Shown one piece after another: positions 1 through 64,000 of a DNA stretch of 64,000 nt. This DNA comes from the human T2T-CHM13v2.0 reference genome, Homo sapiens. The stretch is taken from assembly GCA_009914755.4 (NCBI GenBank), contig CP068257.2, forward strand, positions 448,001-512,000, given 5' to 3'. The notes beneath the pieces were generated by a model. That model did not search any database and was not told where the DNA came from. It worked only from the letters and a program-made list of their open reading frames with translations. Position 1 is the first letter of the stretch; each line of letters begins with the position of its first letter. A program made the position numbers and the translations under genes.

Positions 1-255
1 TCCACTCTGCTCCACTCCACTCCATTCCATTGTATTCCATTCCATTCCACTCTACTCCACTCCTCTCCAACCCAATCCACTCCACTCCATCCCATTCCAT
101 CCAATTCCATTACATTCCACCCCTCGTCCCTCCATTCCACTCCCCTCCACTTCATACCATTTGATTCCATCCCATTCCATTCCATTCCACTCCACTCCAC
201 TCCGCTCCGCTTGGCTCCACTCCATTATATTCCAATCTATTCCATTCCATTCCTT

Positions 256-316
256 ACATTCGATCGGATCTCACTCTGTCACCCAGTCTGGAGTGCAGTG
301 GCAGAATCTCAGTTCA
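256..316 (-). mobile_element. Truncated Alu 3'-end fragment (antisense), copy 1
   Basis: cgatcggatctcactctgtcacccagtctggagtgcagtggcagaatctcagttcac, followed by atttcatttcacc. Matches reverse complement of the Alu right-arm 3' end with CpG>CA decay. Confidence 0.7.
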
Positions 317-554
317 CATTTCATTTCACCATTCCATTCCATTCCATTCCATTCCATTCCATTCCATTCCATTCCATTCCACTCCACTCCACTCCACTCC
401 ATTCCATTCCATTCCATTCCACTGCATTTCACTCCATGCCACTCCACTCACTGCACTCCATTCCATTCCACTCCATCCCATTGCATTCCACTCCATTCCA
501 CTCCACACCACTCCACTCCACTTAGCTTCACTACCCTCCATTCCATTCCATTTC

Positions 555-618
555 TTTCTTTTGACAGCATCTCACCCTGTCAACCAGACTGGCAGACAGT
601 GGCACAAACTCAGTTCAC
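555..618 (-). mobile_element. Truncated Alu 3'-end fragment (antisense), copy 2
   Basis: tttcttttgacagcatctcaccctgtcaaccagactggcagacagtggcacaaactcagttcac. Same truncation point as the other copies. Confidence 0.65.
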
Positions 619-827
619 GTTTCATTTCATTTCACCACTCCATTCCATTCTATTCCATTGCCTTCAATTCCATTGCATTCCACTGCATTCCATTCCATTG
701 CACTCCACTCCATTCCACTCTACTCCACTCCAATCCACCTCATTCCATTACGCTGCATTCCACTCCAATCCACTCCACTCCATTCCATTCCATTCCATTA
801 TAATTCAATCCCCTACATTCCATTAAT

Positions 828-890
828 TTCTTTTGACAGTATCTCATGCTGTCACATAGGCTGGAGTGCAGTGGCACTATCTCAGCTCAC
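828..890 (-). mobile_element. Truncated Alu 3'-end fragment (antisense), copy 3
   Basis: tttcttttgacagtatctcatgctgtcacataggctggagtgcagtggcactatctcagctcac. Confidence 0.7.
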
Positions 891-1115
891 ATTTAATTTC
901 ACAATTCCATTCCATTCCATTCCATTGCATTCCATTGCATTCCATTCCATTGCATTCCATTGCATTCCATTCCATTGCAATCCATTCCATTCAATTCCAT
1001 TCCAAACCATTCCATTCCATTCCTGTGAACTCCAATCCACTCCACTCCACTGCATTCCATTCCATTCCATTCCATTCCATTCCATTCCATTCCACTCCTT
1101 TCCATTCCATTCCTT

Positions 1116-1176
1116 TCCTTCAACACAATCTCACTTTGTCACCCAGGCTGGAGTGCAGTGGCACAATCTCAGCTCA
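1116..1176 (-). mobile_element. Truncated Alu 3'-end fragment (antisense), copy 4
   Basis: ccttcaacacaatctcactttgtcacccaggctggagtgcagtggcacaatctcagctca. Confidence 0.7.
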
Positions 1177-1532
1177 TATTTCATTTCATCATTCCATTCT
1201 ATACCATTCCATTCCTTTCCATTCCATTCTACTCCATTACACTCCAATTCACTCTACTCCACTCCACTCCATTCCATTGCATTCCGTTCCATTCCACTCT
1301 ACTCCACTCCTCTCCACCCCACTCCACTCCACTCCATCCCATTCAATCCAGTTCCATTCCATTCCACTCCTCATCCCTCCACTCCACTCCACTACCCTCC
1401 ACTTCATACCATCCAATTCCATCCCATTCCATTCCATTCCGCTCCACTCCACTCCGCTCCGCTCCACTCTGCTCTGCTCTGCTCCACTCCACTCCACTCC
1501 ATTTCATTCCACTGTATTCCATTCCATTCCTT

Positions 1533-1594
1533 ACGTTCGACAGGATCTCACTCTGTCACCCAGTCTGGAGCGCAGTGGCAGAATCTCAGCTCAC
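1533..1594 (-). mobile_element. Truncated Alu 3'-end fragment (antisense), copy 5
   Basis: cgttcgacaggatctcactctgtcacccagtctggagcgcagtggcagaatctcagctcac. Confidence 0.7.
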
Positions 1595-1939
1595 ATTTCA
1601 TTTCACTATTCCATTCCATTGCATTCCATTCCATTCCATTCCATTCCCCTCCACCCCTCTCCACTGCGCTCCACTCCACTCCATTCCATTACATTCCATT
1701 CCACTCAATTCCACTCCAGTCCACTCCATTCCATCCCACTCCATTCCACTCCACACCATTCCATTCCATCCCACTCCATTCCACTCCACACCATTCCATT
1801 CCATTCCACTCCATTCCACTCCATTCTGCTCCACTCCACTCCACTCCACTGCACTCCATTCCATTAAATTCCATCCCATTCCATTCCACTCCACATCAAT
1901 CCATGCATCTCCACTCCACTAAATTCCATTCCATACCAT

Positions 1940-2001
1940 TCTTTCAACAGGATCTCACTCTGTCATCCAGGCTGGCGTGCAGTGGCACAAACTCAGCTCA
2001 C
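1940..2001 (-). mobile_element. Truncated Alu 3'-end fragment (antisense), copy 6
   Basis: tctttcaacaggatctcactctgtcatccaggctggcgtgcagtggcacaaactcagctcac. Confidence 0.7.
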
Positions 2002-2317
2002 ATTTCATTTAACCATTTAATTCCATTCCATTCCATTCCATTCCATTCCATTCCATTCCATTCCATTCCATACCATTCCATACCATTCCATTCCATTGTA
2101 TTCCACTCTACTCCACTCCAATCCACTCCACTCCACTCCACTCCACTCCATGTCATTTCCATCCATCCCATTCCATTCCACTCCATTCCACCCTACTCGA
2201 CTCAAATTCACTCCACCCCACTCCACTACAAGCCATTCCATTCCATCCCATTTCATTCCACTCCATTCCACTCGACTCCACTCCACTCCATTCAATTCCA
2301 TCCCATTCTATTCCATT

Positions 2318-2384
2318 CCTTTCTTTCGACGGGATCTCACTGTGTCAAAAAACGCTGGAACACAGTGGAACAATCTCAGCTCAC
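2318..2384 (-). mobile_element. Truncated Alu 3'-end fragment (antisense), copy 7 (more diverged)
   Basis: cctttctttcgacgggatctcactgtgtcaaaaaacgctggaacacagtggaacaatctcagctcac. Confidence 0.6.
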
Positions 2385-2777
2385 ATTTCATTTCACCATT
2401 CCTTTCCATTCCATTCCATTCCATTCCATTCCATTCCATTCCATTCCATTCCATTCCACTCCATTCCCCTCCACTCCACTCTACTCCCCTCCATTCCATT
2501 CCATTCCATTCCACTCCACTCTATTCCACTCCAATCCAGCAAATCCATTCCACCGCAATTCACTCCACTCCACTCCACTCCACTCCATTCCATTCCATCC
2601 CATTCCATTTCACTCCATTCCTCTCCACTCAAATCCACTCCACTCCATTCCATTCCACTCCATCCCATTCCTTTCCACTTCATTACGCTCCATTCCACTC
2701 CACTCAACTCCATTCCATTCCATTCCATTCCATTCCATTCCATTCCATTCTAATTCACTCCCTTACATTATATTAAT

Positions 2778-2840
2778 TTATTTCAACAGGATCTCACTCT
2801 GTCACAGAGGCTGGAGTGCAGTGGCACTATCTCAGCTCAC
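2778..2840 (-). mobile_element. Truncated Alu 3'-end fragment (antisense), copy 8
   Basis: tttatttcaacaggatctcactctgtcacagaggctggagtgcagtggcactatctcagctcac. Confidence 0.7.
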
Positions 2841-3126
2841 ATTTAATTTCAGAATTCCATTCCACTGCATTCCATTCCATTGCATTCCATGGCATTTCAT
2901 TCCATTACATTCCATTCAATTCCATTTCATCCCATTCCAAGGCACGCCTGTGAACTCCACTCCACTGCATTCCATTCTAATCCATTCCATTCCACTCCAC
3001 TCCACTCCACTCTACTCCACTCCATTCCATTCCATTCCATCCCATTCCATTCCACTCCATTCCAATATACTGCACTCCACTACACTCTATTCCATTCCAT
3101 TGCATTCCAGTCCTTTCCATTCCATT

Positions 3127-3191
3127 CCTTTCTTTCAACAGGTTTTCACTCTGTCACCCATGCTGGAGTGCAGTGGCACAATCTCAGCTCA
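3127..3191 (-). mobile_element. Truncated Alu 3'-end fragment (antisense), copy 9
   Basis: cctttctttcaacaggttttcactctgtcacccatgctggagtgcagtggcacaatctcagctca. Confidence 0.7.
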
Positions 3192-3595
3192 TATTTCACT
3201 TCTTCATTCCATTCTATTCCATTCCATTGCTTTCCATTCCATTCAATTCGATTCCACTACATTCCATTCCACTCCACTCCACTCCTCTTCATTCGACTCC
3301 ACTCCATTCCATTCCATTAAATTCCACTCCATTCTACTCCATTCCTCTCCACCCAACTCCACTCCACTCCATTCAATTCCATCCAATTCCATACCACTCC
3401 ACTCCTCTCCCCAACACTCCACTCCACTCCCCTCCACTTCATTCCATTCGATTCCATCCCATTCCATTCCATTTGACTCCACTCCTCTCCACTCCATTCC
3501 ACTCCATTCCATTCCTTTCGTTTCCCCTCCATTCCATTCCACTCCACTCCACTCCATTCCATTCCATTCCATTCCACTCCATTCCGTTCCATTCC

Positions 3596-3659
3596 TCACA
3601 TTCGACAGGATGTCTCTCGGTCACCCAGTCTGGAGTGCAGTGGCAGAATCTCAGCTTAC
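3596..3659 (-). mobile_element. Truncated Alu 3'-end fragment (antisense), copy 10
   Basis: tcacattcgacaggatgtctctcggtcacccagtctggagtgcagtggcagaatctcagcttac. Confidence 0.65.
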
Positions 3660-3875
3660 ATTTCATTTCACTATTCCATTCCATTCCATTCCATTTCATT
3701 CCATTCCACTCCATTCCATTCCATTCCACTGCACTCCACTCCACTCCATTCCATTCCATTCCATTCCACGCCAGTCCACCCTATTCCACTCCAATCCACT
3801 CCATTCCATTCCACTCCATTCCACTCCACACCACTCCACTATAATCAACTCCACTCCACTCCATTCCATTCCATT

Positions 3876-3941
3876 ACTTTCTTTTGATAGCATCTCAACC
3901 TGTCAACAAGACTGGCGGGCAGTGGCACAAACTCAGCTCAC
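3876..3941 (-). mobile_element. Truncated Alu 3'-end fragment (antisense), copy 11
   Basis: actttcttttgatagcatctcaacctgtcaacaagactggcgggcagtggcacaaactcagctcac. Confidence 0.65.
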
Positions 3942-4257
3942 ATTTCATTTCACCACTCCATTCCATTCTATTCCATTGCATTCCATTCTATTACATTCCA
4001 CTGCATTCCATTCCATTCCACTCCACTCCATTCCACTCTACTGCACTCCAGTCCATTCCACTCCACCTCACTCCATGGCATTCAATTCCATCCCATTCCA
4101 TTTCACTAAATTTCACTCTACTCCACTCCAATCCACTCCTCTCTACTCCACTCCATGCCATTCCTCTCCATCCCATTCCATTCCACTGCATTCCACTTGA
4201 CTCCACTCCACTTCACTGCATTCCATTCCATACAATTCCACTCCATTCCATTCCATT

Positions 4258-4322
4258 CCTTTCTTTCCGCAGGAGCTCACTCTGTCACAAAGGCTGGAGT
4301 GCAGCGGCACAATCTCAGCTCA
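4258..4322 (-). mobile_element. Truncated Alu 3'-end fragment (antisense), copy 12
   Basis: cctttctttccgcaggagctcactctgtcacaaaggctggagtgcagcggcacaatctcagctca. Confidence 0.7.
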
Positions 4323-4534
4323 AATTTCTTTTCACCATTCCATTGCATTCCATTCCATCCAATTCCATTCCACCCTATTTACCTCTAGTCCACTCCACTC
4401 CATTCCATTTCACTCCATCCCATTCCATTCGACTCCATTTCACTCCACTCCACTCCACTCCACTCCACTCCACTCCACTCCACTCCCCTCCACTCCATTC
4501 CATTCCATTCCATTTAACTCCATTGCATTCCATT

Positions 4535-4600
4535 CCTTTCTTTCAACAGGATATCACTGTGTCACCCAGGCTGGAGGGCAGTGGCACAATCACAGCTCAC
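4535..4600 (-). mobile_element. Truncated Alu 3'-end fragment (antisense), copy 13
   Basis: ctttctttcaacaggatatcactgtgtcacccaggctggagggcagtggcacaatcacagctcac. Confidence 0.7.
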
Positions 4601-4975
4601 ATTACATGTCAACTTTCCATTGCATTGCATTCCATTCCATTCAATTACATTCCATTCCACTTCATTCCACACCACTCCACGCCACTCTACTCCACTGCAT
4701 TCCATTACATCCGATTCCATTCCACTCAATTCCACTCCTCTCCACTCCACTGCACTCCACTACACTCCATTCCACTCCATCCCAATCCATTCGGCTCCAT
4801 TCCACTGAACCCCACTCTGTTCCATTCCATTGAACTCCACTCCTCTCAATTCCACTGAACTCCACTGCATCCCACTCCACTCCACTTCATTCCATTCCAT
4901 TCCATCCCATTCTATTCCTCGCCATTCCACTCCACTCCAGTCCACTCCATTCCATTGCACTGCATTCCATTCCAT

Positions 4976-5042
4976 TCCTTCCTTTCGAGGGTATCTCACT
5001 CTGTGACCCAGCCTGGAGTACAGTGGCACAGTCTCAGCTCAC
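4976..5042 (-). mobile_element. Truncated Alu 3'-end fragment (antisense), copy 14
   Basis: ccttcctttcgagggtatctcactctgtgacccagcctggagtacagtggcacagtctcagctcac. Confidence 0.7.
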
Positions 5043-5242
5043 ATTTCGTTTCTCCACTCCATTCCATTCCACTCCATTCCATTCCACTCCAATCCAATCC
5101 ACTCCACTCCACTCCAATCCATGCCACTACACTCCACTCCTCTCCATTCCAGTGCACTCCACACCTGTCCATTCCATCCCATTCCATTCCACTCCTTTCC
5201 ACTCCACTCCATTCCATTCCATTCAACTCCACTCCATTCCAT

Positions 5243-5308
5243 TCTTTCTTTTGACAGTATCTCACTCTGTCACTCAGACTGGTGTGCAGTGACACAAAAA
5301 CAGCTCAC
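5243..5308 (-). mobile_element. Truncated Alu 3'-end fragment (antisense), copy 15
   Basis: tctttcttttgacagtatctcactctgtcactcagactggtgtgcagtgacacaaaaacagctcac. Confidence 0.65.
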
Positions 5309-5454
5309 ATTTCATTTCACGATTCCATTCCATTCCATTCCAATCCATTCCATTCCATTCCATTCCACTGCACTCCACTCCACTCCAATCAATTCCACTC
5401 CACTCCACTTCCATCCATTCCTTTCCATTCCATTCCAATCCCTTCCATTCCACT

Positions 5455-5521
5455 CCCTTTCCTTCGACAGGATCTCCCTCTGTCACACAGGCTGTAGTGC
5501 AGTGGCACAATCTCAGCACAC
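5455..5521 (-). mobile_element. Truncated Alu 3'-end fragment (antisense), copy 16
   Basis: cctttccttcgacaggatctccctctgtcacacaggctgtagtgcagtggcacaatctcagcacac. Confidence 0.65.
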
Positions 5522-5726
5522 ATTTCTTTTCACCATTCCATTGCATTCCATTCCATTCCATTCCATTCCACTCCACTCCTCTCCACTCTTTTCCACTCGA
5601 CTCCACTCCATTCCGTTCCACTCTACTCCACTCCCCTCCATTTCATTCCATCCCATTCCATTCCACTCCTTTCCACTCCACTCCACTGAACTGCCTTCCA
5701 TTCCATTCCATGCCATTCCATTCCAA

Positions 5727-5793
5727 TATTTTCTTTTGACAGGATCTCACTCTGTCACCGAGGCTGGAGTGCAGTGGCACAATCTCAGATCAC
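5727..5793 (-). mobile_element. Truncated Alu 3'-end fragment (antisense), copy 17
   Basis: tattttcttttgacaggatctcactctgtcaccgaggctggagtgcagtggcacaatctcagatcac. Confidence 0.7.
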
Positions 5794-5940
5794 ATTTCAT
5801 TTCACCATTCCATTCCATTCCATTCCAATACATTCCATTCCATTCCATTCATTCCATTCTATTCCATTCCCCTCCATTCCGTTCCATTCCACTCCACTCC
5901 ACTCCATTTTATTCCATTCTACTCCATTCCATTGCATTCC

Positions 5941-6005
5941 TTTATTTCGAATGGATCTCACACTGTCAAAAAGACTGGAGTGTAGTGGCAAAATCTTAGC
6001 TCACA
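5941..6005 (-). mobile_element. Truncated Alu 3'-end fragment (antisense), copy 18
   Basis: tttatttcgaatggatctcacactgtcaaaaagactggagtgtagtggcaaaatcttagctcac. Confidence 0.6.
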
Positions 6006-6477
6006 TTTCATTTTTCCATTCCATTCCATTCCATTCCATTCCATTCCATTCCATTCCATTCCACTCGACTCCACTCCACTCCATTCCATTCCACTCCACT
6101 CCACTTCACTCCACTCCATTCCATTCCATTAAATTCCATTACATTCCAGTCCACTCCACTCCATGCCACCCCATTACACTCCACTCCACTCTACTCCATT
6201 CCACTCCACTCCTTTAGGTTACACTCCATTCCACTTCATGCCACTCCATTCCACTGCACTCCTCTCCACTCCCCTCCATTTTACTCCACTCCACTCCATT
6301 CCATTCCACTCCACTCCACTCCACTCCACTCCATTCCATTCCATTCCAATCCATTCCACTCCATTCTATTCCACTCGACTCCACTCCAATCCATTCCACT
6401 CCACTCCATTCCATTCCACTCCACTCGAATCCAGTCCACTCCACTCCATTCCATTCTATGACATTCCATTCCATTGC

Positions 6478-6542
6478 TTTATTTTGACTGGATCTCACTC
6501 TGTCACCCAGACTGGAGTGCAGTGGCACAATGTTAGCTCACA
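6478..6542 (-). mobile_element. Truncated Alu 3'-end fragment (antisense), copy 19
   Basis: tttattttgactggatctcactctgtcacccagactggagtgcagtggcacaatgttagctcac. Confidence 0.7.
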
Positions 6543-6597
6543 TTTTACTTCACCATTCCATTCCATTCCATTCCATTCCACCCCATTCCGTTCCATT

Positions 6598-6665
6598 CTC
6601 TTCTTTCAACAGGATATCACTGTGTCAAAAAAGGCTGCAATACAGTGGCACAATCTCAGCTCACA
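6598..6665 (-). mobile_element. Truncated Alu 3'-end fragment (antisense), copy 20. It lies only ~120 bp after copy 19.
   Basis: ctcttctttcaacaggatatcactgtgtcaaaaaaggctgcaatacagtggcacaatctcagctcac. Confidence 0.6.
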
Positions 6666-6744
6666 TTTTATTTCAGCATTCCATTATATTCCTTTCCTTT
6701 CCATTCCATTACATCCCACTCCACTCCATTCCATTCCACTCCAA

Positions 6745-6775
6745 TCCCCTCCCCTCCCCTCCCCTCCCCTCCATT
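6745..6775 (+). repeat. (CCCCT)5 microsatellite inside HSat3. A second copy with 4 units lies at ~7407-7430.
   Basis: aatcccctcccctcccctcccctcccctccattcc. Confidence 0.8.
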
Positions 6776-7035
6776 CCATTCCATACCATCCCATTCCATT
6801 GCATTCTACTCCATTCCACTACACTCCAATCAACTCCACTCCATTCCACTTCACTTCAATCCACTCCACTCCATTCCATTCCATCCCATTCCATTTCACT
6901 CCATTCCTCTCCACTCCACTCCATTAATTCCACTCAATCCTAGTGCATTCCACTCCATTCCACTCCATTCCACTCCATTCCACTCCATTCTATTCCATTC
7001 CTTTCCATTTCACTCCATTCCATTCCATTCCGTTC

Positions 7036-7099
7036 CTTTCTTTCGACAGGATCTCACTCTGTCACCCAGGCTGTAGTGCAGTGACACAATCTCAGCTCA
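7036..7099 (-). mobile_element. Truncated Alu 3'-end fragment (antisense), copy 21
   Basis: cctttctttcgacaggatctcactctgtcacccaggctgtagtgcagtgacacaatctcagctca. Confidence 0.7.
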
Positions 7100-7266
7100 T
7101 ATTTCATTTCCCCTTTCCATTTCTTTCCATTCCATTCCATTCTGTGCCATTCCACTCCACTCCACTCCACTCCACTCCACTCCACTCCATTCCAATCCAC
7201 TGCACTCCACTCCATTCCATTCCATTCCATTCCATTCCATTCCATTCAACCCCATTCCGTTCCATT

Positions 7267-7334
7267 CTCTTCTTTCAACAGGATATCACTGTGTCAAAAA
7301 AGGCTGCAATACAGTGGTACAATCTCAGCTCACA
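7267..7334 (-). mobile_element. Truncated Alu 3'-end fragment (antisense), copy 22. Paralogue of copy 20 through the 670 bp duplication.
   Basis: ctcttctttcaacaggatatcactgtgtcaaaaaaggctgcaatacagtggtacaatctcagctcac. Confidence 0.6.
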
Positions 7335-7699
7335 TTTTATTTCAGCATTCCATTATATTCCTTTCCTTTCCATTCCATTCCATCCCACTCCACTCCATTC
7401 CATTCCACTCCAATCCCCTCCCCTCCCCTCCCCTCCATTCCGTTCCATACCATCCCATTCCATTGCATTCCACTCCATTCCACTCCACTCCAATCAACTC
7501 CACTCCATTCCATTTCACTTCAATCCACTCCACTCCATTCCATTCCATCCCATTCCATTTCACTCCATTCCTCTCCACTCCACTCCATTAATTCCACTCA
7601 ATCCTAGTCCATTCCTCTCCATTCCACTCCATTCCACTCCACTCCACTCCATTCTATTCCATTCCTTTCCATTTCACTCCATTCCATTCCATTCCATTC

Positions 7700-7764
7700 C
7701 TTTCTTTCGACAGGATCTCACTCTGTCACCCAGGCTGGAGTATGGTGGCACTATCTCAGTTCAC
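7700..7764 (-). mobile_element. Truncated Alu 3'-end fragment (antisense), copy 23. Paralogue of copy 21.
   Basis: cctttctttcgacaggatctcactctgtcacccaggctggagtatggtggcactatctcagttcac. Confidence 0.7.
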
Positions 7765-8060
7765 ATTTCATTTCACCATTGCATTCCATTCCATTGCATT
7801 CCATTCCATTCCAATCCATTCAATTCCATTCCATCCAATTCCATTCCACTCCTGTGAACTCCACTCCACTCCAATTCATTCCATTCCATTCCATTCCATT
7901 TCATTCCATTCCATTCCATTCCATTCCATACAATACCATTCCATTCCACTCCACTCCACTCCACTGCACTCCATCCCAATCCATTCCACTCCATTCCACT
8001 GTACTCCACTCCACTCCACTCCAATCCATTCCATTCCATTCCACACCTTTCCATTCCATT

Positions 8061-8126
8061 CCTTTCTTTCAACAGTATTTCACTCTTTCCAACAGGCTGC
8101 AGTGCAGTGCTACAATCTCAGCTCAT
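8061..8126 (-). mobile_element. Truncated Alu 3'-end fragment (antisense), copy 24. Most diverged copy and the last one in the window.
   Basis: cctttctttcaacagtatttcactctttccaacaggctgcagtgcagtgctacaatctcagctca. Confidence 0.55.
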
Positions 8127-8140
8127 ATTTCACTTCATCA

Positions 8141-11100
8141 TTCCATTCAATTCCATTCCACTACATTCCATTCCACTCCACTGCACTCCACTCCACTCCC
8201 CTCGACTCCATTCCATTGAATTTCATTCCATTCCACTTCACTATACTCCACTCCTCTCCATCCCACTCCACTCCTCTCCATCCCACTCCACTCCACTCCA
8301 TTCAATTCCATCGAATTCCATGCCACTCCACTCCTCTCCCCAACCCTCCACTCCACTCCCCTCCACTTCATTCCATTCGATTCCATCCCATTCCATTCCA
8401 TTCCATTCCAATCGCGTCCACTCTTCTTCACTCCACTCCATTCCATTCCACTCCACTCCACTTAATTCCACTCCATTCCTCTCCACTCCATTCCATTCCA
8501 CTCTACTCCAATCCACTCCACTACACTCCACACCATTCCATTCCAGTACACTCCATTCCATTCCATTCCATTCCATTCCAATCCACTCCTCTCAATTCCA
8601 CTTCACTCCATTCCACTTCACTCCATTCCATTCCACTCCACTCCACTAAATTCCACTCCATTCCTCTCCATTCCATTCCATTCCACTCCATTCTACTCCA
8701 CTGCCCTCAATCCCACTACACTCCAGTCCATTCCACTCCTCTTCACTGCACTCCAGTCCATTCCACTATACTGCCTTCCATTTCATTCCATTAAACTCTA
8801 TTCCACCAATTCCGTACCCTTCCATTCCATTCCAATCCACTGCACTCCAATCCATTCCACTCTCTCAATTTCAGTCCACTCCATTCCACTGCACTCCACT
8901 CCACTTCGTTCCATTGCATTCCATTCCATTCCATTCCACTCCACTTCTTTCCATTCCACTGCACTCCATTCCATTCCACTCCATTCCTTTCCATTCCATT
9001 CCATTCCATTCCATTCCATTCCATTCCATTCCATTCCACTCAACTCCGTTCCAATCCATGCCATTCCATTCCATTCTACTCCACTCCACTCAATTCCACT
9101 CCACTCCATTTAATTCAATTCCATTAAATTCTTTTCCAGTCACTCCGTTCCGCTCCACTCCACTCCACTCCATTCCATTCCACTCTACTCCATTCTACTC
9201 CAGTCCATTGCATTCCACTCCACACCACTCTACTCCACTCCACTCCTCTCCACGCCATTCATTTCCATTCCATTCCATTCCTTTCCACTCCATTCTATTC
9301 CACTCCCCTACCTCCATTTTATTCCACTCCACTGCATTCCACTACTTTCATTCCCCTCCATTCCATCTCATTCCATTCCATTCCATTTCATTCCATTTCA
9401 CTCCACTCTATTCCACTGCACTCCATTCTACTCCACTCCACAGCACTCCACTCCATTCCACTCTATTCTGTTTCACTATACTGCATTTCCTTCCACTCCA
9501 TTCCACTCCACTCCACTCCATTCCACTCCACTCCACTCCATTTCACTCCACTCCATTCCATTCTACTCAACTCCATTCCACTCCCCTCCACTCCATTCCA
9601 TTCAATTCCATTCCATTGCACTCCATTCCATACCACTCCACTCCATTCAATTCCAGTCCATTTCATTACACTCCATTACACTCCATTCCATTCCACTCCA
9701 CTCCACTCCAATCCACTCCTTTCCATTCCATTCCATGCCTTTCCGTTCCACTTCATTCCATTCCATTCCATTCCTTTCCACACCAATCCATTCCCCCCAC
9801 TCCATTCCTTTCCAGTCCACGCCTTTCCATTCCACTCTATTCCACTCCACACTACTCCATTCCACTGTACCCAATTCCATTCCATTCCACTCCATTCCAC
9901 ACAACTCAACTCCATTCCACTCCACTCCACTCCATTCCATTCCACTCCACTCCATTCTATTCCATTCCACTCCATTCCATTCCATTCCCCTCACTCCATT
10001 TCTTTCCACTCCTTTAGACTTCAGGTCATTTCCTTCCACAACATTCAACTCTGTTCCACTCCATTCCACTCCTTTCCATTCCACTACATCCCCCTCCATT
10101 GCATTCCATTCTGCCCCATTGCATTCCACTCCACAACATTCCACCCCATTCCACTCCATTCCATTCCAATCCACTTCACTCCACTCTACTTGACTCCACT
10201 GCAATCGATTATATTCCATTCCTTGCCCATCCATTCCTTTCCATTCAACTCTATCCATTCCACTCCTCTCCACTCCATTCCACTCCACTCCATTCCATTC
10301 CACTAAACTCCATTCCATTGCACTCCGTTCCATTCCGTTCAACTCCATTCCATTCCACTCCAATCCATTCCATTATACTCCACTCCATTGCCCTCCATTA
10401 AACTTCATTCCTATACATTCCATTCCTTTACATTCCATTTCATTCTGCGCCACTCCATTCCATTCCACTCCATTCCATTCCACTCCACTCCTCTCCACTC
10501 CTCTCCTTTTCACTCCATGCCATTCCATTCCTCTCTACTACATTCCATTCCACTCCGTTCCACTCCACTCCACTCCATTCCATTCCATTCCATTAATTCC
10601 CATTTGATTCCACTCCATTCCATTCCATTCAATTCCACGGCACTCCAATTCATTCCACTCCATTCTGTTCCATTCCACTCCACTCCACTCCATTTAATTT
10701 CATTACATTCCCCTCCCTTCCATTCCATTGCATTCCACTAAACTCCATTCCATTGCATTCCACTCCACTCCACTCCATTTCATTTCATTCCACTAAATTC
10801 CATTCCATTTTACTCCTTTCCACTCCACTCCACCCCGTTCCATTCCACTCCACTCCACTCTACTCCACTCCACTCCATTCTACTCCATTCCACTCCATTC
10901 CATTCCATTCCACTCCATTCCATTCCTTTCCACTCTATTTCATTCCAATCCTTTCCATTCCACTCCACTTTATTCAATTCCACTCCACTTCACTTCATTC
11001 CATTCCATCCCACACCATTCCTCTCCACTCCATTTTATTCCTCTCCATTCCACGCCACTCCAATCTACTCCACTCCAATCTACTCCACTCCACTCCAACC

Positions 11101-14100
11101 CACTGCGTTCCACTCCACTCCATTCCATTCCATTCCAATAAATTGCAGTGCATTTCATTCCATTCCATTCCTATGAATTGCCGTGCATTTCATTCATTCC
11201 ATTCCATCCTAATCAATCCCACTCTGGTCCACTCCATTCTACTACCCTCCATTTAATGCTGCTCAATTCCATTCGACTCCATTCCACTCCATTCCGTTCC
11301 ACCCCACTCCCTTCCACTGCACTCCACTCCATTCCACTCCTCTCGATTCCACTGCACTCCACTCCACTGCACTCCTCTCCATTCCACTCTACTCCATTCC
11401 ACTCCAATCCACTCCACTCCACCTCGTTCCACTCCACTCCATTTTATGCCTCTCCAATTCATTCCATTTCACTCCACTTTGTTCCACTCCATTCCACTCT
11501 ATTCCACTCAATTCAATTCAACTCCACTCCAATCCAGTACACTCCATTCTATTAGAATCCATTTCACTCCACTTCATTCCATTTCACAGTATTGCACTCC
11601 ATTTCACTCCATTCCACTCCATTCCATTCCATTCCACTCCATTCCACTCCAATCAACTCCAGTCCACTCCACTCAAATCCATTCCATTAAACTCCATTCC
11701 ATTCCATTCCACTCCTCTCCGTTTCATTCCACTCCACTGCATTCTTTTCCACTCCATTCCTCTCCACTCCATTCCCCTCCATTCCATTCCTTTCCACTCC
11801 ACTCCACTCCAATCCACTTCACTCCATTCCACTCACCTTCATTCCTTTTCATTCCATTCCATTCCATTCCGTTCCACTCCACTCGATTCTATTCCAATGC
11901 ACTCCATTCCCCTCCATTAAATTCCATTCCGCTCAAACTCACTCCAATCCACTCCACTCCACTCCATTGCATTCTATACCATTCCATTGCAATCCAATCC
12001 ATTCCATTCCACTCTACTGCATTCATTTCCAATCCACTCCACTCCATTCCACTCCATTCAAATCCATTCCATTCAATTTCACCACATTCCATTCCCTTCC
12101 TCTCCATTTCACTCCACTCTGTTCCACTCCACTCCACTCCCCTCCATTCCACTCTACTATTCATCACTCCATTCCATTCCACTCCCCCCTTTACACTCCA
12201 ATGCTCTCCATTCCAATCCATTATATTTCACTCCATTCCACCTCACTCCACTCCACTCCATTCCATTCCATTCCAATCCACTTCAATCCACTCCGTTACA
12301 TTTCATTCCACTCCACTCAATTGAATTCCTTACCATTGTATTCCACTGCATTCCATTCCACTCCTCTCTATGCCACTGCACTCCACTCCATTCCATTCCA
12401 CTGCAATCCACTCCACTCCGTTCCACTGGACTACATTTTATTCCAGTCCAATCCATTCGACTCAATTCCATTCAACTCCAATCCATGCCACTCCAATCCA
12501 CTCCATTCCACTACACTCCATTCCATTCCATTAAAATCCTTTCCATTCCATTCCACTCCATTCCATTCCACTCCACTCCAGTCCATTCCAGTCCACTCCA
12601 GTCCATTCCATTCCACTCCATTCCAATCCATTCCATTCCACTCCACTCAAATCCCCTCCATTCCGTTCCACTATAATCCATTCTGTTCCACTCCATTCCA
12701 CTCCAATCCACTCCATTCCACTTCACTCCTTTTAATTCCACTGTACTACATTCCATTCCATTCCACTCCTCTCCTCTCCTCTCCAATTCATTCCATTCCA
12801 CTCCATTTCTTTCCACTCAACTCCAGTCCACTCTATTCCACTCCTCTCTATTCCATTCCATTCCACTCCTCTCCATTCCACCTCATTCCATTCCATTCCT
12901 CTCTACTCTATTCCATTCCATTGCACTCCACTCCCCTCAACTCCACTCCATTCCATTAAAATCCATTCCATTCCATTCCATTCCACTCCATTTCATTCCT
13001 TTCATTTCCACTCCACTCCACACCATTAATCTCTATGCCATTCCATTCCACTCCACTCCATTCCATTTACTCCACTCAGTTCGACTCCACTCCATTCCAC
13101 TGCATTGCTTTCCAATCCATTCCATTCCACTCCACACCATTCCACTCCCTTACTTTCCATACCATTCCACTCCACACCACTGCAATGCATTCCTCTCCAA
13201 TCAATTCCACTCCATTTCATTCCATTCAAACCCACTCCATTCCATTCCACTCCCCTCCATTCCATTACAATCCATTCCATTCCATTCAATTGCACAACTT
13301 TCCATTTCATTCCATTCCACTCCATTCCATTCAATTCCACAAGATACCATTAAATTCCATTAAATTCCATTCCATTCCAATCCACTCGTTTCCACTCCAC
13401 TCGTTTCCACTCCAATCCATTCAATTCCATTCCATTCCATTCCACTCCATTCCATTCCCGTCCATTCCATTCCTTTCCTTTCCATTCTATTCCACTGCAC
13501 TCCACTCCATTGTATTGCACGTCATTCCATTCCATTCCACTCCACTGCATTCCATTCCATTCCATTCCATTCAATTCCACTCCACTCTATTTCTTTCCCT
13601 CCATTCCACTGCAATCCACTTCATTCCATTACAGTCCACTCCATTCCACCCCACTCCATTCCACTCCTCTCCTTTCCACTCCACTCCACTCCAATCCACT
13701 CCATTCCACCTCACTCCACTCCATTCCATTCCATCCGACTCCATTCCATGTCAATCCTTTCCATTCCATTCCACTCCATTCCATTCCATTCCACTCCAGT
13801 CTATTCCTTACATTCCATTCCATTCTACTCCATTCCACTCTATTCCATTCAACTCCACTATATTCCATTCCATTCCATTCAACTCCACGACATTGCATTC
13901 CCCTCCACTCCACTCCACTCTACTGAATTCCATTCCACTCCATTCCATTCTGCTCCGTTCCACTCTATTCCACTCCATTGCATTCCTCTCCACTCCACAC
14001 CACTTCACTCCTCTCCACTCCACTCCCTTACATTCAATTCTATTCCATTTCTTTCCATTTTATTCCACCCCATTCCATTCCATTCCATTCCATTCAACTA

Positions 14101-17100
14101 CATTCCACGAAACGCCACCCCACTCCACTCCACTGAATTCCATTCCCGTACATTCTATTCCATTCCATTCCATTCCATTCCATTCCATTCCACTCCACTG
14201 CATTCCATTCCATTCCATTCCAGTCCGTTCCATTCCCTTCCACTCCACTCCATTCCACTCCACTTCACTCTCCTAAACTCCACTCCATTCCACTCGTCTC
14301 CACAAAATTCCACTACACTCCATTCCATTCCCCTCCAATCCATTCCATTTCACTCCACTACATTCCATTTCATTCCCTTCCATTCCATTCAATTCCACTC
14401 CATTCCACTCCACTCCACCCCATTCCACTCCACTCAATTCCTTTCCATTCCATTCTTTCCATTCCATTCCATTCCACTCCACTCCATTCCGTTCCATTAT
14501 ACTCCACTCCATTCAACTGCTCTCCACACCATTCCACTGCACTGCATTCCATTCCATTCCCTTCAATTCCTTTCCATTCTGCTCCAGTCTACTCCATTCA
14601 ACTCCAATCCATTCCACTCAACTCCAATCCTTTCTATTCCACTACAGTCGATTTCACTCCACTCCACTCCACTCCTATCCATTCCACTCCGTTCCATTTC
14701 ATTCCAGTGCACTCCATTCCATTCCACTCCACTCCATTTAATTTCTCTCCACTCCATCCAACGGCATTCGAACATATTCGACTCCATTCCACTCCACTCC
14801 ATGCCATTCCATTCCACTCCTCTCCTCTCCATTCCACCCCTCTCAATTCCATTGCATTCCAAACCATTCCACTCCATTCCATAGCATTCTTTTGCACTCC
14901 ATTCCATTCCATTCCACTCCTTTCCATTCCATTCCCTTCCTTTCCACTCTACTCAACTCTTTTACTCCACTCCGTTGCATTCAATTCCATTCCACTCCAC
15001 TCCATTCCATTCCATTCCATTCCATTCCATTCCAATCCACACCACTTCATTTCTTTCCACTCCATTGCCATCCATTCCTTGCCACTCCATTCCATTCCAC
15101 TCCACTGCATTCCTTTCTGGTCAATCCATTCCACTCCACTCTATTCCATTCCATTCCATTCGACTACATTCTATTCCACTCCTCTCCACTCCACTCCACA
15201 CCACTCCATTCCATTCCATTCCATTACACTCCACTCCATTCCATTCTACTTCAATCCATCCCATTCCATTCCACCCCATTCCATTCAATTCCATTCTTTC
15301 CACTCCACTCTACTTCTCTCCATTCCACTCCACTCCATTGCATTTCATTCCACTCCATTCCATTCCACTCCACTCAAGTTCACTGCATTCCATTCCCTTC
15401 CATTCCATTCCATTCCATTCCATTCCGTTCAAATCCACTCCATTCTATTCCACTCCAGTCCATTCCACGCCACACATATCAACTCCATTAGATTCCAATC
15501 CACTCTACTAAACTCCACCCCATTCCATTTCACTCCATTCCATTCTATTCTACTCCACTCCACTGCATTCCACGACACTCCATTACACTCCACTGCATAC
15601 GACTCCAATCCATTCCATTCCATCGCATAACATTCCACTCAACTACATTCCATTCCACTCCACTCCATTCCATTCTACTCCATTGAATTCCACTCAACTC
15701 CATTCAATTCCACTCCATTCCATTCCATTACATTCCGTTCCATTTCAGCCCATTCCATTCCCTTCCTTTCCATTCCATTGCATTCTCCTACACTACACAC
15801 CACTCTACTCCACTTCTCTCCATTACACTCCATTCAGTTCCAGTCCATTTCACTCCATTCCATTCCATTCCATTCCACTCCGCTACATTCCATTCCACTC
15901 TGCTCCATTACATTCCACTCCACACAACTACTTTCCACTCCATTCCACTCCATTCCATTCCACTCCACTCCACTCCCCCAATCCACACCACTCCACTCCA
16001 TTCCCCTAAATTCCATTCCATTGCATTCCATTGCATTCCATTGCATTCCATTGCATTCCATTCCATTCCATTCCATTCCATTTCACTTCACTCCATTGCA
16101 TTCCATTCAACTTCACTGCATTCCATTCCTTTCCATTCCAGTGCACGCCTTTCCTCTCCATTCCACTCCATTCCACACCATTCCATTCCATTCGTCTCCA
16201 TTCCCTTCCACTCCACTCCACTACATTCCATTCCACTCCGTTCCATTCCATTCCACTTCACTCCTTTCCATTCAACTCCAATGCATTCCACTTTACTCCA
16301 TTCCATAGCATTCCATTCCCATACATTCCATTCCAATCCATTCCATTCCCCTCCACTCTTCTAAATTCCACTCCAATCCATTCCACTCCACTGCAATCCA
16401 TTCCATTCCACTCCATTCTATACGTTCCAATCCATTATATCCCATCCATTGCACCCCATTCCGTTCCATTTCACTTCATTTCATACCATTCCACTCCACT
16501 CCACTCCACTTCTTTCCATTCCATTCCTAGCCATTCCACACCAATCCACTCCACTCTTCTCCATGTCATTCTGCTCCATTCCATTCCACTCCTCTCCATT
16601 CCATTCCACCCAACACTATTCCAGTCCTCTCCATTCCACTCCACCACATTCCATTCCATTCCTTTCCATTCCATTCATTTCCATTCCACTCCACTCCATT
16701 CCATTTAACTCAACTATATTTCACTGTATTCTCCTCATTCCATTCCACTCCACTCCACTCCAGTCCACTCCACTCCATTCCTCCCCTTTCCATTCCTTTC
16801 CATTCCACTCTACTCCACTGCATTCCATTCCACTCCACTCCACTCAACTCCATTCGAGTCCATTCCAATACATTCCATTCCACTCCACTCCATTCTACTC
16901 CACTAGACTCCTTTCCACTCCCGTCCACTCCTTTCCACTCCATTTCACTCCATTCCACTCTATTCCACTACACTTCATTCCACTCCAATCCATTCCATTC
17001 CATTACAATCCAATCCACTCGGTTACATTCCACTTCACTCCATTCCAATCCACTCGATTCCCTTCAACTCCACCCCATTCCATTCCACTCCTATGCATTC

Positions 17101-20100
17101 TTTCCATTAAACTCCATTCCACTCCATTCCATTCCAATCCCCTCCACTATATTCCATTCAGTTCCACCCCACTCCACTATACTCCATTCATTTCTAATCC
17201 ATTCCACTCCATTCCATTCCATTCTGCTCCACTTAGTTCTATTCCACTCCACTCCATTCCATTCCACTCCATTCCATTCCACTACACTCCATTCCATTAC
17301 ACTGAACTCTATTCCACTCCACTCTGTTCCACTCCACTCCATTGCTCTCCAATCCATTCCATTCCATTGCTTCCCACTCCATTACATTCCACTCCACTCC
17401 ACTTCATTCCATTACACTCCACTCCATTCCACTCCATTCCATTACACTCCACTCCAATCAAATCCATTTCATCCCATTCCTTTGCATTCCTTTCTACTCC
17501 ACTCCACTCCATTCCACTCCACTCCACTCCATTCCACTCCACTCCATTATTTGCACTCGATTCCATTCCAATCTACTCTATTCTACTCCATTCCAATACA
17601 TTGCATTCCACTCCACTCCATTCCATTCCATTCCATTCCATTCCATTCAATTCCACTTCAATCCAGTGCACTCCAATCCATTCCACTCCATTCCACTCCA
17701 TTCTATTCCATTCCACTGCATTCCACTCTACTCTATCTCACTCCACTCCTTTCCATTCCACTCCATTCCATTCCAGTCCACTCCACTCCTCTCCACTCAA
17801 CTCCATTCCAATCCATTCCATTCCATTCCACTCGATTCCATTCCAGTCCACTCCATTCTATTCCATTCCATTCCAATACACTCCACTCCATTCCACTCCA
17901 CTCCATTCCATTTCACTCCACTCCTTTATATTCCATTCCACCCCGTTCCATTCCATTCCACTGCATTCCACTCCATTCCACTGCACTGCAGTCCATTCCA
18001 CTTCAGTCCATTCCATTCCACTATTCCCCACTCCACTCCACTCCACTCCATTCCATTCCACTCCACTCCCATCTACTCCACTGCATTTCATTCAAGTCCA
18101 CTCCATTTTTTTCCATTCCACTCCAATCCACTCCACTCCTTTCCAATCCACTCTATTCCACTACATTCCATTCCATTGCTTTCCCCTCAATTCTTGTCCA
18201 CTTCACTCAATTCCACTCCAGTCCATTCCATTCCACTCCAATCCACTCCACTCCTTTCCAATCCACTCTATTCCACTACATTCCATTCCATTGCTTTCCC
18301 CTCAATTCTTGTCCACTTCACTCAATTCCAATCCAGTCCATTCCATTCCACTCTACTCCACTTCATTCCATTTCATTCCACTCCACTCCACTCCACTCTA
18401 ATCCACTCCATTCCATTCCATTTCATTCCACTCCACTCCACTCTAATCCATTCCACTCCATTCCTTTCCAATCCACTCAATTCCATTCCACTCCACTTCA
18501 TTCCATTCCACTCCATTACTCTCCACTCCACTTCATTCCACTCCACTCTTTTCCATTCCACTCCACTCCATTCCGTTTCTTTCCCCTCCATTCCATTCCA
18601 CTCCACTCCATTCCATTCCATTCCATTCCTTTCCTCTCCACTCTAATCCATTCCAATACACTGCATTTCACTCCACTTCCTTCCATTCCATTCCTTTCCA
18701 CTCCATTCCATTCCACTGCAATCCTTTCCATTCCACTCGTCTCCATTCCATTCCACTCGTCTCTATTCCCCTCCTTTCCATTTCACTCCACTGTACTCCA
18801 TTCTATTCCAATCGTCTTCATTCCAGTCCACTCCAGTCTATTCCACTGCTCTCCATCACTCTCCAATGCTTTCCATTCCATTCCATTCCATTCCATTCCA
18901 TTCCATTCCATTCCATTCGACTCCACTCCTTTTGACTGCATTCCCCTACATTCCATTCCATTCTACTCCACTAAATTGTACTCCACTCCACTCCATTCCA
19001 TTCCTTTCATGGTCATTCCATTCCATTCAATTGCATTCCTTTCCACAATACTCCATTCTACTCATCTCCACTCGGTTCCACTCCACTGCATTCCATTCCA
19101 CTCAACTCCATTCCACTCCACTACATCCCATTCAATTCCACTCCCTTCCATTGCACTCCACTACATTCCATTCCACTGCTCTCCGTTTAACTCCATTCCA
19201 TTCTAGGCAACACAACTCCATTCCACTCCACTCCACTTCATTCTTTTTCATTACATTCTATCCAACCCACGCCATTCCATTCCATTCCATTCCATTTCAC
19301 TACACTCCATTCCACTCTACTCCTCTCCACTCTATTCCACTCCTTTAATCTCCATTTCATTCCATTTCACCTCATACCACTCCACTCCGCAACATTCCAC
19401 TCCACTCCACTCCAATCCAGTCCACCCCATTCCATTCCACACCGCTCCAGTCCACTTCACTCCATTCCACCTCATTTCACTCCACTGCATTGCATTCCAT
19501 ACAATTCTATTTGACTTCCACTCCACTCCACTCCACTCCATTACGTTCCACCAAATTGCATTCCATTCCATGCCACTCTATTACATTCAATTCCACTCCA
19601 TTCCATTCCACTACACTCCCATCCACTACATTCCACTCCATTCCATTCCCCTCCCTTCCACTCCGCTCTACTCCCCTCCACTTCACTTCGTTCCATTCCA
19701 TTCCTTGCCATTCCATTCCATTCCGTTTTATTCCATTCCACTCCAATCCATTCCAATTAACTCCACTCCGTTCCACTCCACTCGATGCCATTCCACTCCA
19801 CTCGATTCCATTTAATTCCACTCCACACCACTCCCCTTCATTTCACTCCACTCTTCTCCACTCTTATACACTCCACCCCAATCCATCTCACTCCGTTAGT
19901 TTCCATTCCAATCCAATCCACTACATTCTTGTCCACTCGATTCCATTCCACTCCATTCCATTCCATTACATTTCATTTCATTGCACTCCATTCCATTTCA
20001 TTCCATTGCATTCCATTCCACCCCACTCCATTCCACTCCATTGCATTCCACTCTACTACATTCCATACCATTTCATTCCACTCCATTACATTACATTCCA

Positions 20101-20870
20101 CTCCATTCCATTCCACTGCACTCCACTCCATTCCATTCCATTGTATTCCATTCAAATCCACTCCACTCCATTATTTTCCATTCCATTCCACTCCATTCCA
20201 TTCTACTCTACCCCACTCCACTCAATTCCATTCCATTCCACTCCTTCTATTCCATTCCACTGCATTCCACTCCACTCCATTCCATTCCACTCCACTCCAC
20301 TCCATTCCACTCCATTCCACCCCAATCCTCTCCCCTCCATTCCTTTCCACTGCATCCCAATCCACTCCATTCCATTACACTCCAATCCATTCCATTACAC
20401 TTCACGCCAATCCATTCCACCCCACTCCATTGCATTCCATTCTATTCCACTCTACTCCATTCTGTTCAATTCCATTTCACTCCACTTCAATCCACTCCAC
20501 TTCACTCCATTCCACTCCATTCTATTCCATTCGATTGCATTCCATTCCACTGCAATCCTCTCCACTCCACTCCATGTCTTTCTACTCCGTTCCATTCCTT
20601 TCGATTCCATTGCATTCCATTTGATTCAACTCCATTCCATTGTACTTCATTCCATTCCACTCCACACCATTTAATTCCACTTCATCCATCCGCTTTCCGA
20701 CACATTCCACTCCACTCCAGTCCACTCCCATCCACTCCATTCCATTCCTCCCCACTCCACTCCATTCCACTCCATTCCACTCTTTTCCATTCCACTGTAT
20801 TCCCTTCCAGTCCACTCTGCTCCAATCGACTCCATTTTATTCCAATCCACTCCATTCCTTTCCACTCCAT
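8141..20870 (+). repeat. Diverged HSat3-like (ATTCC)n/(ACTCC)n satellite without Alu fragments
   Basis: Continuous degenerate ATTCC, ACTCC and CAATC pentamers. No further CAGTGG...CTCAGCTCAC blocks after 8,126. Only short unique stretches of <=30 bp. Confidence 0.9.
18121..18360 (+). repeat. Local tandem duplication of a ~120 bp HSat3 segment
   Basis: ctccaatccactccactcctttccaatccactctattccactacattccattccattgctttcccctcaattcttgtccacttcactcaattcca occurs at 18121 and again at 18241. Confidence 0.8.
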
Positions 20871-20885
20871 CTGCCTCACTATAAC
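20862..20885. other. Abrupt HSat3 / beta-satellite junction with no unique spacer
   Basis: ...ttccactccatctgcctcact | ataactattctctaggatctgatcacagggtgctttgtgacatatccctgcaatgatcacc. Pentamers stop and the first truncated 68 bp beta monomer starts. Confidence 0.75.
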
Positions 20886-21391
20886 TATTCTCTAGGATCT
20901 GATCACAGGGTGCTTTGTGACATATCCCTGCAATGATCACCGAGGTGATATACCACTTGCCAAGGCTCTGCCTACAGGGGCATTGCAATGTATCTCTGCA
21001 CTGATCACCTAGGTCTTGTAACTCTTTTCTAGGATCTGCCTACAGGGTGCCTTGTGACGTATCCCAGCAAGGATTACCCAGGTGATGTACCTCTCATCAA
21101 GGCTCTGCCTACAGCCAAATTGCGATGTATCTCTGCACTGATCACCGAGGTCATGTAAGTTTTGTCTAGGCTCTGCCTACGATGGCATTGTGACATATCT
21201 CTGCACTAATCACCCAAGTGATGTAACTCTTGTCTAGGATCTGCCTAAATTAACTTTGTGACATAACCCTGTACTGATCATCCAGGTGATGGGGCTTTTG
21301 TATGGGCTCTGCCTAAGGGGGCATTGTGACATATTTCTGCATTGAGCACCCAGGTGGCGAACTCTTCTCTTGCATCTGCCTATGGGGGCAT

Positions 21392-21459
21392 TGTGACAAA
21401 TCTCTGCACTGATCACCCAGGTGATGTAACTGTTGTGTAACCTCTGCCTACAGGGGAAT
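21392..21459. repeat. Representative single beta-satellite monomer (68 bp)
   Basis: tgtgacaaatctctgcactgatcacccaggtgatgtaactgttgtgtaacctctgcctacaggggaat. The next monomer begins at 21460. Confidence 0.85.
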
Positions 21460-24400
21460 TGTGAGAGATCTCGCCACTGATGAACCAAGTGATGTAACCA
21501 TTGTCTAGGCTTTGCGTACAGGGGTCTTTGTGACATTCCTTTGCACTGATCACCCAGGTGATGTAACACATCTAAGTTCGGCCTAAAGGAGCTTTGTGAC
21601 ATATCTTTGCACAGATCACTTAGGTGATGTAACACTTTTATAAACACTGCCTACAGGGAATTTTGACAAATCTCTGCACTGATCACCTAGGTGATGTAAC
21701 TCTTGTCTACCCTCTGTCCAACGGGGCATTGTGAAATATCTCTGCACTGATGACCCAGGTGATTCAACTCTTGACTAGGATCTGCCTACAGAGGTTATTG
21801 TGAAATATCTCTGCACTGATAAACTAGGTGGTGTAACCCTTGTCCAAGTTCTGCCTACAGGGGCGTTTTCACATATCCCTGAACTGATGACAAAGGTGAT
21901 GTAACTCTTGCCTAGGCTTTGCCTACAGGGGACATTGGACATATATCTGCACTGATCACCCAGGTGATGCAACTCTTGCCTAGCCTTTGCCTACAGGGGA
22001 CATTGTGACATATCTCTGCACTGATCTCCCAGGTGCTGTAACTTTAGTCTAGGCTCTGGCTACACGGCATTGTGACATATCACTGCACTGATCACCCAGG
22101 TGATATAACACTTGACTAGGCTCTGCCTACAATGGTCTTGTGACATATCTCTGCACTGATCACACAGGTGATATAACTCTTCTCTAGGATCTGCCTACAG
22201 GATGCTTTGTGACATATCCCTGCACTGATCACCCAGGTGATCTAACTCTGGTCTAAGCTCCGCCTAAAGGGGCATTGTGACAGATCTCTGCACTGATCAC
22301 TCAGGTGATGTAACGATTGTCTAGGCTCTGATTAAAGGGGCCTTGTCACATATCTCTGCACTGATCACCCAGGTGATGTAACTCTTGTATAGCCTCTGCT
22401 TCCACGGCATATTGTGACATATCTATGCACTGATCACCTTAGTGATGTAACAGCTGTGTAGGCTCGGCCTACTCGGGAATCTTGCCATATCTCTGCACTG
22501 TTAACCGAGGCGATTGAACTCTTGTCTAGGCTGTGCCCACAGGGGGATTGAGACATATCTCTGCACTGATCCCGAGGTGATCCAACTCTTGCCTGGTCTC
22601 TGCCTACTGGGGACATTTTGACATATCTCTGCACTGATCTCCCAGGTGCTATAACTTTAGTCTAGGCTCTGGCTACACGGCATTGTGACATATGACTGCA
22701 CTGATTACCCAGGCGATATAACTCTTGTCTCGGCTCTGCCTACAATGGTCTTGTGACATATCTCTGCACTGATCACCTAGGTGATATATCTCTTCTCTAG
22801 GATCTGACCACAGGGTGCTTTGTTACATATCCCTGTAATGATCACCCAGGGGTATACCACTTGCCAAATCTCTGCCTACAGGGACATTGTAATATATCTC
22901 TGCACTGATCACCTAGGTCTTGTAACTCTTTTCTAGGATCTGCCTACAGGGTGCTTTGTGACGTATCCCAGCAAGGATTACCCAGGTGTTGTACCTCTCA
23001 TCAAGGCTCTGCCTACAGGCACATTGCGATGTATCTCTGCACTGATCACCGAGGTCATGTAAGTTTTGTCTAGGCTCTGCCTGCGATGGCATTGTGACAT
23101 ATCTCTGCACTAATCATCCAAGTGATGTAACTCTTGTCTAGGATCTGCCTAAATTAACTTTGTGACATAACCCAGTACTGATCATCCAGGTGATGGGGCT
23201 TTTGTCTAGACTCTGCCTAAGGGGGCATTGTGACATATTTCTGCATTGAGCACCCAGGTGACGAACTCTTCTCTCGCATCTACCTATGGGGGCATTGTGA
23301 CAAATCTCTGCACTGATCACCCAGGTGTCGTAAATGTTGTGTAACCTCTGCCTACAGGGGAATTGTGAGAGATCTCGCCACTGATCACCCAAGTGATGTA
23401 ACCATTGTCTAGGCTTTGCGTACAGGAGGCTTTGTGACATACCTTTGCACTGATCACCCAGGTGATGTAACACATCTAAGTTCGGCCTAAAGGAGCTTTG
23501 TGACATATCTCTGCACTGATCACTTAGGTGATGTAACACTTTTATAAGCACTGCCTACAGGGAATTTTGACAAATCTGTACACTGATCACCTAGGTGATG
23601 TAACTCTTGTCTACCCTCTGTCCAACGGGGCATTGTGAAATATCTCTGCACTGATCACCCAGGTGATTCAACTCTTGACTAGGATCTGCCTACAGAGGTT
23701 ATTGTGAAATATCTCTGCACTGATAAACTAGGTGGTGTAACCCTTGTCCAAGTTCTGCCTACAGGGGCGTTTTCACATATCCCTGAACTGATGACAAAGG
23801 TGATGTAACTCTTGCCTAGGCTTTGCCTACAGGGGACATTGGACATATATCTGCACTGATCACCCAGGTGATGCAACTCTTGCCTAGGCTTTGCCTACAG
23901 GGGACATTGTGACATATCTCTTCAATGATCACCCATGTGATGCAACTCTTGCCTAGGCTTTGCCTACAGGGGACATTGTGACATATCTCTGCACTGATTT
24001 CCCAGGTGCTGTAACTTTAGGCTAGGCTCTGGCTACACGGCATTGTGACATATCACTGCAATGATCAACCAGGTGATATAACCCCTGTAGAGGCTCTGCC
24101 TACAGGGGGCTTGTGACAAATGTCTGCACGGATCACCCAGGTGATATAGCTCTTCTCTAGGATCTGCCTATAGGGTGCTTTGTGACATATCCCTGCACTG
24201 ATCACCCAGGTGATCTAACTCTGGTCTAAGCTCTTCCTAAAGGGGCCTTGTGACAGATCTCTGCACTGATCACTCAGGTGATGTAACTTTTGTCTAGGCT
24301 CTGCTTCAAGAGGCCTTGTCACAAATCTCTGCACTGATCACCCAGGTGATGTAACTCTTGTCTAGGCTCTGCTTCCAGGGCATATTGTGACATATCTATG

Positions 24401-26999
24401 CACTGATCACCTTAGTGATGTAACACTTGTGTAGGCTCGGCCTACAGGGGAATCTTGACATATCTCTGCACTGTTAACCGAGGTGATTTAACTCTTCTCT
24501 AGGCTGTGCCCAAAGGGGTTTGAGACATATCTCTGCACTGATCCCGAGGTGATCCAACTCTTGCCTGGTCTCTGCCTACTGGGGACATTGTGACATATCT
24601 CTGCACTGATCTCCCTGGTGCTGCAACTATAGTCTAGGCTCTGGCTACACGACATTGTGACATATCAGTGCACTGATCACATAGGTGATATAACTCTTGT
24701 CTAGGCTCTGCCTACAATGGTCTTGTGACTTATCTCTGCACTGATCACCCAGGTGATATAACTATTCTCTAGGATCTGACCACAGGGTGCTTTGTGACAT
24801 ATCCCTGCAATGATCACCCAGGTGATATACCACTTGCCAATGCTCTGCCTACAGGGGCATTGCAATGTATCTCAGCACTGATCACCTAGGTCTTGTAACT
24901 GTTTTCTAGGATCTGCCTACAGGGTGCTTTGTGACGTATCCCAGCAAGGATTACCCAGGTGATGTACCGCTCATCAAGGCTCTGCCTACAGGCACATTGC
25001 AATGTATCTCTGCACTGATCACCTAGGTCATGTAACATTTGTCTAGTCTCTGCCTACGATGGCATTGTGACATATTTCTGCACTAATCATCCAAGTGATG
25101 TAACTCTTGTCTAGGATCTGCCTACACTAACTTTGTGACATAATCCTGTACAGATCATCCAGGTGATGGGGTTTTTGTCTAGGCTCTGCCTAAGGGGGCA
25201 TTGTGACAAATTCCTGCATTGATCACCCAGGTGGCGAAATCTTCCCTTGGATCTGCCTATGGGGGCATTGTGACAAATCTCTGCACTGATCACCCAGGTG
25301 CCGTAACAGTTGTGTAACCTCTGCCTACAGGGGAATTGTGAGAGATCTCGCCACTGATCACCCAAGTGATGTAACCATTGACTAGGCTTTGCGAACAGGG
25401 GGTTAGTGACATACCTTTGCACTGATCACCCAGGTGATGTAACACATCTAAGTTCGGCCTAAAGGAGCTTTGTGACATATCTCTGCACTGATCAACCAGG
25501 TGATATAACCCCTGTATAGGCTCTGCCTACAGGGGGCTTGTGACATATGTCTGCACGGATCACCCAGGTGATATAGCTCTTCTCTAGGATCTGCCTATAG
25601 GGTGCTTTGTGACATATCCCTGCACTGATCTCCCAGGTGATCTAACTCTGGTCTAAGCTCTTCCTAAAGGGGCATTGTGACAGATCTCTGCACTGATCAC
25701 TCAGGTGATGTAACTGTTGTCTAGGCTCTGCTTCAAGGGGCCTTGTCACAAATCTCTGCACTGATCACCCAGGTGATGTAACTATTGTCTAGGCTCTGCT
25801 TCCAGGGCATATTGTGACATATCTATGCACTGTTCACCTTAGTGATGTAACACTTGTGTAGGCTCGGCCTACAGGGGAATCTTGACATATATCTACACTG
25901 TTAACCGAGGTGATTTAACTCTTCTCTAGGCTGTGCCCACAGGGGGATTGAGACATATCTCTGCACTGATCCCGAGGTGATCCAACTCTTACTGGTCTCT
26001 GCCTACTGGGGACATTGTGACATATCTCTGCACTGATCTCCCTTGTGCTGCAACTTTAGTCTAGGCTCTGGCTACACGACATTGTGACATAGCAGTGCAC
26101 TGATCACATAGGTGATATAACTCTTGTCTAGGCTCCGCCTACAATGGTCTTGTGACATATCTCTGCACTGATCACCCAGGTGATATAACTATTCTCTAGG
26201 ATCTGACCACAGGGTCCTTTGTGACATATCCCTGCAATGATCACCCAGGTGATATACCACTTGCCAATGCTCTGCCTACAGGGGCATTGCAATGTATCTC
26301 AGCACTGATCACCTAGGTCTTGTAACTCTTTTCTAGGATCTGCCTACAGGGTGCTTTGTGACGTATCCCAGCAAGGATTACCCAGGTGATGTACCGCTCA
26401 TCAAGGCTCTGCCTACAGGCACATTGCGATGTATCTCTGCACTGATCACCTAGGTCATGTAACCTTTGTCTAGTCTCTGCCTACGATGGCATTGTGACAT
26501 ATTTCTGCACTAATCATCCAAGTGATGTAACTCTTGTCTAGGATCTGCTTACACTAACTTTGTGACATAATCCTGTACAGATCATCCAGGTGATGGGGTT
26601 TTTGTCTAGGCTCTGCCTAAGGGGGCATTGTGACATATTTCTGCATTGATCACCCAGGTGGCGAACTCTTCTCTTGGATCTGCCTATGGGGGCATTGTGA
26701 CAAATCTCTGCACTGATCACCCAGGTGTCGTAACTGTTGTGTAACCTCTGCCTACAGGGGAATTGTGAGAGATCTCGCCACTGATCACCCAAGTGATGTA
26801 ACCATTGTCTAGGCTTTGCGTACAGGGGGCTTTGTGACATACCTTTGCACTGATCACCCAGGTGATGTAACACATCTAAGTTCGGCCTAAAGGAGCTTTG
26901 TGACATATCTCTGCATTGATCACTTAGGTGATGTAACACTTTTATAATCACTGCCTACAGGGAATTTTGACAAATCTCTGCACTGATCACCTAGGTGAT

Positions 27000-29900
27000 G
27001 TAACTCTTGTCTACCCTCTGTCCAACGGGGCATTGTGAAATGTCTCTGCACTGATCACCCAGGTGACTCAACTCTTGACTAGGAACTGCCTACAGAGGTT
27101 ATTGTGAAATATCTCTGCACTGATAAACTAGGTGGTGTAACCCTTGTCCAAGCTGTGCCTACAGGGGCGTTTCCACATATCCCTGAACTGATGACAAAGG
27201 TTATGTAACTCTTGCCTAGGCTTTGCCTACAGGGAACATTGGACATATATCTGCACTGATCACCTAGGTGATGCAACTCTTGCCTAGGCTTTGCCTACAG
27301 GGGACATTGTGACATATCTCTTCAATGATCACTCATCTGATGCATCTCTTGCCTAGGCTTTGCGTACAGGGGACATTGTGACATATCTCTGCACTGATCT
27401 CCCAGGTGCTGTAACTTTAGTCTAGGCTCTGGCTACACGGTATTGTGACATATCACTGTACTGATCAACCAGGTGATATAACTCTTGTATAGGCTCTGCC
27501 TACAGGGTGATTGTGACCTACCTCTGCACTGATCACCCAGGTGATATAACTCTTCTCTAGGATCTGCCTACAGGGTACTTTGTGACATATCCCTGCACTG
27601 ATCACCCAGGTGATCTAACTCTGGTCTAAGCTCTGCCTAAAGGGGCATTGTGACAGATCTCTGCACTGATCCCTCTGGTGATGTAAGTATTGTCTAGGCT
27701 CTGCTTCAAGGGGCCTTGTCACATATCTCTGCACTGATCACCCAGGTGATGTAACTCTTGTCTAGGCTCTGCTTCCAGGGCATATTGTGACATATCTATG
27801 CACTGATCACCTTAGTGATGTAACACTTTGGTAGGCTCGGCCTACAGGGGAATCTTGACATATCTTTGCACTGTTAACGGAGGTGATTTAACTCTTGTCT
27901 AGGCTGTGCCCACAGGGGGATTGAGACATATCTCTGCACTGATCCCGAGGTGATACAACTCTTGCCTGGTCTCTGCCTACTGTGGACATTGTGACATATC
28001 TCTGCACTGATCTCCCAGGTGCTGTAACTTTAGTCTATGCTCCGGCTACACGGCATTGTAACATATCACTACACTGATCACCCAGGCGATATAACTCTTC
28101 TCTAGGATCTGACCACAGGGTGCTTTGTGACATATCCCTGCAATGATCACCCAGGTGATATACCACTTGCCAAGGCTCTGCCTACAGGGGCATTGCAATG
28201 TATCTCTGCACTGATCACCTAGGTCTTGTAGCTATTTTCTAGGATCTGCCTACAGGGTGCTTTGTGACGTGTCCCAGCAAGGATTACCCAGGTAATGTAC
28301 CTCTCATCAAGGCTCTGCCTACAGGCACATTGTGATGTATCTCTGCACTGATCACCTAGGTCATGTAACTTTTTTCTAGGCTCTACCTACGATGGCATTG
28401 TGACATATCTCTGCACTAATCATCCAAGTGATGTAACACTTGTCTAGGATGTGCCTAAATTATCTTTTTGACATAACCCTGTACTGATCATCCAGGTGAT
28501 GGAGCTTTTGTCTAGGCTCTGCCTAAGGGGGCATTGTGACATATTTCTGCATTGATCACCCAGGTGGCGAACTCTTCTCTCCGATCTGCCTATGGGGGCA
28601 TTGTGAGAAATCTCTGCACTGATCACCCAGGTGATGTAATTGTTGTGTTACCTCTGCCTACAGGTTAATTGTGAGAGATCTCGTCACTGATTACCCAAGT
28701 GATGTAACCATTGTCTAGGCTTTGCGTACAGGGGGCTTTGTGACATACCTTTGCACTGATCACCCTGGTGATGTAACACATCAAAGTTCGGCCTAAAGGA
28801 GCTTTGTGACATATCTCTGCACTGATCACTTAGGTGATGTAACACTTTTATAATCACTGCCTACAGGGAATTTTGACAAATCTCTGCACTGATCACCTAG
28901 GTGATGTAACTCTTGTCTAACCTCTGTCCAACGGGGCATTGTGAAATATCTCTGCACTGATCACCCAGGTGATTCAACTCTTGACTAGGAACTGCCTACA
29001 GAGGTTATTGTGAAATACCTCTGCACTGATAAACTAGGTCGGGTAACCCTTGTCCAAGCTCTGCCTTCAGGGGCGTTTCCACATATCCCTGAACTGATGA
29101 CAAAAGTGATGTAACCCTTGCCTAGGCTTTGCCTACAGGGAACATTGGACATATATCTGCACTGATCACCCAGGTGATGCAACTCTTGCCTAGGCTTTGC
29201 CTACAGGGAACATTGGACATATATCTGCACTGATCACCCAGGTGATGCAACTCTTGCCTAGGCTTTGCCTACAGGGGACATTGTGACATATCTCTTCAAT
29301 GATCACTCATGTGATGCATCTCTTGCCTAGGCTTTGCCTACAGGCGACATTGTGACATATCTCTGCACTGATCTCCCAGGTGCTGTAACTTTAGTCTAGG
29401 CTCTGGCTACAAGGCATTGTGACCTACCTCTGCACTGATCACCCAGGTGTTATAACTCTTCTCTAGGATCTGCCTACAGGGTACTTTGTGACATATCCCT
29501 GCACTGATCACCCAGGTGATCTAACTCTGGTCTAAGCTCTGCCTAAAGGGGCATTGTGACAGATCTCTGCACTGATCACTCTGGTGATGTAAGTATTGTC
29601 TAGGCTCTGCTTCAAGGGGCCTTGTCACATATCTCTGCACTGATCACCCAGGTGATGTAACTCTTGTCTAGGCTCTGCTTCCAGGGCATATTGTGACATA
29701 TCTATGCACTGATCACCTTAGTGATTGAACACTTTGGTAGGCTCGGCCTACAGGGGAATCTTGACATATCTCTGCACTGTTAACCGAGGTGATTTAACTC
29801 TTGTCTAGGCTTTGCCCACAGGGGGATTGAGACATATCTCTGCACTGATCCCGAGGTGATACAACTCTTGCCTGGTCACTGCCTACTGTGGACATTGTGA

Positions 29901-32900
29901 CATATCTCTGCACTGATCTCCCAGGTGCTGTAACTTTTGTCTAGGCTCTGGCTACACGGCATTGTGACATATCACTGCACTGATCACCCAGGCGATATAA
30001 CTCTTCTCTAGGATCTGACCACAGGGTGCTTTGTGACATATCCCTGCAATGATCACCCAGGTGATATACCACTTGCCAAGGCTCTGCCTACAGGGGCATT
30101 GCAATGTATCTCTGCACTGATCACCTAGGTCTTGTAGCTATTTTCTAAGATCTGCCTACAGGGTGCTTTGTGACGTGTCCCAGCAAGGATTACCCAGGTG
30201 ATGTACCTCTCATCAAGGCTCTGCCTACAGGCACATTGTGATGTATCTCTGCACTGATCACCTAGGTCATGTAACTTTTTTCTAGGCTCTACCTACGATG
30301 GCATTGTGACATATCTCTGCACTAATCATCCAAGTGATGTAACTCTTGTCTAGGATGTGCCGAAATTAACTTTTTGACATAACCCTGTACTGATCATCCA
30401 GGTGATGGAGCTTTTGTCTAGGCTCTGCCTAAGGGGGCATTGTGACATATTTCTGCATTGATCACCCAGGTGGCGAACTCTTCTCTCGGATCTGCCTATG
30501 GGGGCATTTTGAGAAATCTCTGCACTGATCACCCAGGTGATGTAACTGTTGTGTAACCTCTGCCTACAGGGGAATTGTGAGAGATCTCGTCACTGATTAC
30601 CCAAGTGATGTAACCGTTGTCTAGGCTTTGCATACAGGGGGCTTTGTGACATACCTTTGCACTGATCACCCAGGTGATGTAACACATCTAAGTTCGGCCT
30701 AAAGGAGCTTTGTGACATATCTCTGCACTGATCGCTTAGGTGATGTAACACTTTTATAATCACTGCCTACAGGGAATTTTGACAAATCTCTGCACTGATC
30801 ACCTAGGTGATGTAACTCCTGTCTACCCTCTGTCCAACGGGGCATTGTGAAATACCTCTGCACTGATCACCCAGGTGATTCAACTCTTGACTAGGAACTG
30901 GCTACAGAGGTTATTGTGAAATATCTCTGCGCTGATAAACTAGGTGGTGTAAACCTTGTCAAAGCTCTGCCTACAGGGGCGTTTCGACATATCCCTGAAA
31001 TGATGACAAAGGTGATGTAACTCTTGCCTATGCTTTGCCTACAGGGAACATTGGACATATATCTGCACTGATCACCCAGGTGATGCAACTCTTGCCTAGG
31101 CTTTGAAAACAGGGGACATCGTAACATATCTCTTCAATGATCACTCATGTGATGCATCTCTTGCCTAGGCTTTACCTACAGGGGACATTGTGAAATATCT
31201 CTGCACTGATCTCCCAGGTGCTGTAACTTTAGTCTAGGCTCTGGCTACACGACATTGTGACATATCACTGCACTGATCAACCAGGTGATATAACTCTTGT
31301 ATAGGCTCTGCCTACAGGGGGATTGTGACCTACGACTGCACTGATCACCCAGGTGATATAACTCTTCTCTAGGATCTGCCTACAAGGTACTTTGTGACAT
31401 ATCCCTGCACTGATCACCCAGGTGATCTAACTCTGGTCTAAGCTCTGCCTAAAGGGGCATTGTGACAGATCTCTGCACTGATCACTCTGGTGATGTAAGT
31501 ATTTTCTAGGCTCGGCTTCAAGGGGCCTTGTCACATACCTCTGCACTGATCACCCAGGTGATGTAACTCTTGTCTAGGCTCTGCTTCCAGGGCATATTGT
31601 GACATATCTATGCACTGATCACCTTAGTGATGTAACACTTTGGTAGGCTCGGCCTACAGGGGAATCTTGACATATCTCTGCAGTTTTAACCGAGGTGATT
31701 GAACTCTTGTCTAGGCTGTGCCCACAGGGGGATTGAGACATATCTCTGCACTGATCCCGAGGTGATACAACTCTTGCCTGGTATCTGCCTACTGTGGACA
31801 TTGGGACATATCTCTGCACTGATCTCCCAGGTGCTGTAACTTTAGTCTAGGCTCTGGCTACACGGCATTGTGACATATCACTGCACTGATCACCCAGGCG
31901 ATATAACTCTTCTCTAGGATCTGACCACAGGGTGCTTTGTGACATATCCCTGCAATGATCACCCAGGTGATATACCACTTGCCAAGGCTCTGCCTACAGG
32001 GGCATTGCAATGTATCTCTGCACTGATCACCTAGGTCTTGTAGCTATTTTCTAGGATCTGCCTACAGGGTGCTTTGTGACGTGTCCCAGCAAGGATTACC
32101 CAGGTGATGTACCTCTCATCAAGGCTCTGCCTACAGGCACATTGTGATGTATCTCTGCACTGATCACCTAGGTCATGTAACTTTTTTCTAGGCTCTACCT
32201 ACGATGGCATTGTGACATATCTCTGCACTAATCATCCAAGTGATGTAACTCTTGTCTAGGATGTGCCGAAATTAACTTTATGACATAACCCTGTACTGAT
32301 CATCCAGGTGATGGAGCTTTTGTCTAGGCTCTGCCTAAGGGGGCATTGTGACATATTTCTGCATTGATCCCCCAGGTGGCGAACTCTTCTCTCGGATCTG
32401 CCTATGGGGGCATTGTGAGAAATCTCTGCACTGATCACCCAGGTGATGTAACTGTTGTGTATCCTCTGCCTACAGGGGAATTGTGAGAGATCTCGTCACT
32501 GATTACCCAAGTGATGTAACCGTTGTCTAGGCTTTGCATACAGGGGGCTTTGTGACATACCTTTGCACTGATCACCCAGGTGATGTAACACATCTAAGTT
32601 CGGCCTAAAGGAGCTTTGTGACATATCTCTGCACTGATCGCTTAGGTGATGTAACACTTTTATAATCACTGCCTACAGGGAATTTTGACAAATCTCTGCA
32701 CTGATCACCTAGGTGATGTAACTCCTGTCTACCCTCTGTCCAACGGGGCATTGTGAAATACCTCTGCACTGATCACCCAGGTGATTCAACTCTTGACTAG
32801 GAACTGGCTACAGAGGTTATTGTGAAATATCTCTGCGCTGATAAACTAGGTGGTGTAAACCTTGTCAAAGCTCTGCCTACAGGGGCGTTTCGACATATCC

Positions 32901-35900
32901 CTGAAATGATGACAAAGGTGATGTAACTCTTGCCTATGCTTTGCCTACAGGGAACATTGGACATATATCTGCACTGATCACCCAGGTGATGCAACTCTTG
33001 CCTAGGCTTTGAAAACAGGGGACATCGTAACATATCTCTTCAATGATCACTCATGTGATGCATCTCTTGCCTAGGCTTTACCTACAGGGGACATTGTGAA
33101 ATATCTCTGCACTGATCTCCCAGGTGCTGTAACTTTAGTCTAGGCTCTGCCTACACGACATTGTGACATATCACTGCACTCATCAACCAGGTGATATAAC
33201 TCTTGTATAGGCTCTGCCTACAGGGGGATTGTGACCTACGACTGCACTGATCACCCAGGTGATATAACTCTTCTCTAGGATCTGCCTACAAGGTACTTTG
33301 TGACATATCCCTGCACTGATCACCCAGGTGATCTAACTCTGGTCTAAGCTCTGCCTAAAGGGGCATTGTGACAGATCTCTGCACTGATCACTCTGGTGAT
33401 GTAAGTATTTTCTAGGCTCTGCTTCAAGGGGCCTTGTCACATACCTCTGCACTGATCACCCAGGTGATGTAACTCTTGTCTAGGCTCTGCTTCCAGGGCA
33501 TATTGTGACATATCTATGCACTGATCACCTTAGTGATGTAACACTTTGGTAGGCTCGGCCTACAGGGGAATCTTGACATATCTCTGCAGTTTTAACCGAG
33601 GTGATTGAACTCTTGTCTAGGCTGTGCCCACAGGGGGATTGAGACATATCTCTGCACTGATCCCGAGGTGATACAACTCTTGCCTGGTATCTGCCTACTG
33701 TGGACATTGGGACATATCTCTGCACTGATCTCCCAGGTGCTGTAACTTTAGTCTAGGCTCTGGCTACACGGCATTGTGACATATCACTGCACTGATCACC
33801 CAGGCGATATAACTCTTCTCTAGGATCTGACCACAGGGTGCTTTGTGACATATCCCTGCAATGATCACCCAGGTGATATACCACTTGCCAAGGCTCTGCC
33901 TACAGGGGCATTGCAATGTATCTCTGCACTGATCACCTAGGTCTTGTAGCTATTTTCTAGGATCTGCCTACAGGGTGCTTTGTGACGTGTCCCAGCAAGG
34001 ATTACCCAGGTGATGTACCTCTCATCAAGGCTCTGCCTACAGGCACATTGTGATGTATCTCTGCACTGATCACCTAGGTCATGTAACTTTTTTCTAGGCT
34101 CTACCTACGATGGCATTGTGACATATCTCTGCACTAATCATCCAAGTGATGTAACTCTTGTCTAGGATGTGCCGAAATTAACTTTTTGACATAACCCTGT
34201 ACTGATCATCCAGGTGATGGAGCTTTTGTCTAGGCTCTGCCTAAGGGGGCATTGTGACATATTTCTGCATTGATCACCCAGGTGGCGAACTCTTCTCTCG
34301 GATCTGCCTATGGGGGCATTGTGAGAAATCTCTGCACTGATCACCCAGGTGATGTAACTGTTGTGTTACCTCTGCCTACAGGTTAATTGTGAGAGATCTC
34401 GTCACTGATTACCCAAGTGATGTAACCATTGTCTAGACTTTGCGTACAGGGGGCTTTGTGACATACCTTTGCACTGATCACCCAGGTGATGTAACACATC
34501 TAAGTTCGGCCTAAAGGAGCTTTGTGACATATCTCTGCACTGATCACTTAGGTGATGTAACACTTTTATAATCACTGCCTACAGGGAATTTTGACAAATC
34601 TCTGCACTGATCACCTAGGCGATGTAACTCTTGTCTACCCTCTGTCCAACGGGGCATTGTGAAATGTCTCTGCACTGATCACCCAGGTGACTCAACTCTT
34701 GACTAGGAACTGCCTACAGAGGTTATTGTGAAATATCTCTGCACTGATAAACTAGGTGGTGTAACCCTTGTCCAAGCTCTGCCTACAGGGGCGTTTCCAC
34801 ATATCCCTGAACTGATGACAAAGGTTATGTAACTCTTGCCTAGGCTTTGCCTACAGGGAACATTGGACATATATCTGCACTGATCACCTAGGTGATGCAA
34901 CTCTTGCCTAGGCTTTGCCTACAGGGGACATTGTGACATATCTCTTCAATGATCACTCATCTGATGCATCTCTTACCTAGGCTTTGCGTACAGGGGACAT
35001 TGTGACATATCTCTGCACTGATCTCCCAGGTGCTGTAACTTTAGTCTAGGCTCTGGCTACACGGTATTGTGACATATCACTGTACTGATCAACCAGGTGA
35101 TATAACTCTTGTATAGGCTCTGCCTACAGGGTGATTGTGACCTACCTCTGCACTGATCACCCAGGTGATATAACTCTTCTCTAGGATCTGCCTACAGGGT
35201 ACTTTGTGACATATCCCTGCACTGATCACCCAGGTGATCTAACTCTGGTCTAAGCTCTGCCTAAAGGGGCATTGTGACAGATCTCTGCACTGATCCCTCT
35301 GGTGATGTAAGTATTGTCTAGGCTCTGCTTCAAGGGGCCTTGTCACATATCTCTGCACTGATCACCCAGGTGATGTAACTCTTGTCTAGGCTCTGCTTCC
35401 AGGGCATATTGTGACATATCTATGCACTGATCACCTTAGTGATGTAACACTTTGGTAGGCTCGGCCTACAGGGGAATCTTGACATATCTTTGCACTGTTA
35501 ACGGAGGTGATTTAACTCTTGTCTAGGCTGTGCCCATAGGGGGATTGAGACATATCTCTGCACTGATCCCGAGGTGATACAACTCTTGCCTGGTCTCTGC
35601 CTACTGTGGACATTGTGACATATCTCTGCACTGATCTCCCAGGTGCTGTAACTTTAGTCTATGCTCCGGCTACACGGCATTGTAACATATCACTACACTG
35701 ATCACCCAGGCGATATAACTCTTCTCTAGGATCTGACCACAGGGTGCTTTGTGACATATCCCTGCAATGATCACCCAGGTGATATACCACTTGCCAAGGC
35801 TCTGCCTACAGGGGCATTGCAATGTATCTCTGCACTGATCACCTAGGTCTTGTAGCTATTTTCTAGGATCTGCCTACAGGGTGCTTTGTGACGTGTCCCA

Positions 35901-38900
35901 GCAAGGATTACCCAGGTAATGTACCTCTCATCAAGGCTCTGTCTACAGGCACATTGTGATGTATCTCTGCACTGATCACCTAGGTCATGTAACTTTTTTC
36001 TAGGCTCTACCTACGATGGCATTGTGACATATCTCTGCACTAATCATCCAAGTGATGTAACCCTTGTCTAGGATCTGCCTAAATTATCTTTTTGACATAA
36101 CCCTGTACTGATCATCCAGGTGATGGAGCTTTTGTCTAGGCTCTGCCTAAGGGGGCATTGTGACATATTTCTGCATTGATCACCCAGGTGGCGAACTCTT
36201 CTCTCGGATCTGCCTATGGGGGCATTGTGAGAAATCTCTGCACTGATCACCCAGGTGATGTAATTGTTGTGTTACCTCTGCCTACAGGTTAATTGTGAGA
36301 GATCTCGTCACTGATTACCCAAGTGATGTAACCATTGTCTAGGCTTTGCGTACAGGGGGCTTTGTGACATACCTTTGCACTGATCACCCTGGTGATGTAA
36401 CACATCAAAGTTCGGCCTAAAGGAGCTTTGTGACATATCTCTGCACTGATCACTTAGGTGATGTAACACTTTTATAATCACTGCCTACAGGGAATTTTGA
36501 CAAATCTCTGCACTGATCACCTAGGTGATGTAACTCTTGTCTAACCTCTGTCCAACGGGGCATTGTGAAATATCTCTGCACTGATCACCCAGGTGATTCA
36601 ACTCTTGACTAGGAACTGCCTACAGAGGTTATTGTGAGATACCTCTGCACTGATAAACTAGGTCGGGTAACCCTTGTCCAAGCTCTGCCTTCAGGGGCGT
36701 TTCCACATATCCCTGAACTGATGACAAAAGTGATGTAACCCTTGCCTAGGCTTTGCCTACAGGGAACATTGGACATATATCTGCACTGATCACCCAGGTG
36801 ATGCTACTCTTGCCTAGGCTTTGCCTACAGGGAACATTGGACATATATCTGCACTGATCACCCAGGTGATGCAACTCTTGCCTAGGCTTTGCCTACAGGG
36901 GACATTGTGACATATCTCTTCAATGATCACTCATGTGATGCATCTCTTGCCTAGGCTTTGCCTACAGGCGACATTGTGACATATCTCTGCACTGATCTCC
37001 CAGGTGCTGTAACTTTAGTCTAGGCTCTGGCTACAAGGCATTGTGACCTACCTCTGCACTGATCACCCAGGTGTTATAACTCTTCTCTGGGATCTGCCTA
37101 CAGGGTACTTTGTGACATATCCCTGCACTGATCACCCAGGTGATCTAACTCTGGTCTAAGCTCTGCCTAAAGGGGCATTGTGACAGATCTCTGCACTGAT
37201 CACTCTGGTGATGTAAGTATTGTCTAGGCTCTGCTTCAAGGGGCCTTGTCACATATCTCTGCACTGATCACCCAGGTGATGTAACTCTTGTCTAGGCTCT
37301 GCTTCCAGGGCATATTGTGACATATCTATGCACTGATCACCTTAGTGATTGAACACTTTGGTAGGCTCGGCCTACAGGGGAATCTTGACATATCTCTGCA
37401 CTGTTAACCGAGGTGATTTAACTCTTGTCTAGGCTGTGCCCACAGGGGGATTGAGACATATCTCTGCACTGATCCCGAGGTGATACAACTCTTGCCTGGT
37501 CACTGCCTACTGTGGACATTGTGACATATCTCTGCACTGATCTCCCAGGTGCTGTAACTTTTGTCTAGGCTCTGGCTACACGGCATTGTGACATATCACT
37601 GCACTGATCACCCAGGCGATATAACTCTTCTCTAGGATCTGACCACATGGTGCTTTGTGACATATCCCTGCAATGATCACCCAGGTGATATACCACTTGC
37701 CAAGGCTCTGCCTACAGGGGCATTGCAATGTATCTCTGCACTGATCACCTAGGTCTTGTAGCTATTTTCTAGGATCTGCCTACAGGGTGCTTTGTGACGT
37801 GTCCCAGCAAGGATTACCCAGGTGATGTACCTCTCATCAAGGCTCTGCCTACAGGCACATTGTGATGTATCTCTGCACTGATCACCTAGGTCATGTAACT
37901 TTTTTCTAGGCTCTACCTACGATGGCATTGTGACATATCTCTGCACTAATCATCCAAGTGATGTAACTCTTGTCTAGGATGTGCCGAAATTAACTTTTTG
38001 ACATAACCCTGTACTGATCATCCAGGTGATGGAGCTTTTGTCTAGGCTCTGCCTAAGGGGGCATTGTGACATATTTCTGCATTGATCACCCAGGTGGCGA
38101 ACTCTTCTCTCGGATCTGCCTATGGGGGTATTTTGAGAAATCTCTGCACTGATCACCCAGGTGATGTAACTGTTGTGTAACCTCTGCCTACAGGGGAATT
38201 GTGAGAGATCTCGTCACTGATTACCCAAGTGATGTAACCGTTGTCTAGGCTTTGCATACAGGGGGCTTTGTGACATACCTTTGCACTGATCACCCAGGTG
38301 ATGTAACACATCTAAGTTCGGCCTAAAGGAGCTTTGTGACATATCTCTGCACTGATCGCTTAGGTGATGTAACACTTTTATAATCACTGCCTACAGGGAA
38401 TTTTGACAAATCTCTGCACTGATCACCTAGGTGATGTAACTCCTGTCTACCCTCTGTCCAACGGGGCATTGTGAAATACCTCTGCACTGATCACCCAGGT
38501 GATTCAACTCTTGACTAGGAACTGGCTACAGAGGTTATTGTGAAATATCTCTGCGCTGATAAACTAGGTGGTGTAAACCTTGTCAAAGCTCTGCCTACAG
38601 GGGCGTTTCGACATATCCCTGAAATGATGACAAAGGTGATGTAACTCTTGCCTATGCTTTGCCTACAGGGAACATTGGACATATATCTGCACTGATCACC
38701 CAGGTGATGCAACTCTTGCCTAGGCTTTGAAAACAGGGGACATCGTAACATATCTCTTCAATGATCACTCATGTGATGCATCTCTTGCCTAGGCTTTACC
38801 TACAGGGGACATTGTGAAATATCTCTGCACTGATCTCCCAGGTGCTGTAACTTTAGTCTAGGCTCTGGCTACACGACATTGTGACATATCACTGCACTGA

Positions 38901-41650
38901 TCAACCAGGTGATATAACTCTTGTATAGGCTCTGCCTACAGGGGGATTGTGACCTACGACTGCACTGATCACCCAGGTGATATAACTCTTCTCTAGGATC
39001 TGCCTACAAGGTACTTTGTGACATATCCCTGCACTGATCACCCAGGTGATCTAACTCTGGTCTAAGCTCTGCCTAAAGGGGCATTGTGACAGATCTCTGC
39101 ACTGATCACTCTGGTGATGTAAGTATTTTCTAGGCTCGGCTTCAAGGGGCCTTGTCACATACCTCTGCACTGATCACCCAGGTGATGTAACTCTTGTCTA
39201 GGCTCTGCTTCCAGGGCATATTGTGACATATCTATGCACTGATCACCTTAGTGATGTAACACTTTGGTAGGCTCGGCCTACAGGGGAATCTTGACATATC
39301 TCTGCAGTTTTAACCGAGGTGATTGAACTCTTGTCTAGGCTGTGCCCACAGGGGGATTGAGACATATCTCTGCACTGATCCCGAGGTGATACAACTCTTG
39401 CCTGGTATCTGCCTACTGTGGACATTGGGACATATCTCTGCACTGATCTCCCAGGTGCTGTAACTTTAGTCTAGGCTCTGGCTACACGGCATTGTGACAT
39501 ATCACTGCACTGATCACCCAGGCGATATAACTCTTCTCTAGGATCTGACCACAGGGTGCTTTGTGACATATCCCTGCAATGATCACCCAGGTGATATACC
39601 ACTTGCCAAGGCTCTGCCTACAGGGGCATTGCAATGTATCTCTGCACTGATCACCTAGGTCTTGTAGCTATTTTCTAGGATCTGCCTACAGGGTGCTTTG
39701 TGACGTGTCCCAGCAAGGATTACCCAGGTGATGTACCTCTCATCAAGGCTCTGCCTACAGGCACATTGTGATGTATCTCTGCACTGATCACCTAGGTCAT
39801 GTAACTTTTTTCTAGGCTCTACCTACGATGGCATTGTGACATATCTCTGCACTAATCATCCAAGTGATGTAACTCTTGTCTAGGATGTGCCGAAATTAAC
39901 TTTATGACATAACCCTGTACTGATCATCCAGGTGATGGAGCTTTTGTCTAGGCTCTGCCTAAGGGGGCATTGTGACATATTTCTGCATTGATCCCCCAGG
40001 TGGCGAACTCTTCTCTCGGATCTGCCTATGGGGGCATTGTGAGAAATCTCTGCACTGATCACCCAGGTGATGTAACTGTTGTGTATCCTCTGCCTACAGG
40101 GGAATTGTGAGAGATCTCGTCACTGATTACCCAAGTGATGTAACCGTTGTCTAGGCTTTGCATACAGGGGGCTTTGTGACATACCTTTGCACTGATCACC
40201 CAGGTGATGTAACACATCTAAGTTCGGCCTAAAGGAGCTTTGTGACATATCTCTGCACTGATCGCTTAGGTGATGTAACACTTTTATAATCACTGCCTAC
40301 AGGGAATTTTGACAAATCTCTGCACTGATCACCTAGGTGATGTAACTCCTGTCTACCCTCTGTCCAACGGGGCATTGTGAAATACCTCTGCACTGATCAC
40401 CCAGGTGATTCAACTCTTGACTAGGAACTGGCTACAGAGGTTATTGTGAAATATCTCTGCGCTGATAAACTAGGTGGTGTAAACCTTGTCAAAGCTCTGC
40501 CTACAGGGGCGTTTCGACATATCCCTGAAATGATGACAAAGGTGATGTAACTCTTGCCTATGCTTTGCCTACAGGGAACATTGGACATATATCTGCACTG
40601 ATCACCCAGGTGATGCAACTCTTGCCTAGGCTTTGAAAACAGGGGACATCGTAACATATCTCTTCAATGATCACTCATGTGATGCATCTCTTGCCTAGGC
40701 TTTACCTACAGGGGACATTGTGAAATATCTCTGCACTGATCTCCCAGGTGCTGTAACTTTAGTCTAGGCTCTGCCTACACGACATTGTGACATATCACTG
40801 CACTCATCAACCAGGTGATATAACTCTTGTATAGGCTCTGCCTACAGGGGGATTGTGACCTACGACTGCACTGATCACCCAGGTGATATAACTCTTCTCT
40901 AGGATCTGCCTACAAGGTACTTTGTGACATATCCCTGCACTGATCACCCAGGTGATCTAACTCTGGTCTAAGCTCTGCCTAAAGGGGCATTGTGACAGAT
41001 CTCTGCACTGATCACTCTGGTGATGTAAGTATTTTCTAGGCTCTGCTTCAAGGGGCCTTGTCACATACCTCTGCACTGATCACCCAGGTGATGTAACTCT
41101 TGTCTAGGCTCTGCTTCCAGGGCATATTGTGACATATCTATGCACTGATCACCTTAGTGATGTAACACTTTGGTAGGCTCGGCCTACAGGGGAATCTTGA
41201 CATATCTCTGCAGTTTTAACCGAGGTGATTGAACTCTTGTCTAGGCTGTGCCCACAGGGGGATTGAGACATATCTCTGCACTGATCCCGAGGTGATACAA
41301 CTCTTGCCTGGTATCTGCCTACTGTGGACATTGGGACATATCTCTGCACTGATCTCCCAGGTGCTGTAACTTTAGTCTAGGCTCTGGCTACACGGCATTG
41401 TGACATATCACTGCACTGATCACCCAGGCGATATAACTCTTCTCTAGGATCTGACCACAGGGTGCTTTGTGACATATCCCTGCAATGATCACCCAGGTGA
41501 TATACCACTTGCCAAGGCTCTGCCTACAGGGGCATTGCAATGTATCTCTGCACTGATCACCTAGGTCTTGTAGCTATTTTCTAGGATCTGCCTACAGGGT
41601 GCTTTGTGACGTGTCCCAGCAAGGATTACCCAGGTGATGTACCTCTCATC
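27000..41650. repeat. Two tandem copies of a ~7.6 kb (7,624 bp) beta-satellite super-unit of four 1.9 kb HORs. Pattern is A-B-B'-D | A-B-B'-D at ~99% identity.
   Basis: 7,624 bp offset matches: gtgactcaactcttgactaggaactgcc at 27063/34687; shared private variants gaaatgtctc at 27040/34664 and ctgccttcaggggcgtttcc / gacaaaagtgatgtaaccc at 29.0k/36.7k. Identical repeat-ORF peptides occur at 30891/38515, 31619/39243, 32797/40421 and 33525/41149. Identity decays before ~26.95 kb and after ~41.6 kb. Confidence 0.8.
30577..32482. repeat. Representative beta-satellite HOR copy: 28 monomers, 1,906 bp
   Basis: The marker gtgagagatctcgtcactgattaccc occurs at 30577 and again at 32483. The following copy (32483-34388) is ~99% identical. 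Confidence 0.85.
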
Positions 41651-43861
41651 AAGGCTCTGCCTACAGGCATATTGTGAAGTATCTCTGCACTGATCACCTA
41701 GGTCATGTAACTTTTTTCTAGGCTCTACCTACGATGGCATTGTGACATATCTCTGCACTAATCATCCAAGTGATGTAACTCTTGTCTAGGATGTGCCTAA
41801 ATTAACTTTTTGACATAACCCTGTACTGATCATCCAGGTGATGGAGCTTTTGTCTAGGCTCTGCCTAAAGGGGCATTGTGACATATTTCTGCTTTGATCA
41901 CCCAGGTGGCGACCTCTTCTCTCGGATCTGCCTATGGGGGCATTGTGAGAAATCTCTGCACTGATCACCCAGGTGATGTAACTGTTGTGTAACCTCTGCC
42001 TACAGGTTAATTGTGAGAGATCTCGTCACTGATTACCCAAGTGATGTAACCATTGACTAGGCTTTGCGTACAGGGGGCTTTGTGACATACCTTTGCACGG
42101 ATCACCCAGGTGATGTAACACATCTAAGTTCGGCCTAAAGGAGCTTTGTGACATATCTCTGCACTGATCACTTAGGTGATGTAACACTTTTATAATCACG
42201 GCCTACAGGGAATTTTGACAAATCTCTGCACTGATCACCTAGGTGATGTAACTCCTGTCTACCCTCTGTCCAACGGGGCATTGTGAAATATCTCTGCACT
42301 GATCACCCAGGTGATTCAACTCTTGACTAGGAACTGCCTACAGAGGTTATTGTGAAATATCTCTGCACTGATAAACTAGGTGGGGTAACCCTTGTCCAAG
42401 CTCTGCCTACAGGGGCGTTTCCACATATCCCTGAACTAATGACAAAGGTGATGTAACTCTTTCCTAGGCTTTACCTACAAGGAACATTGGACATATATCT
42501 GCACTGATCACCCAGGTGATGCAACTCTTGCCTAGGCTTTGCCTACAGGGGACATTGTGACATATTTCTTCAATGATCACTCATGTGATGCATCTCTTGC
42601 TAGGCTTTGCCTACAGGGGACATTGTGACATATCTCTGTACTGATCTCCCAGGTGCTGTAACTTTAGTTTAGGCTCTGGCTACACGGCATTGTGACATAT
42701 CACTGCACTGATCAACCAGGTGATATAACTCTTGTATATGCTCTGAATACAGGGGGATTGTGACCTACCTCTGCACTGATCACCCAGGTGATATAAATCT
42801 TCTCTAGGATCTGCCTACAGGGTACTTTGTAACATATCCCTGCACTGATCACCCAGGTGATCTAACTCTGGTCTAAGCTCTGCCTAAAGGGGCATTGTGA
42901 CAGATCTATGCACTGATCACTCAGGTGATGTAAGTATTGTCTAGGCTCTGCTTCAAGGGGCCTTGTCACATATCTCTGCACTGATCACCCAGGTGATGTA
43001 ACTCTTGTCTAGGCTCTGCTTCCAGGGCATATTGTGACATATCTATGCACTGATCACCTTAGTGATGTAACACTTTGGTAGGCTCGGCCTACAGGGGAAT
43101 CTTGACATATCTCTGCACTGTTAGCCGAGGTGATTTAACTCTTGTCTAGGCTGTGCCCACAGGGGTATTGAGACAAATCTCTGCACTGATCCCGAGGTGA
43201 TACAACTCTTGCCTGGTCTCTGCCTACTGTGGACATTGTGACATATCTCTGCACTGATCTCCCAGGTGCTGTAACTTTAATCTAGGCTCTGGCTACACGG
43301 CATTGTGACATATCAATGCACTGATCACCCAGGCGATATAACTCTTCTCTAGGATCTGACCACATGGTGCTTTGTGACATATCCCTGCAATGATCACCCA
43401 GGTGATATACCACTTGCCAAGGCTCTGCCTACAGGGGCATTGCAATGCATCTCTGCACTGATCACCTAGGTCTTGTAGCTATTTTCTAGGATCTGCCTAC
43501 AGGGTGCTTTGTGACGTGTCCCAGCAAGGATTACCCAGGTGATGTACCTCTCATCAAGACTCTGCCTACAGGCATATTGTGATGTATCTCTACACTGACC
43601 ACCTAGGTCATTTAACTTTTTTCTAGGCTCTACCTACGATGGCATTGTGACATATCTCTGCACTAATCATCCAAGTGATGTAACTCTTGTCTAGGATGTG
43701 CCTAAATTAACTTTTTGACATAACCCTGTACTGATCATCCAGGTGATGGAACTTTTGTCTAGGCTCTGCCTAAGGGGGCATTGTGACATATTTCTTTATT
43801 GATCACCCAGGTGGCGAACTCTTCTCTCGGATCTGCCTATGGGGGCATTGTGAGAAATCTC

Positions 43862-44135
43862 TGCACTGATCACCCAGGTGATGTAACTGTTTTGTAACCT
43901 CTGCCTACAGGTTAATTGTGAGAGATCTCTTCACTGATTACCCACGTGATGTAACCATTGTCTAAGCTTTGCGTACAGGGGGCTTTGTGTCATACCTTTG
44001 CACTGATCACCCAGGTGATGTAACTGTTGTGTAACCTCTGCCTACAGGGGAATTGTGAGAGATCTCGTCACTGATTACCCAAGTGATGTAAGCGTTGTCT
44101 AGGCTTTGCGTACAAGGGGCTTTGTGACATACCTT
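43862..44135. repeat. Two-monomer (~136 bp) local tandem duplication within the beta array
   Basis: gtaacctctgcctacagg[tt/gg]aattgtgagagatctc[t/g]tcactgattaccca[c/a]gtgatgtaa is repeated with gtgaga at 43918 and 44055. Confidence 0.7.
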
Positions 44136-47100
44136 TGCACTGATCACCCAGGTGATGTAACACATCTAAGTTCTGCCTAAAGGAGCTTTGTGACATATCT
44201 CTGCACTGATCACTTAGGTGATGTAACACTTTTATAATCACTGCCTACAAGGAATTTTGACAAATCTCTGCACTGATCACCTAGGTGATGTAACTCTTGT
44301 CTACCCTCTGTCCAACGGGGCATTGTGAAATATCTCTGCACTGATCACCCAGGTGATTCAACTCTTGACTAGGAACTGCCTACAGAGGTTATTGTGAAAT
44401 ATCTCTGCACTGATAAACTAGGTGGTGTAACCCTTGTCCAAGCTCTGCCTACATGGGCGTTTCCACATATCCCTGAACTGATGACAAAGGTGATGTAACT
44501 CTTGCCTAGGCTATGCCTACAGGGAACATTGGAAATATATCTGCACTGATCACCCAGGTGATGCAACTCTTGCCTTGGCTTTGCCTACAGGGGACATCGT
44601 GACATATCTCTTCAATGATAACTCATGTGATGCATCTCTTGCCTAGGCTTTGCCTACAGGGGACATTGTGACATATCTCTGCACTGATCTCCCAGGTGCT
44701 GTAACTTTAATGTATGCTCTGGCTACACGGCATTGTGACATATCACTGCACTGATCAACCAGGTGATATAACTTTTGTATAGGCTCTGCCTACAGGGGGA
44801 TTGTGACCTACCTCTGCACTGATCACCCAGGTGATATAACTCTTCTCTAGGATCTTCCTACAGGGTACTTTGTGACATATCCCTGCACTGATCACCCAGG
44901 TGATCTATCTCTGGTCTAAGCTCTGCTTAAAGGGGCATTGTGACAGATCTCTGCACTGATCACTCAGGTGATGTAAGTATTGTCTAGGCTCTGCTTCAAG
45001 GGGCCTTGTCACATATCTCTTCACTGATCACCCAGGTGATGTAACTCTTGTCTAGGCTCTGCTTCCAGGGCATATTGTGACATATCTATGCACTGATCAC
45101 CTTAGTGATGTAACACTTTGGTAGGCTTGGCCTACAGGGGAATCTTGACATATCTCTGCACTGTTAACCGAGGTGATTTAACTCTTGTCTAGGCTGTGCC
45201 CACAGGGGGATTGAGACATATCTCTGCACTGATCCCGAGGTGATACAACTCTTGCCTGGTCTCTGCCTACTGTGGACATTGTGACATATCTCTGCACTGA
45301 TCTCCCAGGTGCTGTAACTTTAGTCTAGCCTCTGGCTACACGGCATTGTGACATATCACTGCACTGATCACCCAGGCGATATAACTCTTCTCTAGGATCT
45401 GACCACAGGGTGCTTTGTGACATATCCCTGCAATGATCACCCAGGTGATATACCACTTGCCAAGGCTCTGCCTACAGGGGCATTGCAATGTATCTCTGCA
45501 CTGATCACCTAGGTCATGTAACTTTTTTCTAGGCTCTACCTACGATGGCATTGTGACACATCTCTGCACTAATCATCCAACTGATATAACTCTTGTCTAG
45601 GATTTGCCGAAATTAACTTTTTGACATAACCCTGTACTGATCATCCAGGTGATGGAGCTTTTGTCTAGGCTCTGCGTAAGGGGCATTGTGACATATTTCT
45701 GCATTGATCACCCAGGTGGCGAACTCTTCTCTCGGATCTGCCTATGGGGGCATTGTGAGAAATCTCTGTACTGATCACCCAGGTGATGTAACTGTTGTGT
45801 AACCTCTGCCTACAGGGGAATTGTGAGAGATCTCGTCACTGATTACCCAAGTGATGTAACCGTTGTCTAGGCTTTGCATACAGGGGGCTTTGTGACATAC
45901 CTTTGCACTGATCACCCAGGTGATGTAACACATCTAAGTTCGCTCTAAAGGAGCTTTGTGACATATCTCTGCACTGATCACTTAGGTGATGTAACACTTT
46001 TATAATCACTGCCTACAGGGAATTTTGACAAATCTCTTCACTGATCACCTAGGTGATGTAACTCTTGTCTACCCCCTGTCCAACGGGGCATTGTGAAATA
46101 TCTCTGCACTGATCACCCAGGTGATTCAACTCTTGACTAGGAACTGCCTACAGAGGTTATTGTGAAATATCTCTGCACTGATAAACTAGGTGGTGTAAAC
46201 CTTGTCCAAGCTCTGCCTACAGGGGCGTTTCCACATATCCCTGAACTGATGACAAAGGTTATGTAACTCTTGCCTTGGCTTTGCCTACAGGGAACATTGG
46301 ACATATATCTGCACTGATCACCCAGGTGATGCAACTCTTGCCTAGGCTTTGCCTACAGGGGACATCGTGACATATCTCTTCAATGATCACTCATGTGATG
46401 CATCTCTTGCCTAGGCTTTGCCTACAGGTGACATTGTGACATATCTCTGCACTGATCTCCCAGGTGCTGTAACTTTAGTCTAGGCTCTGGCTACACGGCA
46501 TTGTGACATATCACTGCACTGATCAACCAGGTGATATAACTCTTGTATAGGCTCTGCCTACAGGGGGATTGTGACGTACCTCTGCACTGATCACCCAGGT
46601 GATATAACTCTTCTCTAGGATCTGCCTACAGGGTACTTTGTGACATATCCCTTCACTGATCACCCAGGTGATCTAACTGTGGTCTAAGCTCTGCCTAAAG
46701 GGGCATTGTGACAGATCTCTGCACTGATCACTCTGGTGATGTAAGTATTGTCTAGTCTCTGCTTCAAGGGGCCTTGTCACATATCTCTGCACTGATCACC
46801 CAGGTGATGTAACACTTGTCTAGGCTCTGCTTCCAGGGCTTATTGTGACATATCTATGCACTGATCACCTTAGTGATGTAACACTTTGGTAGGCTCGGCC
46901 TACAGGGGAATCTTGACATATCTCTGCACTGTTAACCGAGGTGATTTAACTCTTGTCTAGGCGGTGCCCACAGGGGATTTGAGATATATCTCTGCACTGA
47001 TCCCGAGGTGATACAACCCTTGCCTGGTCTCTGCCTACTGTGGACATTGGGACACATCTCTGTACTGATCTCCCAGGCGATATAACTGTTCTCTAGGATC

Positions 47101-50100
47101 TGACCACAGGGTGCTTTGTGACATATCCCTGCAGTGATCACCCAGGTGATATACCACTTGCCAAGGCTCTGCCTACAGGGGCATTGCAATGTATCTCTGC
47201 ACTGATCACCTAGGTCTTGTAGCTATTTTCTAGGATGTGCCTACAGGGTGCTTTGTGACGTGTTCCAGCAAGGATTACCCAGGTGATGTACCTCTCATCA
47301 AGGCTCTGCCTACAGGCACATTTTGATGTATCTCTGCACTGATCACCTAGGTCATGTAACTTTTTTCTAGGCTCTACCTACGATGGCATTGTGACATATC
47401 TCTGCACTAATCATCCAAGTGATGTAACTCTTGTCTAGGATGTGCCTAAATTAACTTTTTGACATAACCCTGTACTGATCATCCAGGTGATGGAGCTTTT
47501 GTCTAGGCTCTGCCTAAGGGGGCATTGTGACATATTTCTGCATTAATCACCCAGGTGGCGAACTCTTCTCTCGGATCTGCCTATGGGGGCATTGTGAGAA
47601 ATCTCTGCACTGATCACCCAGGTGATGTAACTGTTGTGTAACCTCTGCCTACAGGGGAATTGTGAGAGATCTCGTCACTGATTACCCAAGTGATGTAACC
47701 GTTGTCTAGGCTTTGCATACAGGGGGCTTTGTGACGTACGTTTGCACTGATCACCCAGGTGATGTATCACATCTAAGTTCGGCCTAAAGGAGCTTTGTGA
47801 CATATCTCTGCACTGATCACTTAGGTGATGTAACACTTTTATAATCACTGCCTACAGGGAATTTTGAAAAATCTCTGCACTGATCACCTAGGTGATGTAA
47901 CTCTTCTCTACCCTCTGTCCAACGGGGCATGGTGAAATGTCTCTGCACTGATCACCCAGGTGATTCAACTCTTGACTAGGAACTGCCTACAGAGGTTATT
48001 GTGAAATATCTCTGCACTGATAAACTAGGTGGTGTAAACCTTGTCCAAGCTCTGCCTACAGGGGCGTTTCCACATATCCCTGAACTGATGACAGAGGTGA
48101 TGTAACTCTTGCCTAGGCTTTGCCTGCAGGAAACATTGGACATATATCTGCACTGATCACCCAGGTGATGCAACTCTTGCTTAGGCTTTGCCTACAAGGG
48201 ACATTGTGACATATCTCTTCAATGATCACACATGTGATGCATCTCTTGCCTAGGCTTTGCCTACAGGGGACATTGTGACATATCCCTGCACTGATCTCCC
48301 AGGTGCTGTAACTTTAGTCTAGGCTCTGTCTACACGGCATTGTGACATATCACTGCACTGATCAACCAGGTGATATAACTCTTGTATTGGCTCTGCCTAA
48401 AGGGGGATTGTGACCTACCTCTGCACTGATCACCCAGGTGATATAACTCTTCTCTAGGATCTTCCTACAGGGTACTTTGTGACATATCCCCGCACTGATC
48501 ACCCAGGTGATCCATCTCTGGTCTAAGCTCTGCCTAAAGGGGCATTGTGACAGATCTCTGCACTGATCACTCAGGTGATGTAATTAATGTCTAGGCTCTG
48601 CTTCAAGGGGCCTTGTCACATATGTCTGCACTGATCACCTAGGTAATGTAACTCTTGTCTAGGCTCTGCTTCCAGGGCATATTGTGACATATCTATGCAC
48701 TGATCACCTTAGTGATGTAACACTTTTGTAGGCTCGGCCTACAGGGGAATCTTGACATATCTCTGCACTGTTAACCGAGGTGATGTAACACTTGTCTAGA
48801 CTGTGCCCACAGGGGGATTGAGTCATATCTCTGCACTGATCCCGAGGTGATACAACTCTTGCCTGGTCTCTGCCTACTGTGGACATTGTGACATATCTCT
48901 GCACTGATCCCCCAGGTGCTGTAACTTTAGTCTAGGCTCTGGGCACACGGCATTGTGACATATCACTGCACTGATCACCCAGGCGATATAACTGTTCTCT
49001 AAGATCTGACCACAGGGTGCTTTGTGACATATCCCTGCAATGATCACCCAGGTGATATACCACTTGCCAAGGCTCTGCCTACAGGGGCATTGCAATGTAT
49101 CTCTGCACTGATCACCTAGGTCTTGTAGCTATTTTCTAGGATCTGCCTACAGGGTGCTTTGTGACGTGTCCCAGCAAGGATTACCCAGGTGATGTAGCTC
49201 TCATCAAGGCTCTGCCTACAGGCACTTTGTGATGTATCTCTGCACTGATCACCTAGGTCATGTAACTTTTTTCTAGGCTCTACCTACGATGGCATTGTGA
49301 CATATCTCTGCACTAATCATCCAAGTGATGTAACCCTAGTCTATGATGTGCCTAAATTAACTTTTTGACATAACCCTGTACTGATCATCCAGGTGATGGA
49401 GCTTTTGTCTAGGCTCTGCCTAAGGGGGCATTGTGACATTATTCTGCATTGATCACCCAGGTGGCGAACTCTTCTCTCGTATCTGCCTATGGGGGCATTG
49501 TGAGAAACCTCTGCACTGATCACCCAGGTGATGTAACTGTTGTGTAACCTCTGCCTACAGGGGAATTGTGAGAGATCTCGTCACTGATTACCCAAGTGAT
49601 GTAACCGTTGTCTAGGCTTTGCATACAGGGGGCTTTGTGACATACCTTTGCACTGATCAGCCAGGTGATGTAACACATCTAAGTTCGGCCTAAAGGAGCT
49701 TTGTGACATATCTCTGCACTGATCACTTAGGTGATGTAACACTTTTATAATCACTGCCTACAGGGAATTTTGACAAATCTCTGCACTGATCACCTAGGGG
49801 ATGTAACTCTTGTCTACCCTCTGTCCAACGGGGCATTGTGAAATATCTCTGCACTGATCGCCCAGGTGATTCAACTCTTGACTAGGAACTGCCTACAGAG
49901 GTTATTGTGAAATATCTCTGCACTGATAAACTAGGTGGTGTAACCCTTGTCCAAGCTCTGCCTGCAGGGGCCTTTCCACATATCCCTGAACTGATGACAG
50001 AGGTGATGTAACTCTTGCCTAGGCTTTGCCTACAGGGAGCATTGGACATATATCTACACTGATCACCCAGGTGATGCAACTCTTGCCTAGGCTTTGCCTA

Positions 50101-53100
50101 CAGGGGACATTGTGACATATCTCTTCAATGATCACTCATGTGATGCATCTCTTGCCTAGGCTTTGCCTAGAGGGGACATTGTGACATATCTCTGCACTGA
50201 TCTCCCAGGTGCTGTAACTTTAGTCTAGGCTCTGGCTACACGGCATTGTGACATATCACTGCACTGATCAACCAGGTGATATAACTCTTGTATAGGCTCT
50301 ACCTACAGGGGGATTGTGACCTACCTCTGCTCTGATCACCCAGGTGATATAACTCTTCTCTAGGATCTGCCTACAGGGTACTTTGTGACATATCCCTGCA
50401 CTGATCACCCAGGTGATCTAACTCTGGTCTAAGCTCTTCCTAAAGGGGCATTGTGACAGATCTCTGCACTGATCACTCAGGTGATGTAACTGTTGTCTAG
50501 GCTCTGCTTCAAGGGGCCTTGTCACAAGTCTCTGCACTGATCACCGAGGTGATGTAACTCTTTTCTAGCCTCTGCTTTCACGGCATATTGTGACATATCC
50601 ATGCGCTGATCACCTTAGTGATGTAACACTTGTGTAGGCTCGGCCTACAGGGGAATCTTGACATATCTCTGCACTGTTAACCGAGGTGATTTAACTCTTC
50701 TCTAGGCTGTGCCCACAGGGGTATTGAGACATATCTCTGCACTGATCCCGAGGTGATCCAACTCTTGCCTGGTCTCTGCCTACTGGGGACATTGTGACAT
50801 ATCTCTGCACTGATCTCCCTTGTGCTGCAACATTCGTCTAGGCTCTGGCTACACGACATTGTGACATATCAGTGCACTGATCACATAGGTGATATAACTC
50901 TTGTCTAGGCTCTGCCTACAATGGTCTTGTGACATATCTCTGCACTGATCACCCAGGTGATATAACTATTCTCTAGGATCTGACCACAGGGTGCTTTGTG
51001 ATGTATCCCTGCAATGATCACCCAGGTGATATACCACTTGCCAATGCTCTGCCTACAGGGGCATTGCAATGTATCTCAGCACTGATCACCCAGGTCTTGT
51101 AACTCTTTTCTAGGATCTGCCTACAGGGTGTTTGTGACGTATCCCAGCAAGTATTACCCAGGTGATGTACTGCTCATCAAGGCTCTGCCTACAGGCACAT
51201 TGCGATGTATCTCTGCACTGATCACCTAGGTCATGTAACCTTTGTCTAGTCTCTGCCTACGATGGCATTGTGACATATTTCTGCACTAATCATCCAAGTG
51301 ATGTAACTCTTTTCTAGGATCTGCCTACATTAACTTTGTGACATAATCCTGTACTGATCATCCAGGTGATGGGGTTTTTGTCTAGGCTCTGCCTAAGGGG
51401 GCATTGTGACATATTTCTGCATTGATCACCCAGGTGGTGAACTCTTCTCTTGGATCTGCCTATGGGGGCATTGTGACAAATCTCTGCACTGATCACCCAG
51501 GTGTCGTAACTGTTGTGTAACCTCTGCCTACAGGGGAATTGTGAGAGATCTCGCCACTGATCACCCAAGTGATGTAACCATTGTCTAGGCTTTGCGTACA
51601 GGGGGCTTTGTGACATACCTTTGCACTGATCACCCAGGTGATGTAACACATCTAAGTTCGGCCTAAAGGAGCTTTGTGACATATCTCTGCACTGATCACT
51701 TAGGTGATGTAACACTTTTATAAGAACTGCCTACAGGGAATTTTGACAAATATGTACACTGATCACCTAGGTGATGTAACTCTTGTCTACCCTCTGTCCA
51801 ACGGGGCATTGTGAAATATCTCTGCACTGCTGACCCAGGTGATTCAACTCTTGACTAGGATCTGCCTACAGAGGATATTGTGAAATATCTCTGCACTGAA
51901 AAACTAGGTGGTGTAACCCTTGTCCAAGTTTTCCCTACAGGGGCGTTTTCACATATCCCTGAACTGATGACAAAGGTGATGTAACTCTTGCCTATGCTTT
52001 GCCTACAGGGGACATTGGACATATATCTGCACTGATCACCCAGGTGATGCAACTCTTGCCTAGGCTTTGCCTACAGGGGACATTGTGACATATCTCTTCA
52101 ATGATCACCCATGTGATGCAACGCTTGCCTAGGCTTTGCCTACAGGGGACATTGTGACATATCTCTGCACTGATTTCCCAGGTGCTGTAACTTTAGGCTA
52201 GGCTCTGGCTACACGGCATTGTGATATATCACTGCACTGAACAACCAGGTGATATAACCCCTGTATAGGCTCTGTCTACAGGGGGCTTGTGACATATCTC
52301 TCCACGGATCACCCAGGTGATATAGCTCTTCTCTAGGATCTGCCTACAGGGTGCTTTGTGACATATCCCTGCACTGATCACCCTGGTGATCTAACTCTTG
52401 TCTAAGCTCTTCCTAAAGGGGCATTGTGACAGATCTCTGCACTGATCACTCAGGTGATGTAACTGTTGTCTAGGCTCTGCTTCAAGGGGCCTTGTCACAA
52501 ATCTCTGCACTGATCACCCAGGTGATGTAACTCTTGTCTAGGCTCTGCTTCCAGGGCATATTGTGACATATCTATGCACTGATCACCTTAGTGATGTAAC
52601 ACTTGTGTAGGCTCGGCCTACAGGGGAATCTTGACATACTCTGCACTGTTAAACGAGGTGATTTAACTCTTCTCTAGGCTGTGCCCACAGGAGGATTGAG
52701 ACATATCTCTGCACTGATCCCGAGGTGATCCAACTCTTGCCTGGTGTCTGCCTACTGGGGACATTGTGACATATCTCTGCACTGATCTCCCTTGTGCTGC
52801 AACTTTAGTCTAGGTTCTGGATACACGACATTGTGACATATCAGTGCACTGATCACATAGGTGATATAACTCTTGTCTAGGCTCTGCGTACAATGGTCTT
52901 GTGACATATCTCTGCACTGATCATCCAGGTGATATAACTATTCTCTAGGATCTGACCACAGGGTGCTTTGTGACATATCCCTGCAATGATCACCCAGGTG
53001 ATATACCACTTGCCAAGGCTCTGCCTACAGGGGCATTGCAATGTATCTCAGCACTGATCACCTAGGTCTTGTAACTCTTTTCTAGGATATGCCTACAGGG

Positions 53101-56100
53101 TGCTTTGTGACGTATCCCAGCAAGGATTACCCGGGTGATGTACCGCTCATCAAGGCTCTGCCTACAGGCACATTGCGATGTATCTCTGCACTGATCACCT
53201 AGGTCATGTAACCTTTGTCTAGTCTCTGCCTACGATGGCATTGTGACATATTTCTGCACTAATCATCCAACTGATGTAACTCTTGTCTAGGATCTGCCTA
53301 CATTAACTTTGTGATATAATCCTGTACTGATCATCCAGGTGATGGGGTTTTTGTCTAGGCTCTGCCTAAGGGGGTATTGTGACATATTTCTGCATTGATC
53401 ACCCAGGTGGCGAACTCTTCTCTTGTATCTGCCTATGCGGGCATTGTGACAAATCTCTGCACTGATCACCCAGGTGTCGTAACTGTTGTGTAACCTCTGC
53501 CTACAGGGGAATTGTGAGAGATCTCGCCACTGATCACCCAAGTGATGTAACCATTGTCTACGCTATGCGTACAGGGGGCTTTGTGACATACCTTTGCACT
53601 GATCACCCAGGTGATGTAACACATCTAAGTTCGGCCTAAAGGAGCTTTGTGACATATCTCTGCACTGATCACTTAGGTGATGTACCACTTTTATAAGCAC
53701 TGCCTACAGGGAATTTTGACAAATCTGTACACTGATCACCTAGGTGATGTAACTCTTGTCTACCCTCTGTCCAACGGGGCATTGTGAAATATCTCTGCAC
53801 TGATGACCCAGGTGATTCAACTCTTGACTAGGAACTGCCTACAGAGGTTATTGTGAAATATCTCTGCACTGATAAACTAGGTGGTGTAACCCTTGTCCAA
53901 GTTCTGCCTACAGGGGCGTTTTCACATATCCCTGAACTGATGACAAAGGTGATGTAACTCTTGCCTAGGCTTTGCCTACAGGGGACATTGGACATATATC
54001 TGCACTGATCACCCAGGTGATGCAACTCTTGCTTAGGGTTTGCCTACAGGGGACATTGTGACATATCTCTTCAATGATCACCCATGTGATGCAACTCTTG
54101 CCTAGGCTTTGCCTACAGGGGACATTGTGACATATCTCTGCACTGATTTCCCAGGTGCTGTAACTTTAGGCTAGGCTCTGGCTACACGGCATCGTGACAT
54201 ATCACTGCACTGAACAACCAGGTGATATAACCACTGTATAGGCTCTGCCTACATGGGGCTTGTGACATATCTCTGCACGGATCACCCAGGTGATATAGCT
54301 CTTCTCTAGGATCTGCCTACAGGGTGCTTTGTGATATATCCCTGCACTGATCACCCAGGTGATCTAACTCTGGTCTAAGCTCTTCCTAAAGGGGCATTGT
54401 GACAGATCTCTGCACTGATCACTCAGGTGTTGTAACTGTTGTCTAGGCTCTGCATCAAGGGGCCTTGTCACAACTCTCTGCATTGATCACCCAGGTGATG
54501 TAACTCTTGTCTAGGCTCTGCTTCCAGGGCATATTGTGACATATCTATGCACTGATCACCTTAGTGATGTAACACTTGTGTAGGCTCGGCCTACAGGGGA
54601 ATCTTGACATATCTCTGCACTGTTAACCGAGGTGATTTAATTCTTCTCTAGGCTGTGCCCACAAGGGATTGAGACATATCTCTGCACTGATCCCGAGGTG
54701 ATCCAACTCTTGCCTGGTCTCTGCCTACTGGGGACATTGTGACATATCTCTGCACTGATCTCCCTTGTGCTGCAACTTTCGTCTAGGCTCTGGCTACACG
54801 ACATTGTGACATATCAGTGCACTGATCACATAGGTGATATAACTCTTGTCTAGGCTCTGCCTACAATGGTCTTGTGACATATCTCTGCACTGATCACCCA
54901 GGTGATATAACTATTCTCTAGGATCTGACCACAGGGTGCTTTGTGACATATCCCTGCAATGATCACCCAGGTGATATACCACTTGCCAAGGCTCTGCCTA
55001 CAGGGGCATTGCAATGTATCTCAACACTGCTCACCTAGGTCTTGTAACTCTTTTCTAGGATCTGCCTACAGGGTGCTTTGTGACGTATCCCAGCGAGGAG
55101 TACCCAGGGGATGTACCGCTCATCAAGGCTCTGCCTACAGGCACATTGCGATGAATCTCTGCACTGATCACCTAGGTCATGTAACCTTTGTCTAGTCTCT
55201 GCCTATGATGGCATTGTGACATATGTCTGCACTAATCATCCAAGTGATGTAACTCTTGTCTAGGATCTGCCTACATTAACTTTGTGACATAATCCTGTAC
55301 TGATCATCCAGGTGATGGGGTTTTTGTCTAGGCTCTGCCTAAGGGGGCATTGTGACATATTTCTGCGTTGATCACCCAGGTGGTGAACTCTTCTCTTGGA
55401 TCTGCCTATGGGGGCATTGTGACAAATCTCTGCACTGATCACCCAGGTGATGTAACTGTTGTGTAACCTCTGCCTACAGGGGAATTGTGAGAGATCTCGC
55501 CACTGATCACCCAAGTGATATAACCATTGTCTAGGCTTTGCGTACAGGCGGCTTTGTGACATACCTTTGCACTGATCAGCCAGGTGATGTAACACATCTA
55601 AGTTCGGCCTATAGGAGCTTTGTGACATATCTCTGCACTGATCACTTAGGTGATGTAACACTTTTATAAGCACTGCCTGCAGGGAATTTTGACAAATCTG
55701 TACACTGATCACCTAGGTGATGTAACTCTTGTCTACCCTCTGTCCAACGGGGCATTGTGAAATATCTCTGCACTGATGACCCAGGTGATTCAACTCTTGA
55801 CTAGGATCTGCCTACAGAGGTTATTGTGAAATATCTCTGCACTGATAAACTAGGTGGTGTAAACCTTGTCCAAGTTCTGCCTACAGGGGCGTTTTCACAT
55901 ATCCCTGAACTGATGACAAAGGTGATGTAACTCTTGCCTAGGCTTTGCCTACAGGGGACATTGTGACATATCTCTTCAATGATCACCCATGTGATGCAAC
56001 TCTTGCCTAGGCTTTGCCTACAGGGGACATTGTGACATATCTCTGCACTGATTTCCCAGGTGCTGTAACTTTAGGCTAGGCTCTGGCTACACGGCATTGT

Positions 56101-59100
56101 GATATATCACTGCACTGAACAACCAGGTGATATAACCCCTGTATAGGCTCTGTCTACAGGGGGCTTGTGACATATCTCTGCACGGATCACCCAGGTGATA
56201 TAGCTCTTCTCTAGGATCTGCCTACAGGGTGCTTTGTGACATATCCCTGCACTGATCACCCTGGTGATCTAACTCTGGTTTAAGCTCTTCCTAAAGGGGC
56301 ATTGTGACAGATCTCTGCACTGATCACTCAGGTGATGTAACTGTTGTCTAGGCTCTGCTTCAAGGGGCCTTGTCACAAATCTCTGCACTGATCACCCAGG
56401 TGATGTAACTCTTGTCTAGGCTCTGCTTCCAGGGCATATTGTGACATATCTATGCACTGATCACCTTAGTGATGTAACACTTGTGTAGGCTCGGCCTACA
56501 GGGGAATCTTGACATACTCTGCACTGTTAAACGAGGTGATTTAACTCTTCTCTAGGCTGTGCCCACAGGAGGATTGAGACATATCCCTGCACTGATCCCG
56601 AGGTGATCCAACTCTTGCCTGGTCTCTGCCTACTGGGGACATTGTGACATATCTCTGCAGTGATCTCCCAGGTCCTGCAACTTTAGTCTAGGCTCTGGCT
56701 ACACGACATTGTGACATATCACTGCACTGATCACCCAGGTGATATAACTCTTGTCTAGGCTCTGCCTACAATGGTCATGTGACATATCTCTGCACTGATC
56801 ACCCAGGTGATATAACTATTCTCTAGGATCTGACCACAGGGTGCTTTGGGCATATCCCTGCAATGATCACCCAGGTGATATACCACTTGCCAAGGCTCTG
56901 CCTACAGGGGCATTGCAATGTATGTCTGCACTGATCACCTAGGCCTTGTAACTCTTTTCTAGGATCTGCCTACAGGGTGCTTTGTGACGTATCCCAGCAA
57001 GGATTACCCAGGTGATGTACCGCTCATCAAGGCTCTGCCTACAGGCACATCGCGATGTATCTCTCCACTGATCACCTAGGTCATGTAACCATTGTCTAGG
57101 CTCTGCCTACGATGGCATTGTGACATATCTCTGCACTAATCATCCAAGTGATGTAACACTTGTCTAGGATCTGCCTAAATTAACATTGTGACATAACCCT
57201 GTACTGATCATCCAGGTGATGGGGCTTTTGTCTAGGCTCTGCCTAAGGGGGCATTGTGACATATTTCTGCATTGATCACCCAGGTGGCGAACTCTTCTCT
57301 TGGATCTGCCTATGGGGGCATTGTGACAAATCTCTGCACTGATCACCCAGGTGACGTAACTGTTGTGTAACCTCTGCCGACAGGGGAATTGTGAGAGATC
57401 TCGCCACTGATTACCCAAGTGATATAACCATTGTCTAGGCTTTGCGTACAGGCGGCTTTGTGACATACCTTTGCACTGATCACCCAGGTGATGTAACACA
57501 TCTATGTTCGGCCTAAAGGCGCTTTGTGACATATCTCTGCACTGATCACTTAGGTGATGTAACACTTTTATAACCACTGCCTACAGGGAATTTTGACAAA
57601 TCTGTACACTGATCACCTAGGTGACGTAACTCTTGTCTACCCTCTGTCCAACGGGTCATTGTGAAATATCTCTGCACTGATCACCCAGGTGATTCAATTC
57701 TTGACTAGGATCTGCCTACAGAGGTTATTGTGAAATATCTCTGCACTGATAAACTAGGTGGTGTAAACCTTGTCCAAGCTCTGACTACAGGGGCGTTTTC
57801 ACATATCCCTGAACTGATGACAGAGGTGATGTAACACTTGCCTAGGCTTTGCCTACAGGGGACATTGGTCATATATCTGCACTGATCTCCCAGGTGATGC
57901 AACTCTGGCCTAGGCTTTGCCTACAGGGGACATTGTGACATATCTCTTCAATGATCACCCATGTGATGCAACTCTTGCCTAGGCTTTGCCTAAAGGGGAC
58001 ATTGTGACATATCTCTGCACTGATCTCCCAGGTGCTGTAACTTTAGTCTAGGCTCTGGCTAGACGGCATTGTGACATATCACTGCACTGATCAACCAGGT
58101 GATACAACTCTTGTATAGGCTCTGCCTACAGGGGGCTTGTGACATATCTCTGCACTGATCACCCAGGTGATATAGCTCTTCTCTAGGATCTGCCTACAGG
58201 GTGCTTTGTGACATATCCCTGCACTGATCACCCAGGTGATCTAACTCTGGTCTAAGCTCTGCCTAAAGGGTCATTGTGACAGATCTCTGCACTGATCACT
58301 CAGGTGATGTGACTGTTGTCTAGGCTCTGCTTCAAGGGGCCTTGTCACATATCTCTGCACTGATCACCCAGGTGATGTAACTCTTGTCTAGGCTCTGCTT
58401 CCAGGGCATATTGTGACATATCTATGCACTGATCACCTTAGTGATGTAACACTTGTGTAGGCTCGGCCTACAGGGGAATCTTGACATATCTCTGCACTGT
58501 TAACCGAGGTGATTTAACTCTTGTCTAGGCTGTGCCCACAGGGGGTTTGAGACATATCTCTTCACTGATCCCGAGGTGATCCAACTCTTGCCTGGTCTCT
58601 GCCTACTGGGGACATTGTGACATATCTCTGCACTGATCTCCCAGGTGCTGCAACTTTAGTCTAGGCTCTGGGTACACGACATTGTGAAATATCACTGCAC
58701 TGATCACCCAGGTGATATAACTCTTGTCTAGGCTCTGCCTACAATGGTCTTGTGACATATCTCTGCACTGATCACCCAGGTGATATAACTATTCTCTAGG
58801 ATCTGACCACAGGGTGCTGTGTGACATATCCCTGCAATGATCACCCAGGTGATATACCACTTGCCAAGGCTCTGCCTACATGGGCATTGCAATGTATCAC
58901 TGCATTGATCACCTAGGTCTTGTAACCCTTTTCTAGGATCTGCCTACAGGGTGCTTTGTGACGTATCCCAGCAAGGATTACCCAGGTGATATACCGCTCA
59001 TCAAGGCTCTGCCTACAGGCACATTGCGATGTATCTCTGCACTGATCACCTAGGTCATGTAAGCTTTGTCCAGGCTCTGCCTACGATGGCATTGTGACAT

Positions 59101-62100
59101 ATCTCTGCACTAATCATCCAAGTGATGTAACACTTGTCTAGGATCTGCCTAAATTAACTTTTTGACATAACCCTGTACTGATCATCCAGGTGATGGAGCT
59201 TTTGTCTAGGCTCTGCCTAAGGGGGCATTGTGACATATTTCTGCATTGATCACCCAGGTGGCGAACTCTTCTATTGGATCTGCCTATGGGGGCATTGTGA
59301 CAAATCTCTGCACTGATCACCCAGGTGACGTAACTGTTGTGTAACCTCTGCCGACAGGGGAATTGTGAGAGATCTCGCCACTGATCACCCAAGTGATGTA
59401 ACCATTGTCTACGCTTTGCGTACAGGTGGCTTTGTGACATACCTTTGCACTGATCACCCAGGTGATGTAACACATCTATGTTCGGCCTAAAGGAGCTTTG
59501 TGACATATCTCTGCACTGATCACTTAGGTGATGTAACACTTTTATAACCACTGCCAACAGGGAATTTTGACAAATCTGTACACTGATCACCTAGGTGACG
59601 TAACTCTTGTCTACCCTCTGTCCAACGGGTCATTGTGAAATATCTCTGCACTGATCACCCAGGTGATTCAACTCTTGACTAGGATCTGCCTACAGAGGTT
59701 ATTGTGAAATATCTCTGCACTGATAAACTAGGTGGTGTAAGACTTGTCCAAGCTCTGCCTACAGGGGCGTTTTCACATATCCCTGAACTGACGACAGAGG
59801 TGATGTAACACTTGCCTAGGCTTTGCCTACAGGGGACATTGGACATATATCTGCACTGATCTCCCAGGTGATGCAACAATGGCCTAGGCTTTGCCTACAG
59901 GGGACATTGTGACATATCTCTGCACTGATCTCCCAGGTGCTGTAACTTTAGTCTAGGCTCTGGCTACACGGCCTTGTGACATATCACTGCACTGATCAAC
60001 CAGGTGATATAACTCTTGTATTGGCTCTGCCTACAGGGGGCTTGTGACATATCTCTGCACTGATCACCCAGGTGATATAGCTCTTCTCTAGGATCTCCCT
60101 ACAGGGTGCTTTGTGACATATCCCTGCACTGATCACCCAGGTGATCTAACTCTGGTCTAAGCTCTACCTAAATGGGCATTGTGACAGATCTCTGCACTGA
60201 TCACCCAGGTGATGTACTTGTTGTCTACGCTCTGCTTCAAGGGGCCTTGTCACATATCTCTGCACTGATCACCCAGGTGATGTAACTCTTGTCTAGGCTC
60301 TGCTTGCAGGGCATATTGTGACATATCTATGCACTGATCACCTTAGTGATGTACCACTTGTGTAGGCTCGGCCTACAGGGGAATCTTGACAAATCCCTGC
60401 ACTGTTAACCGAGGTGATTTAACTCTTGTCTAGGCTGTGCCCACAGGGGGTTTGAGACATATCTCTGCACTGATCTCGAGGTGATCCAACTCTTGCCTGG
60501 TCTCTGCCTACTGGGGACATTGTGACATATCTCTGCACTGATCTCCCAGGTGCTGCAACTTTAGTCTAGGCTCTGGGTACACGACATTGTGACATATCAC
60601 TGCACTGATCACCCAGGTGATATAACTCTTGTCTAGGCTCTGCCTACAATGGTCTTGTGACATATCTCTGCACTGATCACCCAGGTGATATAACTATTCT
60701 CTAGGATCTGACCACAGGGTGCTGTGTGACATATCCCTGCAATGATCACCCAGGTGATATACCACTTGCCAAGTCTCTGCCTACATGGGCATTGCAATGT
60801 ATCTCTACACTGATCACCTAGGTCTTGTAACTCTTTCTAGGATCTGCCTACAGGGTGCTTTGTGACGTATCCCAGCAAGGATTACCCAGGTGATGTACCG
60901 CTCATCAAGGCTCTGCCTACAGGCACATCGCGATGTATCTCTGCACTGATCACCTAGGTCATGTAACCTTTGTCTAGGCTCTGCCTACGATGGCATTGTG
61001 ACATATCTCTGCACTAATCATCCAAGTGATGTAACACTTGTCTAGGATCTGCCTAAATTAACTTTGTGACATAACCCTGTACTGATCATCCAGGTGATGT
61101 GGCTTTTGTCTAGGCTCTGCCTAAGGGGGCATTGTGACATATTTCTGCATTGATCACCCAGGTGGCGAACTCTTCTCTTGGATCCGCCTATGGGGGCATT
61201 GTGACAAATCTCTGCACTGATCACCCAGGTGACGTAACTGTTGTGTAACCTCTGCCGACAGGGGAATTGTGAGAGATCTCGCCACTGATCACCCAAGTGA
61301 TGTAACCATTGTCTAGGCTTTGCGTACAGGCGGCTTTGTGACATACCTTTGCACTGATCACCCAGGTGATGTAACACATCTATGTTCGGCCTAAAGGAGC
61401 TTTGTGACATATCTCTGCACTGATCACTTAGGTGATGTAACACTTTTATAACCACTGCCTACAGGGAATTTTGACAAATCTGTACACTGATCACCTAGGT
61501 GACGTAACTCTTGTCTACCCTCTGTCCAACGGGTCATTGTGAAATATCTCTGCACTGATCACCCAGGTGATTCAACTCTTGACTAGGATCTGCCTACAGA
61601 GGTTATTGTGAAATATCTCTGCACTGATAAACTAGGTGGTGTAAGCCTTGTCCAAGCTCTGCCTACAGGGGCGTTTGCACATATCCCTGAACTGATGACA
61701 GAGGTGATGTTACACTTGCCTAGGCTTTGCCTACAGGGGACATTGGACATATATCTGCAGTGATCTCCCAGGTGATGCAACTCTGGCCTAGGCTTTGACT
61801 ACAGGGGACATTGTGACATATCTCTTCAATGATCACCCATGTGATGCAACTCTTGCCTAGGCTTTGCCTAAAGGGGACATTGTGACATATCTCTGCACTG
61901 ATCTCCCAGGTGCTGTAACTTTAGTCTAGGCTCTGGCTACACGGCATTGTGACATATCACTGCACTGATCAACCAGGTGATATAACTCTTGTATAGGCTC
62001 TGCCTACAGGGGGATTGTGACATATCTCTGCACTGATCACCCAGGTGATATAGCTCTTCCTTAGGATCTGCCTACAGGGTGCTTTGTGACATATCCCTGC

Positions 62101-64000
62101 ACTGATCACCCAGGTGATCTAACTCTGGTCTAAGCTCTGCCTAAAGGGGCATTGTGACAGACCTCTGCACTGATCACTCAGGTGATGTAACTGTTGTCTA
62201 GGCTCTGCTTCAAGGGGCCTTGTCACATATCTCTGCACTGATCACCCAGGTGATGTAACTCTTGTCTAGGCTCTGCTTCCAGGGCATATTGTGACATATC
62301 TATGCACTGATCACCTTAGTGATGTAACACTTGTGTAGGCTCGGCCTACAGGGGAATCTTGACATATCTCTGCACTGTTAACCGAGGTGATTTAACTCTT
62401 GTCTAGGCTGTGCCCACAGGGGGATTGAGACATATCTCTGCACTGAACCCGAGGTGATCCAACTCTTGCCTGGTCTCTGCCTACTGGGGACATTGTGACA
62501 TATCTCTGCACTGATCTCCCAGGTGCTGCAACTTTAGTCTAGGCTCTGGCTACACGACATTGTGACATATCACTGCACTGATCACCCAGGTGATATAACT
62601 CTTGTCTAGGCTCTGCCTACAATGGTCTTGTGACATATCTCTGGACTGATAACCCAGGTGGTATAACTATTCTCTAGGATCTGACCACAGGGTGCTTTGG
62701 GACATATCTCTTCAATGATCACCCAGGTGATATACCACTTGCCAAGGCTCTGCCTACAGGGGCATTGCAATGTATCTCTGCACGGATCACCTAGGTCTTG
62801 TAACTCCTTTCTAGGATCTGCCTACAGGGTGCTTTGTGACGTATACCAGCAAGGATTACTCAGGTGATGTACCGCTCATCAAGGCTCTGCCTACAGGCAC
62901 ATCGCGATGTATCTCTGCACTGATCACCTAGGTCATGTAAACTTTGTCTAGGCTCTGCCTACGATGGCATTGTGACATATCTCTGCACTAATCATCCAAG
63001 TGATGTAACACTTGTCTAGGATCTGCCTAAATTAACTTTGTGACATAAACCTGTACTGATCATCCAGGTGATGGGGCTTTTGTCTAGGCTCTGCCTAAGG
63101 GGGCATTGTGACATATTTCTGCATTGATCACCCAGGTGGCGAACTCTTCTCTTGGATCTGCCTATGGGTTCATTGTGACAAATCTCTACACTGATCACCC
63201 AGGTGACGTAACGGTTGTGTAACCTCTGCCGACAGGGGAATTGTGAGAGATCTCGCCACTGATCACCCAAGTGATGTAACCATTGTCTAGGCTTTGCGTA
63301 CAGGCGGCTTTGTGACATACCTTTGCACTGATCACCCAGGTGATGTAACACATCTATGTTCGGCCTAAAGGCGCTTTGTGACATATCTCTGCACTGATCA
63401 CTTAGGTGATGTAACACTTTTATAACCACTGCCTACAGGGAATTTTGACAAATCTGTACCCTGATCACCTAGGTGACGTAACTCTTGTCTACCCTCTGTC
63501 CAACGGGTCATTGTGAAATATCTCTGCACTGATCACCCAGGTGATTCAACTCTTGACTAGGATCTGCCTACAGAGGTTATTGTGAAATATCTCTGCACTG
63601 ATAAACTAGGTGGTGTAACCCTTGTCGAAGCTCTGCCTACAGGGGCGATTTCACATATCCCTGAACTGATGACCGAGGTGATGTAACACATGCCTATGCT
63701 TTGCCTACAGGGGACATTGGACATATATCTGCACTGAACTCCCAGGTGATGCAACTCTGGCCTAGGCTTTGCCTACAGGGGACATTGTGACATATCTCTT
63801 CAATGATCACCCATGTGATGCAACTCTTGCCTAGGCTTTGTCTAAAAGGGACATTGTGACATATCTCTGCACTGATCTAGCAGGTGCTGTAACTTTAGTC
63901 TAGGCTCTGGCTACACGGCATTGTGACATATCACTGCACTGATCAACCAGGTGATATAACTCTTGTATAGGCTCTGCCTACAGGGGGCTTGTGACATATC

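What the first reader, a model, noticed from the sequence alone, without database searches (positions are those of the whole stretch)
27000..41650. Very recent 7.6 kb (4-HOR) segmental duplication, with a nested near-identical HOR pair, inside the beta array
The super-unit A-B-B'-D (7,624 bp) occurs twice in tandem. The copies share private variants that are absent elsewhere in the array. Inside each copy, two neighbouring HORs (30.58-32.48 vs 32.48-34.39 kb; 38.20-40.11 vs 40.11-42.01 kb) are ~99% identical. This is a clean example of hierarchical satellite expansion: monomer to 28-mer HOR to 4-HOR super-HOR. It is also a prime candidate for assembly collapse or expansion error.
Basis: seen in the sequence. 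Interest (0 to 1): 0.5.

Follow-up and report, generated by a model that had tools for sequence, protein, structure and literature searches.

The report
Two-copy four-HOR repeat in beta satellite
Inside an ordinary beta-satellite array, a block of four 1.9-kb repeat units has been copied next to itself almost perfectly; this is a real and cleanly measurable example of how satellite DNA homogenises locally, but it is a well-known kind of event.

Summary
Positions 20880-64000 are a 68-bp beta-satellite array organised as a 28-monomer, 1,906-bp HOR. The 223 unrelated HOR pairs average 94.85 ± 1.43% (maximum 97.69%). The copies share 16, 35 and 19 private alleles and a private one-monomer structural variant. 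The nested pairs are 99.53% and 99.27% identical.

Three refinements apply:
- The near-identical tract is 26997-34045 vs 34621-41669. That is 7,049 bp, 575 bp shorter than its 7,624-bp period. The segment between the copies (34046-34620) matches neither homologue and is not a single-switch chimera. A one-step unequal crossover or BIR duplication therefore does not fit.
- All 14 differences lie in the first 3,509 bp and none in the last 3,540 bp (p = 6e-5). The tract has two age layers, and only the second half is "very recent".
- There are only two copies, so this is not a new periodic "super-HOR" level.

Best reading: repeated out-of-register (4-HOR offset) homologous recombination, probably non-reciprocal copying. 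It came after an earlier 1-HOR-offset event. It lies within a younger HOR subfamily core flanked by older units. Assembly error cannot be tested without reads, but the sequence argues against it. The finding is ordinary for satellite DNA and of low interest.

The parts
20880..64000 (+). Beta-satellite (68-bp, Sau3A-type) array, all in one orientation. It abuts a (TCCAT)n HSat2/3-type pentamer array at 11-20870.
   Evidence: TRF gives period 68 over 20882-64000 and period 5 over 11-20870. There are 1.05 GATC sites per 68 bp. All BLAST hits are on the plus strand.
26768..49570 (+). Core block of 12 HOR units (U4-U15) of one subfamily: 28-mers of 1905-1906 bp, with U14 a 27-mer. It is flanked on both sides by units of a second, related subfamily.
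   Evidence: Identity matrix and UPGMA clustering: core-core 96.6%, core-left 93.2%, core-right 94.4%. Left-flank unit U2 clusters with right-flank unit U17. The U3 tail's best match is the U16 tail, 5 mismatches in 346 bp.
26997..34045 (+). Copy 1 of the near-identical tract: most of U4 (A), U5 (D), U6 (B), and U7 (B') up to HOR offset 1559.
   Evidence: At lag 7624 there are 14 mismatches in 7,049 bp (99.80%) and no indel. The first flanking mismatches are at 26996 and 34046.
34621..41669 (+). Copy 2 of the near-identical tract (U8-U11 up to offset 1559).
   Evidence: Same comparison as copy 1. Eight of the 12 polarisable differences are singleton derived alleles in this copy and 4 are in copy 1.
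34046..34620 (+). Junction segment J (U7 tail plus U8 head). It is HOR-homologous and in register, but it is not part of the near-identical tract.
   Evidence: 28 of 575 sites mismatch the left homologue 26422-26996, and 12 of 575 mismatch the right homologue 41670-42244. The J=R (24), J=L (8) and L=R (4) sites are interleaved. No in-window donor is closer than 4 mismatches. P(12 or more mismatches at the 0.40% rate) = 5e-6.
30506..34045 (+). Perfectly identical sub-tract, paired with 38130-41669. This is the youngest layer.
   Evidence: Zero mismatches over 3,540 bp, the longest exact repeat in the region. All 14 differences fall in 26997-30505 (binomial p = 5.7e-5).
30580..34391 (+). Nested near-identical neighbour pair B (30580-32485) and B' (32486-34391). 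The second instance is 38204-40109 and 40110-42015.
   Evidence: 9 and 14 mismatches. Only 3 differences lie within offsets 0-1559, at the same bins in both copies. The lag-1906 low-mismatch run is 29939-32460 (10 mismatches in 2,522 bp).
29074..29430 (+). Structural variant private to U5 and U9: a one-monomer register shift over HOR offsets of about 400-750, ending in a hybrid monomer. The second instance is at about 36698-37054.
   Evidence: Alignment A1. The diagnostic 30-mer CTCTGGCTACAAGGCATTGTGACCTACCTC occurs only at 29401-29430 and 37025-37054.

Best explanation
This is a real, local homogenisation event in a beta-satellite HOR array, made by homologous recombination between array copies misaligned by exactly four HORs (7,624 bp). 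The most likely history has three steps. (1) A 1-HOR-offset exchange made the B/B' pair. (2) A non-reciprocal copying event (long-tract gene conversion or SDSA-type repair using a template 4 HORs out of register) laid a copy of 26997 to at least 30505 over the units four HORs to the right. (3) A later event in the same register started in that now-identical stretch and extended the copy rightwards over 30506-34045, giving the perfect half. Because the copying is non-reciprocal, the tract can be shorter than the offset, and the original 575-bp segment between the copies survives. The sequence has no coding or RNA function. The event is a by-product of repair and recombination in tandem heterochromatic DNA. 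What is shown: tract coordinates, identity, private variants, two age layers, and the misfit of the junction segment. What is inferred: the recombination pathway, the direction (left copy as donor), and the order of steps 1 and 2.
For: Identity is far above background and confined to one lag. Private alleles and a private monomer-level structural variant are shared by the paired units. The tract is 7,049 bp against a 7,624-bp period. J differs from both homologues in an interleaved pattern and has no near-identical donor in the window, and P(12 or more mismatches in 575 bp at the tract's own rate) = 5e-6. All 14 differences are in the first half (p = 5.7e-5), and 12 of 14 are singleton derived alleles split 4:8 between the copies. 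They are substitutions only (7 transitions, 7 transversions) with no indels, i.e. ordinary divergence after copying. The B/B' differences within the tract are identical in both copies, so B/B' predates the youngest layer. In copy 2 the B-like sequence stops exactly at 41669, whereas in copy 1 it runs on to about 34366. This suggests copy 1 is the donor. Unequal exchange, gene conversion and out-of-register BIR are the established turnover mechanisms for satellite arrays (PMC8997354, PMC11034957).
Against: The sequence alone cannot show whether copy number changed. A true 7,624-bp duplication followed by a second in-register exchange with a breakpoint at 41669/41670, plus a re-homogenisation, gives the same end state with one more event. 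The HOR tail (offsets about 1350-1650) is naturally low in diversity, 0-1.4% between lineages, so the right-hand tract end and the 'copy 1 is donor' argument rest on few informative sites. Donors for J or for 41670-42244 could lie outside the 64-kb window. The 14-versus-0 pattern could also reflect exchange between diverged homologues or heterologous arrays rather than two events.
Confidence: 0.5

Rival explanations
1. This is a classical copy-number-increasing tandem duplication of a full 7,624-bp, 4-HOR block, made by unequal sister-chromatid or homologue exchange or by out-of-register BIR. It was later modified in two ways. An in-register exchange with a breakpoint at 41669/41670 replaced the end of copy 2. 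A conversion in the 4-HOR register erased differences over 30506-34045.
For: This is the textbook mechanism for satellite expansion. The period is an exact multiple of the HOR and there is no indel in 7 kb. The right-hand replacement needs no in-window donor, which is consistent.
Against: It needs three events where the conversion model needs two. A one-step product must be near-identical over exactly 7,624 bp with the junction a single-switch chimera; the observed tract is 7,049 bp and the junction pattern is interleaved.
Confidence: 0.35
2. This is an assembly artefact. Either it is a false tandem duplication (a graph loop traversed twice, or two haplotypes placed in tandem), or, for the perfect half only, polishing erased true differences between copies.
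For: There is a 3,540-bp stretch in each copy with no window-unique 31-mer, and there are four B-type units at 99.3% identity or higher. Repeats of this kind are the usual sites of such errors. The perfect half abutting a 0.4% half is unusual.
Against: The copies differ at 14 sites, 12 of them singleton derived alleles in one copy or the other, which a loop-derived false copy of a haploid sequence would not have. A false tandem copy should be near-identical over the whole period with J equal to its right homologue, but J differs at 12 of 575 sites. The B versus B' differences are preserved identically in both copies, so polishing did not blur them. A 3.5-kb marker-free stretch is easily spanned by 15-20 kb HiFi or ONT reads.
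Confidence: 0.07
3. There is no special event. The similarity is the ordinary high identity between HOR copies of a homogeneous array.
For: HOR copies in satellites are generally similar, 93-97.7% here.
Against: 99.66-99.80% over 7 kb is more than 3 SD above the background mean and 2 points above the background maximum. The signal is confined to one lag and is accompanied by 70 or more private shared alleles and a private structural variant.
Confidence: 0.01

Closest known systems
Human beta satellite (Sau3A family) HOR arrays, e.g. the pB3 (chr9) and pB4 (acrocentric) types. βSat totals 7.7 Mb in T2T-CHM13, is enriched on acrocentric short arms and lies in 11 pericentromeres.
   Same: The monomer is 68 bp with about one GATC per monomer. 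The arrays are head-to-tail. Monomers are about 75% alike within a unit while units are 93-98% alike. The array sits next to (CATTC)n-derived HSat (literature).
   Different: I could not compare the sequence with named reference clones or with an annotated human assembly, so the chromosome and the D-locus name of this 28-mer, 1,906-bp HOR are unknown. Species is inferred only from the satellite types.
Local or 'hyper-local' expansions and layered expansion in satellite arrays (Altemose et al., 10.1101/2021.07.12.452052); saltatory amplification in alpha satellite (Logsdon et al., PMC11062924)
   Same: A younger, more homogeneous block (U4-U15) lies between older units that are each other's closest relatives. 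Inside it lies a still younger block of near-identical multi-HOR copies.
   Different: The scale is tiny (15 kb, two copies) compared with the 100-kb to Mb layers described for active alpha-satellite arrays. It is a non-centromeric satellite family. The youngest block sits at the left edge of the core, not its centre.
Hierarchical or nested HOR annotation (HiCAT local-nested HORs, PMC10053651)
   Same: Repeats of repeats, with tandem amplification at a second level.
   Different: LN-HORs are amplifications of a sub-unit inside a HOR. Here the amplified unit is several whole HORs (supra-HOR), and it is not iterated beyond two copies.
Smith unequal-exchange model, Dover gene conversion / molecular drive, and out-of-register BIR (Talbert and Henikoff, PMC8997354; Showman et al., PMC11034957; Rice, 10.1101/731430)
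   Same: Recombination between misaligned tandem repeats, with the register set by whole repeat units.
   Different: Reciprocal exchange or BIR predicts a tract equal to the offset. The observed tract is 575 bp shorter and has two age layers, which fits non-reciprocal copying or several successive events.

Membership tests
Beta satellite (Sau3A family) | Tandem monomers of about 68 bp | tested here: met
   TRF gives period 68 with 633.6 copies. Anchor spacing is 66-69 bp.
Beta satellite (Sau3A family) | A Sau3A (GATC) site in most monomers | tested here: met
   665 GATC sites in the array, 1.05 per 68 bp, against 13 in the 20.9-kb pentamer array.
Beta satellite (Sau3A family) | Sequence match to a curated βSat reference (Dfam/RepBase BSR or clones pB3/pB4) | not testable with these tools
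   No repeat library or human reference is available. Indirect support only: metagenome contigs of the same family include one with βSat flanking a double-homeobox (D4Z4/DUX-like) ORF, a known βSat association (PMC3488192 title and abstract).
Higher-order repeat array | Monomers within a unit are diverged while whole units are highly similar | tested here: met
   Intra-HOR monomer identity averages 75.2%. Unit-to-unit identity is 93-97.7%. There are 28 monomers per unit.
Super-HOR (a new periodic level made of 4 HORs) | The multi-HOR unit is iterated as an array (three or more copies, or an array-wide period) | tested here: not met
   Two copies only. Identity at lag 15248 is 0.35 and at lag -7624 is 0.27, both out-of-register level. 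No other tile has its best hit at lag 7624.
One-step tandem duplication (unequal crossover or out-of-register BIR) | The near-identical tract equals the offset, and the junction is a single-switch chimera of its two homologues | tested here: not met
   The tract is 7,049 bp against a 7,624-bp offset. The junction has 24 J=R, 8 J=L and 4 L=R sites, interleaved. P = 5e-6 for the excess mismatches.
Non-reciprocal copying (long-tract gene conversion) | The tract may be shorter than the offset, with both flanks at background divergence | tested here: met
   The flanks are 4.9% and 2.1% divergent, against 0.20% inside the tract.
Non-reciprocal copying (long-tract gene conversion) | No change in repeat copy number | not testable with these tools
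   This needs other haplotypes of the same array.
Layered expansion | A younger homogeneous core flanked on both sides by older, mutually related units | tested here: met
   UPGMA clustering and group means. The U3 tail is closest to the U16 tail. This holds only at the scale of this window, and U1 and U3 are poorly resolved.
Assembly false duplication or collapse | Read depth and spanning reads inconsistent with the assembled copy number | not testable with these tools
   No reads are available. Sequence-level indicators argue against it.

The most novel reading that the evidence does not exclude
The tract was built by two successive copy-number-neutral conversion events, each about 3.5 kb, in the same 4-HOR-shifted register. 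The first tract acted as a seed that locked later misaligned pairing into that register. If general, this 'register locking' would be a way for supra-HOR periodicities to nucleate in satellites without unequal crossover.
Probability: 0.3. Interest if true: 0.35.

Novelty: already known. Interest (0 to 1): 0.15.

Why it matters
The finding matters only modestly. It is a clean, fully resolved small example of satellite turnover. Event order, tract boundaries and relative ages can be read directly from the sequence, and the tract being shorter than its period points to non-reciprocal copying rather than textbook unequal crossover. It could serve as a test case for HOR-decomposition tools. It could also serve as a marker locus for comparing haplotypes of this beta-satellite array. 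It reveals no new element, function or mechanism.

Tried and rejected
- **First monomer chopper.** A greedy aligner gave nonsense monomer lengths because the aligner's end-gap option changed meaning. I replaced it with core-motif anchoring.
- **Raw BLAST identities.** Values of 87-88% for the flank units suggested two very different HOR classes. Gapped alignment showed they are 93-95% identical in aligned columns, and the low values came from one-monomer register shifts.
- **B-like tract longer than one period.** I first read the 2,522-bp B-like run at lag 1906 as evidence of about 2.3 near-identical copies. The HOR tail is generally low in diversity across the core, so I do not rely on this.
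- **Public collections.** The U5/U9 hybrid-monomer 30-mer had 0 hits in metagenome contigs. A family-level 35-mer gave 10 metagenome contigs and one 272-bp contig in a bacterial assembly. All are 80-97.7% identical to window units and none reaches 99%, so they say nothing about copy number or polymorphism of this block. L009 is a chimera with bacterial genes.
- **Rfam.** A scan of the whole window gave no match.
- **Waye and Willard 1989.** PMC297815 is not held, so the HOR could not be matched to pB3 or pB4.
- **Chance similarity.** Rejected.
Full report
**What the window is.** TRF and base composition split the window into two satellites. Positions 11-20870 are a (TCCAT)n pentamer array with strong GC skew, of the HSat2/3 type. 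Positions 20882-64000 are a 68-bp array. The 68-bp array has about one GATC per monomer, and all of it lies in one orientation. This matches the published definition of beta satellite: a 68-bp Sau3A-family repeat organised in HORs, found on acrocentric short arms and in several pericentromeres, often next to HSat. I could not compare it with a curated repeat library or a human reference. The family assignment therefore rests on these features, and the chromosome is unknown. No Rfam family matches anywhere in the window.

**HOR structure.** Ungapped self-identity peaks at 1906 bp and its multiples. Core-motif anchoring gives 28 monomers of 66-69 bp in each of units U4-U13. Monomers within a unit are 75% alike on average. 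I phased the array on 30580 and numbered the units U0-U23. U4-U15 (26768-49570) are 1905-1906-bp 28-mers, except U14, which is a 27-mer. U16-U22 alternate between 29-mers (1973-1974 bp) and 28-mers (1904 bp). On the left, U1-U3 include a truncated 22-monomer unit.

**Checking the observation.**
- At lag 7624, 500-bp windows are 99.4-100% identical from 27001 to 34000 and at out-of-register level elsewhere.
- The gapped all-against-all matrix gives 99.4, 99.6, 100.0 and 99.6% for U4/U8, U5/U9, U6/U10 and U7/U11. The 223 unrelated pairs average 94.85 ± 1.43% with a maximum of 97.69%.
- Every 400-bp tile between 26.9 and 41.7 kb has its best match at lag ±7624. Outside that span, best matches are 94-99% at scattered lags.
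- Private shared alleles number 16 (U4/U8), 35 (U5/U9) and 19 (U6/U7/U10/U11), against 5 or fewer for any other pair.
- U5 and U9 also share a one-monomer register shift that ends in a hybrid monomer. Its 30-mer occurs only at 29401 and 37025.
- The nested pairs are 99.53% and 99.27% identical.

**Fine structure that changes the interpretation.**

First, the near-identical tract is 26997-34045 vs 34621-41669. That is 7,049 bp with 14 mismatches.
- It is 575 bp shorter than its own period.
- The intervening segment J (34046-34620) differs from its left homologue at 28 of 575 sites and from its right homologue at 12 of 575 sites.
- Where the three sequences differ, J=R (24 sites), J=L (8) and L=R (4) are interleaved rather than switching once.
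- Twelve or more mismatches in 575 bp has probability 5e-6 at the tract's own rate.
- Neither J nor 41670-42244 has a donor in the window closer than 4 to 7 mismatches.

A single unequal crossover or an out-of-register BIR restart must leave a tract equal to the offset, with a single-switch chimeric junction. That model is rejected as a complete account.

Second, all 14 differences lie in 26997-30505, and none lie in 30506-34045 (p = 5.7e-5). Twelve of the 14 are singleton derived alleles when compared with the 20 other units. Four are in copy 1 and eight in copy 2. All are substitutions, 7 transitions and 7 transversions. They look like ordinary divergence after copying. The tract therefore has two age layers:
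- The older layer has 0.40% divergence, about 4 My (2.2-6.7) at 0.5e-9 per bp per year. That falls to about 1 My if the rate is about fourfold higher, as reported near centromeres.
- The younger layer has 0% divergence, under about 1 My.

The rates are from general knowledge, and the dates are rough inferences.

Third, B and B' differ at only 3 sites within offsets 0-1559, and these are identical in both copies. B/B' therefore predates the youngest layer. Its order relative to the older layer is unresolved.

Fourth, in copy 1 the B-like sequence continues past the tract end to about 34366, whereas in copy 2 it stops at 41669. This hints that copy 1 was the donor. The HOR tail is naturally low in diversity, so this is weak evidence.

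**Mechanism.** I commit to out-of-register (4-HOR offset) homologous recombination within the array. Most likely there were two successive non-reciprocal copying events in the same register. The older one covered 26997 to at least 30505. The younger one started in that now-identical stretch and extended the copy to 34045. This needs two events at lag 7624 and explains the short tract, the untouched junction and the two ages.

The main rival is a true 7,624-bp duplication followed by a truncating in-register exchange at 41669/41670 and a re-homogenisation. It needs three events but cannot be excluded from one haplotype. Unequal exchange, conversion and BIR are all established for satellite arrays (titles and abstracts).

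**Context.** Clustering puts U4-U15 together (mean 96.6%). It places left-flank unit U2 with right-flank units U16-U22, and the U3 tail is closest to the U16 tail. A younger core thus sits between two blocks of one older subfamily, and the youngest block occupies the left two-thirds of that core. This is a miniature of the layered or hyper-local expansion pattern described for satellites, including βSat HORs.

**Related sequences elsewhere.** The U5/U9-specific 30-mer has no exact match in metagenome contigs. A family-level 35-mer retrieved 10 metagenome contigs and one 272-bp contig in a bacterial assembly. They are 80-97.7% identical to window units, and none reaches 99%. They are other copies of the family and do not bear on this block.

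**Assembly-error question.** Each copy has a 3,540-bp stretch with no window-unique 31-mer, and each copy has about 260 unique 31-mers in total. Three features are not what a looped or haplotype-merged false duplication would give:
- the 14 phased, mostly singleton differences between the copies;
- the tract shorter than the period, with a divergent junction;
- the faithful preservation of the B/B' differences in both copies.

A 3.5-kb marker-free stretch is also well within HiFi or ONT read length. Only reads can settle this.

**Novelty and score.** Multi-HOR local duplications, homogenised domains and nested repeat levels are standard features of satellite arrays. With only two copies, this is not a new periodic level. 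The one mildly interesting point is that the tract is shorter than its period and has two abutting age layers. That favours conversion-type copying and suggests that a first tract can lock later events into the same register. I rate this speculative (probability about 0.3). Overall this is an ordinary, well-resolved instance of a known process.

Noticed in passing
window 20860-20885: There is a sharp junction between the (TCCAT)n HSat-type array and the beta-satellite array, with no spacer. βSat begins in mid-HOR, at about offset 1323 of the 1,906-bp unit.
   Followed up: partly
window 6480-6545 and 6600-6670: Two diverged Alu-like fragments (…TCACTCTGTCACCCAGACTGGAGTGCAGTGGCACAAT…) lie about 123 bp apart inside the pentamer array. 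The GC skew of the pentamer array also changes from about -0.7/-0.8 (1-8 kb) to about -0.88 (8-20 kb), suggesting two sub-blocks.
   Followed up: no
window 49571-63245: The right part of the βSat array uses 29-monomer (1973-1974 bp) and 28-monomer (1904 bp) HOR variants. From 55490 they alternate, giving a 3,878-bp two-HOR period with tiles 97-99% identical at lag 3878. This looks like an older, more diverged example of the same multi-HOR copying.
   Followed up: partly
window 21464-26767 vs 49571-63245: Left-flank units U2 and U3 are closest to the right-flank units (U2/U17 97.4%; U3 tail vs U16 tail, 5 mismatches in 346 bp) and not to the adjacent core. The older subfamily is split by the U4-U15 core. 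U3 is truncated to 22 monomers (1,534 bp) and U14 (45826-47664) is a 27-mer.
   Followed up: partly
window 29074-29430 and 36698-37054: U5 and U9 keep 28 monomers but have a one-monomer register shift: one monomer is duplicated near offset 400-500 and one is lost near offset 745, leaving a hybrid monomer. This is a structural HOR variant seen nowhere else in the window.
   Followed up: yes
L007 1-4714 (metagenome contig OINW01000227.1): βSat blocks (94% identical to window units over L007 3231-4714) flank about 2.8 kb of GC-rich sequence. That sequence encodes a 170-aa ORF with two homeodomains (Pfam PF00046, E = 5e-37). It is D4Z4/DUX-like sequence next to βSat of this HOR family.
   Followed up: partly
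L009 1-8041 (OLDW01000434.1) and L011 (NZ_JAKGAQ010000031.1, Octadecabacter dasysiphoniae): L009 joins 6.7 kb of bacterial genes to 1.4 kb of βSat, so it is a chimeric metagenome contig. L011 is a 272-bp, low-coverage βSat contig (96-97% identical to window units) deposited in a bacterial genome assembly, most likely primate or human DNA contamination.
   Followed up: no
window 30580-32485 (U6): Within one HOR, monomer pairs range from 63% to 98.5% identity. At least one pair of monomers in the 28-mer is nearly identical, which hints at a recent intra-HOR monomer duplication or conversion.
   Followed up: no
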